From: Anthoceros angustus
Taxonomy: Eukaryota > Plantae > Anthocerotophyta
Assembly (NCBI GenBank): GCA_010909165.1
Contig: MU008164.1
Span: forward strand, 1,674,001-1,738,000
Reading direction: 5' to 3'
Length of the DNA stretch: 64,000 nt
Shown here: in pieces, positions 1 through 64,000 of the stretch
Numbering within the stretch: the first letter of the stretch is position 1
How the letters are laid out: each line of letters starts with the position of its first letter
Position numbers and translations under genes: made by a program
Notes under the pieces: generated by a model
The model's input: only the letters and a program-made list of their open reading frames with translations
What the model was told of the DNA's origin: nothing
Databases searched by the model: none

Positions 1-1409
1 GTCCATTGAATTGTTTGTACCTCATGCCATTCCAGAAAATATCTTGAGTTGATATAGTCAAGGCATATTTCCAATTAACACGCAAAACTAGCAGTTCCAG
101 ACAGGATTAAGAATGCAGCTTTCAAGAAAAATGCATCGAAACAGGCCCACGGATACAGTTGGCAGGCACTGATCAGGGAGCCAAACACCCCAATGAAGGC
201 CAGGAACTCAATCCTGTCATTAGTTTTGACCAGAAACTCCTGCACAGACTAGATCACCGTCAGTGGACAGTAATCACGTATGCCACTGCCAGCAACATGC
301 CAAAGGATCGTTATTGACAGCAGACAACAGACCTCGCTGACATTGGTGAAACCATACAGTGTTGCACCCGCAAGCATTAGCATATCTCCAAGAAGAGGAT
401 TGCTTCCTCCTGTGCAAACAGAAGCACGCGGGAATCAACAGAAGCCATATACCACGGCTACAGAAACAGAAAGTCTGCAATGCTGAAAACGATGAAGAAT
501 AGCAGCAATCCTGCAAGTACTAGTTGGTGAAAATAGTACATACCAGATCGATCAGCAGCATGTACATCAGAGACAACTAAAAGAACCAGGCCCGTGACAC
601 ACAAAGCAATGCCAACCAAGTGGCTGGGTAGGTACTTTGTTTTCAGCAGCAGCCATGTCAAAAATATGACACAAGGAATGGTCCAGCAATCCAGCAGCAT
701 AATACTCGTGATAGATGTGTATTGATAGGCGTACACCCCTGTGATGGCAAGAAAGAAAGAAAGATGAATGAGCCACAAACCATTACTCTCTCATCTGGAA
801 GAAAGTCCAAATTTGAGTAGTTATGACAAGCAGAATGAACAAAGACAGACCCAGATAGTTGGCCTCCACATCGATAAAGGCCAGGAGCAAGTAGACATAC
901 CACGGCACCTGCAAGGCGCAAGCCACTGTCAAAACCAAAAAGCTCAAAGCCGACCGTCCCACCCACCAGCGACGAGTTGCCAACCCAAAAAAGGGTGCAA
1001 ATGCATCAGGTTTAGAATTCAAGACAACATGACAGAACCAGACCCGAACTACAAATGTACAAGCAGGAAAACCTGACATCTGTTCGGGCGTCGTAGAACA
1101 ATAGACCCGTAGACAATTGCAAGGAGGAGGTACACAAACACGCATTGGAAAACAGGGGCATTAATACCTGCAAAACACCGAAAGTAAACGAGTTCAATCA
1201 TCGATCATGAAACCAGCACTCTGCACGACCTCGCTTTTCCTACAGTCACGCACGGGATCGAAAGCATGAGCAGGTACGCAGCACGAATCGCGTGATGGCA
1301 TACCTTGGCGAGCCAATTCTGAGGTGGAGAAGGCAGCGCCAGTGAGCAGCAGTGAGATGAACTGGCCTAACCCCAGCGCCAGGAGCGTGCGCCCATGGGT
1401 TAGCTCCAT
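1..1409 (-). CDS. SLC35F1/F2-like (DUF914) membrane transporter, 3' end beyond window start; exons approx. 1409-1304, 1167-1073, 908-851, 738-544, 409-333, 239-157, 42-<1
   Basis: Spliced translation at GT-AG sites gives MELTHGRTLLALGLGQFISLLLTG...GINAPVFQ...VPWYVYLLLAFIDVEANYL...AYQYTSITSIMLLDCWTIP...GGSNPLLGDMLMLAGATLYGFTNVSE-EFLVK, which are characteristic SLC35F motifs. Confidence 0.85.
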
Positions 1410-1706
1410 GCTTACTCGACGGCTCAGCCCTCAGTCGCTCCCATCCATCGCAGGATACGGGACCTTGCCATGGGTTTCACATTGAAAATGCTTTTACGTC
1501 TCTCGAAGTCCTCCAGAATCGAACCGGATACAGTACTGTATGCAACTGAAAATTCTCCCTCGTATTATTAGCTTTCGTGAAAAGAGAGCGAATCAGGTAG
1601 CGTGATGCCACCAGGGTCAAGCTGATCAACTATCTGCAACGTTTTGCGTGCTTCTCCGACATCATGTTACACACCATGTCTTGCAGGATGGCAGTTTGCG
1701 TGTTGC

Positions 1707-1723
1707 TTAGGGTTTAGGGTTTA
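1707..1723. promoter_or_regulatory. Telo-box (TTAGGGTTTAGGGTTTA) just past the GH31 stop and ~300 bp upstream of the SLC35F ATG
   Basis: About 2.4 copies of the plant telomeric heptamer; AAACCCTA telo-boxes are known plant promoter elements. Confidence 0.45.
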
Positions 1724-1734
1724 CAATACGACAA

Positions 1735-4700
1735 TCAAGCAGATGACCAGCTGATGTCGAGATTCTCGCCCATGGACAAGTGAAGCCCGGTTATGTCTGC
1801 GCGCAAACGGGAGGGATCATGGGATACTCGCACCTGTGAGGATGGGGCAGCATTGTTGATCAAGACATTCGTGGGCAGGGTTGAAACTCCCAAGAGTACC
1901 ACATTCTGCAGCACCAGCTCCTGGTCAGTAGCATAGGCCCCGGTGGCTCCTACTCTGGCTTGCAGGAAGCCTTGGGTTGGAGATAAGGTGGCAGTGTAGG
2001 CAACCATGGTGGATTTCCCTGGGGTGAGTTTCATCTCTGTCTCATTGTCGTCGTCGAGGAACAGTTGCCCTCTGGCACCTTGAGACTCTGATGTTGTTGC
2101 CTCCAATGAGAAGGCGACAAGCAGTGAAAAAGGAGTCTTGCGGGAGAGGGTGGTGGTCAGCCTGCTTTCTTGCATGGGGACAATGGCGCCTTCGTGGACA
2201 TGGACGTTCACGACTTCTAGAGCAGCTGGCAGTGTCTGATACGAGCCTTTGGAGCCGGTGACATGTGAGGAATCGAATAGATTGTACCAAGTCCCCTTTG
2301 GAAAGTAGGCGTTTACAGATGAGGCCCCTGCTGCCAGAACTGGTGAAACCAAAATACAGGATCCCAGCAAAAATTGCTCAGAAATGGCCAGAGACTCTGG
2401 ATCTTCAACGAACTCAAAGAAGAGAGGTCTGGCAATAGGATGGCCCTTGACATGAGCTTCGTGAGCCAAAGTGTAGAGGAAAGGTAGCAGGCGGTACCGA
2501 AGACCGAGGGCAGTCCGAGCAGACGCGGCCACCGTTTTCCAGAGGTAGAGTTCCTGGTAACTGCTGTCGATATGCGAATGGTTTCTAGCGAAGGGATAGA
2601 ATGCACCCAGCTGAATCCACCGATTCATCAGCTCTTCCCCAGCATCTCCCATAAAACCACCAATGTCTGCACCCACCATGAGGATGCCGAACATCCCGGA
2701 GCCCAGGATTCCTACGACAGAGTAAGCCAGATCGTGGAAGGATGATGCGTTGTCGCCTGTCCAGTGGGCGGCATACTTCCCAGACCCGACAAAAGTTGAT
2801 CGAGAAAGGATGAAAGGGCGCTTCCCGAGTACTGTTCGCAGGGCCTTCTCAGTCATTATGGCCTCACACAGACCATACAGGTTATGGGCGTCGTACTCCA
2901 GAACGCCATTGAAGTGCCGGGCACTGGTTGCAATGGTGTACATTCCCAGATTTCTCCTGGTGCCTCCGTCATTGATGCTGTAGGGAGGATTGTCCCAGCG
3001 TGATGGGTTCTCAGAAGCGCAACTCAAGCAAGGTGTCGTCGGGGAGCCCTTGTCAGGGCAAACCTGGTTCACAGGATAGGTGCACGTCAGGCCGGTGGAA
3101 AAATTTGATGCCTCGTTCATATCAATCCACAAACCATCGAAGGGCACTTTGTCATGGAAGTCCGAAATTTCTCTCGTCCAATACGAGGCTGTGGTAGGAT
3201 CCAGAAAGTCTGGAAAGTTGACAGGCCCCGGCCAAACTTGTCCAAGGTAGTTGTCACCATTGACATCCTTGATATAAATGTCAGCCTCAAGACCTCTGTC
3301 ATAAGATGGGTAGTTGTCAACCGCATTGATGCCTGCACAACATTGATTGTGCAAGGTGTGAGTTCAACTTTCACACGAAGTCCTGAAAGTGACAACTTCG
3401 GAACTTTGCATTCACGAGTTTCGTGTAGGTAGTTTGGCAGTTCTGGGTGAAGGGAGCTTACCAGGGTCCACGATCATGACATATTTCTTCCCGTCTGCAT
3501 GCAGCTCATCAGCAAATTTCCGGAGCCTATCCGCTGGAAAATTGACAGGATCGAATGTGAAGTCTCTACAGCTGTCCATGTAGTCTATGTCCGACCACAT
3601 CACGTCGAGCGGAATATTTGCTTCCTTGTACCCGGAGACCACTCTCTCCAATTCATCCACGTTTTTGTAGCCCCACCTACACTGATGGTAACCTACACAG
3701 TCAAGGATGTGTAGTTTCACAAAACAGGTGGACATGCCGAGGACACCACGTTGCTGCGAACAGTAAGTAACAGCGTCGAGAACACACAGCAAGTGCCTGC
3801 AAACAGGGGAAGTGGGACCTTACCAAAAGACCAGTACGGCATGGGCGCAGGCCTTCCTACGAGTTGGGTGTACTGTGACACCACTGACAAGGGAGAGCCA
3901 CCCCCAAAAAAGTAGAAATCCAGTACCCCTCCAACAACTCGGTAGGTCAGGCAGTGGGATGAGTAGGAGACATCCATGCCATTACTGTTTAGGAGAAGCA
4001 CACCATGAGTGGCACCACCTCGTCTTACATCCATGTAGAAGGGAAAGGCACCATACAAGTTCACGTCGGTGGATAGGCTGGGAATATCTGCGGCCCATAG
4101 TGTGTAAGTCTCCCCTTGCGCTAGCCTCAAGCCTTTGGACCGTGTGCTCTCACCCAACCCATACAAGGATGCATCATGGGGAATCTGAGTCGATATCTCC
4201 AAGTACTGATCCTTGAACACCAAGCTGGCAGAAGCATGGTCACCCTTGGCTGTGTTGAAAAGGACCTCACCAGTGCCTTTCCTACTCACTGTGAAGCTGA
4301 AAGGATCCAGGCTGTACGAGAAATCCAAGCTCCGGGAAGAGAAGTTCTCTTCTCCTGACTCCCCATCACCACCACTCCGGGGTATGAGCTCTTCCGGAAT
4401 TTCCCATCGTTCCTTACTGCTATCGGTGATTTTCACATGGACCCTGTCAGGAGTTTCGTACCTGAGCAAAGAGCTGGTGTTAGACCAGCCACTTCCCGTC
4501 CCACACACGATAAGATGCTTCAACCGACAGGTCTGGAGCAGACAGGCAGATAGACAGACCTCACGGTCAGCAGCAGGTCCGTTAAATCCTGTCCATACGT
4601 CTGGGTCCCTCGGATGAGCTTCAAGTTCGCAACAATGCAACTACCATCTCCAGTTTCCGAAACAGACGTGACCCGGTACCCATAACCCACTACATAATTT

Positions 4701-5087
4701 GCAAGGGAAAAGCCCAGGTGCAGCAAATCAGGAACATTTGACGATGAAGAGGGAAGCAAAGGAAAGAATGTTGACACCCTTCCTACCATTCGCGTCGATG
4801 GGCGGCTCAAATTGCGGCGTTTCAGCCTCTGCCTCCGAGCTCCCGCTGCCCGGAAGAGAGAGCGTGAGCGCCGAGCTGCCAGCCAAGAGCTGTCTCCTGC
4901 TCACAGTGCACGCCATGGGTCCCTGGCTGTCTTCCACAGAAGCACTTGCCTCGCAAACCGAGCCTCTGCGTGATATGGAAGAAGCCTGCACTGCCAGGCT
5001 CCGAGAACCGGCAGCTGCACTGGCCTTGCAATGAGATGGCAATGTGGGCCTGCTGGGGCAGCAAGCGCAGGAGGCTCTGAACGCCAT
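1735..5087 (-). CDS. Glycoside hydrolase family 31 alpha-glucosidase/alpha-xylosidase (AGLU/XYL1-like); exons 5087-4787, 4689-4560, 4461-3824, 3692-3462, 3332-1735
   Basis: WIDMNE nucleophile motif, HWTGDN acid/base motif, [23 protein letters not shown]; canonical phase-consistent introns checked by eye; exon 1 assignment is less certain than the rest. Confidence 0.93.
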
Positions 5088-5469
5088 GGCTGGCAAGTGC
5101 AGGCTTCTTTTCCCCGCAGCCTGTGGAAGAAGGCAGCGGCCAGCTAGCCAGCCAGGAGTGTGAGGTGAGGTGAGGAACTTTTTGTTAGCATGAACCTAGG
5201 TGGATCAGAATTCGGAGGCTCTGATCATTCCAGACACACATTTGATGGGCAGTTGATGAAAGAGAAACATTTGCAGATGCGGTGAAGATGGAAAGGAGCC
5301 CAGCGCGCGCTCTCCCTTCGGCTGCTGCGCTTGAGGTGGGCTCGGGCCTAACGGAACTGTTAGACGGAGCGACCTTGGTTGGAATTCAAAGAAGCAGGAT
5401 GCAGGCGGTGGTGGTGAAAGGCAGACCGTTGCGGGACATCAGAGGAGGAATCGATGCATTGGGCTGGCG

Positions 5470-6810
5470 ATGGGGGACCCGGGAGACGGAGACGATGGCC
5501 TGGGAGAGGTGGAGGGCTGGCGCGCGGCGCAGGCAGGGCATCAGGAATGGCACCAGGAAGGGCATCACAGGGCTGCGCTGGGGCATCACAGGAGTGGGAA
5601 TGCGGGCGGGAACGCACCTGGGCCTGGAACCTCGGCCTCGGACTCAGCGTGGCATTCCCTGGTGCAGCAGGGCGGGCATCTGGTGGTCACCATCCTGTCG
5701 GCGCAGGGCTTGAAGGACGTGTGCATGTTCGGGAAGATGAGCCCGTACGCCGTGGCCTGGATCGAGCCGCAGGAGAAGCAGGCCACCCCGGCGGCCCGCA
5801 ACGCCGGCAAGACACCCTCCTGGGTCGCCAAGCTCTGCCTCCGCCTGCAACCGCACCATGTCCAGGCCCACGCCAGGGACCATGCCCATTCCCACGCCCA
5901 TTCTCACTCCAACTCCCACTCCCTGTCCATCCAGATCTTCAACGGGGATGGCGCCGACGCCGTCCTCATCGGCGGGGTGAGCATTCCGTTGCAGGACATC
6001 GTGCGCAGCAGGGCGGCTGTGGAGGGGGAGGAGTTCCTCTCCTGCCAGCTGCTGCGACCGTCGGGGAGGATCCAGGGGGTGGTGAACCTGTCGGTGCAGT
6101 TGCTGCCTGTGCACGACGGCCATAGCCAGGGCCCTGCGCAAGGCCAGGGCCAGCTTTGCTCCGTGAGGGAAGAGCCGGAGCAGGAACAGGAGGAGGAGGA
6201 GGAGCGGGATGGTGGGCAGGAGCCAGCAGCAGCCTGCACCAGTAACCCTAGCTCTCCCCGGGGCCAAATCCAGCAGCACCAGCAGCAGATGCAGCAGTTA
6301 CAGCAACAGATACAGCAGCACCAGCATCAGATTGAGCACATCCAACAGACCCAACGGCAGCAGGTGCTGGAGCACTCGGATTCCCGGCACCGGCTCGACA
6401 CCTCTCCGGCCTCCTCCAGTGGGGATCAGGACGGGCAACACGGGGACGATGCATGGGGGGAGCAGCAACAGCATCAGCACCACCGAGGGCTCAGACCTGA
6501 AGGAGACGCGGAATCGAGGCACCCAAGGAGGAGGATGTCTGGGCACTTCTCAGAGGTTGCTCCGGATGCCCTGAACCTGGCCAACATGTGCGAGCAAGGT
6601 CACGCTCCTCTTCCCGACGGCGCAGCACCGGCGGCGTTGGCGACTGGACCGGCCTTCGATTCTGCTGGCTCTGGGGACCCCACGGGCCTAGGGGTTGGCG
6701 TTGGCGTCACAGGTGGCTCCCTCGGGGCTGCTGTTTTGGTGGAGGTGGTGATGGCAGACATGGCAGGCGCCTTGTCTGGAGGTGACGGGTCCATCGGCCA
6801 TCTCTTCTGA
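5470..6810 (+). CDS. Single-exon C2-domain protein (SRC2/BAP-like) with His-rich insert, Gln-rich middle and Gly-rich hydrophobic C-terminus; divergent from GH31
   Basis: 446-aa ORF; LVVTILSAQGLKDV...MSPYAVAWI...GKTPSW...LIGGVSIPL...LLRPSGRIQGVVNLSV is a typical SRC2-type C2 domain; true start codon uncertain. Confidence 0.8.
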   Translation: MGDPGDGDDGLGEVEGWRAAQAGHQEWHQEGHHRAALGHHRSGNAGGNAPGPGTSASDSAWHSLVQQGGHLVVTILSAQGLKDVCMFGKMSPYAVAWIEPQEKQATPAARNAGKTPSWVAKLCLRLQPHHVQAHARDHAHSHAHSHSNSHSLSIQIFNGDGADAVLIGGVSIPLQDIVRSRAAVEGEEFLSCQLLRPSGRIQGVVNLSVQLLPVHDGHSQGPAQGQGQLCSVREEPEQEQEEEEERDGGQEPAAACTSNPSSPRGQIQQHQQQMQQLQQQIQQHQHQIEHIQQTQRQQVLEHSDSRHRLDTSPASSSGDQDGQHGDDAWGEQQQHQHHRGLRPEGDAESRHPRRRMSGHFSEVAPDALNLANMCEQGHAPLPDGAAPAALATGPAFDSAGSGDPTGLGVGVGVTGGSLGAAVLVEVVMADMAGALSGGDGSIGHLF

Positions 6811-7345
6811 CTTGAGGCCTTCCTCTTCGTTTCTTCTTCACCAATCCCATCCAATTCTTCTTCTTCGTCTGTCAAAAGTCGGACAGAAGATGGAATTGCT
6901 GCAGATGCGTCCTTCTCTTGTGCATCACCCACCAAAATGCGCTACCTTGTGGCCGGTAAATCTCCCTTGAAGTTTGAAGGCCAGGCATGGACGGTGTTCA
7001 TCCAACAAGCATCCACCCGGAAGGAATAGCATCCGGGAAATTACGAGACACATTGTTTATTGTTGCAACTTTACAGAAGCGGTTTTGCCCACTCGCAAGA
7101 ATCAGCACATACGAATGACTCGATCACCCACTGCAGTAGCCTACATGTTCAAAATTTCCTTCCAGCCGGGAAAGTGTTGTGAACAAAAAAGCGCCGATGA
7201 AGAGCGTCTAGCAAACAGCAGACCTAACACGCTGCTGCCTCAGCTTCTTGGACCAGCACGAAAACAGCAACAACAAGTTAGCTGTTTCCGAATCGCTGAC
7301 ATGAGTGTAGCTCAAGGTAGTACATATCTCATGCAGAGTAGAGGC

Positions 7346-9144
7346 TTAGAAGTGGAGTAGGGAAGATAGCACAGCCGACATGGCAAGACAGCAGAGTATC
7401 GTCCATGCAAGGTCCCTGCCAGGGCCTCCTCCGATTGCATTGTTGCGAGAATTCGCAGGTTTGCTGCAAGACCCAACAAGGTGAAGCAAAGGGCTGGTCA
7501 GAAAAGAAGGAACATCCGGGGGAACTCGAACAGAAGGAAGGAAGCGTATGTGGAGCAAGAGTGGCTTACCTTCCGGGGTATGTACAGCTACCATAACCTG
7601 CAGCCAAAGAGCAAGGGGGCAGACATAAGACAGTGACTTCAGCAATTGGTTGTGCAGAGCATGCTAACAGATAGAGGAGAGAGCAAACATGGAAGGTGGG
7701 TGGGTGAGCTTCGTCCTCTTACTGGGATCCTGGTAGGTGATGGTGGCAGTACCCCCAAAGTCACAGGTGCCAGGAGCGTTGTCGAACATCTGGTAGTAGC
7801 TGTTGTAGGCCCAGGAGGCATGGCTGGCCACAGTGTTGGGCAGGAAGCATTTCCCACTCGGCTGAATCTGCTTGCACCCAGCAACGGCGATCCCGCAAGC
7901 ATAGTCCAAACCGAGCTGCAGGGCGGTGCCGCTCACACCAGACTTGGCAATGCACCAGGAGGTGGCGGAAGCGTTGGGGAGCAGCCCACTTCCGGACCAG
8001 TCCAGGGCATAGACAGCCGTCTTGTTAGGATAGTAGAGCCCCCAGTTCCTGGCAGACGTAGGGCCGGGCAAGGCATTCTCATTGAAAAGCTCGTAGATCA
8101 TGACCCCAATGTCCACCCCAGGCTTCTTGGGCGTCCCCGTCTGGTTGAGCAGCCGAAGAACCAGATTCTGGTTGTAGGTCTGCGCATTCCCCACAGTGAT
8201 CCCCGTCTCCGCCGTGTCCCCCACAGACGGCCACCCCGTGGCCGCCACCACCACCGGGACGTCGGAATAGTTGGCCGCCTCCATGGCATAGTAGAAAGCA
8301 TCCACCACAGCGTCGAACTCGTTGTAGTAGTGCAGCCCGGTGTTGGGATCGATGGTGCCCACATTGGGCCGGAACAGGGCGTAGTCCAGCGAGATCACAC
8401 TGCTGTGCTGGTAGTCGTTGCTGGGGTAGAGATTGAGCATGAGGTAAGAGCCCGTGGAGTCCAGAAACTGCAGCAGGGGAAGCACGAAGGTCTGCAGCAG
8501 GGACTGGTTGAAGCGCGCGTCGTAGGGCGGGAAGGAAGTGCCCAACACCGAGACTGCGTGGGGAGTAGAGATCTTCACCGCCCCGTCCAGCTTCGCCGCC
8601 TGCAAAGCCGCGTGCAGGTTGGCCATGGCCGGCACCAGGTACGGCGCCACCAGGGCCGACTGGTCCTGCGTCAGCACCTCATTCCCCACCGTGATCCCGC
8701 TGATGTTCACCGCCGGGACGTAGGCCAGCACGTTGTTCTTCACCCACGCCTGCGCTGTGGTGTTGCTCACCGCGATGCCCAGAATCTCCTGGTCCTGTAC
8801 TGCGATCCAGAGCAGGATGTCGGACCCCCCGAACGCCTGGATCACGGCAGCGTCCGAGTTGTATATCCGGCAGTAGCCGACCCCCAAACCCTTGAGCAAA
8901 GCCACTGCATCTGCCGGTACCGGCAGGTTGTCTCCCCTCGTCCCGTAATTCACACCCACAAATGCCCCTGCACCAATGCAATGCACAATGCACCATGCAA
9001 TGCAGTCCATCAGCCTTCTCCCTGGCGGGGATTAACCACAACCACAATCACCCAAACCCAAACCCAACCTGCTAGGCCGCCTGACTGCAGCAGCCACAGA
9101 ACCAGCAAGGCCAAGCTCGCCCAGACGCCCCGCCTCCCCACCAT
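7346..9144 (-). CDS. GH17 glucan endo-1,3-beta-glucosidase with X8 (CBM43) domain and GPI-anchor-like tail; exons 9144-9069, 8967-7723, 7597-7570, 7463-7346
   Basis: Signal peptide MVGRRGVWASLALLVLWLL, FVGVNYG, ITVGNE, TGWPS, YELFNEN, RNWGL, X8 WCIAK...LDYACG...CDFGG...GSCTYP, hydrophobic C-terminus; canonical splice sites. Confidence 0.93.
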
Positions 9145-9191
9145 CCCTTCCTCCTTCCCCCAATCCCGCTGCTCCAAATGCTGCTCCTTGC

Positions 9192-9345
9192 GTTGTTGCT
9201 GCTGCTGCTGCTGCTGCTGTAAATGCGAATGTTGTAGTTCCTGCACATGCAAATGCTGTTGTTGCAGCAAATGCGAATGCAAATGCAAATGTTGCTGCTG
9301 CGAATGCAGAAACCTCAAGCTCCTGGCAGCAGCAGCAGCAGCGAC
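9192..9345. repeat. CTG/CAG and TGCAAA-type microsatellites in the GH17 5' region
   Basis: (GCT)n at ~9198-9218, (GCA)n at ~9326-9342, tgcgaa/tgcaaa repeats between. Confidence 0.8.
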
Positions 9346-10616
9346 GAGCATTCCTTCATCGCCAGCTCGGCCGTCGGCATTGCCAGGGCCGGGATGCGAC
9401 CGCCCGGGCGCTGCAGGGCCGCCAACGGGCCGATCGCGGAGGGAGGATTTCACGCCCCACAAATTTTCACCGCCCAGCTGCCTCGCCCAGAGGACACACA
9501 AGCCGGCGGGCGGCTCGCTGCCGCTGCTGGCCGGGGAGACGTCTCGAGGTAAAAGCAGCTCATGAGTGGGGTGAAAACGTTGGCGTCCTGGGATTGCGTG
9601 CGGGGAAATCAGGGGGTAAGATGGCATCGTACGGTCTGGAGGCTGGGTAACTTCCGGGTCCGGGCCGGGGTTATCACGCCTAATTCGAAATTTTAAACGG
9701 GGAACAAGGCGGGGCCACGTGGAGGGGGCGGTGTGGCGGCAGGGCTTAGATGCGCACCGCGACATGCGGAGGGGACGTGCCGGGGAAAGGGACGCTTAAG
9801 TCCGGGTGCTTCATGGGCGCCGCCTCGGACACTGTGCGGGCCGCATCCTGCCTTCCGCGAGGCTTCGTGATTTGTGGTTTATTTTACTGTTTTATGGGAT
9901 AATGCGGACTGCGACTGCGACTGTGGCTGTGGGGGGAAATTCGTCTGGCAAACATGCCGTTTGGAGTGCACGGAGGAGCAAATAGACAAGGCGTCCCTGT
10001 CCAGAAGATTCCAGAGGCGGGTGTTTTGCGTTTTACGTTACATTGCGTATTATATACAGGGGGCTGGAGCTGCTGTGCACCCATGATGCTGGGCGATACA
10101 GGCAGATCTAGGAGGGCCCCGTTCTGGGCTTCCCTGTGCCCAGAGCCCAGTGCCCAGTGCCCTGTGGGGCCTGTCACAGGTGAGTGGGTTACATGAATAT
10201 GCTATATGTTTGTGGAAGCTCCCCAGCGCCTCAATGCAATTGGCTGTCAAAAATCTTGTTCCTCTTGTGTTTTGTGGGGTTATTACATATATGTATCTTC
10301 ATGGTCGGCTCTCATGAAGGAGGTGGCATCCGGACATGAATTCATTGGAACCTCACATTTGCAGTCGGGAGTCCTTCGGACACATCACGGCCAAGCTATA
10401 GTGCCGCCTATTGTAAAGAATCGTGCCCTGGTCTTCGTAGTTGTGGGGCATTTTGTTGTTAGAGTGCTACGGGGAGTCTCCTAATGAAATCCTTGTGCGC
10501 GACTTCCATGTACACTATGAAATACCTATGAAGTCTTCGGATTCGCCTAGAAAACAGATGAAGCCTTTACAATCCTATGTTTTCCAAAGGACCGGAAATT
10601 ATGTAGCATGGTGTTT

Positions 10617-10929
10617 CATGTTTCAATGATGAATATATTCTCTTGTTGGAATAACAAAATTTATATTGAAATAATATTCAAAAATAGAAGTATTTAAGAA
10701 GTTAATTTAGGAAAAGGAACCTTTATTATAAAAAAGAGATAGGAAAAACCCATGCACCCCAAAAACAAAGGGGGAAAAACCCAACCAAGGGTACCATGCT
10801 AGAAGACTAGCCCCCAAGAAGTCAATCTAGGGTGTCTCATGTTTCAATGATGAATATATTCTCTAATTGTAATAATAAAATTGATATCAAAATAATATAA
10901 AAAATAGAAGTATGTAAGAAGTCAATTTT
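10617..10929. repeat. Two ~90-bp AT-rich direct repeats (10617-10708, 10839-10929)
   Basis: Shared text catgtttcaatgatgaatatattctct...aaaatagaagtat.taagaagt.aattt. Confidence 0.7.
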
Positions 10930-11049
10930 GGGTATAAATATTTGTATCAGGAACCATTTACAAACACGAAGTCCGGAAGGTACACTGTCAGAGAGCAACA
11001 AGCCTATTACACTAGATATCTCAAAGCAGCAAGCATAGTGCACTAGTTT

Positions 11050-11166
11050 AATAACATGTTTAATTATTCAAAAGATTGAAAAGGTGTTAAAAAACCCTCT
11101 TTCAAATGATAACATGTTTAATTATTCAAAAGATTGAAAATGTGTTAAAAAACCCTCTTTCAAATG
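11050..11166. repeat. ~58-bp tandem duplication
   Basis: ataacatgtttaattattcaaaagattgaaaa.gtgttaaaaaaccctctttcaaatga present twice. Confidence 0.8.
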
Positions 11167-11896
11167 AATTTGACGCAATGCCTAGATCGTCTCTTGCTTA
11201 TTTGGTTAGTATGGGTCAATATGACCAAATTCCAAATTTTGATTACACTTGCAAACAAAGTTTGAAGTGCCTTATATTGAACTAATCTAACATTTATGCT
11301 TGAAGTTGCAAACGTCATAAACTCATTTCATATTCTCAACTGTGGTATAGAAAATTTTCACTTGTTCTCGTTTGCACTATGAATTCTGTAAATCATACTT
11401 TAAACTTTAACAGTGAAAATTTCTAGATACACAATCTAAAAAATTCGAAGATGCACAATCTCCAAAAATGACATACCTACACAATGTATCATTTCAGCTA
11501 TGCATTACAGTTATTAGCCCCTAGGTAAAAATAAAACAATAAGATCATAATTTATTGAAAAGATATTTAATGATTAAATAAATTCAATAAATTAGAATAA
11601 TACCCGCACAGTTCCCATACATCTCGATATTTGATGGATAAGCATCGTATTATACATCTTAAGAAGGATAAATAAAAAACCTCCTTAGAATGCAAGTAGC
11701 TTGGAAATTCTTCTGTAAACAATCGCGTAGTATAATATATTTAGGTGATAGAATTTGAATGTAAATTAATTTTGTAAAATTTTTTCTATAAAAATGGTAA
11801 AGTGTTCAAAGAGAAACAAAATTATTCAAGTTCATTAGAACAAATAACTTTGAGTTGCCAATGTCATACTGTACACACCATATACCTCAAAGTTCA

Positions 11897-13839
11897 TCAC
11901 ATAGTCCCCAACATTTGACTGTGAAAATGGTGTGCAGCATAAGCTGCATTGTATGCAACAGGTTCTCTATGGAAAGTCGACCGTCTATGAAGCTTAGAGA
12001 TCTTTTTATTTATTTGATCAAGAGTAAACTTTGCAATTTCTGTCTGCATTTTTAAATTGAAAAACTTTAGAATTACAATTCATGTGGTTTAAGATGTTAT
12101 TTAGAGTGAGCTTTCAAACCTTACGCCTCCAATTGTTTATTGTGCGATTTAATTCCTGAAATTTTATTTTAGCATGCATGTATTCAAGAACATGAGGTTG
12201 GCCCACACCATGTATTTCTTGTATAATAAGTTGATGTAATTCTTCTTGAAGTCTTTCCTAAAATTAAAGAACATATCTTCACACCCATACTCAAACTATT
12301 GTCAATCAAGAAACAGGAAAAGGATAACTCACACACCGAAAGACAAAGTGCAAACTACACTTACTAATGCGATTGTGTTATTTCTGACATCCAGTTTAAC
12401 ATCTTCCAAACGAGGACGACGATCTGCAATAGTGTGCCTAATCCTAATCACCTCACTATCTAACCTTGAGAGTTCGTTCTTTAAATTTAATAAAGTCTAC
12501 AAATTCCACGTACCATCACAATAAAATATGAGTACAGCAAAGACTATCTAGATATGTTATGCAACAGTATGAGTAATCAATTTTCTAAGGAACTTTAGCT
12601 ACTGCACCTTTGAACTCGTAGCAAGAATCAATTTACGATGTTGGATTTCAGCTACACAACCTCTAAGGCTATGCAAAACTTGCTTGTTAAGAATAGCCAT
12701 CTGATCAAAGTCAATCGGTTGGATAAGATCTTTAATATCTTGTTTGTCTTCTAGAGAACTTTCGGTCTTCACAATATCATGTTGCAATGCTTCATTGTGT
12801 TCCTTTGTTTTCTTTGAAGAAATCCTTGTATCTTTCATCTTCCTTTCTAAAAATCTATATTATCAATATAAATAGTGTTATGCATCTTCATTGGCATTGG
12901 GAAGTGGATTGAAGGTGAAGTATAATGAACCTTTGCGAAATCAATATTGAACTACTACCTTACAACATTTTCTGCAATTGCTTTTCCAAAGGGGCTCGGT
13001 GTAAGCACATCTCGTTGAAAATCAGCTCTGTCTCTTCGTGCCCTTGCAATTCTGATATTAGCTTCTTTGTAAAGAGCTTGCAAATCATCAAATGTTCTGT
13101 TGTTATCATTTTTCAGAGTTCGTAGTTGGTCATTGAGAATTCTTATTTCGGCTCTTGCCATCTGAATCTTTTCCTCATTTGTCATAGGCTGAAAAGGTTT
13201 TTCTTGCACCTCTTTGGTGCTAGATCTTGAAAATCCTCTACTTATTCTAGAAAAGTCTGTGATACTGAAGGACGGGCTTCTAAACTTAAGATTGGACCTT
13301 TTTACACCTTCTAGAGCTAGGTCCCCCATACTGCTTCTTGCTCCTCTGCTTTTGTTTGTAGATCTACTATATATAGATACAGAATCTAAATCTGTCATGG
13401 TGTACCCGTCATCTGAATCCATATCGTCTAGACGTAGACGAGCTTCGTGAGCCGCTCGTGCCGAGACACGCTGAGACAATTGTGCTCTTATTTCAATATC
13501 TCATGCAAAATATACCTCTTACAACACATGACCAGCTCCCACATTATATGATGAGCACTCCATATGCGAAGATAGATATCTCACCATGATGTGCTGCTTG
13601 AAGAGCTCATTTTCTATTTGAATGAATTTGTTTTCTTGCTGGGTTTGTGCCAGAAGCACTTTGGGGTCGGTTTTCTTGGGCTTTTTGGGCTCAGGTTTGA
13701 AAAAATCCTCAGAGGAATCCGCGGCAGTGAGGCGTACCGTGAAGTCCAACTCACTCTCCGGGGCGAAGCTGCCGGACCTGTGAGACGACAATGGTGTGGC
13801 AACCGATTCCTCCGACTCTTCTGCTTCCTTCATCTTCAT
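11897..13839 (-). CDS. CCDC113: CCDC113-like (DUF4201) ciliary coiled-coil protein; exons approx. 13839-13585, 13470-12959, 12854-12608, 12496-12365, 12257-12120, 12043-11897
   Basis: Spliced protein has ENELFKQH, MTNEEKIQMARAE, FQRDV...GKAIAENVVR, IDFDQMAI, PHVLEYM...WRRK-TEIA, colinear with recalled CCDC113 motifs (EMFEKY, LTADQKL, VDFQQLKIEN, PQVMTY...WERKVEIAE). Confidence 0.8.
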
Positions 13840-14159
13840 GCTTGCTCACACTCCGCTCCGACGGCAATCTCAGGTGTTCGAGAATTTCGCTTTGCCTTCC
13901 GCAGAAAGAGGCCGTTGTTTGCTCACCCCTTGCAACCAAACCGACCCCTAGAAGGAAGGACACAAACCCTAATGCCCATCAAAACTAGTAGTGCAAAGAT
14001 AGGGCTAAACGTGTAGATCGGTATCGTATCGAACATATGTCGTGGATCGAAAATACATACGGATCACCACAAGGATAGGTTGCTACGCAATATCCAGGAC
14101 AGCAGACCTTCATTCCCGCAACAACCAGTTGCTCCTCGAAGTCAGGTTTTTAGGGACTG

Positions 14160-15125
14160 TGCATACAACGTCGGCGTTCCTCCTCCCATCACATCTGGAC
14201 AACCGTCAACATCTCTCTACGGTGACATCTTCAGAGGTCAGGAGACGAAGGATCATGTCCACATGCTTGCCCCTCAAAAGCTGCAAGACCCACAGGATGC
14301 TTTTCTCCATTTCTCCACACAGGTCAAACCTCTTGACAGAGCCCTTGCTGTGCATATCCAGCAACCAGGTATTCCATGTCCTCACCTATTTTGAGTCCAT
14401 ACTGCCAATGACCTAGCGTGCATTTTCCAGTTCGCCACATTTGGCCTCCATGCCCACCAGCTTGTCATTTTCTAGCTGCCCTCTTTCTACAATCTGTGAG
14501 TGCAGCTGCCTGGCCTCTTGCAAGGCACCTGTGCTTCTACAGGCCTTGAAAAGGCAAGCAAAAGTAACCGCGAGAGCCAAAACCAGGGTGCTCCTACTTC
14601 CTTTGAGGCCAGACAGTCGAACACCTGGCGTGCATCTTGCAGTTCCCCACATTTTGCATACATGTCCACCAGGCAGTTGCCGACCAGATTGTCACTTTGT
14701 AGCTGTCCTGTTTCCACAATTTGCAAGTGCAGCTGCCTGCCCTTCATCACATACATATGCACTGTGGCTCAAAAGTAGTGGCCCAGAGTTTCTGCTCACT
14801 CCGGTTTCTGGCATTGTGTAATTGCAGCCCTTTTGAGGCATGCTACCTGGTAGTGTGCGATTGTAAATTGAAGATTGAGTAGACTAGAACGCTTATGGGC
14901 GGGAATGATTAAAACTTCTCTGTCAAGGACTGTGAGGCACCATCTCGAATCCGAATGTGTACAGTGTGAGAATCATTTCCTACCACTAGACTAAACCGCC
15001 AGAGGTAGGATGGCCAACATCCGGCTTGCATTTAGCAGTTCCCCACATTTTGCATACATGTCCACCAGGCAGTTGCCCACCACAATGTCACTTAATGGCT
15101 GTCCTCTTTCCACAATTTGTAAGTG
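14160..15125 (-). pseudogene. Degenerate PLS-class PPR fragments
   Basis: LHSQIVERGQLENDKLVG..AKCGELENAR; LVGNCLVDMYAKCGELQDARQVFD; stops and frameshifts; module recurs at ~28560-28960, 30560-31460 and (inverted) 54510-55140. Confidence 0.75.
14896..15000 (-). tRNA. Degenerate tRNA-Pro-like sequence (pseudo-tRNA or SINE head)
   Basis: GGCGGTTTAGTCTAGTGGTA(GGAA)ATGATTCTC resembles the plant tRNA-Pro 5' half GGGCGTTTGGTCTAGTGGTATGATTCTCGC; later CGAGATGGT and terminal CCGCC; anticodon and T arms not intact. Confidence 0.3.
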
Positions 15126-15427
15126 AGAACCTGAGAATCACCAATATGTCGCCTACTACCCACCACTTTCCTCAAACTTTGCACATGCAGTGAATGGCAG
15201 TCTTCAGCTGTCTATGCTGGAAGTCGTGTTCCGACATAGAATTGGCTAGAAGAAAGCGCACCTGATGCATCCCGTTTGACGCCAAGCATATCAATTGTGG
15301 GGTCAGGTGATTGTAAGGTAAGCACAACCGAAAGCGCGGACAGTCAAGGCAGAATACAGCACAGCATGGACCAGGAGCCCTTCACAATGTGATGCCAACA
15401 AACAAGGGGAAGGGCGTGAATACATAC

Positions 15428-15878
15428 GGAGCAGACGGTGTGAAAGTGGAGGGAGCTTTCGTAGGAGTTGGCTGAAACAGAACAGTTAGCGCCATAACAG
15501 GACTCGTTGCATTTGGGGCCCATCATGCCATTGCTATCCTTGACCCCTTGCTAGCTCTTTCTGGCTGGCGATCTGCGTCGGGTTTGTTCCTCGGTATTCT
15601 TGCCGGATGGAAGACCACGGTGGAAAACTCTTGCTATCCGGAAGGGCCGATGGGGCCATAATCGTGTGAGGATACAAGCCCTTGCAAAGGAAGTGGAGGC
15701 GAGCTTGTGAGCTGGGAAAAGCTCATGGCGAGGCAGTCACTTGCATTTCTGGCTATGTTCTGTCTGCTTGCGAGGCTTTGAAAGCCTCCAGCTTATCGGA
15801 TGGAGCCGTGCCAGTCTGGATGCTGGTACGGTCTCCAGAATGCTCTCTGTCTTTGCGTCAGAGTATTAGAGTTGGATG
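15428..15878 (+). pseudogene. ELP2: 5' fragment of Elongator subunit ELP2 (WD40)
   Basis: GADGVKVEGAFVGVG*NR...GLVAFGAHHAIAI...LLLSGRADG...KWRRACELGKAHGEAVTCISGY...SDGAV matches recalled ELP2 N-terminus (FIGAGCNR, GLVSFGA, LLSGDSDG, HKKGVTCI, SSDG). Confidence 0.75.
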
Positions 15879-16075
15879 AACACAGGAACCTTGTTGGGTC
15901 ATACAATGTACTTTACTCTTCACTCTGATCTGCGTTTGTGCCCGCACTTGGTGGGATACAACACTCTCGACAATACATGGAGTCTCATTTGCGACCACGT
16001 GCCTACCTTCTACTTCGGTGTGTGCCATCTCTTCCGACCGGATGATGTTCATGTTTCGATGTTCGTGGCTAGAGA
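15872..16075 (+). pseudogene. C-terminal fragment of the local F-box family fused to the ELP2 fragment
   Basis: TLLGHTMYFT...LCPHLVGYNTLDNTWS...LFRPDD, homologous to 17730-17925; junction at TTGGATG. Confidence 0.75.
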
Positions 16076-16341
16076 GGATGGCATGGAGCACATCCAGATG
16101 TAGGGATCTTAGTAGGTGAGACAAGACTCGTTTCGATTAGGTCGCAACTTCTGCAATGGAAATCGCAGTCACACGGGTTCAAAATGACAATCGTTCCCGC
16201 CAGAACTGGGACTTTCCCGGACTGAGTCGGAGTCCGCCAGGGCTGAGGGGAATTGTCTTCCGCATGGATCTGTGCTACGAATGTGAGGGGTGCAGCAGAG
16301 GGTGAGACTCGTCCTACTCTTTTCTGAAGAGCACGTCTCTC

Positions 16342-17925
16342 GTGGAGGCTGCCAAGAACCAAGCAAAAGTCAGCAGACACAAGAGCTGCTCAATTTGCGG
16401 AATATGGATCGGGAAACCCCATTTCATGCTTCATGTCTTGCAAGGTCGGTTGGAGGAACCGTTGGATCCTCACAGCTCCGAGATGAAGCCTTGTTTGTGC
16501 AGCAATCTGCCCCAGGAATGTCTGGAGATGATTCTGGCCAGGCTGCCATTGGGCAGCCGCGTTCGGTTCTCCATCGTCTGCAAGACCTGGCAGTCCCTCT
16601 TGGCGTCCTCAGATTTCAAGCGCTTGTGTGATTCCGTGGAGCCTCCACCTGCACCTCCGGTCTGCAGCATACGAGCCTGGCAAGCTGGCTCCTTGCAAGC
16701 CGCGCGCTTAAAGGCCGTCTGAAATACAGAGGTTCTCAAGGTTGGCTTGTCCTGTCTGCCCTCCGAATTCCAGGCTTTCTATTCGTCAGACTACGTTGTG
16801 CAGGACGTGTTGGTTTGCATCTTCAAGAGTGACATACAGAAGCCTGAAGAACTTGAGGTTGAAACTCATCCTCTCCAGATGCCTGTATACATGCAGATGG
16901 CGCTGGGGTGGGGAATGGGGATGGGGATGGGGATGAGGATGATGAGGGAAAGGAAGAGGAGGAAGAGTGAGAGGGATGGGCATGGGCATGTGGATGGGGA
17001 TGTGGACGGGGATGATGACGATGAAGAAGAGGAGAACGAGGAGGAGGAGCAGGATAAGGAGGACTAGGACGAGGGTGAGAAGGAGGACGAGTTGTATTTG
17101 ACTGCAGGGGATAAGTACTATCGGGAGAGAAGGATGATGGTTCATTCTACCTGTATGATGGACCTGTGGCAGGCAGTAGAGTAGGTATTAGTTTCTGGGT
17201 TGCCAATCCTATTATGAGGGCATTCAAAGTGCTGCCACCGGAGTTTGGCAAGGAAGATAAGTTTCATGGTCACCATACCAACTGTAAGCATCTACAGGTC
17301 CGAGGATAATAGCTGGAAAGCAACAGCCATGGCTTATCAGCCACTCTTTGTGTCCGCCAGGTTATCCCACGACGCAAGCTACTGGCCTTAGTATGCCTTG
17401 TGCAATGGTGAAGTGTGGAGATTAGGGCTTAACAACTATGTCAACAACCACACTCTCAGAAGCTTTGAAAGGGACCGGGATAACGAAAGTTTTGACGAGG
17501 ATGATGATACCCCGCCTAGACTTATCTGCAGTGTCTTTGCGTGGCGGGGGAGAATTTCCCGCCTTGAACGAGACTACGAGCAGTACGAGACGGATTTTGG
17601 GGTTCGGGAGATGGCAATACAAAGGCACTTAGAGATCTGGCGGAAGGTATCGTTTCTGCCTGAGCATTTGGAGGAAATGCTCTTGAAAGCTGTGAGTTGG
17701 TCGATGGAGAGGGAGCAGAAGATCACCTTGGATGGAGCAACCTTGTTGGGTGATCCAATGTCCTTCACCATTGATACTGGCAATAAGCACGACCGTAACT
17801 TGTGCACGCACTTGGTGGGGTACAACATTATCGACAATACATGGAGTGTCATTTCCAAAGCCGCGCATATCTTCATCTGGAACAATTCGTACGATCTCTT
17901 CCGACCGAACGATGGCGGTGTTTGA
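16342..17925 (+). pseudogene. F-box protein pseudogene with acidic insert
   Basis: SNLPQECLEMILARLPLGSRVRFSIVCKTWQSLL (F-box), FWVANP, YRSEDNSWK, C-terminal LVGYNIIDNTWS; in-frame stops and frameshifts. Confidence 0.8.
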
Positions 17926-18416
17926 CAGGTTTCCAGGTTCGAATGTGTCGAGTGTGCATTCAAGCAGTTAAGTACCTGCTGTTGGAAGCACTATCCAAGG
18001 TCGTAGTTGAGTTCAATGGGTGGAACCTCAGACTGTAGAGAAGTAGCCGAAAGTGTCCAGAAGGCTGCCCAGCCTTCTTGTGCAAAAAGGTCTGAAGCAA
18101 ACATGGTCGAGAACTGAGAAGTTCAAGAATACTACCTATCCTCCACTTTCCTTAAACTTTGCATATTCAAGTGAAAGGGAGGCTCCAGCTGCCTATGCTG
18201 GAAGTCGTGTTCCAAGCTTCCAATAGAATTTTCCAGAAGAAAGTGCATGTGATGCGTCCTGTTTGAAGCCAAGAAGCCAAGCATATCACGTGTTGGGTGT
18301 CAAGTGACGGTAAGCACAACTCAGAGCGCCGTCAACCAAGGCGGAATACAACACACAACGGACCAGGAGCCCTTCGCAAGATGACACGCCAACATGGTTT
18401 CAAAGGGCGTGAAGGG

Positions 18417-18955
18417 ATGCATTCCAAGTTTAGTGCAGATGGTGTGCAAGTGGAGGGAGCTTTTATAAGAATTGGCATGACCATGATTTGGTGATCTGCG
18501 TCGAGTGGCTTCCTGGGTACTCTTATCCGATCGAGGAACTGGTGAAATATTCTTGCTATCCGGAAGCGCCTATGTGTGGGGACACGAGCCCCTGGAAAGG
18601 AAGCGTAGACGAGCTTGTGAGCTGGATAAAGTTTATGACAAGGCAGTCACTTGCATTTCTGGCTATATGCTTTCTTCTGCCGAGGTTTTGATAGCCTTTA
18701 GCTCATCGGATGGAGCTGTGCGAGTGCGAGTCGGGATGCTGGTACGGTTTCCAGAATGCACTCTGTCTTTGCTTCAGAGTATTAGAATTGGTTCCCAATC
18801 AACTGTGGGTGAGGCACTTGTGGTTCTTGTTGGTAGCGAAGGACATCTGTGCGAGGACTGGACAGCCAGGTGCATTTATAAGTTGGTAAAACAGATGAAG
18901 TATTTTCTTGCGAGCTGAAGGACATCAGGATTCGATTGGGGGCCTTGAGTTTTCT
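18417..18955 (+). pseudogene. ELP2: 5' fragment of ELP2 (second copy, longest)
   Basis: MHSKFSADGVQVEGAFIRIG...IFLLSGSA...KAVTCISGYMLSSAEVLIAFSSSDGAVRV...CELKGHQD; frameshifted. Confidence 0.78.
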
Positions 18956-19501
18956 TTCGCCATTGCAGAGGAAGAGGGCAGTGCTCTTTATCTTGCCAAT
19001 TGTGCATAGGACGAGTATATGAGAAATTTGGAAGATTGTCCCCACGGATCAATCGTCCAAATTCTTAGTTTGATGGATGCACATTATGTTTATGATTGAG
19101 GGTCGTTTCAGTTCCAAGAGCATTTCTTTTCTAAAGACGGGAGAGGTTTTTTTGTGTGGATTTAACTCAGAGTAGCCGGGCAGAGTTTTTTACTGTTGCT
19201 TTGCACAGTGGGGATGGGTAGCACTTCATCCCAGCAATGATCCGACTCAAGAATGCTTCAGTGTGGAATTCCAATGAACCCACTTGAATGTGGAGTTCCA
19301 ATGGACCCACGCCTTCATGAGTGCATGCCAGTCATGAAGGGAGGACAGAGACGGGAAAATGCTCTTGCACTTTGGTCTTGGTCTTGCACTTTGGTCTTGG
19401 CTCACAGCAACCACAAACTCATGAATGGTAGCCCAGGCTGCAGGTCAACAATTGGAGCAAAATGTCTATAGGCACCATCTGAGGTTAGCAGGATCCTTGT
19501 A

Positions 19502-19625
19502 AACCGATGTCTTTCTAGTGATGTAGAGAGCCAACCGATGTCTTTCCAGTGATGTCGAGAGCCAACCGATGTCTTTCCAGTGATGTAGAGAGTCAACCGA
19601 TGTCTTTCTGGTGATGTAGAGAGCT
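19502..19625. repeat. 31-bp tandem repeat, ~4 copies
   Basis: CCGATG starts at 19504, 19535, 19566, 19597; unit aaccgatgtctttccagtgatgtagagagcc. Confidence 0.9.
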
Positions 19626-19889
19626 ACGTTATGTCTTTCAATCATACCCAGATTTGGACTCGTGATAAATCTGGATAAGGAGCGAGGCACAATTACCACC
19701 AAGTCGGTGAAGGAGACGATAAGGACAATAGAGCAGCGGAAAGAGTAGTACAAAGGAAAGTATGACGGGCTGCTGAAAGAGAAACAAAAATAGGAAAGTG
19801 TGGCAAGGGTCATAGGGATAGCGGACGGAGTAAGTCCAATCTCTGTCACCTTCCAAGAACAAATTCAAATTATGCAGTTGTTTGGTTTG

Positions 19890-20265
19890 TCAGTTTTCCG
19901 ACTATGAACACAAGTCCATCAATTGGTTCATCAGTTTTCCGACTATGAACACAATTCCATCAATTGGTTCATCAGTTTTCCAACTATGAACACAAGTCCA
20001 TCAATTGGTTCATCAGTTTTCCGACTATGAACACAAGTCCATCAATTGGTTCATCAGTTTTACGACTATGAACACATTCAAGTCCATCAATTGGTTCATC
20101 AGTTTTTCGACTATGAACACATTCAAGTCCATCAATTGGTTCATCAGTTTTCCGACTATGAACACAAGTCAATCAATATATGTTTGCAGACTGAGTCTTG
20201 TCAAATTGTGCGGTTGTTTGGTTCGTCACTTTTCCGACTATGAACACAAGTCCATCAATATATGT
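19890..20265. repeat. 41-bp minisatellite (~7 copies, two with a 4-bp insert) plus a detached copy
   Basis: Unit tcagttttccgactatgaacacaagtccatcaattggttca; no unique spacers. Confidence 0.9.
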
Positions 20266-20457
20266 TTCCAGACTAATTCTTGTCGTTGTCCTATGCGCGA
20301 CTTGGCAAGATAAGGGCAATGCCCTCCGCGAGATATATGCTTCGCGCACAACAAGATAAGGGCAATGACCTCGTGAGATATATGGTTTCTAGCTCCTAAA
20401 CCCCAAAATCCATCATCTTCTTCTATAAGTCTTGTTCAAGGCGTAAAATGCTCCCCG

Positions 20458-20561
20458 CCACACCCCACACCCCACACCCCACCCCACACCCCACACACCC
20501 CACACACCCCACACCCCACCCCACACACCCCACACCCCACCCCACACCCCACACCCCACAC
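20458..20561. repeat. (CCCCACA/CACCCC)n low-complexity tract
   Basis: Direct reading. Confidence 0.9.
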
Positions 20562-20699
20562 CTATGACTAGCCTTCTTCATCACCAGTGGTAGGTAGGCC
20601 CATCATCATCCCTGATCATGATATCATTGGTACAGGAGGTAGTTACGGGAAAGGTATTCGAGGGGCCTAGGACTTCCCCTTTTACCCTTAGCCCTTTTT

Positions 20700-21700
20700 G
20701 GATTGTTCCTCCTTGGACTTTAGGGGTAGATAGGATTTCTCATCTCGTCTATTAATAACGTCTACTTTATTCAGTACACCTAGGTGGGCTTCGCCTTTAC
20801 CTAGTCCTCATCTTTGAATCCTATTGGTCTATTGACTTGCCCTTTACTCTTGAGCTTTCTAGAAGATATTCTCTAGAAATACATGAGTCTCTAGAAGGTA
20901 TACAAGTTTGTTGTTTGTTATTTTTAGGGCACTCCTCATAACCTATGTTTAGGGCACTCCTCATTACTTGTGTTTAGGGCACTCCTCATAACCTGTGTTT
21001 AGGGCACTCCTCATAACTTGTTTTTAGGGCACTATTCATAACATATTTTGATATTTTATAATAAATCCTTTCTAATACTCTCACTCAACATATCAAAATT
21101 ATTCCCTTAGGCCTAGCATCTTACTAAATCTAGCATGTTTGTCTAAAGTCAAGCCTTTGGTCAAAATATTTGCCGGCATGTCTCCTATTGGACAATACTC
21201 TAGCTTCACTTTCTTTGACTTGACCTTCTCTCTTACAAAGTTATGTTTCACTTCGATGTGCTTGGTTCTAGCGTGAAAAGTTGCATTCTTGGCTAAGAAG
21301 ATGCAACCTTGATTGTCGTTGAAGATTGTTGTTGCTTTCTTTTGCTTGAATCCCATCTCCTCTAACAAGTCACGCAACCATATTGCCTCCATGATTGCAG
21401 AGCATGTTGCCATATATTCTGCTTCGGTGGAGGAACAAGCCGCAGTAGGTTGTCTCCTACTATTTCAAGAATTGGCTCCCCATTCAACATAAATGTATAT
21501 CTAGTGGTAGACTTGCGACTATCAACATCTCCTACCGAGTTTGAATCACAATATCTTACCGCTCGGACTTCATGCTATGCTCTTGTTGATACACCAAATT
21601 CTAATGCTTTATACCACTCAAATACCTCATTATCCTCTTTACAGCAATATACCGTCCCACACACTCTGCCCAAAATTCCTTAGCCCAGAATATACTCGAA
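20700..21700 (-). mobile_element. Ty1/Copia 3' relic: integrase remnant, RT C-terminus/RNase H, PPT and probable 3' LTR (starts ~21077, far end uncertain)
   Basis: KEFWAECV, AVKRIMRYL, CDS...GDVDSRKSTT, SSTEAEYMA, IWLRDLL, DNQGCI, HARTKHIEVK, NILTKGL; purine tract tgagtgagag then TATTAG. Confidence 0.8.
20923..21042. repeat. 25-bp tandem repeat x5 inside the putative Copia LTR, each unit starting TTTAGGG
   Basis: TTTAGGGCAC at 20923, 20948, 20973, 20998, 21023. Confidence 0.9.
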
Positions 21701-21704
21701 CCAT

Positions 21705-23430
21705 CCCTGAGAATTCAAGATGTTTGCTCAAGCTCTCCCATTCACCAGAGATTTTTGGGCCGAAGCCGTCTCTACAGGCCTGCTACATTAAGAACCGACT
21801 CCGTTCCAAAGATCTCCCTCCAAACACTCCTTATGAGCGCTGGCATGGCATCACACCAGGTGTATCTCATCTTCGCATCTTCGGAAATATTGCCATATTT
21901 CATACAACATCCGTAAGAAATGGGACGACGAGGCTCGGAAGCTTACCTTCATCCGCTATTCAGATGTGAAAGGGTACAAGCTCGTCGACCTCTCTATACA
22001 TGAAGTTGTTTATTCACGCAGTGTCCGGTTTTATGATCAGGGCTTGTTCTCCTCTACCATCCCACCCCCGGACCTGCCCAACGACACCGACTCTTTTTAC
22101 CTTCCTCTTGATCTTGAAGGGGCCGAGTATCTATCCATGCACCTGCACCTGCCCCTGCACTAGATACTCAAGATCAAGCGGTTCATGCACCTGCACCTGC
22201 ACCCAACACTCAAGCTCACGCAGATCCTCCTCTAGATCCACCTCCTGGCCCTATCCCTCCTAGCAGTCGTAGGTCCACCAGGATTCGCAGGCCCCCATCT
22301 TCGTTAGAAGCCTACCATTAACCCTCCAGTTCACACTCCTCGGCCACCCAGGCTGACCATCAGACGTTCCTGATGGAAACTTCAGGCGTTCCTCGGCCAC
22401 CTAGGCCTCTGTATGCTGGCCTCCCTCGAGATTACCCCTACTATATCTGTATGCTGGCCTCCCTTGAGTGTGGTCTCTGCACGAGATTACCCCTACTGTA
22501 TCTGTATCTCAACCTATTGCCACATCTCAAACATACCAGAAGCCCTCAATTTCCCACAAGCAGCAGAGTAGCAAGTAGCCATAGACTCGGAATATAAATC
22601 TCTCCTGACAATAAAACATGGGAACTCACCACTCTACCACCTGGTAGGAAAGCCATCACCTGTAAATGGACTTTCAAGCTCAAACTTCACCTCGATGGCT
22701 CTGTAGCAAGGTACAAGACTCGGCTGGTAGCACGAGGCTTCAACCAAGTACCAGGTTTTGATTACCAGGCCGACAACCTCGACAGCCCGGTGGTGAAGGC
22801 CACCTCTATTCGGATAATCATGTCATTCGCAGCTCAACACGGGCTCACCATGCATCAGATGGATGTGCGGACTGCATTCCTCAGCGGCCAGCTGCACGAA
22901 ACCATATACTTGCATCAGCCAGAAGGATTCGTCATCCATAAGGACTTGGTCTGTAAGTTGCTCAAAACACTCTACGGTAGTAGAGTGTTTTGAGTAGTCC
23001 GCTAAAGCCCGAAATGACTGCATCCATGATTTCTTACTTTCATGCGGCTTTAAATTCAGCAGCGACTTTCAGCAGGAAAAGGCACAAATTTGTGCCTTTT
23101 CCTGCTGACGGAAATGTGTATATGCTGCAAGAGGGCAACAGCAAGGTGTTAGTAGATCTATATGTGGACACTAATTTCTTGTTCGGAAATGACCCATTGC
23201 TCATAGACAAGGTGAAGCATCTTCCATCTAATCAGTTTGATATGGCCCATGTCGGGCCTTTGCGCTTCGCCCTAGGGATCCAGTTCCTCACCAACTCTGC
23301 GGCAAATGATCACTCCATCTTCATACATCAGCAGCACTATGTGCACCAGTTATTGGAACGATTTAACCTATCAGAAGCAAGACCATGTGCCACCCCTGTG
23401 GCCTCCAGTGACAAGATACGAATGTCTGCT
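21705..23430 (+). mobile_element. Ty1/Copia internal relic (integrase C-terminus to RT), opposite orientation to the previous relic
   Basis: DFWAEAVST.CYIKNR, TPYERWHG...HLRIFG, WEL..LPPGRKAITCKW, RLVARGFNQVPGFDY, HQMDVRTAFLSG, LYVD; many disablements. Confidence 0.88.
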
Positions 23431-23659
23431 TTCTGTTGGCCATGATCAAACTGCTGGAGCATTTGCTTCAAGGTGGAATAGAATTAAATCGAAACGGTGC
23501 CATCAACCTCATGTTGGTAGAGGACAGCCTTTTTCTGACCAAACCGCTTCCTAAGGAGAAAAACAGTTTAGGAAAAGCAATCAATCACATAGACGGCTCA
23601 CGTCTAAGTAGCCATAGCCGCAGCCTCGAGCAGGCGCACAGTACCGGCATCGGAACCGA

Positions 23660-23850
23660 AAGTCTGCCGGCATGGCGGCAAACAGGACCTGGGCGGCCCC
23701 CTGCACCTCCGAGGTCTGGCTGATGAGCGCGGTCAAGGCCAGGGTCGGAAGGATCCCCCTGTTGTTCTGGAAGTGCAGGAGGTCCCAGGGAAACACGAAC
23801 AGGTCGCCTGCAATCAGCGTCTCCCGGAACAAGGTTTCAGCTTGACTTGT
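23660..23850 (-). pseudogene. Germin-like protein C-terminal fragment
   Basis: LFRETLIAGDLFVFPWDLLHFQNNRG...ALISQ...LF resembles germin box 2 (GD.FVFP.GL.HFQ.N.G). Confidence 0.75.
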
Positions 23851-24689
23851 GCTCTTCACTCGTTGTCGACCTGAGCAGAGTCGTGGATTCCATCGCGAGG
23901 CTCAAGATTTACGTTTAGCTCCAGCCCCCAGGTATGTATGTACATAGAATGTGCAGAGATGAGTAATGCCGAAGATTCATGTCCACCAGGTAAGTGCCCA
24001 CAAGCATGTTTTTTGTGGGTCCTTGTGTTTGGCACAATCACTTGCACATGCCACCAGCAGGCAAGAAAAGCTAACGTTGCAAACCTGCTTTATTAGTCCA
24101 TGCAGTGCCGCTTGGCGGTCAAGCATCCCACATTTTGCATCCATTACCACCAGGCAAAATATTGCCAATCCCTACGAGTAGCTATATTATCCACGAGATA
24201 TGTCTCGTTGGAGGATCAGGGGCCAGCTGATGCCCCCACCCTTAAGTCAGGAGGGCATTGAAGCAACACGGGAGTTCGGCCCCACCTTCGAGTTATCCGG
24301 GCTTCCGTCCGGCAGTTGAGTGCACACATATTAACAATGTCTAAAAAGGATCTCTGCCGGGTGCAGTATGTTGTCAAGGGTGAGAGGAGGGGGCCGCTAT
24401 CTTCCACCACAATTGTCTGATGGGAGGAGGCGTACCTAGTCCCTTCGGAAAGCCCCCGTGTGGAAGACCATGGTTATCTTCCAAGAATTTAAGAGAAAAA
24501 ATAAAAATTAGCCAAGAGAAAAGGGAAAACGGTCTACATGTTTTTGGGCAGAACACAGGGTGGTCATTCGGACTCCGCGACCCAGCCAGATCGGACTGGC
24601 TGATTCTTTATTTTTTCTCACGGTCGACCCTTACAACTGCCACCAGAGGTGTCTCACTCGGAGTGTTCAACAGGCCAAACGCCAGAGCT

Positions 24690-25946
24690 AGCTTCTCAGC
24701 ATGCCCACAAAGCCGCGCAAAAGTAACATGGTTAGCCAGAATTAAGCCCTCCTGTTCCATCCGTTCATGCAGAACAAGCGCCTCTTGCCCGAGCCCTTGC
24801 TGTGCATACCCAGCTAACATGGCAATCTATGTCACCACATTCTTCGTGTTCATGCTGTCAAAAACCTGGCGTGCGTCTTTCAGTTCACCACATTTAGCAT
24901 ACCCGGCAATACATTCTTCGTGTTCATGCTGTCAAAAACCTGGCGTGCGTCTTTCAGTTCACCACATTTAGCATACCCGGCAATACATTCTTCGTGTTCA
25001 TGCTGTCAAAAACCTGGCGTGCCTCTTTCAGTTCACCACATTTAGAATACCCGGCAATCAGCCCCGTCCAGGTCACCACATCCTCTGAGGCCATGCTGTC
25101 AAAAACCTAGCGTGCATTTTCAGTTCGCCACATTTGGCATACGTGCCCACCAGACTGTTGCCAACAAACAAGTTAGTAGGAATGCCACTCTCCACCACAT
25201 CGCAGTGCAGTTTTCTGCCAGATTCCAAGTCAGCGGCAAATGCACAAGTCTGAAGGGTAGCAACAAGGACGTGCTCATTCGCCTCCACTCCTGACCTACG
25301 CATCTCATGGTACAGTTGTATGGCCTCATTAGGTTTCCCGTGCTTAGCATGGGCAGAGATTATGGAAAACCACATGAAGACATTTGGTCTGGCGACCCTG
25401 GTGAATACATCCATGGCCTTCTGCAGCCTACCTCCACATGCATACATGCGCAAGATATGGTTCCCCAAGTATGCACTTGACTCGTCGCCCCACAACCAAA
25501 TCCTTCTTAGCTGTACACAGTTTTAGCACACTGTAAAACAGGGACAGAGAAATAGCAGGGTCTGTCTGCACCAGAGATTCCAGGGCTCCATAGGCCTCAG
25601 AAAGCTGCCCCTGCTGACATAGCATGCTCACGGTTGCAGCCGTTACGACTCCCATTTCCGATCCTCCACGCCTGCCAGGTTCAGGGTTATCTGGAGAGCT
25701 CGACTCGAAAAGAGAGGCACCATGGTCCATATGCATATCCAAGGAATCGAGCTGCTCATCAACCCAAGCTGGCTTAAACATGTTGTCTAACCACAGCACC
25801 TCACCGAACCCCTTACGCCGGAAGTCAGGCGAAGGAAAGCTCTTCTTGTTTCCTCTATTGTCCCACCACATGCTAGGGTCCAGAAAAATTGTTGCCACAA
25901 GTGCTCCTGCTCCTGGCGACGACGATCGCTGTAAAACCCGTCCCAA
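24690..25946 (-). pseudogene. 5' part of a PLS-class PPR gene, frameshifted and truncated
   Basis: SMLCQQGQLSEA...FYSVLKLC..KKDL..GRRV; YLGNHILRMYACGG...NVFMWFSIISAHAKHG...FVGNSLVGTYAKCGEL. Confidence 0.85.
24841..25062. repeat. 74-bp unit triplicated inside the PPR relic
   Basis: tcttcgtgttcatgctgtcaaaaacctggcg starts at 24841, 24915, 24989. Confidence 0.9.
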
Positions 25947-26464
25947 CCCTCACATTTTGTCGGTAGAGGAAGTGCTGGGCTCCTTACACTCCTGCTCCTG
26001 GAGGCTTTGTTTGCCAGGGGTTCACCCCTTACAGTGGGGTGAGCGGGAGCTCCTAGTAGAATCCCTGTACACACAGGCATCATATATTTACGTCGACATG
26101 CCTGCCTCTATTGGCCAATATTCCTGTTGGAATCTTGAAGCACGACTTCCACCAATAGCTGCAGCTGGAGAGTGCCGGCCATTCACTGCATCTGCAAAAT
26201 AGAAGGAAAGTGGTGAGTGCTAATTCTGTGCTGGTCATGTTCTCAACCAGAAAAACTTCAAACCTTTTGCAGGAAACGATTAGCAGCCTTCTGGACACTT
26301 TCCTTCTGGACACTTTCGGTACTTCTCTCCGGTCTGAGGTTGTACCCATTCAACTCATCTGCGATCTCGCGCTGGAGGCTACACACGGAGGAAGCCAGCG
26401 CGCCCAGGTAAACTGGATACGTGCTTGAATACACACACTTGACAGAGTTGAACATGGACAATTG

Positions 26465-27845
26465 TCAAACAGCGAAATCATTTGGTCGGAAAAGACGGTA
26501 GGAATGGCTCCAGAATAAGTTACTCTTACCTTTGGAAATGAGACTCCATGCACTGTCGAGAATCTTTTGTCTCACCAAGTGCGTTCACAAACCCTCTTCA
26601 CGGAGCGGAGTCAGTAAAAATAGTGAAGTAGATGTATCACCTAACAAGGTTGTTCAATGTACTTCACCGTTGCTACTATCTTCGGTCATTGAAAGAGCTG
26701 CCAGCGCTGGAGTCTGGCCTGGAAGCTGACTTTCATGACTACCCAGAATCCTGAGAGTCCAGATTGAGGTGGAAGAAAGCAGGCACTTCACCGTCATTGT
26801 TTTTGTGTGCAGAGAGGCATACAAACTGTAAGCATGTACATCTCCAAGGATAATAGGTGGGACGCCACGGTCCTGACTCAATCACTCTGGTTTCCGTCGA
26901 AATGCGATCAAACGATTACCCTCAAACGACTGCCCTCTGTCCGCCACAGATATAAGTTTCCTTTCCAGCTCCTAAAGCCCAAAATCGGCCAACTTGTGCC
27001 CGTGGTGGCCATGTCCAAGGCACAAAAGTCTCCCTCGCCATGCAAAGATAACTCTTGGCACCGAATCCTTATCTTCGTCAGGACCTTGCTACTTCCCATC
27101 CCAAATAACTCGGCCACTTTTTGAGACACTGGATATTCCTCAGGTTGGTCCATTTTCCTTCGCACAGTTCAACGTTGCACAGAAAACAGATCGGAGGCCA
27201 GTCGTTTGTTCGTATTAAGACGTCTCTGGGTGAATCAGGGCCGTGGCTTTCCAGTTACTATCCTTGGACCTGTAGATGCTTACAGTTCATTTACCTTCCG
27301 CATACAGAACAGAACAACGACTTGTGAACGACTGGTGAAGCGCCGGCTTTGTTCCGCCTCAAGCTCGAATCTCAAGGATTTTGGGTAATCATAAGAGTCA
27401 CCTTTAATGCCAAACAGCTCTTTGAATGTTAACTCTTCCCTACTGCCTTCTCGCAATCGTCATCCTCCTCATCATAAGCTCGAGAATCATCCTCTTCCTC
27501 TGCCGTCGAGTACCTCTCCTCATCCTCCTCCTTTTCTTCCTCCGCTTCCGCTTCCTCTTCCTCATCATCCTTCTCCTCCTCCTCCTGCTCCCCTTCCTCT
27601 TCCTCCTCCTCATCATCCTCCTTCTCCTCCCTCTCCTCCTTCTCCTCCTTCTCCCCCTCCTCCCCTTCCTCTTCCTCCTCCTCATCATCCTCCTCCTCCT
27701 CTTCGTCGTCCTCCTCTTCCTCATCAAACTTCCTCATCAGATTGCTCCACAAACGAGGCTTCATCTTGACGCTGTGTGGATTCAAAGGTTCCGCCAACCG
27801 ACCATACACAAGACTTGCAGCTGGAAATGGGGTTTCTCGATCCAT
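26465..27845 (-). pseudogene. F-box family relic with F-box deleted (KPRLWSNL joined directly to a long D/E tract)
   Basis: Homology to 56065-57996 and 16342-17925 (GRLAEPL, YISKDNRW, WELERK, LFRPND). Confidence 0.75.
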
Positions 27846-30000
27846 GTTTCGCGCAGTTGAAGGAGCTCGTACGTTTGTGGTGAATCATTGGTTGGTCCTC
27901 CCAGCCTCCGCGCGAGAAGACTGCCCCACAAAGGACGACCCCTCGGTCGACCCTCCTCAGCAGCCAGGTCAGTCCAATGAAGTTCCCAGTCCTCCTCATC
28001 CCTGGCGGCTCAGTCTGAGAAGTTCCAGTTCCGGCGGGAATGACAGAATCACAGCCATTTCAAACCCTTGTGTGACTGCGATTTCTATGGCAGAACTGGC
28101 CAGCCAATACCTAGAACGTTTTTCTTTTATTAGTGAATATATAGGTATACGCTCCCGTATGCATGCTCTGTCTAACGCCATGTTCGACACTTTCACCAGA
28201 AAGGGTGTGGTGACATAGGCGGCACTAGTGCTGGCTGGGTATGCACAGCGAGGGCTCAGCCAATAGAGCAAGAGGGCCTGATTGTGGCTGACCATGTTAC
28301 TTTAGCTTGCATGCATTCTGAAGGCCTGTGCAAGCACTGGCGCCTCACAGAAAGGCAGGGGCAGCTGCACTTCCAAATTGTGGAAGGGGACAGCTATAAT
28401 GTGACATTTTAATGGGCAACAGTACTGAACTGCAAGATGCACGCCGGGTGTTTGACAGTTGGGCCTCTCAAGGAATGTGGTGCCATGTACTTCCTTGACA
28501 GCTGGGTACGCACAGAAAGGCAGGGGCAGCTGCCTGCCCTCTGTCCGCCACAGATATAAGTTTCCTTTCCAGCTTTCCACGGTGACATCTTCAGAGGTGA
28601 GGAGATGAAGGAATCGACGTGGCTGCCTGTCAAAAGCTGGAAGATTCTACGGGATGCTTTTCTCCAAAATGTCCATACAGATCAAGCCTCTTCATCAACG
28701 TCAACAGAGCCCTTGCTTACATTACATGCCCAGATATCAGCAGTACATTCCATGTACCCCACCTCTTTGAGTCCGTGAATGACCTAGCGTGCATCTTCCA
28801 CTTCGCCACATTTATTTGTTTGGACTCCATTTTCATGCCCACCAGGAGTCCTAAAACTATTTGCATGCCCACCAGGCAGCTGCCCACCAAGCATGTCTTT
28901 TGTGTGGCCTCCTTGTGTGCATACACCGTCGGCGTTCCTGCTTGCATCACATAGCTGGGACAATCGTCATCCTCCTCATCAAACTTCCTCATCATCCTCC
29001 TCCTCTTCGTCGTCCTCCTCATCATCCTCCTCCTCTTCCTCCTCCTCTTCCTCCTCCTCTTCCTCATCATCCTCCTCCTCCTCCTCCTCCCCTTCCTCTT
29101 CCTCCTCCTCATCATCCTCCTTCTCCTCCTCCTCCTTCTCCTCCTTCTCCCCTCCTCCCCTTCCTCTTCCTCCTCCTCATCATCCTCCTCCTCCTCTTCG
29201 TCGTCCTCCTCTTCCTCATCAAACTTCCTCATCAGATTGCTCCACAAACGAGGCTTCATCTTGACGCTGTGTGGATTCAAAGGTTCCGCCAACCGACCAT
29301 ACACAAGACTTGCAGCTGGAAATGGGGTTTCTCGATCCATGTTTCGCGCAGTTGAAGGAGCTCGTACGTTTGTGGTGAATCATTGGTTGGTCCTCCCAGC
29401 CTCCGCGCGAGAAGACTGCCCCACAAAGGACGACCCCTCGGTCGACCCTCCTCAGCAGCCAGGTCAGTCCAATGAAGTTCCCAGTCCTCCTCATCCCTGG
29501 CGGCTCAGTCTGAGAAGTTCCGGTTCCGGCGGGAATGACAGAATCACAGCCATTTCAAACCCTTGTGTGACTGCGATTTCTATGGCAGAACTGGCCAGCC
29601 AATACCTAGAACGTTTTTCTTTTATTAGTGAATATATAGGTATACGCTCCCGTATGCATGCTCTGTCTAACGCCATGTTCGACACTTTCACCAGAAAGGG
29701 TGTGGTGACATAGGCGGCACTAGTGCTGGCTGGGTATGCACAGCGAGGGCTCAGCCAATAGAGCAAGAGGGCCTGATTGTGGCTGACCATGTTACTTTAG
29801 CTTGCATGCATTCTGAAGGCCTGTGCAAGCACTGGCGCCTCACAGAAAGGCAGGGGCAGCTGCACTTCCAAATTGTGGAAGGGGACAGCTATAATGTGAC
29901 ATTTTAATGGGCAACAGTACTGAACTGCAAGATGCACGCCGGGTGTTTGACAGTTGGGCCTCTCAAGGAATGTGGTGCCATGTACTTCCTTGACAGCTGG
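27690..30000. repeat. ~1495-bp tandem duplication of an F-box-5'/upstream/PPR module; a third copy lies at ~63215-64000
   Basis: Near-identical ORFs at 27742 and 29237, and at 27996 and 29491; same text near 63240-63700. Confidence 0.85.
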
Positions 30001-31685
30001 GTACGCACAGAAAGGGCTCTGTGAAGAGTGCTTGATCTGTGTGCAGCAACAGAGTAGGAGCTCCTGCTTTTGGCTATCGAGGTTCCTTTTGCTTGCCTTC
30101 TCAAGGCGTATGGAAGCACTGGTGCCTTGCAAGATCTGAGGGCAGGCAGCTGTAATCACAGATTGTAACACGAAGGCTGCTGAAAGTGACACGCTGGTGG
30201 GTATGGCGTAGGTATTCTTGCAACGATCCATATCCCAGAAATCAGAAGGACATGGGATAGAATTGTAGGTTGTAGATTGTAGATGACCTGTAATGGAAAC
30301 ACTCGTTCGCATAGCCGACATACGAAGGACGAAGGGCGGGAGCTTGACGATGTGGACTACTCTTTCAGGTCCCTGCAACTGTGTCCTACTACCCAGGTCC
30401 CAGAGTCAGAGTCCGAAGCTGCCGCTGCTGCTAGTGGCAACAATTTCGTTTTGCTTGCAGATGGACTCGTTCTCGTGGCCAAACCAGTAGAAAAACCCAG
30501 CTTGCATAGTGCAGTTCGGTACAGGTTGCATTCATACGTCTACCAGGTAAGACTAGTGCCCACAAGCATGTCTTTTGTGTGCATACACCGTCGGCGTTCC
30601 TGCTTGCATCACATAGGGATAATCGTCATCGTCTTTCCAGCTTTCCACGGTGACATCTTCAGAGGTGAGGAGATGAAGGAATCGACGTGGCTGCCTGTCA
30701 AAAGCTGGAAGATTCTACGGATGCTTTTCTCCAAAATGTCCATACAGATCAAGCCTCTTCATCAACGTCAACAGAGCCCTTGCTTACATTACATGCCCAG
30801 ATATCAGCAGTACATTCCATGTACCCCACCTCTTTTGAGTCCGTGAATGACCTAGCGTGCATCTTCCACTTCGCCACATTTATTTGTTTGGACTCCATTT
30901 TCATGCCCACCAGGAGTCCTAAAACTATTTGCATGCCCACCAGGCAGCTGCCCACCAAGCATGTCTTTTGTGTGGCCTCCTTGTGTGTGCATACACCGTC
31001 GGCGTTCCTGCTTGCATCACATAGCTGGGACAATCGTCATCGTCTTTCCAGCATTTCACGGTGACAGCTTCAGAGGTTAGGAAACGAAGGCATCGATATA
31101 TACGTCGACATGCCTGCCTCTCAGAAGTTGCAACGTTCTACGGGATGCGTTTCTCCATTTGTCCATCCGGATCTTGCAGTTGCAAGAATGCCTCTTCATC
31201 AACATAGCCCTTGCTGACAGTACATGCCCAGCTATCATCCTCAGGACATTCCATGTCCCCACCTCTTTTCAGTTCAAACCGTGAATGACCTAGCGTACGC
31301 GTGCGTCTTCCACTTCGCCACATTTGTCCTCCATGCCCACCAGTGTGACATGGCATTTTCTAGCTGCGCTGGTTTCCAACAATTTTTGCGAGTGCAGATG
31401 CCTGCCCTCTTGCAAGGCACCAGTGCATCCACAGGCCTTGAAAAGGCAAGCAAAAGTAACCTCGGTAGGCTAGCTAAACTAGCCTAGGCGCTCCTACTCC
31501 ACTTATGCACACACATCTAGCGGCTACCTCTTCACAGAGCCCTTTCACGCGTGCGTACCCATGAGCTGTCTGGACGTCCATGCAGGCACAACACAGGGCG
31601 CCGATAATGAAGGCAGGATGACACGGAGCAGAACTCCTAGCTAGGCCTTCACAATGTGATATGCCAACAACGGAAAGCGTGAAGG

Positions 31686-31848
31686 GATTGACTCCAAGTG
31701 TACAGGAGCAGACGGTGTGCACGTACGTGGAGGGAGCCTCTATGTGCAATAGAGGAACATGGTGAAATATTCTTGCTATCAGGAAGCGCCGATGAGGTCA
31801 GAATCAGCTTGTGGGGATACTAGCCCTTGCAAGAGAAGTGGACGCGAG
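31686..31848 (+). pseudogene. ELP2: ELP2 5' fragment interrupted by the Gypsy insertion (continues 54438-54510)
   Basis: GADGV..VEGA..CNR, LLSG...KW.RG|CELG; flanks join to a sequence homologous to 15682-15740. Confidence 0.7.
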
Positions 31849-32059
31849 TGTCACGGATAAGGTTTGATAGCGCTTAGTCTTCCGCAATTAGAGGCTGGAT
31901 AATCCGCTGTTTGCTGAAATCACGGCTAGGCTACCACCACAATATGTGGCATGTACTACGCAAGCCATACAAGCCCGGCTCCCTTACTAGTAGACAGTCT
32001 CTCTTGGTACAAGTGTACTCCCCTACTTGCTCCCTGTTTGCGAAGTCCGGCTCATGACA
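31849..32059 (+). repeat. 5' LTR (211 bp); duplicated copy at 36034-36237
   Basis: TG...CA ends; matches 54223-54437. Confidence 0.92.
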
Positions 32060-32061
32060 AC

Positions 32062-32073
32062 TGGTATCAGAGC
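32062..32073 (+). promoter_or_regulatory. Primer-binding site for initiator tRNA-Met
   Basis: TGGTATCAGAGC 2 nt after the LTR. Confidence 0.9.
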
Positions 32074-32160
32074 CCGGTCGATCGGTGCAATCGATCATGG
32101 CCTTGGGCTTAGGGTAGGAATGTTCTAACGCGTTTATTGTGTGTCATTAGAAGGTCCGCC

Positions 32161-34034
32161 ATGGGAGAAGCTGGTCTCGACCCTACCCGGCTAGCTCGAA
32201 TGCTTGCCGAAGCTCACCATGAGCTAAGGCAGTCCAAGATGCGCTGTGCGGAGAGAGATGATGCACTGTGCGGAGAGAGATGCCCGTGTAGCTCAGTTGG
32301 AGGCTGCGGTTGTGCAGCTGCGCGCCAGTGCGATGGTGAGGTGCATACTGCGGCAACTCAGCGAGCCTGAGGACAACGATTGGGTCGAAGATCTCCAAGC
32401 CTGATAATTTTGAAGGCAAGGGGGACCCGGTGGAGGTTGAACTCTGGATCCATCAAGTAGAGACGTATGTTCAGCTAAGCAAGACTGAGCCGGGGCAAGA
32501 GATATAGACGGCAGCTACATACTTGAAGGGGGCGGCTCAGTTGTGGTGGGTGCAGTTGCTTCGGTCGATTTCGCAAGGAGCGGCAGTAGCGCCTCGGAGC
32601 CTCGACGAGTTCTTACAGCTGATCCATGTGCAATTTGTACCCTTGGAAGCAAGACAAGTTGCTCGAGAGAAGCTAGCTCGATTGACACAGCAGACAACAG
32701 TTGCAGCATACACTCGCGAGTTTTGCATGATCAATCATGAGCCTTCCCGGCATCACGGACGAAGAGAAACTAGACAAGTATTCTCGAGGTTTGAGACATG
32801 CCATTCGTAAGGACGTTGTTCTAAGGCGGTGTCACACATTCGAGGAAGCAGTTCAGATTGCGGAGTCCGCTGATGCTTTGTACTACGAATTTAGAGGTTG
32901 GTATAAGCCACGAAATTCCGGGGGCTTGGGATCTGGAGATGGACCAGCCCCTATGGAACTTGGGGAAGCACAAGCATTTTCAGGTCAGTGTTATACTTGT
33001 AATGGGTGGGGTCATCGTGCCAGAGATTGTCCGCAATGATTAGCTCGAGGCCAAGGTGGTCGGGGACGGGGACGACTGCAAGCTGCTGGAGCACGAGTTC
33101 CTCCTGCTGCTCGGCAGTTCAACGAGGTGCAAAGGGTTGAAGGTGCGGGAAACGAGCCTACCCATCAGTCTTAGGGGAACGTGCTGGGCTAGGGCAGCCT
33201 CCTGGTGATACTCCTGTGGTGAGTACCCACCGAAGCCCACGAACACGAGAGTTTGTTCACTTTGCAGGGACAGGTAAACAGTCAGCATTGTCGCATTTTG
33301 CTTGACTGTGGCGCTAACACCAATTTTATGGCCAGGACCTTTGCCCATCGGTGGGGATTGGATACGGTCAAGGTTGTGGAGCAGTGCACCTGGCAGACGG
33401 GCGTGTGCAACATCGGGCGACATTGAGTCGTGTGGTTAATTTACGGTTAGGAGCTCATTGTGAGCAGGTTTGTTTTACCATTACAGACTTAGGGAATGGT
33501 CATGACCTCATTTTAGGGATGCCGTGGCTCGAGAATCGGGAGCCCGCCATAACTTGGTGTGGGAAGGAGCTCACTCTCGTAGTCCGTGGTCGACGTCTAG
33601 TTGTCCGGGGTGGACGGCTTCAGAAGCCCGAGAGTCAGGTCCAACAAGTCTCTGCTGTACAGATGGTTCGTGATATGAGATGCCAAAATGTGCCCTCCTT
33701 TTTGTGTGTTATTAAGGAGCGACTTTGTCCAACTCGACCCGATCAGTTACAGGCACCTGAGCATGATAAGCCCTTGCAGGCGATACTGACTGAGTTTAAT
33801 GATGTTCTGGTAGACAGTTTGCCACCAGGATTACCCCCATCTCGTGATGTTGATCACCGTATTGAATTTTTGCCAGGTACTCGTAAGCCCCCATATCGTC
33901 CTGTGTACCGGATGTCCCCACTAGAAAATGAGGAGTTGTCTCGCTAGGTTGAGGAGTTGCTAGAGAAGGGCCATATACGACCGTCTACTTCCCCCTACGG
34001 AGCACCTATTCTGTTCTCGCGAAAGAAAAACGGT
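32161..34034 (+). pseudogene. Gypsy gag (CCHC knuckle), protease and RT N-terminus; degraded second copy ~36330-38032
   Basis: [69 protein letters not shown]. Confidence 0.9.
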
Positions 34035-37000
34035 AAGCAGTGGCGGGGGAGCAGACGGAGGCGTCACGGCCGAGAACGGTCGAGGCCGTCGGTGAGGCGT
34101 TCCGTGCACCCGGCAGCGTTCGTCCCTCGGCATAAGGGAGCGGCCGAGGCTAGGGCCGAGACGCGTGCGCAACTCGACTGCAGAGCGAGGTGATAGCCGA
34201 GATCTGTGCGCATTTTAAGAATTGTTGCCTTGTCCAACCAGGTTAGAAGTCTTTTTTCTCTCTCTTTTGGAGATTTCACTTTCGCACTTCAGAGTTTTCA
34301 CTTTCACGTGCATTTTCACTTCCGCATTTTAGAGTTTTCACTTTCACGAGATTATGTTCGTCAGGTTTTACGTTTCATCTTTTCTAACTATCTTCTACTG
34401 GTGTTGAAGGGGTGTACACCGGCGATTTTGGATGCCTCTTGAGTAATATTTCTTTCTTTGTTCATTATACGGTCCGGATAGAAAGTTTATCATTTGAAAA
34501 TCTCGTCTAAACGAGAATATTTCTGCAGGCAATGGTAAGTGTAAGACATCGTACATATCAAATCTAGCCACTGTAAATATAATATACTAACCTCAAACAG
34601 TGCAAACAACTCCTTTTGATTCTTCGATAACTACAAACAATGAAAAGCGGTTAATATTTTACCTCCATTTCAAGTCACAGTAGATCCTATTCGGTAAATA
34701 CCTTTCTGACTAATGTTAAGCAATGGCTGTGAAGATTTTCCACACTGCGGAAATGTGATTGAACGTTCTAGAAAGAGACACGAACGTTAGAATTTGCATA
34801 TTTAGTAAATACCAATATTATATTTTCCTTGTTTATCTGAGAAAATGTTCTGAACCAACCTTTTGAATGTTTTTCGTAGTTTCTGGATCTTCCATGAGAA
34901 TCAACAAGTCATGTTTTTAGCTCCTTATTTTCAATGGCTACTGATATTTCTACATTATCAAAACACAAAATATTCATTAATACTACATAAACTGATTCAA
35001 ATAATCTATTATAAACAACATAAACCAAAAACACTTACTTTTCTGGATCTCCATGTACTGCTCTAGTGTTGGTGTAGACCCATCTTCATTGCAGATTGGC
35101 TGCGCTGGATCTTTGAGACTATGTTCCCAAATGGGAACATATCTATTTTTGAAATCTTGGAATACTTGTGGATACTGAAAGTTATCCATCCATTTTCCAA
35201 AGCCAACAAATTCCTTTGACGGTCCAACGTTGGTGCATTATCTTTTGACTCGTCTTTTTTCCTCTTTTTGTCCTTTGGAAAAATAGTAATTAGTAAGTCA
35301 AATACTAGTTACAAATATACTAAATTAATTACAAATATACAATAGCAATTACCTGATGAGAGATGGCTGTGTTGTTGATTTTATCATCCATTGCTTCTAC
35401 CTTTTCCTTAATTTCCTTAGCTGCAGCTACTTGTTCAGCAGCACTCTGTAAACAAATACATTCTAATGTAAACAAATACATATAATACAAAATGTTTGTT
35501 GTTTACCTCCAAAATTGACTGAATTGAGATTTGATGTCCATTGAACCTCCGGACGAGTCATTGTTTCCAACAATTTTTGCGAGTGCAGATGCCTGCCCTC
35601 TTGCAAGCACCAGTGCATCCACAGGCCTTGAAAGGCAAGCAAAGTAACCTCGGTAGGCTAGCTAAACTAGCCTAGGCGCTCCTACTCACTTATGCACACA
35701 CATCTAGCGGCTACCTCTTCACAGAGCCCTTTCACGCGTGCGTACCCATGAGCTGTCTGGACGTCCATGCAGGCACAACACAGGGCGCCGATAATGAAGG
35801 CAGGATGACACGGAGCAGAACCCGTAGCTAGGCCTTCACAATGTGATATGCCAACAACGGAAAGCGTGAAGGGATTGACTCCAAGTGTACAGGAGCAGAC
35901 GGTGTGCACGTGTGGAGGGAGCCTCTATGTGCAATAGAGGAACATGGTGAAATATTCTTGCTATCAGGAAGCGCCGATGAGGTCAGAATCAGCTTGTGGG
36001 GATACTAGCCCTTGCAAGAGAAGTGGACGCGAGTGTCACGGATAAGGTTTGATAGCGCTTAGTCTTCCGCAATTAGAGGCTGGATAATCCGCTGTTTGCT
36101 GAAATCACGGCTAGGCTACCACCACAATATGTGGCATGTACTACGCAAACCATACAAGCCCGGCTCCCTTACTAGTGATGTCTCTCTTGGTACAAGTGTA
36201 CTCCCCTACTTGCTCCTTTGCAGTCCGGCTCATGACAAGCGGTATCGAGCCCGGTCGATCGATTGGCCTTGGGCTTAGGGTAGGAATGTTCTAACGCGTT
36301 TATTGTGTGTCATTAGAAGGTCCGCCATGGAGAAGCTGGTCTCGACCCTACCCGGCTAGCTCGAATGAATGCTTGAAGCTAAGGCGGTCAAGATCTTGTT
36401 GTCGGAGAGAGATGATACCTTTGTCGGAGAGAGATGCCCGTGTAGCTCGGTTGGAGGCTGCGGTTGTGCAGGCTGCAGCAGCCAGTGCAGTGGCTGATGC
36501 CGGCCGGCTCAGCGAGCCTGAGGACAACGATTGGGTCGAAGATCTCCAAGCACGATAATTTTGAAGGCAAGGGGACCCGGTGGAGGTTGAACTGGATCCA
36601 TCAAGTAGAGGCGTATGTTCAGCTAAGCAAGGCGGGGCAAGAGATATGGCGGCCTTGAAGGCGGCTCGGTTGTGGTGGGCGGTTTCTTGATCGGGAGGAT
36701 GGCGCCTCGGAGCCTCGGCGAGTTCTTCTGACTGATCCATGTGCAATTTGTACCCTTGGAAGCAAGACAAGTTGCTCGAGAAGCTAGCTCGATTGACCGG
36801 ACAACGATTGCAGCATACACTCGCGAGTTTTGCATGATCAATCATGAGCCTTCCGGCATCACGCGGACGAAGAGAAACTAGACAAGTATTCGAGGTTTGA
36901 GACATGCCATTCGTAAGGCGTTGTTCTAGGCGGTGTCACACATTCGAGCGATTGATTGAGTCGTGATGCTTTGTACTCAATTAGAGGTTGGTATAAGCCA

Positions 37001-40000
37001 CGAAATTCCGGGGCTTGGGATCGGAGATGGACCACCCCTATGGAACTTGGGAAGCACAAGCATTTTGGTCGAGTGTTATACTTGTAATGGGTGGGGTCAT
37101 CGTGCGAGATTGTCCGCAATGATTAGCTCGAGGCCAAGGTGGTTTGGGGACGGGACGATCGCAAGCCGCTGGAGCACGAGTTCTCCCCGCCGCTCAACGA
37201 GGCAAAGGGTTGAAGGTGAACGAGCCCACCCATCACCTTAGGGGAACGTGGCCGGGCTAGGGCAGCCTCGGTGATACTCCTGGTGAGTACCCACCGCCAC
37301 GAACACGAGAGTTTGTTCACTTTGCGGGGGAGTAAGCGATCGCATTGTCGCATTTTGCTTGACCGTGGCGCTAACACCAATTTTATGGCTGTGACCTTTG
37401 CCCATCGGTGGGGATTGATACGGTCAAGGTTGTGGAGCGGGCACCGGCAGACGCGTGTAACATCAAGGCGACATTGAGTCGTGTGGTTAATTTACTGCTA
37501 GGAGCTCATTGTGAGCGGGTTTGTTTTACCATTACGGACTTAGGGAATGGTCATGACCTCATTTTAGGGATGCCGTGGCTCGAGAATCGGAGCCCATAAC
37601 TTGGTGTGGGAAGGAGCTCACCGTAGTCCGTGGTCGACGCTCAACCGGGTGGACGGCTAAGCCCGAGAGTCAGTCCAACAAGTCTCACTGCATGATGGTT
37701 CGTGATATGAGATGCCAAAATGTGCCTCCTTTTGTGTGTTATTAAGGAGCGACTTTGTCCAACTCGACATCGACCACAGCACGAGCATGATAAGCCCTTG
37801 CAGCGATATTGACCGAAGTTTAATGATGTTCGCAGATTGCCACGTGATTACCCCATCTCGTGATGTTGATCACCGTATTGAATTTTGCCAGTACTGTAAG
37901 CCCCCATATCGCCCCTGCACCGATGTCCCCACTAGAAAATGAGGAGTTGTCTCGCTAGGTTGAGGAGTTGCTAGAGAAGGGCCATACATCGTCTACTTCC
38001 TCACGAGCACCTATTCGCTCGAAAGAAAACGGTGAAGCCAGATAGAACGGACGCCGGAGGTCCGAGAACGGTCGAGGCCGTGCCGAGACCTTCTAGGCCG
38101 GCACCCGACGCCGCTCGCTGCCTCGGCATAAGGGAGCGGCTAGGGCCGAGACGCTGGCGCAACTCGGCGCGAGCGAGGTGATAGCAGATCATGCATTTAA
38201 ATTGTTGCCTTGTCCAACGGTTAGAAGTCTTTTTCTCTCTCTTTGGAGATTTCACTTCGCATTTTAGAGTTTTCACTTTCACGCATTTCACTTCCGCATT
38301 TTAGAGTTTTCACTTTCACGAGATTATGTTCGTCAGGTTTTACGTTTCATCTTTTCTAACTATCTTCTACTGGTGTTGAAGGGGTGTACACCGGCGATTT
38401 TGGATCTGCTCTGTCTTCAGAGTAATATTTCTTCCTCTGCTCATTATACGGTCCGGATAGAAAGTTTATCATTTCGAAAATCTCGTCTAAACGAGAATAT
38501 TTCTGCAGGCAATGGTAAGTGTAAGACATCGTACATATCAAATCTAACAGAATATAATATACTAACCTCAAACAGTGCAAACAACTCCTTTTGATTCTTC
38601 GATAACTACAAACAATAAAAAGCGGTTAATATTTTACCTGCATTTCAAGTCGCAGTAGATCCTGTTCGATAAATACCTTTCTGACTAATGTTAAGCAATG
38701 GCTATGAAGATTTCCCACACTGCGGAAATGTGATTGAACGTTCTAGAAAGAGACACTAACGTTAGAATTTGCATATTTAGTGCTGTGTGTTCTGGAAAAT
38801 ACCAATATTAGTATTTTCCTTGTTTACATACAGAAAATGTTACAGTGAACCAACCTTTTGAATGTTTTTCGTAGTTTCTGGATCTTCCATGAGAATCAAC
38901 AAGTCTGTAGTTTTTAGCTCCTTATTTTCAATGGCTACTGATATTTCTACATTATCAAAACACAAAATATTCATTAATACTACATAAACTGATTCAAATA
39001 ATCTATTATAAACAACATAAACCAAAAACACTTACTTTTGGATCTCCATGTCTTTGCTCTAGTGTTGGTGTAGACCCATCTTCATTGCAGATTGGCTGCG
39101 ATGGATCTTTGAGACTATGTTCCCAAATGGGAACATATCTATTTTAAAATCTTGGAAGACTTGTGGATACCGAAGTTATCCATCCATTTTCCAAAGTCAA
39201 CAAATTCCTTTTGATGGTCCATACGTTGGTGCATTATCTTGACTCGTCTTTTTTCCTCTTTTTGTCCTTTGGAAAAATAGTAATTAGTAAGTCAAATACT
39301 AGTTACAAATATACTAAATTAATTACAAATATACAATAGCAATTACCTGATGAGAGATGGCCGTGTTGTTGATTTATCATCCATTGCTTCTATTTTCCTT
39401 AATTTCCTTAGTCAGCTACTTGTTCAAGAAAGACTGTAAACAAATACATTCTAATGTAAACAAATACATATAATACAAAATGTTTGTTGTTTACCTCCAA
39501 AATTGACTGAATTGAGATCGATGTCCATTGAACCTCCGGACCAGAGTCATTGTTTCCAACTCTAATTGAGCTGTTGTTCGGAGATTCTTCTTAATATCCT
39601 GTAACCATATACAACCATTGTAAGTTGCTGATACCTATATTTTCGTTCTATAGTTCTAGAGAAAGTTGCGGAACCAAGTCTTTACCTTTTTAATTTTTTC
39701 CAATTGGGCAGGCACCTGGCAAAGGAGCTGCAAGTCCTTTTTGTCCATTGATGTGAACATAGTGTGCTCCGTGAGTACTGTAACAAATATATCCAATTAG
39801 AGATGTTGACAGGAAATTCAATTCAGATAATTGCGATGTACTACCTTTCTCAACTATCTTTCGTATTTCAATGAGAGGGATTTCGAACTTCAGCCTGTCA
39901 TCATATCCTGGATCCCCATGGGTGGGAACATGATTGTTCGATCGCCAGCTGTTAAGGTTTGTTGGCTCTTTACTATTGTGGTCGCTCTGGAGAAACAATC

Positions 40001-42085
40001 ATTTTAGCCATGGATTTATCAACCTAAAAATGGATTTGGCGGCTGTAGGCAGAAATGATCATTACCTTCTTGGATGTCGACCATTTCATCGTTGCTCTCA
40101 TTCTCGGATGCCATTCTGAAATAAAAGCATCGGTCAGGTCAACGTACACAAACATTGCTCAAGCTTCAACTTTTGGAAACATCTACGGAGTGCCTGCAGC
40201 ATGCTCGATGCTGCTGCTAGAGCATGCTATGGGCCACTGCAAAAGCCACCGCATGTGGGACTTCGTACGGGAGGGACGCATGGTATCACCACGGGATGCT
40301 ATCACCATGTGGTGATATCCTGTGGTGATATCACCATAGGATAGCATGCTTTCACCACTGGCGTTGCGTTGCTCTTTGCGTGCGCGAGTTCTTTGTGCGT
40401 CTTTGCGGCTTGCGGTGTTCATGCCGCATACCTTCAGCTGCTGTGTTGGATCATGCGTTCATGCCCGTACCTTCAGATTTTGTACTGCATGCCGTGTGCA
40501 TTCCACATTGTCACTTCTATAGAGCGTTTAAAAACAAATTGATACTTACCAACCTTTCAGTATAACCGTTCAGATTTCCTACACAAGGAACGGAAAATGT
40601 TAAGCGTGAGCACTTGATGTGTTCTACTGTTGGTACGAGGCGGGCGTGAACGCCTTACTGGAAGATGCTTCTTGCTGCCTACACACGGAGTAAGAATTAG
40701 TTTTTGTCAGGAACTCTGATCACAATATTGATTAACATGTGACGTTGCTGTCTGACACGTTACTGACTCTAACTAAATTTAGAACCTGAGGACTGATATT
40801 AATCTGGAGCTTTTGATACTGGAAGCTTACCTTGAAGACAAATGAAAATGGAAATCGATGGGCGTAGGCGTATGCAAGCTCAACATTTAAAGCGCTGTTA
40901 AACGGCATGCGGCTTGTTGCGATTCTGTTGCGTAAGCGACCTACAGATATGTATTAGAAACGGGTAAGGTTTTAAGACAACTGTATGCTAAAGGAAAGGC
41001 TAAAGTCAGTCGCTTGCGACTGCAGCCGCTGAAGGTTGAGACTGCAGGCGTTAGCTGCAGTCCCAAGCATGCGTGCTTTGCCGCACGTCGTCACGGAGTC
41101 ACTCTTGCGCCACGTGAGTCAACAATTGCAAGTGCATGCTCCTGCAACTACCATGCCCGCGACTACAGTTGCAGAGGCTTGCTTCTGTAACTACTGCATG
41201 CCTGATACAAGCTTCTAAGAGCAGTTGAAGGAGGGACTTACGCTTGTGGAGGTTCTTGTGGTGGACCACAGACACCACTTGTTTGTAGCACGTGTATGCA
41301 GTGTCGTGACAGGTGCAAGGCAACGATTAAGCCGATGTCATAGCGTCAAGCAGATCAAAGACAAGACTATCGAAGACCTGCTAGGTTGCGGCTGATCAGC
41401 AGTAGCCCGACTTTGAAAAAGGAAAGAACCAAATGGTAATAAGGTCAGTTTGTCTACCTGTAGGCTTGTTAATGTTCCTGAGGACTTCTTGTAGCGCTGG
41501 ACCCTGAAGGGGCTTTTGCGTGGGCTCGAGACTTCTCTGACAAATCACTTGATAAGAAGGCAGTTCTCAATAGCAAACTCACGATGATTATAGCCTATGC
41601 ACTAGCAATGGCTGGAAGCAAGAGCCCACGAGACAGCTGGGTGTGGGCGAAAGGACTTCAACGAAAATATAGAGGAGAACCGACACGACGTTAGTGAGCT
41701 TGACGTCGTACCTACGAAGGACGCCAAAGCGAGACTTCTTGTTGTCTTATGGGCGGTGGCAGGAGCTAAGCGTAAGCTGGATGCCACCGGTGTGAGCTGC
41801 AAAAAGAGACGTGATCAGATGGTTTGCAGCAGAAGATCAGAGAGAGCAAATTGGTGTACCCACCTAGGGACTGGAACCAAGAGACTAGGCGACTGAAGAA
41901 AGAAGCCCATCGGGCTTGATGCGTGTGGTGGGCGTCGAGATGAAGGAAAGTGGAGCCGATTGCGTCGTCAGACCTTCCCGAGGACACCAAACTTGGAGCA
42001 AGAGGTCACTCGCGAAGCGATCGTAACCGGATGGCGCCGACCGCCACATCCTCCTGACGCACTGGCGGCGTGTTGGGCGTGAGCG

Positions 42086-42398
42086 AAACCCTATGTGTCT
42101 TTGTTTAAATCTTGGCCGAAAGTTCTAGATGGTTCGACGGTGGCGTGGCGTGTGGTTGACGGTAGGTTCGTTCGCCCATCGGGGTTCGGAGATTAGGTTT
42201 GGTGCGGTTAGGCTAGGTTTGGAATCAAGAACCTAGGTTTGGTTGAACATGGCGGCGGCGGCAGCGAATGGCGAACCTACGTAGGTTTGGAATCCGGCTC
42301 GGAATCTTAGGTTTGGTTAATTCAAATCAGCTTTGGTAGAGAGAGAATGGCGGCGCCGCCAGAGGGAGAAGGTTTAGGGTTTGCTGGCCTATATAAAT
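42086..42398. promoter_or_regulatory. Probable (bidirectional) promoter inside the insertion: telo-boxes at 42086 and 42371, five TAGGTTTGG motifs, TATA box CTATATAAAT at 42389-42398
   Basis: Motifs read directly; function inferred. Confidence 0.5.
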
Positions 42399-42466
42399 GG
42401 CTTCTCCAAAGCGGGAGGTCTTTTTCCCATTCTGTCTTTTCTTGGCCGAGGTGGTCCAGTGTCTGG

Positions 42467-43005
42467 TCCGAAAGCTTAGGCGTTTGTTCAGTCTAGTTTC
42501 GTAGGCCAAGGTCTTTCCTCCTCTGTTTCGAAGGCCAAGGCCCGGTGCCTATTTTTTCGTAGGCCAAGGCCAATGCCTTGTGCATGCTTCCAGGCTTTGC
42601 TCCGAAGGCTTACAAGCTGTCTTGTTCTAGTTTCGCAGGCCAAGGTGATTTCTAGCTTCGCTCCGAAGGCTAAGCTCTTTTTGTAGCCGTCTTTCGAAGG
42701 CCAAGGTGTTCTAGGCTTCTAGGCTAAGGCGTTTGTTCAAGTTTTTGGGCCAAGGTGTCTTTCAGGTCCTTTCGAAAGGCTAAGGCCTTTTCCCAGCCTT
42801 CGTTCGAAAGCCAAGGTCTCTGTAAAGATTGTTTCGAAGGCCAAGGTGTTGCTGGTCTGTACTGGTTCTTTTTCGAAGGCCAAGGGGTTTCCCTGGTCCG
42901 AAGGTCAAGGTGTCCTTGCCCTAAGGTTTAGGTTGTTGCTTAGTCCGAAGGCCAAGGTTGTTTGGCACCGAAGGCTGAGGTTTCTGTTCGCCTAAAGGTT
43001 AAGGC
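42467..43005 (+). repeat. Array of ~18-20 copies of a TTCGAAGGCCAAGGT-like motif at ~30-bp spacing with variable spacers
   Basis: Core C positions 42500, 42529, 42558, 42634, 42664, 42695, 42774, 42805, 42835, 42874, 42899, 42946, 42969. Confidence 0.85.
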
Positions 43006-44139
43006 CCTCTGCCTTATTTGAAGTCGCTGTCCATTTGCGCTTACGTTGTTTTGTGTTGCCCCGATGTCTATTGTTTCTATCTTTTGTTGTTTTGTGCGGT
43101 TTTGGTGTTGTGTTGTTGCTACGCCGGTAGTGTTCTGGCGCTCCGGTGTATGTTCTTTGCGGTTGTTTTGCCTAGTCTGTGTGGTTTTAGTGTTGTGTCT
43201 ACCGCTTGCTCACCGGTGGCTTTTTGTATCGCTGTTCTCGCTCCGCTCATTGATGTTGTTCTTTTCGCGTTTCTAAATTATAGGGAATGACTCTGCTAGG
43301 ATGTTATCCGGTTTGTGTTCGCCGATAGCTCTTTGTTGCTAGCTGATTTCGTTCTTTGTAGTTTCTCTTGTTGATCTTGTTTTCTTTGTTGGCCTTGTTG
43401 TCGATGGTGTCTGCCGTTTTGTAAGCGACCAGCGATGCTTGTCTTTCTGGAGATTTCCAGCTTCTGTTGTTGCATCTAGGCTAAGGTTTGTTCATGTCTG
43501 TTCCATGTGTGATACTTGTGTTCTTTTTTCACCTTCTCTAATCGGTCGTTTCTGTTTGTTTGTTGGAAGTGACCTCTTTATCTGTTCGCTTGTTGTCGTC
43601 TGGTTCCATGGCTTGGTATCAGTTTGCATCTCTGCTTGTTTTCTTGTCTCTGTCGCGTTATCTGATCTGACTTTATTTAGGTTTCATTTACTGTGTGTTC
43701 TTGTTTTTGTTGCTGTGACGTTTTGATATGTGTTTGTCGTTTGAAGCAGTTTAAGGTTCTGTATAAGTTTTGGTTCTAGCTGATTTCGTTCTTTGTACTT
43801 TCTGTGTTGATCTTGTTTCTTTGTTGCTAGTTGATTTCTCGTTCTTTGTCGTTTTTGAAATCGACCAGCAGATCGCTTTTAGAGTCGCTTCGTGGTTGCT
43901 TCTAGGCTAAGTTTTGTTTAGGTCTGTTCCATGTGCGATACTTTCACCTTCTGTGTTTTTTTTTCACCTTCTGTAAACGCTGCTATAACTTGTTTGTTTG
44001 TTTGTTGGAAGTGACCTCTTTATCTATTCGCTTAATGCCGTTTGGTTCCATGGCTTGGTGTCATTTTGCTTCGCTGCCTGTTTTCTTGTCTCTGTCGCGT
44101 TGTCTGATCTGACTTCGGTATTTAGGTTTCAGTTCTGTA

Positions 44140-44310
44140 TGTCTTTGTGTTGTTTTGTTTGTTTGTTTGTTTGTTTTTGTTTTTGTTTTGTTGTGGTTTT
44201 GTTTTGTGTTGTTTTGTTTGTTTGTTTGTTTTTGTTCTTGTTTGTTTTTGTTGTGGTTTTGTTTTTGTTGTGGTTTTGTTTTGTTTTGTTTTGTTTGTTT
44301 TTGTTCTTTG
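44140..44310. repeat. (GTTTT/GTTT)n low-complexity tract
   Basis: Direct reading. Confidence 0.85.
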
Positions 44311-46653
44311 CGTGCTTCTAAATCATAGGAATGACTGCTAGGATGTTGGTGTTCCTTGTCCACTCTAACTTTTTGTGGCTTGCGGATGGCACCTAAAAGG
44401 AAACCCAGGGCCTTGGACGGGAAAGAAGCAAGGGTCCCACAGCGAAGTCATGGCTAAGCCGTACACTAGGCAGCGTGTCAAGTCGGCCGTTCTCCACCTG
44501 CACTGCGGGATGATGGTAAAGTTGATGGTGTCTTGGTGCAGTGAAGGAACATATTTAGTTCCAAAAAGGCATTCCTAAACGCCAAGGCACTTCTCATCCA
44601 AGAAGGATGCTCGGCGTGCGGTGAGTTTGTGCGAAGAGGAGAAGGGTGGACACTCGACACTGTGGCATTGGTTGAAGGTCCTCTTGCGAGATTACTAACT
44701 ATGTCCCGATGTCGAGAGAGGGTCCGGTTTGTTCGATAGCTCTTTGTTGCTAGCTGATTTCTCGTTGCTGTAGCTTTCTCTTTGTTGATCTTGTTTGCTG
44801 ACGATGGATGGTGTCTGCCGTTTTGTAAGCGACCAGCGATGCTTATCTTTGAGATTTCACATTGTTGCATCTAGTTGAAGGTTGTGTATAAGTTTTGTTT
44901 GTTCCATGTGTGATACTTGTGTTCTTTTTCACCTTCTCTAATCGTCGTTCTTGTTTGTTTGTTGGAAGTGACCTCTTTATCTCGCTTGTTGTCGTTCCAT
45001 GGCTTGGTATCATTTGCATCTCTTGTTTTCTTGTCTCTGCGTTACTCGATGACTTTTATTTAGGTTTCATTCTGTGTGTTCTTGTTTTTGTTCTTTGTGA
45101 CGTTTGATATGTGTTTTGTCGTTTAAGCTTTAAGGTTGTATAAGTTTTGGTTCTAGCTGATTTCTCGTTCTTTGTACTTTCTCTTGTTGATCTTGTTTTC
45201 TTGTCTCTGTCGCTTGTTGTCGTTTGTTTGTTTGTTTTTTTTGAAATCGACCATGATCACTTAAATCTTAGAGTTGACCCTGGTTACTTCTAGGCTAAGT
45301 TTTGTTTAGGTCTGTATGCGATTCTTTCACCTTCTGTTTTCACCTTCATATGCTATAACTTGTTTGTTTGTTTTGTTTGTTGAAGTGACTTTTATCTATT
45401 CGCTTGATGCCGTTTGGTTCCATGGCTTGGTGTTTTGCTTGCTGCCTTTCTTGTCTCATGCGTTGTCATCGACCCGTATTTAGGTTTCAGTTCTGTATGT
45501 CTTTGTGTTGTTTTGTTGCTGTGACGTTTTAATATGTGTTTTGTCGTTCTAAGCAATTGAAGGTTGTGTATAAGTTTTTTCCTGGACAGGGTTCGCTTTC
45601 CTCGTGTGTTCTTACTCTCTCCTCGCTGTTTTTGATGCAGTCATGTTTTCGGTCTAAGTGGCGGACACATTTCGGGACCTTGTTTGGTACGTCACCGAAC
45701 GTCTTTTGTGTGAACTCGTTTTATCTTTACGATGCGCTTTTGAAAAATGCTGTCAGTTATATTCTTTTCGATCTTGCATTGTTTTCATAATGTTGAGCAA
45801 GTTCTTATTGTCTTATGTTCTTGTGTTTGACGAAGTAATTTCAATATTTTTGGTAAGGCGAGGGTTGGTAAGCAATTAGCAGCGTTTACATTTGTCTTGT
45901 TTACATTTATCACTGCATCACAACGACTTTCATGGTTACTATCGTTTGTTTGTTTTTAAGCACATAAGCGTGCTTTCTCGTTCTTATTGGTTTTCTTTTG
46001 GTGCAGACAAGCTTTGTGTTGGGCGGTTGAGAAATTTGTCCATGGTGTAACCCTTGATCTGGTATGTCAACTTTACGTTTAGACCTTATGATTCCTTTGT
46101 CATATGTTTGGTCATATGCCCTTGTCGTGTCAAGTTTGCTTTGGTACCACTTTTAAGTTATCTAATCCTTCAAATTGTGTGTGTAGGCATTGTTGTTCAT
46201 CGTGTGAAGGGTTGGCCTGCCAACGTTCTGACTCTGGTCTGTCTGTGAATCAGGATAACCTTTCCTTGCCTGATTAGTCACGATTGAATCTCCTAGTATC
46301 GTTATGCATGTTGTTTTGTACCTAACATTTTTTTTTTGCTGTTTTTTTTTATTATTGGCAAAAGGGTCTAATTACAGGAAGTATGTGGGTACTTTTGGGA
46401 AAGGAGTTATATGTTCTCACTAACATAAAGTGGAGGATCTCTAAATTTAACAATGTGTAGATTCAATGAATGTTCTGCCATATCCCCACACCTCCCTTCG
46501 TCTTGAATTGTTTTATAATCATCATTAGACCCTTGAGGAAGTTCTTATTTGGAAGTTCAACACCACGTAAGTGTGTTTTTGTTGGTTTTGTTTGTCAAGT
46601 TCTCTTTAGGATGTTGGTGTTCCTTGTCCACTCTAACTTTTTGTGGCTTGCGG

Positions 46654-49600
46654 ATGGCACCTAAAAGGAAACCCAGGGCCTTGGACGGGAAAGAAGCAAG
46701 GGTCCCACAGCGAAGTCATGGCTAAGCCGTACACTAGACAGCGTGTCAAGTCGGCCGTTCTCCACCTGCACTGCGGGATGATGGTAAAGTTGATGGTGTC
46801 TTGGTGCAGTGAAGGAACATATTTAGTTCCAAAAAGGCATTCCTAAACCGCCAAGGCACTTCTCATCCAAGAAGGATGCTCGGCGTGCGGTGAGTTTTGT
46901 GCGAAGAGGAGAAGGGTGGACACTCGACTGTGGCATTGGTTGAAGGTCCTCTTGCGAGATTACTAACTATGTCCCGATGTCGAGAGAGGGTCCGGTTTGT
47001 AGGAGAATGATTTCTTGATAAGCAGCGATCCCATGGTTGTGACCGCCAAAGCTCTAGAGTCTAGAAATTTGTGTGGTGTGGTTGAGCAGATGCTTCTGGT
47101 GGCGATTTCCATACTGTTTTGGTTCCGACCACAGGTCATCCACGATCAAGAAGTGCTTGATATGTTTGAGAGGCTAAAGTGTCTTTGGTCCGAAGATGAC
47201 TTTGCCATGGGTATGGAGGAAATTGATGATGAAGTAAATTTTAGGGGCGGGGTTTGATCCGTCGGTCCCGAGGCTGAATGATGCTTTGAGTGGTGGGAGG
47301 ATAGGTCAAAGGCAAAATAAGCGGTGTCGAAGTCGTCGGGGCCTTTATGAAAGTGAGTGGGGTGGGGATGGGAGCTGTTGAGGATATTCCTCACAAGGAT
47401 CTAAATCTTATTCGATATCCTTTTTCCATCAAGTTCGAATTTGAAGGACAACAGATTTTCTCGAAGCGTAAGTAGTGATGTTCTTACTTGTTGATTTTGA
47501 TAGTTCGACTTTCACATGGTGATTGATCTTCACTTGCGGTGATGTCTTTCTTCGTGGTTTTAACGAATTTTAACAAGGAAGTGCATCACAGACCAAAGCG
47601 GCTTGGTTACGATGTTCGATGATCAACATGTTTCATGGAATTTTCCATGGGTCCCAGGCAGCGCTGGTTGCGTCCATGAAAATCAGCAAGGACCTTGGGA
47701 TTGTGTCATGTCGAAAGGAGGTGAAGTTGATTTCTGATGATGATTAGCGACGGATTCTTTCGCACAGAGATCATCAATGCTCATTTGGGCGGGGGGCTCA
47801 AAAAAGGTATTATTGTTGGTTTTTTGGGGTGTACATTGATTGTTAATTTATGGTCTTAAACCTGGAGCCCTTATGCCTATATTGTTTGCAGGTGTGCGTA
47901 TTTTTGCATGACGAGGTTTGGAGTTCGAGGTGGTGAAGAGTTACATAACCTGCTCATTAGGGACTTCTCATTTTCATCAGATTCAGGCGGACCTTTCGTT
48001 CAGTATGTTTTGGTTGATTTGTTTTATTGTCACTCTTTGATGTTGTTTTGATGTTTTGATGTCTTTGTATTGAGCTCGTCTTCATTTGCGGTATGAAGCG
48101 GCTTTCAAAAATTACAAAGTGGACATGAAGAATTACAGTGAGCATTTAGTCAAAGGTCAAGATCTACGAAAAGGACGTGATTAAAACTTTTAAAGTATTG
48201 ATCACTCTCCCAAGTGGTGCATGCGACAAGAATCATCAATTCGAGGTTTCTCTTCAATTCAACCATTGATAACCCAAGATCAAATGTAAGTTTGTGGTTG
48301 ATTGGGCTTGAGTTTTGTGGTTTGAATTTTCTAACTGTATGTTTTTTGGCTAGGCTTGGTATGCAAAACTTCGTGTATCGAAAGGAATGCTCTCAAGGTT
48401 TATGAAGACTATGGCTGAAGCAGCTGGGCTTGTTGGCTATTACACCAATAAGAGCTGCCGTGTAACGATGATTACGTCGCGATGGCTCGGTGCCTTCGAT
48501 CTTTGGGAGAAGTGTGGGGCCATAAAGCGGATCTTTGGATTTTCAAGGTAATATGTGTGAAAGCTTGTGACATTTGAATCCTTTGTATGCTCCTTCCTGA
48601 CGTTCTGATGTTTTGCAGATATGACCATTCTGGTCAAGCAAAAGCGCAAAACAAGTTTTGTTCTGAGCGATCCTATCAGGAGCTTTTGAACGAAGAACTT
48701 AATCGGATGCAGGATGATTTAAGGGGTGTTCTTCCATCAACAGTTCTGAATGTGACTCCTGAAATAGTATTTTCGAGTCAGCCTGAAGATCAGCGCCCCT
48801 TGCAAGTGCAACATATTAACAATGTAAGTCTCTAAGATTTGTTGCAAGTATATAGATTTGTCAAAATCGTGTCGACTTGTTTTTTGTCTCTTCCTCCTGG
48901 CCACTCCTTATTCATCATGAAAGCGGACCCACGAACAATGTCGAATGCGAGTTTTTACACCATGTGGTCCACTTGTGTCTTGAGTTGGTATTGTCAAGTT
49001 CCTTTGTTGTAGCCATGTTGGATGATTTTTAATCATCTTGGTTTTTGTTATTCTTGGCGGTGGGAGGCTGGTGTTTTGGTTGCAAACATACCTCCAGCGG
49101 TGGCCAAGGCATCCGGATGGATAGCAAGAGCAGTGTTTAGTGAAATTCCATATGTTGACAAGGTTGAGTCTTTGGTTGTTTGTTTTATTGTTCTTTGTGT
49201 TTCTTGATGTTTTGATGTTTTGATGTCTTTGTATTGAGCTCGTCTTCATTTGCGGTATGAAGCGGCAAAAATTACAAAGTGGACATGAAGAATTACAGTG
49301 AGCATTTCAAAAGGTCAAGATCTACGAAAAGGACGTGATTAAAACTTTTAAAATTGTTATCACTCTCCCAAGTGGTCCGACAAGAATCAATCATTCGGGG
49401 TTTCTCTTCAATTCAACCATTGATAACCCAAGATCAAATGTAAGTTTTTGTTATTGGGCTTGAGTTTTGTGGTTTTGTATTTACTAAGCTTGTTTTTGGC
49501 TAGGCTTGGTATGCAAAACTTCGTGTTTCAAAAGGAATGTTGTCAAGGTTTATGAAGACCATGGTGAAGCTGGGCTTGTTGGCTATTACACCAATAAGAG

Positions 49601-51127
49601 CCGTATGTGATGATTACGTTTGACGATGGCTCGGTGCCTTCGATCTTTGGGAGAAGTGTGGCCATAAAGCGGATCTTTGGATTTTCAAGGTAATATGTGA
49701 AAGCTTGTGACATTTGAGTCCTTTGTATGCTCCTTCACGTTCGATGTTTTGCGATATGACCATTACGGTCAAGCAAAAGCAGGCGCAAAGTTCTTTGCTG
49801 GTGAGCGGCGATCTATCGAGAGCTTTGAGCGAAGAACTCAATCGGATGCGGGATGATTTAAGGGTGTTCTTCCATCAAGCGATTGAATGTGACTCCACGA
49901 AATAGTATTTTCGAGTCACCAAGATCGCGCCCTTGCAAGTGCAACATATTAACAATGTAAGTGTTTGAGATTTGTTGCAAGTATATAGGGACTTTGTCAA
50001 AATCGTGTCGACTTGTTTGTTGGGTCTTACTCTGTGGCCACTCCTTATTCATCATGAAAGCGGACCACGAACAATGTTGGAGAACTGAGTTTTCTGCACC
50101 ATGTGGTCCACTTGTGTCTGAAGTTCTGGTATTGTCAAGTTCCTTTGTTGTGGCCATGTTGGATGATCTGTTTAATCATCTTGGTTTTGTTATTCTTGGT
50201 GGGAGTGTGGTGTTTTGGTTGCAAACATACCTCCGCGGTGGCCAAGGCATCCGGATGGATAGAGACCAACAGTGTTCTAGTGAAATTCCATATGTTGACA
50301 AGGTTGATTCTTTGTCATTTGTTTTGTTGTTGTTTTCATTTGTTTTGGAGTTTCCTAATTGTGTGCTTCTTGGCAGATTTCGAATCCATCGACTAGTGTA
50401 AGCGACCTTCATCCCTCATTTCAACATTGATATCGACTACGAGGAAGTCGATGCAGTGGCCCCTCTGTTGGAGGGCATTGTGCAGATTGAGTGTGATCAG
50501 TCATCTGAAGTTAACCAGGATAGAAATGTGGCTCTAGTAGCACCTCTGGATATCGTATTGCGACATGGAAATGGAAGTGGCTTTGAGCGTGACGGCCGAG
50601 ATCTGAACGGGGTTGGAGTATGATATTGAAGCGAAATGGAGTTTCAACGGCAAAAGGATTTGGAGGCACTTATAGAGAGGCAGTGCGGTTGAATTACAGT
50701 CTCTAAGCAAGAGAAAGCCCTTGAGATTTAGAGGCGGAGAAATGTGGAGAGGAGACAAGAGCACATTAAGCATCAAGAGAAACTCAAGCAGCAACAAAAA
50801 AAGCAGCAAGAGGTCCGAAGATTGCAGTGGGAAAGACAACATGAGCAGAAGAATGTGCCTCGAGATATGCCCACTGCTATCTGCGAAAATCCGTCAGGAT
50901 TGGTAAGTTTTGTTATGCTCTTTAAATCAGTTCTAGTAGATTGAAAATTAATGGTTGTGTTTTATTAGGTTGTGACCTTGCAGGAAGACGGACAATTTGG
51001 GCGAAGTCCTCAACTTCATCAATTGGTTGCCAATTATGATAATGCTGGCCAAGTGCCAATCAAGCCAAGTGGTCGTGAAAATTACATTTTCAATCTGTAT
51101 AATTGTACAGTTAATTTCCCAAAATAA
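46654..51127 (+). pseudogene. Multi-exon tyrosine recombinase, Crypton/DUF3504-type, disrupted; putative first exon also copied at 44386; internal 1164-bp duplication
   Basis: SFFHQVR (~47415), ALVASMK...RRILSHRDHQ (47658-47776), YFCMTRFGVRGGEELHNL (Arg 47926), SKNYK region (~48100), AWYAK...MKTMAEAAGLVGYYTNKSCRVT (48354-48467), GHK (48518), intron, RYDHS (Tyr 48620), C-terminal FNLYNCTVNFPK* (51125-51127). Confidence 0.8.
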
Positions 51128-51670
51128 GGTGAGTATCATTGCTTAAGTATTTGTTATGATCATTCCCAGTGTTTTCTAGTATCAGCCTAATTACTGTTTG
51201 GGTGCTAATTTTCGTTTTGTTTGTAGGTTTCATTGTTGTTGAAGCAGAGTTCAATCTATTCTGGTATTTACTCTTCATTACTTGAATTTGTATTTCATGC
51301 CATTCTGGATATACAGGAAACTCTGCAAAGAAAAGGTTTCTTTGTTGGTTTTTTGTATATCCTGGATCCGCATGAATATTATTTAACAGAAAATGTTTTT
51401 GTCAGATTAGCGATTTTGGTGGGATTTCTAGAATGAGCTTCTACTAGATGCACCTGGTATTCACTTGGTCGTCATTTTTTTCTACTCTAGTGCTCTGTTT
51501 TCTACCTTGATGGTAGATCATTTTCACCCCACTTGGCATATTTTCTACTATATTGTAATGAATTTTACTATATTGGGTAAAACAATGACCAAAAGGTCAA
51601 TTCTCTCTCTAAAATTCACCTCCACTACCGAAAAAATCAACTGGGCGTCGAGGCCCCGGACGAGGCAGCG

Positions 51671-54200
51671 ACTTTACGTATGTGCATTGACTACAGGCCT
51701 TAATTCATTGACTAAGCGGAACACTTTTCCTCTACCTCGTATTGATGAGCTTTTGGAGGGATTGGCTGGTGCTCGGTACTTCACCAAACCAGATCTAGCA
51801 AGTGGATATCATCAGTTCGTATTGCTGCGGGGATGAGGAGAAACCGCATTTAATGCGATGCGGCCACTATGAGTGGCTGGTTATGTCGTTCGGGATGACA
51901 AATGCTTGACATCCTTAGACTCTTATGAATAATATATTTCATGGCATGATCAATCGAGGGCTGCTTGTTTATCTCGATGATATTCTCATCTATGGAGCTA
52001 CGTGAGGAGCATGACCAGCAGCTTAAGTGAGCGTTGCGGCTCATCATCTCTATGTCCAAGCTCCAAGTGTGAATTCTTGCAAGAACGCTTGGAGTACTTA
52101 GGGCACATTATTGATGCTGAAGGTATCCGTAGACCCGCTAAGATTGGTCATTAGGGATGGCGATTCCTCGGCAAGTACACGATGTGCAGAGCTTCCTCGG
52201 TCTTGCATCATATTACCGTAAGTTTGTTTCACGGTTTGCTCATGTGGCTGCCCCCCTCACCCAGCTGCTTCAGCACGGCCAGGCTTGGACTTGGGGTGCT
52301 GCTCAAGATAATGCTTTTCATGCTATCCAGACTGCTTTGGTGACTGCCCCTGTGTTGGCATACCCAAATCCGGCCTTCCCTTTTATTGTTACAACTGATG
52401 CCTCCAACCTTGCCATCGGTGCGGTCCTTCAACAAGACCAAGGCCAAGGCCGCCAGCCGATTGCTTACTTCTCGCGAAAGTTGAAGGGTGCCGAGTTGAA
52501 TTGGACAACCAGTGAAAAAGAGACTTTAGCTTAGGTCTTGGCTTTAAAGACATGGCGCTGCTGCAAGTCGGGAGATTATCGGGACTCTCATACAGGATGC
52601 CGATGCCCACTCTGCTTTGCAAGCCCTTCGAGCTGGTTCCCGTGACTGGGCTGAGCGGGATGGTCTTCTTTGGTATCGTCACCGGCTCTTCATCCCTCAG
52701 GTTCCCCATATCCGTCGGGCTTTGATTTCTGAAGCCCACGACGTTCCATCTGCAGGTCATCAAGGTATAAGTCGGACTACTTCCACTCTCAGTCGGCTCT
52801 AATTTTGGCCTCAGCTCAACCAGGACGTTTGAGATTATGTCCTCCTCTGTAACTCATGCCAGCGCAACAAAGCTTATCACCAACGCCCGCTGCTCCAACC
52901 CTTGCTGTCTCTTTATTGCCTTGGGAGCAAGTCACACTTGACTTTATAACGGATTGCCTCGCCTCACCGGCTCTTCATCCTCGGGTTCCCCATATCCGTC
53001 GGGCTTTGATTTAAAAGTGACGTTCCATCTGCAGTCATCAAGGTATAAGTCGGACTACTTCCACTCTCGATCGGCTCTATTTTTTGGCCTCGGCTCAACG
53101 GACGTTTGAGATTATGTCCTCCTCAGAACTCCTGCCGGCGCAACAAAGCTTATCACCAACGCCTGCCTGCTCCAACCCTGTCTCTTTATTGCCTTGGGAG
53201 CAAGTCACACTTGACTTTATAACGGATTGCCTCGCCTTGCTGGCTTTGATGCATTGCTGGTCTTCACGGATAAGCTTACCCGTCAAGTGCTCCTTGCCCC
53301 ACTCGAGACATGCTCGAGCAAGCTGACTTATTTTTGAAAGTAGTTTATCGTGCCCATAGCCTCCTCGCTCTCTTGTGGCGACCGTGATTCAGTTTACTTC
53401 CGCTTCGGCAAGCGGTTCACCGTCTTGGCACCAAGCTCGTATGTCTCGCCTTTCATCCTCGGTGATGGTGGCGCTAGCTAATCAAGTTTTAGAGGATATT
53501 CTCCGTGCTTATGCGGCGTGCACCAAGCTCGGTGGCGGACTTTCTCCACCTCGTTGAGTTTGCCTACAACAATGCCCCTAATGCCTCAACCCGAGTTACT
53601 CCATTCTTGTTCAACAAAGGTTTTCACCCTCGCCGTTGCTTCCTTCCTTGCCTCTCGCTTGCCGTCCTACAGATTTCCTCACCCAACGTGTCCAGATTCA
53701 GGAGTAGGCTCGTCAGTTCGCCCATGAAGCCCAAAACCGCCAAGCCCAGTCTGCCAATCATCGTCGTCGTCCTCAAGAATTTGCAGTTGGTACCTATGTC
53801 TGCCCGAAATTTGTCCCTTCCTGGGATTCGTAAGATTTCCCCTCATTTTGTTGGTCCTTACCATATCCTCCGTCGCATTGGCCCTGTGGCCTATGAGCTT
53901 GCCCTTCCCTCTGAATCTCGCATTCACCCTATCTTTCATGTTTCCTTGCTCAAACTTTTTAACGGCTCCCCACCTTCTGTCCCAGCCCCGATACATACCT
54001 GTGACGGTCCCGCATATGAAGTGAAGAGCCTTCTCCGCCACCGATGTGTTCGCCATCGGTATGAATTTTTAGTGCTGTGGAAAGGTTTCCCCATTAGCGA
54101 TGCCTCTTGGGAACCCCTTGCCAACCTTTCTCGTTCTCCTGACCTTCTTAGTGTCTATGCTCGTTATCATCACCTACATCTTCCCGGCTTCGAGGACGAA
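51671..54200 (+). pseudogene. Gypsy RT (remainder), RNase H, integrase (HHCC + core) and chromodomain; ~290-bp internal duplication at ~52680-53230
   Basis: TLRMCIDY, FPLPRIDELL, YLDDILIY, TDASNLAIGAVLQQ, PIAYFSRKL, AHD...GH...C..CQRNK, VTLDFIT, YEV..LL...YEFLVLWKGFP..DASWEP. Confidence 0.9.
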
Positions 54201-54222
54201 GCCTCTTCCACCCGGGGTGAGT

Positions 54223-54437
54223 TGTCACGGATAAAGTTTGATAGCGCTTAGTCTTCCGCAATTAGAGGCAGGATAATCCGCTGTTTGCTGTGATCACGGC
54301 GAGGCTACCACCATAATATGTGGCATGTACTATGAAAGCCCCGTGCATAAAAGCCCGGCTCCCTTACTAGTAGACAGTCTCTCTTGGTACAAGTGTACTC
54401 TCCTACTTGCTCCCTGTTTGCAGTCCGGCTCATGACA
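54223..54437 (+). repeat. 3' LTR (215 bp), preceded by TCGAGGACGAA and a short purine-rich tract, followed by TSD GCGAG
   Basis: Match to 5' LTR with roughly 10 substitutions and two indels by eye. Confidence 0.92.
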
Positions 54438-56064
54438 GCGAGGTTGTGAACTGGGAAGAGCCCATGACATACAAGCTTAAGGGAGACACTTGCATTTCTG
54501 GCGTATGTACAGCCGAGCGAGGACTCAGCCAAGGGGCCAGGGGCCTGATTGTCCGTGTCACTTTTGCTCGTCTTTTGAAGGCCTGTGCAATACCACTGGT
54601 GCGTAACTTAAAGAAGGGCAGGCAGCTGCACTTGCCAATTGTGGAAACAGGACAGCTACAAAGTGACATTCTGGTCAGCAACAGCTAGCCTGGACAGTGG
54701 ATATGCATGTATGCAAAATCTGACGAACTGCAAGTGGATGCTGGTGCCTTGCAAGGAGCCTAGGGCAGGCATGGAGGACAAATGTGGCGGAGTGGAAGAT
54801 GCACGCTAGGTCATTCACGCTTTGGACTCAAAAGAGGTGGGGACATGCATATGGAAGGCCCTGATAGCTGGGCATGTAAAGTATATTGGGAGAAAAGCAT
54901 CCCATAGAATCTGGCAGCTTTTGACAGTCAGACATGTCGACGTACATAAATGATGCCTTCGTCGAGATCCAAACCTCCAAAGATGTCACCGTGCCAGGAA
55001 AGACGATGACGATTGTCAATGTGTGATGCAAGGTGGAACGCCGACACCCGTGTATGCATCACAGTTTTTAACGGGCCCGCACACAAACGAAAAGACATGC
55101 TTGTGGGCGGTTGCCTGCTCTGGTGGACAAAATGCTCTACTCCACCGTGAAGCAAATGCTCTAGATCTAGAGCATCAACCTGTTATCCAGATAACAGGTT
55201 GATCATGGCTAACAGAAACCACACAATAGTTACTGGTACGAGCTCGTCCGTCAGTGCAGGCCCAGGCCAGGTCAATGTCCAGAAGGCACTATCTGTCCTT
55301 GTACACCGATGTCTTTCCAACCATGTAGAGAACCACCACGGTAGCCATGAGCCCGTATACATGGAGACTCCATAAACAGGAATTCATACAATCCTACAAG
55401 TGTGTGCGTAAGCCTCCCGACATTAACATCATTGAAACCATATATATCCCATATTTGGACGCGCCGGGTGTTCATATCATCATGGTCCTATCTATCCTTG
55501 GAGGCCTGCCGATGACACAAACACACACACACAGGCTGATCACACTTCTTCCATCACCTTGCACTGGGCCGGGGGTTTCCAGCGGACAGAATAATAAAAA
55601 GCCAGTCTGGCCAGAGACCTGCGACAACGGATTCTGCTCGTGTTTGGTAGGACAGTTTATGGACTCTGAACACCGGTCCATCACGACATGTTTTCTCGGA
55701 ACCACGACTCTTGTCGCTTGCACCTCCCAATCTACCCCTCTGAGGACAATCTCCCAAGTTCTGATATACAGGTGCGCAACTGGCAAGACAAAGTCTTAGA
55801 GCGGAGCCATCTTCCTCTGCAATAAGAAAAAGGAAAATCAAGGCCCTCTGCATATGCAAAATTGAAGGAAAGTGGTGGGTATCAATGTCTGTGCTTCTCA
55901 TGTTCTCAACCAAAACTACTTCAGATCTTGTTGCAGGAAACGATTGGCAGCCTTCTAGACACTTTCGGCTCCGACCAGTCTGAGGTTCTACCCATTCGAG
56001 TCAGCTACGAACTTGAACACAGCTTCCAACAGCACACACTTGACAGAGTTGAACTAGAAACCTG

Positions 56065-57996
56065 TCAAACACCAAAACCATTCGGCCGGAAGAGAGGGCA
56101 CGAATATTTGTTCCAGACGAATTCACTCTCGCATTTGGAAATGTGACTCCATGCATTCTGGAGAAGGTGGTAGCCCACCAAGTGCGTGCACTCCCGTCAT
56201 GGTCGAGGACAACGTCCGTAGCAACACTGAAATACATTGTATCACCCAACAAGGTTGCTCCATCCAACCGGATCCTCCGATTCCTCGCCCGCCGCTGATA
56301 CCTCTGCGAATCGAAGAGCACTTTGTGCAAATGCTCAGGCAGAACCGATACCTTGCGCCACATATATGGGCTCCTTTCCAGCTCCCAAAACCCAAAATTC
56401 ACCAAATTGTGCTGGTGGTCGTCTTGTTGAAGGCGCCAAATTCTACCCGCCACGCAAAGAATTTGCAGATAGCTCTGGGCACCGTATCCATATCTTCATC
56501 AGGACCTTGGTATTTCCCATCCCAAATAACTCGGCCACTTTCCAGACAGTGGATGTTCATCAAGTGGGTCCACTTTGCTTCGCACAGTTGATCAGCACTG
56601 CACAAAAAGTACTGAGGCCAGTCGTTTTTCCCACTAAGACGGAAAACCAGAGTGGTTGAGACAGGGCCGTGGCTTTCCAGCTATCATCCTTGGACCTGTA
56701 GATGGTTGCAGTTGGTATGCCTCTCTGCACACACAAAACGATGACAGTGAAGTCCCCGCTTTCTTCCACCTCAAATTGGAATCTCCAAGATTCTGGGTAC
56801 TCGTGGAAGTCAGCTTCCATGCCAAACTGAGGTGGCAGCTCTTTGAATGTTCTGGTAATAGGATTGGCAACGCAGAAACTCATACCTACTGCCTTCTCGC
56901 TCTCGTCATCATAATCTCGAGAGCACTTATGTATGTTCTCTGCTGTAAAATACCTCTCCTCATCCACCCCCTCTTCATCCAAAGGCTCCTCCTCCTCCTC
57001 TCCGTCTTCCTCATCCTCCTCCTCCTCCTCCTCCTCCTCCTTCTCCTTCTCCTCCTCTTCTTCATCCTTCTCATCCTCATCATCCTCATCACTCTCTCCA
57101 TCATCCCCATCCGCATCCCCATCCTCGTTCCAATGCCTCTCCTCGTCTGCATCCGTGTCATCATCCTCCTCCCCATCTCCGTTGCAATGCCTCTCCTCCT
57201 CCTCCTCCTCCTCCTCTTCGTCTTCATCTGCGTCTTCCTCATCATCCTCATCATCCCCATCCCCATCCCCATTCCCCACTCCAGCGCCATAATATGTATT
57301 ACATACAGACACCGGAGAGGCTGAGTTTCAAGCTTAGGTCTTTCGGTCTTCGGTTTGTCGAGCTTGAAAATGCAAACCAGTCCGTCCTTCACAAGGAACT
57401 CCTGGCTCCGAAAGACTGGAATTTGGGAGGAAGAAAGGACAACCCAAGCTCCAGAACCTCCAACTCCCTGTCTCAGACGGCGTTTGAGCGGGCGGCTCGA
57501 AAGAAGCCAGCTCGCCAAGCTGGTACTGCAGGCTGCACACCGGTCGAGGCTCCACGGAGTCACACAAGCGCTTCAAATCTGGGGATGCTAAGGAAGACTG
57601 CCAGCCCTTGCAGACGATGGAGAAGCGAATGCGGCTGCCCAATGGCAGCCTGGCCAGAACTGTGTCCAGACACTCTTGGGGCAGATTGCTCCACACACAA
57701 GGCTCCATCTCGAAGCTGCATGGATCCAATGGTTCCGCCAACCGCCCGTGCAGCAACTGCAGCTGGAAATGGGGTTTCCCGATCCATGTTCGGCATGAAG
57801 AGCACCTCGTGCTTATGAAGAACATTGGACCTTGGTCCTCCCCATCATCGCCCGCGTTTACATTGGCAGCCCGTTGCTCCAACCCTCGACCCAGCAAAGC
57901 CTCCAACCTCGGATGGGAATCGTCCCACCCTTGATTCCACTCCTTGCATTCTTGGCACAAGCGGTTGATGCGGATCCACGATCTCACGTTCACCAT
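56065..57996 (-). pseudogene. Most complete F-box family copy (F-box, ~95-residue D/E tract, propeller-like C-terminus), with about 3 frameshifts
   Basis: WSNLPQECLDTVLARLPLGSRIRFSIVCKGWQSSL; FCVANPITRTFKELPP; IYRSKDDSWKA; LDGATLLGDTMYF; LFRPNGFGV*. Confidence 0.82.
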
Positions 57997-58258
57997 CGAC
58001 AATTAAGCCAAGACACTGGGGACGGTGTGAAGTTCTCACTCCCGGACACGGGGACGGGTACGAAGTTCCCACTCCGGCGGCGGAAACACTCTCGGCGGGG
58101 AAAGGAGAAACGTCGAAGATTTATCAAGTGGTCTCCACTCAAATCACTTGACAACAGAGAGTGTGGGCGCGCCACGACAGACATGTCAATTTAGGGCTTA
58201 CTCATCATGCGCTTCCTCTTTTTCAGGGTTGGTTTGAGGGCCAGGATTGCCTCTAATG

Positions 58259-58327
58259 TCAATGTGACAAAACCAACATGTGCAAACCTTAAATTTCAAT
58301 GTGACAAAACCACCATGTGCAAACCTT
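58259..58327. repeat. 38-bp-period direct repeat upstream of the F-box copy
   Basis: caatgtgacaaaacca.catgtgcaaacctt present twice. Confidence 0.8.
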
Positions 58328-58384
58328 AACCGCCAACGTCACCGACGAGATACGCACTGCCCGCGCGGGAAATGCGAGACTTGC

Positions 58385-59664
58385 TTCACCAGGAATGGAA
58401 AGCCGGTGTACCAGTGCTTGGGCACCTTCCGTTCAGCCAATACACATTAATGTCGCATGGCTGTGTTGTTCATGAAAGTGAGCCCAGAGGCTCCTCTTCA
58501 CGGAGTGTGCCTTCTCACCTGTGGAGTGGCCACAGGTACGATGATTTCAGTAATAGCAATTCGTTTAGTTGAGGGAGTAGCGTCCTTACCATGTAATTCT
58601 GCAGGCCTGGGAGCTGCTTGGAAGAGTGCCAAAGTGCATGCTCGATCAACTTGTGGCCATCTTTGGCCTTGGAACTGTAGGACTAGCGGTAGGACTTTCA
58701 TGTGTCCCTCTGGCAAGAGTGAATCCTCTGTGCGCTCTGCTCTGGTCGTCTGCATCCATTGACCTGATCGTGTGTTTGTGGCAGGTGGCTGAAGATGCCC
58801 GAGTGGCTGGAGCTTCTGGGATCATTGGAGTTGATGTGAGCCCAGAGAAGGCTGCACCAGGTAAATGTCATGAATGTCACTCTTGCTGTAGTAGATAGAT
58901 GGTGGGCTTTTAATGGTGACGAGCCTCATGTTCTCCCAGGTCATGTTTTCGGAGCCACAGACTTCGTCTATCACGACAAGCCCATTCACCAGGTAGACAG
59001 ACATGGAGTACAAAGTCAGCAGTTTTTCTTGCACCTCTGGCAAGGATGTCGACACGGAAGCGGAGTCTGGACCGGATATTTCAGGTGATCGCTCATATGA
59101 CAGACGGAGGGTGGACTACGCCTTTCAGCGTGTGGGGACCATCGACCTCATGCAGGCCGCTTATGAGTGTCCCCACAAACAGGTATGGGGTGTTGCTGTG
59201 GTGATGGGGATCGCAAGTGCAGGCCATTCCATCAGTTTCAACCACCGGCTGCTCTTCACCGGCCGGATCATCAAAGGCGCAGTCTACGGAGACTTCAAAG
59301 GACGATCAGACTTGCCCGGCCTAGTTGACAAGTACCTGAGAAAGGTAAGATGTAAGTAACATGGTGCGGCTGTCTGGTGCCCAACATAATGATGGCATGT
59401 TTGCAGGAATACAATCTTGACGACTTTGTCACTCACAACTTCTCCCTGTCTCCAATCAACAATGCGTTCGAGCTCATGAGGCAGGGAAAAGGCTTGAGAT
59501 CTGTCATTCGTCTTGCTGAAAAGTTCGGAGAAACAATTTCCAGTTTCATCAAATCGGTCTTGTTGTTGGTTACGGGAGCCATGGTAGCTTCCCGTGTAGC
59601 TTCTTACTGTTTCCCTTGTGTTAAAGCTGGTCTTGTCTACAGCGTCAGCGTTTGTCCGCATTAG
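58385..59664 (+). pseudogene. Zinc-dependent alcohol dehydrogenase-like gene, 3' two-thirds with introns; N-terminus missing
   Basis: NGKPVYQCLGT, FSQYT, VCLLTCGVATG|LGAAWKSAKV, VAIFGLGTVGLA, IIGVD, FGATDF, VDYAF, WGVAVVMG, GRIIKGAVYG, VDKYL, LDDFVTH, INNAFELM; GT-AG introns retained. Confidence 0.85.
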
Positions 59665-60039
59665 CTAGCTCCTGCTGTTCTAATACAATGAACTTTGTCA
59701 TGTGAGCACGCAAGTGGAGTGGTAATACTCCTGGCTGATGGGGTTGTCAAAGCTGTACATGTGTGGATCCAAGGTTTCCGGTTCATGGTCGGTTGGCGGA
59801 TCCGCCAACCGACCATGAAAGACTTTCAGCATGAACTGGGGTTTCCTGATCCATGCTCCTCACTTTGAGCGGCTAGGTCTGTATTCATCACCTCCGTCTT
59901 CAGAAGACGCCGCACGAGAAGTCCTCTCCACAGAAGAGTCCGACGAATCCCTTTCTTGGTTGTCTTCACATTCGTAGTACAGCTCCAGGCTCGTGACAAA
60001 CGTCCAGCTGCTTTACCAACTACAAAGATATCTGGCTGT

Positions 60040-60424
60040 CCTGTGCTCCCAAACCCAGGATGAAATGTCCTCCGCAACCAACAAGAGCAGCAAGTGGCAC
60101 AGCCACAAGTGATAGGGAATCAATTCCAATACTCTGGACAGACAGTGTTCCAGAGACCGTTCCAGCATCCAGACTCGCACAGCTCCATCCAATGAGCTGG
60201 AGGCTGTCGAAGCCTCGGAAGCAGCAGAACATAGCCAGAAATACAAGTGTCTGCTCGTCCAGCTCACAACCTCGCCTCCACTTCCCTTGCAAGGGCTTGT
60301 ATCCCACAAAATTCTAACCCCATCGGCGCTCCCTGATAGCAAGAGTATTTCACCATGCATGTTCCTCTATTGCACATAGAGGCTCCCTCCACATGCACAC
60401 CGTCTGCTCCACACTTGAGTCCAT
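60040..60424 (-). pseudogene. ELP2: ELP2 5' fragment (inverted copy)
   Basis: ATG GAC TCA..GADGVHVEGA..CNR, ILLLSGSADG, KWRRGCEL, SSSLDGAVRVW. Confidence 0.72.
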
Positions 60425-61034
60425 CCCTTCACGCGTTCCATTGTTGGCATGTCACATTGTGAAGGCCTAGCTAGGCTCCTGCTCCGTGTTGTATTCGGCT
60501 TTATTGTCGGCGCTCTGGGTTGTGCCTACCATCACTTGACACTCAACACGTGATATACTTGGCTTCCACATAATTCATCTGGCCAATCCTGTTGGAATCT
60601 TGAAACACGACTTCCACCAATGGCTGCAGCTTCAGAGTGCCATTCACTGCTACTTCTACAAGGTAATGTGTCGCAGAGGTCACACACGAGGAGGGAGGCC
60701 AGCGCGCCCAGGTGAACTAGGGCGATATTCAACATTGAAGGAAGGGGGTGCTTCTCGTGCTCTCAACCAAATTTACTTCAGACCTTTTGCAGGAAACGAT
60801 TGGCAGCCTTCTGGACACTTTCGGCTACTTCTCTCCGGTCTGAGGTTCTACCCATTACATCATCAAGGAACTTCAATGGACAGAGCTTCCAACAACAGGT
60901 ACTCAACTGCTTGATCGTCTATTCTGCAAACTTATCGAGACTCTGAACCCTTGAGCTTCACCTCCGGACTTTGAGCCGTGTCCTAAAGTGCACATGGACT
61001 ACACACACCTGACACAGTTGAACATGGAAACGTG

Positions 61035-63000
61035 TCAAACACAGAGATCATTCGGTAAGAAGAATCGCTCCAGAATAAGGTACTCTCACCTTTGGAAATG
61101 AGACTCCATGCATTGTCGAGAATGTTGTATCCCACCAAGTGCGTTCACAACCCCTCTTCAGGGTTGAGGACAGTGTCACTAAAAATAGTGAAGTAGATGG
61201 TATCACCTAACAATCTAACAAGGTTGCTCAATCAGCTACTTCACCGTTGCTACTGACATTGTCCTCGGCCTTGTCATGCACCCTTAATGTCATCCAATGC
61301 TCTCCATATATCTGGGTCCAAAAGTATCCCCCGCCATGCAAAGAATTTGCACATAACTCTTGGCACTGTATCCTCATCTTCGTCGGGACGTTGGTACTCC
61401 TCAAATAACCTCGGCCACCTCGTGTGTGGCCTCTGCGCGAGATTACCCTCTTTATGCTTCTGCGCAAGATTACCCTCTTTATGCTTCTCCGCAAGATTAC
61501 CTCTTTATGGCCTCTGCGCGAGATTACCTCTTTATGGCTTCTGCGCGAGATTACCTCTTTATGGCCTCTTGCGCGAGATTACCTCTTTATGGCCTCTGCG
61601 CGACATTACTCTTTATAACAGAAACAGTAACTCAGCCCCTTTCGAGATAGAGGATGTTTATCTCCCTGGTCCCCTTTGTTTCTTACAGTTCACTATTGCA
61701 CAAAAACTACTGAGGCCAACCGTTGTTTCCTAGGAAGGCCAGTGCACAAAAACTACTGAGGCCAACTGCTGTTTCCTAGGACGACCGGTGCACAAAAACT
61801 ACTCAGGCCAGTTGTTGTTTCGTATGAAGATGAAAAACCAGAGTGGCTGCGTCGGGGCCGTGGCGTGCCAGCTATTATCCTTGGACCTGTAATGCTTACA
61901 GGTTCTATATCTTTCTGCACACACAAAACAATGACGGTGATGTGCGCGCTTTCTTCCAAATGAAGCCTTGTTTGTGGTGCAATCTGCCCCTGGAGATAAT
62001 TCTGGCCAGGCTGCGATTGGGCAGCCGCGTTTGCTTCTCCATTGTCTCCAAGGACTGGCAGTCTTCCTTAGCATCCACATATTTCACGCGCGTGTGACTC
62101 CGTGGAGCCTCACCTGCACTTCCGGTGTGTAGAATGTAGTACGAGCTTGGCGAGTTGGCTTCTTTCGAGACGCGAGCTCAAACGCTGTCTGAAATGGGCA
62201 GATGGAGGTTCTCGAGGTTAACTTGTCTTTCCTTCCTCTAGAATTCCAAACTTTCGGAATCCAAGAATACGTTGTGAAGGACGGATTGGTTTGCATCTTC
62301 AAGGCTGACAGACAAACAGAAGCATGAAAGACCAAAGGTTGAAACTCAGAGTGTGTATCCCTAGCCGTCCCCATCCCCATCCCCTGCAACCCAGCGCCAT
62401 ATAATTGAGAGACCGACATATGGGGACGCTGAGTCTCAGGCTTCTGTCCGTCAACCTTGAAGATGCATCAATCCGTCCTTGACAAGGAACTCCCGGGCTC
62501 TGAAAGCATGGAGTTCAGGAGGAAGAAAAGACAAGCCAAACTCGAGATCCGCCAACTCCCCCTTTCAGACCCCGCTTGAGCGCTCGTCTCGAAACAATCC
62601 AGCTCTCCAAGCTAGCTCGCCAAGGTCATACTGCAAGCTGTACACCGGAGGGTGCAAGTCCAGGCTCCACGGAATCATACAAGCCCTTCAAATCTGAAGA
62701 TGCCAAGACAGACTGCCAGGGTTAACGATAGAGAAGCGAACGCGGCTGCCCAATGGCAGCCTTGCCAGAATCATCTCCAGACACTCTTGGTACAGATTAC
62801 TCCACAAACAAGGCTTCATCTTGAAGCTGTGTGCATGCAACGGTTCCGCCAACCAACCTTGCAAGACTTGCAGCTGTTACAGGGTTTCTCGATCCATGTT
62901 CGCACTTGAAGCAACTCATGCCTCTGATGATCATTGGTTGGTCCTCCCCAGCCTCCGCGTGAGAAGACTGTCCCACAAAAAGACGACCCCTCCTCATCCC
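61035..63000. pseudogene. Mosaic of F-box relics: C-terminal piece on - (61035-61958), F-box piece on + (61960-62350), N-terminal piece on - (62352-63000)
   Basis: Homology to 56065-57996 in alternating orientation. Confidence 0.75.
61428..61612. repeat. 27-bp minisatellite (~7 copies) inserted in the F-box relic
   Basis: Unit gcgcgagattacctctttatggcctct. Confidence 0.9.
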
Positions 63001-63399
63001 TGGCGAAGAACTGCGGCTCAGTCTCAGAAGTTCCTAGTTTCAGCAGGAAGGACAGCCATGACGAGCGCGCCGAGGCCCAAAACAAGGCCCCAAGTGCGTC
63101 CCTTAGGCAGGTAACGGTCGCTTGTCAGGGCGCCCGGCCTCGAACGTTCTCGGCCGTGGCACCCCCTTCAAGCGACGGTGACCTAATACGACCACTCGGG
63201 CGACCAGCCAGCTCAGTCCAATAAAGTTCCCAGCCCTCCTCATCCCTGGCGGCTTCAGTCTGAGAAGTTCCTAGTTCCGGCGGGAATGACAGAATCACAG
63301 GCATTTCAAACCCTTGTGTGACTGGGATTTCTACGGCAGAAGTGGCCAGCCAATACCTAGAACCGTTATTCTTTTATTAGCGAATATATTCGTATACGC

Positions 63400-64000
63400 C
63401 CCGTATGCATGCTCTGTCTAACGCCATGTTCGACACTTTCACCAGAAAGGATGTGGTGACATAGGCGGCACTAGAGCTGGCTGGGTATGCAATGCAAGGG
63501 CTCAGCCAATAGAGCAAGAGAGCCTGATTGTGGCTGACCATGTTACTTTTGCTTGCATGCATTCTGAAGGCCTGTGCAAGCACTGGCGCCTGACAGAAAG
63601 GCAGGGAGCAACTGCACTTCCAAATTGTGGAAGGGGGACAGGTATAATGTGACATTTTGATGGGCAACAGTACTGACTGCCTGGTGGACGTGTATGCAAA
63701 ATTTAACGAACTGCAAGATGCACGCCGGGTGTTTGACAGTTGGGCCTCTCAAGGAATGTGGTGCCATGTACTTCCTTGACAGCTGGGTACGCACAGAAAG
63801 GGCTCTGTGAAGAGTGCTTGATCTGTGTGCAGCAACAGAGTAGGAGCTCCTGGTTTTGACTATCGAGGTTCCTTTTGCTTGCCTTTTCAAGGCGGATGGG
63901 AGCACTTGTGCCTTGCAAAATCTGAGGGCAGGCAGCTCTAATCACAGATTGTAAAACGAAGGTTGCTGAAAGTGACACGCTGGTGGGTATGGCGAAGGTA
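63400..64000 (+). pseudogene. Degenerate PPR fragments
   Basis: MFDTF.RKDVVT*AAL.LAGYA; LVDVYAKF.ELQDARRVFD; TAGYAQKGL. Confidence 0.7.

Follow-up and report, generated by a model that had tools for sequence, protein, structure and literature searches.

What entered the reverse transcriptase (RT) gene of a Gypsy retrotransposon in this land plant, and by what means? In the window (the whole stretch of DNA analyzed, 64 kb in length), that gene is divided by a block of 17,636 bp (34035-51670). As argued below, this block is probably a Crypton-like DNA transposon of a land plant, present here as a single dead copy that measured about 10.2 kb before it underwent duplications.

The interrupted Gypsy element and its empty site

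Without the insert, the outer Ty3/Gypsy element is 4,953 bp long and spans 31849-54437 (Table 1). It has TG...CA long terminal repeats (LTRs; 197 matches and 12 mismatches, 94% identity), a 5-bp target site duplication (TSD), a primer-binding site (PBS) and the domain order PR-RT-RH-INT. The LTR pair, the TSD GCGAG and the PBS are all present, confirming an earlier sequence-only reading of the outer element as a single insertion. Stops and frameshifts are numerous in its 3' half (51671-54221).

The RT gene is broken at 34034|51671, where that reading had placed the junctions, exactly between codons. The left flank stops at 34034 with the bases CGAAAGAAAAACGGT, and from 51671 the right flank continues with ACTTTACGTATGTGC; read in frame across the insert, 12 residues of the 5' half are followed by TLRMCIDYRP. 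P0005 and P0006, PR-RT proteins of Gypsy elements that are independent of each other, were taken from the protein database for comparison. In tblastn with P0005, the G of KKKDG (residue 226) ended at 34034 and residue 227 lay at 51671. Both proteins are continuous across the split, in agreement with the claim that no residue is missing or extra. Because residues 226 and 227 of related Gypsy proteins are direct neighbors across the gap, nothing was lost or duplicated at the junction. One base (A) is assignable to either insert or flank (flanks ...AACGGT and ACTTTA...); since no host base was gained or lost, the ends of the insert are fixed to within 1 base. These data support the conclusion that the insertion into the RT gene was a later and conservative event, with no TSD and no loss.

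Table 1. Coordinates of features of the Gypsy element and its insert
Feature	Position	Strand	Remarks
Left TSD copy of outer Gypsy, GCGAG	31844-31848	+	5 bp
Outer Gypsy 5' LTR, TGTCACGG...CATGACA	31849-32059	+	
Gypsy internal 5' half: gag, protease, RT N-terminus	32060-34034	+	last residues FSRKKNG
tRNA-iMet PBS TGGTATCAGAGC	32062-32073	+	just after 5' LTR
Insert left terminus	34035-34215	+	starts AAGCAGTGGCGG; GC-rich ~180-nt block, GGCCGAG-type motifs
Subterminal 9-mer GTCGAGGCC, left	34079-34087	+	inside left terminal block
Short tandem array of GAGTTTTCACTTTC-type units	34270-34345	+	period ~22 nt, ~3.7 copies
Tandem duplicate of 31372-35562	35563-39560	+	post-insertion
Insert body, no recognized gene	39561-42180	.	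candidate place for second gene
Promoter-like region	42194-42400	+	predicted from motifs
TAGGTTTGG motifs	42194-42316	+	n=5
Telobox TTTAGGGTTT	42373	+	
TATA CTATATAAATGG	42389	+	
Same-strand TCGAAGGCCAAGG array	42499-42957	+	at least 10 copies, spacing mostly ~25-60 nt
T/G-rich ~430-nt repeat units and tandem duplication	43323-47000	+	43323-44732 vs 44734-47000
Tyrosine-recombinase gene	46654-51127	+	intron-split, frame-broken
Recombinase box I exon	47892-48006	+	R at 47926
Recombinase middle exon	about 48070-48289	+	FKN Lys at 48107
Recombinase box II exon	48354-48547	+	TNKSCR; Lys for His at 48450, Arg at 48459
Recombinase Tyr exon	48617-48823	+	RY, Tyr at 48620
Tandem duplicate (87.6%) of 48009-49196	49171-50335	+	
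Recombinase last exon	50969-51127	+	
3' non-coding terminal region	51128-51670	+	last bases GGCGTCGAGGCCCCGGACGAGGCAGCG
Subterminal 9-mer GTCGAGGCC, right	51647-51655	+	
Gypsy internal 3' half: RT from TLRMCIDY on, RNase H, integrase	51671-54221	+	
Outer Gypsy 3' LTR	54222-54437	+	
Right TSD copy of outer Gypsy, GCGAG	54438-54442	+	

Contents and termini of the insert

The insert contains a tyrosine-recombinase gene, as had been noticed; it is Cre-like and of the Crypton/DUF3504 type, lies on the plus strand and has introns. Across the exons one can read a candidate set of catalytic-type positions, R-K-(K)xxR-H-Y, with the His of box II GHK (48521) downstream of a frameshift. Two independent lines of evidence identify the recombinase. 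The box II exon (48354-48548) matched DUF3504/Phage_integrase-like proteins (E=3.4e-7, 1.84 billion proteins), and the box I exon (47860-48048) was assigned to DUF3504 clusters in the protein atlas (score 0.96, 187 shared features); the other atlas matches listed for box I, DUF3435, NDC10_II, Phage_integrase and ResT-TelK_cat, are all of the recombinase type. In Pfam, no recombinase exon reached significance for any family, DUF3504 (PF12012) included, and the best database relatives, P0001 and P0002, themselves fall just under the DUF3504 and Phage_integrase cut-offs. No plant relatives were found in the protein searches. The reading frame of the recombinase is broken in both tandem copies.

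No transposase domain other than that of the recombinase was found. Because Pfam recognized a family of RT, RNase H, DDE, Rep or helicase in not one of the insert's 121 stop-free pieces (at least 55 aa each), the insert has no RT, DDE or Rep/Hel; the only match at E<=0.01 over these pieces was a marginal one to a lectin (E=0.0035). The GYxxK motif is absent in every frame, and HUH-like strings are confined to frames that look non-coding.

The insert has neither a TSD nor terminal inverted repeats (TIRs), as previously stated, and its two ends share no inverted k-mers. No LTRs or hairpins are present at the ends (z = 0.3 and -1.1 for the hairpins), and the interior contains no nested pairs of LTRs or TIRs. 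A dyad-symmetric core spans neither the joint of the reconstructed circle nor the target. A flanking 4-6-bp direct repeat of the Crypton style is also absent, the overlap between element and target being at most 1 nt. In the window, the exact 9-mer GTCGAGGCC occurs only near the insert ends and in the same orientation, at a distance of 45 nt on the left, where it also has its duplicate, and of 24 nt on the right. An imperfect terminal repeat inside the insert, AAGCAGTG...AGGCAGCG (6/8 identical), is without counterpart in the target. The 3' non-coding region contains a strong foldback at 51294-51376.

In the middle of the insert, both the TATA/telobox and the motif array described earlier are present. 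TCGAAGGCCAAGG matched 12 times in the window versus 1.5 expected, with 10 of the matches within 42499-42957. Judging from its motifs, the TATA/telobox region may serve as a promoter, and the motif arrays may have a role of their own. A GC-rich 1.3-kb stretch is located at about 40990-42300 in the insert body. The 'probable second gene' of the sequence-only reading was not demonstrable in this copy; no recognizable gene was found in the left part.

Three tandem duplications (3,998, 2,267 and 1,165 bp) inflate the insert, so describing it as large was an overstatement. After removal of all three, its net length is 10,206 bp; the ~13.6 kb given before still counted two more internal tandem duplications. 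The duplicate of 31372-35562 takes in the upstream flank, the 5' LTR and the Gypsy 5' half and continues across the left junction into the insert, of which it holds the first 1.5 kb. It ends at 39560 rather than at 39551 as first reported, and its breakpoints have the 9-nt microhomology GTTTCCAAC in common. Copy 2 (35563-39560) shows ~110 small indel runs, distributed patchily between perfectly identical stretches, and is biased toward deletions (250 vs 57 gap columns). In the 43323-47000 duplication, blocks 44339-44732 and 46607-47000 match at 98.7%, and the putative first exon of the recombinase is doubled (ATG at 44386 and 46654). In the duplicate at 49171-50335, the middle exon, the box II exon and the Tyr exon occur a second time.

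Sequences related to the insert were found in public run X1, in which 280 contigs matched 50400-53400 with 85-99+% identity. Repeat depth peaked in the 3' non-coding terminal region, and the right 1.3 kb of the insert is multi-copy in this run. In one diverged contig, the last exon of the recombinase is found together with the 3' region and the final ~26 nt of insert sequence. In one X1 contig, the match seems to extend 7 nt beyond the right end into ACTTTAC; past ACTTTAC, the remaining ~288 nt are unlike this Gypsy. Among the X1 matches listed, no read or contig spanned either junction, and metagenome scans for further copies of the insert were blank. Going by this single locus and one linked contig for the right end, the two ends may be those of a single mobile unit.

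Mode of integration and competing explanations

We propose that the 4.95-kb Gypsy was in place first and that the element then entered its RT-coding sequence. The recombinase may excise or copy the element as a circle, with the predicted joint ...GAGGCAGCG|AAGCAGTGG..., and the circle would then exchange strands with the target; a common core sequence would not be required, given a tolerance of heterology like that of Tn916/CTnDOT. Integration by conservative breakage and rejoining would neither duplicate nor remove target bases and would leave an element-target overlap of at most 1 nt. Afterwards, three tandem duplications and frameshifts would have inflated and inactivated the copy; microhomology was demonstrated for one of the duplications. 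That the integrated copy retains introns argues against an RNA intermediate.

We infer that the left 8 kb is part of the same unit as the recombinase. Alternatively, the block could be composite, with only its right part (~42.2-51.67 kb) being a recombinase element and the left part being another TSD-less element or captured host DNA. We regard this as unlikely, even though 34035-42200 shows no homology, domain or recognizable gene linking it to the recombinase (none was found over the left 8 kb, 34035-35562 + 39561-42200), the multi-copy evidence from X1 covers the right 1.3 kb only, and a separate unit could begin at the promoter-like TATA/telobox in mid-insert. In the Gypsy reading frame, the outer boundaries complement each other exactly, and therefore the insert came as one piece or was nested tracelessly; moreover, the interior showed no boundary in the form of a TSD, TIR or LTR, and the 9-mer GTCGAGGCC is present near both ends. 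That all or part of the block came to lie in the Gypsy through misassembly of noisy long reads is very improbable. The locus is rich in tandem duplications, copy 2 is noisy and deletion-biased, and spanning read evidence for the junctions was not obtained; but two chimeric joins 17.6 kb apart would not meet in exact complementarity at a single codon boundary in a conserved RT motif, the left junction is found in both duplicate copies, and the 9-nt breakpoint microhomology is typical of real events.

It is also rather improbable that the element's own recombinase was not responsible, i.e. that a circle or fragment was captured in double-strand-break repair, or that a rolling-circle HUH (Helitron/Replitron-like) element carried the recombinase gene. 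End joining usually leaves small deletions or filler, not a codon-exact join. HUH elements too insert without a TSD, Replitrons, which abound in non-seed plants, bear short direct repeats at their ends or close to them (PMC10288648), and the 1-nt ambiguity permits an element start of TC on the minus strand, on which the insert reads TC...TGCT between G and T. Against this, the insert has no Rep, helicase or GYxxK, and no CTRR end, A^T site or terminal hairpin; the Helitron signature had rightly been called absent (ends AAGCAG...GCAGCG).

If the block is indeed a Crypton-like element of a plant, the conserved RT motif provides a built-in empty site that fixes both of its ends to within 1 nt, and the locus shows integration without duplication or deletion of target bases. 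If other copies confirm the termini, these would supply cis-sequences for finding all family members, non-autonomous ones included; defined termini would also permit a search for excised circles and an in vitro test of the H-to-K recombinase. A bolder and quite doubtful idea is that of a land-plant Crypton-like branch in which a recombinase carrying Lys for the box II His mediates integration with neither core homology nor a flanking repeat and may also prefer the conserved site of Gypsy RT coding for KKxG|xLRMCIDY. The sole hint of such a preference is the X1 match running 7 nt into ACTTTAC; if it held true, the element would be a site-preferring parasite of retrotransposons.

Comparison with known mobile elements

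Like CryptonA/DUF3504 Cryptons and the Glomhoppers of Glomeromycota (Kojima & Jurka 2011, PMC3212892; PMC13465315), the insert has a DUF3504-type recombinase as its only recognizable enzyme. It also resembles CryptonA/DUF3504 Cryptons in having no RT, TIRs or LTRs, in that introns are possible and a second gene optional, and, to judge from its right 1.3 kb in X1, in being multi-copy with many copies truncated or broken. Crypton boundaries are hard to define because there are no TIRs or long repeats (PMC3212892), and short 4-6-bp direct repeats that match the target flank the elements (PMC3212892, PMC13465315). Compared to CryptonA, the insert resides in a land plant, lacks the 4-6-bp flanking repeat (overlap at most 1 nt), has TNKSCR instead of TNHSIR in box II (Lys for His), and its single exons fall short of Pfam DUF3504. 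At ~10 kb it is presumably larger than described Cryptons. In the literature searched, we found no description of a land-plant Crypton or of a tyrosine-recombinase DNA transposon in the plant kingdom, in line with the earlier expectation.

DIRS/Ngaro/PAT elements likewise have a tyrosine recombinase, no classical TSD and direct-repeat motifs near the ends, whereas the insert contains no RT/RNase H or methyltransferase in any frame and no ITR/ICR or clear split direct repeats; a DIRS/Ngaro retrotransposon was rejected, as no RVT or RNase_H family was found in any frame. Replitrons are similarly TSD-less, with short direct repeats at or close to the termini, and are present in many copies in non-seed plants, but their defining enzyme is a Y1 Rep HUH endonuclease that contains a GYxxK motif (PMC10288648). 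The insert has no GYxxK and no Rep family, with a tyrosine recombinase instead, and was not accepted as a Replitron. A Helitron needs 5'-TC...CTRR-3', A^T, a 3' hairpin and RepHel, none of which the insert has, and was discarded. Starships of Pezizomycotina are also recombinase-mobilized DNA elements able to carry extra genes; they are fungal, tens to hundreds of kb long, and have a DUF3435 captain at the 5' end. This identity was dismissed too, since the recombinase here is nearest to DUF3504 and lies at the 3' end, the net length is 10.2 kb, and there are no cargo domains.

Tn916 and CTnDOT are bacterial conjugative elements with 6-7-bp coupling sequences. Elements of this type integrate without a TSD via a circular intermediate and need no sequence identity at the crossover. 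Their recombinase subfamilies are unrelated to that of the insert, and coupling sequences are not recognizable from one copy; nevertheless, integration of this kind would yield exactly the gain-free and loss-free junction seen here.

The insertion site in the host Gypsy element

The tyrosine-recombinase-bearing insert (34035-51670) lies in the reverse transcriptase (RT) gene of a Ty3/Gypsy element (31849-54437). As the sequence-only reading had held, this outer Gypsy is one insertion, and the break points placed by that reading at 34034 and 51671 were also confirmed. The element has an LTR pair, a primer-binding site and GCGAG on both sides. Without the insert, the host is a compact element of 4,953 bp with LTRs of 211-216 bp. 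It contains stops and frameshifts throughout despite 94% LTR identity.

Across the join, the reading frame runs from the left half (12 residues, not shown) into TLRMCIDYRP of the right half, and the nucleotide context of the empty site is ...AAAAACGGT followed directly by ACTTTACG.... Employing the 198-aa protease/RT ORF directly left of the junction as the query, we retrieved two Gypsy PR-RT fragments, P0005 and P0006. These proteins originate outside the window and serve as an outside check of the join, where their sequence covers 24 residues (not shown). In tblastn, residue 226 of P0005 (G of KKKDG) finished at 34034, and residues 227 onward were placed on 51671 onward if a minor frameshift some 30 nt downstream is allowed for. 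Because residues 226 and 227 adjoin across 34034/51671, the join is seamless at the residue level; at the nucleotide level, 1 base (A) is ambiguous. No other RT copies of the outer Gypsy's family were found within the window. The flanks of the insert have no direct repeat in common, its ends have no inverted k-mers in common, and similarity of the target site to the element ends was not above that of shuffles.

Features of the insert and its host Gypsy element (window positions)
Feature	Position	Strand	Remarks
Gypsy LTRs, TGTCACGG...CATGACA	31849-32059 and 54222-54437		197 matches, 12 mismatches, 8 gap columns
Primer-binding site TGGTATCAGAGC	32062		plant-typical, tRNA-iMet
9-mer GTCGAGGCC	34079, 38071, 51647		45 nt from left end, duplicate, and 24 nt from right end; only sites in the 64-kb window
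Duplication 1	35563-39560		copies 31372-35562
Telobox TTTAGGGTTT	42373		
TATA box	42389		
TCGAAGGCCAAGG array	42499-42957	one strand	at least 10 copies; 1.5 matches expected by chance in whole window
Five TAGGTTTGG motifs	middle of element		
Duplication 2	44734-47000		copies 43323-44732; putative first recombinase exon doubled
Tyrosine-recombinase gene	about 46.65-51.13 kb	+	intron-split, GT..AG-bounded exons
Box I exon	47892-48006	+	reads ...RFGVRGGEELHNLLIRDF...
Box II exon	48354-48547	+	reads ...MKTMAEAAGLVGYYTNKSCRVTMITS..., then past frameshift ...GHKADL...
Tyr exon	48617-48823	+	starts RYDHS...
Duplication 3	49171-50335		copies 48009-49196; three catalytic exons doubled

The recombinase gene and the tandem duplications

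The tyrosine-recombinase gene that had been read in the insert is intron-split and gained independent homology support for two exons. The exons were searched singly. The box II exon alone matched the database protein P0001 (E=3.4e-7; 1.84 billion representatives searched). P0001 and a further relative, P0002, carry TNHSIRATSVT...GH motifs and sub-threshold Pfam matches to DUF3504 and Phage_integrase (E about 7e-6); in BLASTP, TNKSCRVT stood opposite TNHSIRAT. The protein atlas assigned the box I exon to DUF3504 clusters (score 0.96, 187 shared features), and the remaining families listed were all recombinase-type (DUF3435, NDC10_II, Phage_integrase, ResT-TelK_cat). Candidate catalytic residues are R47926, K48107, K48450 (His position), R48459, H48521 and Y48620. 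Pfam yielded chance matches only for ten recombinase exon pieces, and a homologous-protein search with the box II exon, in a length window that excluded full-length relatives, returned no candidates.

In each of the two tandem copies, the frame from TNKSCR to GHK is interrupted, and the size of the break differs (74 and 70 nt). Judged from its frame, the recombinase copy as assembled cannot encode an enzyme, and the insert copy is dead. The frameshifts may be partly sequencing noise because consensus quality looks uneven.

By self-comparison, we identified tandem duplications, three of them inside the insert; minus these duplicates, the insert is 10,206 bp long. Duplication 1 takes in 477 bp of flanking sequence upstream of the 5' LTR, that LTR itself, the 5' half of the Gypsy, the left junction and the initial 1.5 kb of the insert. 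Its breakpoints have a 9-nt microhomology (GTTTCCAAC) in common, which suggests a genuine microhomology-mediated event, later than the insertion. In copy 2 relative to copy 1, identical runs of up to 300 bases alternate with clustered small indels, which are strongly deletion-biased (250 versus 57 gap columns), and the ratio of transitions to transversions is 2:1. Such patchy differences suggest uneven polishing rather than uniform divergence, and frameshifts anywhere in the window should be read with caution.

The two copies, 35563-39560 and 31372-35562, hardly differ over their first 600 nt, and the GC-rich Gypsy coding part shows 10-38 differences per 100 nt. Further tandem duplications are found near the nest (27454-28520 versus 28961-30015, 97%; 28565-28971 versus 30633-31041, 99%) and inside the Gypsy 3' half (52679-52964 versus 52964-53237, 90%); the neighbourhood listed for them also includes 19882-20284. 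Either this part of the genome readily undergoes microhomology-mediated duplication or the assembly stuttered. Colinear direct matches of 75-96% outside the outer Gypsy (26186-27902 versus 55848-57842; 29233-30214 versus 62793-64000) indicate that one or more additional, older LTR-type elements (or a related pair) enclose or flank the nest.

A single element or a composite

The insert is probably a single element, one dead copy of a Crypton-like DNA transposon; a composite of two units is an unlikely origin. We graded the two readings in this way because the right terminus is linked to the recombinase gene and the left 8 kb (34035-35562 plus 39561-42200) has neither a comparable link nor a recognisable second gene. 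The right-hand link comes from X1, the only public sequencing run with related sequence, in which 280 contigs of 85-99+% identity lie on 50400-53400, with the highest depth over the 3' non-coding region 51208-51510. One diverged 712-nt contig brings together the end of the last recombinase exon, some of the 3' region and the terminal ~26 nt of the insert, with 213 nt between them left out; the right terminus thus accompanies the recombinase gene in one or more other copies. The terminal piece of this contig seems to run 7 nt past 51670 into ACTTTAC, and the remainder of the contig is unlike the Gypsy following here; the extension may have arisen by chance or may hint at target preference. In JGI metagenome contigs, neither a 24-mer of the high-copy 3' region, searched for as an exact match, nor the protein pattern of the box II exon was found.

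A single unit is also favoured by exactly complementary boundaries, by the 9-mer near both ends, which has the same orientation at every site and is part of an imperfect 21-nt match (16/21), and by termini that form an imperfect direct repeat (AAGCAGTG...AGGCAGCG). No element boundary internal to the insert was found. What speaks for a composite is the left 8 kb, where the 'probable second gene' of the sequence-only reading was not recognised by Pfam, the protein database or the atlas: seven candidate pieces had no Pfam match, and ORF 39693-39998 (-) yielded no candidates in a homologous-protein search whose length window excluded full-length relatives and was not recognised by the atlas (recognition value 1161).

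Within the limits of a decayed copy, the DIRS/Ngaro, cut-and-paste, Helitron and Replitron readings are out for want of defining features; the Starship reading is out as well, its defining features being missing. Of the 121 stop-free pieces (55 aa or longer) from both strands of the de-duplicated insert, none gave a Pfam match to a transposase, RT, RNase H, Rep or helicase family. Neither internal LTR or TIR pairs nor, in a pattern scan, the Replitron GYxxK signature was found in the insert, and the fold of either end was no stronger than in shuffled sequences (z = 0.3 and -1.1).

The motifs in the middle region could conceivably have a promoter or protein-binding role. tRNA and Rfam scans detected only a sub-threshold MIR781-like foldback. 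This strong foldback (51294-51376; ~35 bp stem, dG -39.9 kcal/mol, z = -7.9) is MIR781-like on both strands (39 bits versus a gathering score of 88), lies where X1 repeat depth over the insert peaks and has TAT at both flanks. A tiny foldback/MITE insertion is one possible origin; alternatively, the foldback may be a structured segment of the 3' region of the element.

Possible strand exchange and comparison with Cryptons

Conservative strand exchange by a tyrosine recombinase, with a crossover region free of any matching requirement, would leave a junction with no gain, loss or repeat; the circle joint of the element would then read ...GAGGCAGCG followed by AAGCAGTGG.... No dyad-symmetric core spans the reconstructed joint or the target. 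Bacterial elements of the Tn916/CTnDOT type exchange strands without a matching crossover region and hence form such junctions, and by analogy the insert would resemble them in this respect.

In the literature consulted, Cryptons are recorded from fungi, oomycetes, diatoms and animals, and DUF3504 elements from animals and Glomeromycota; we found no description of a land-plant Crypton there. The contribution of this locus is the exact insertion site. In the published Crypton model, the element and its target have 4-6 bp in common, and for this reason the inserted element is flanked by repeats of that length (PMC3212892, PMC13465315), whereas the junction of the insert is repeat-free.
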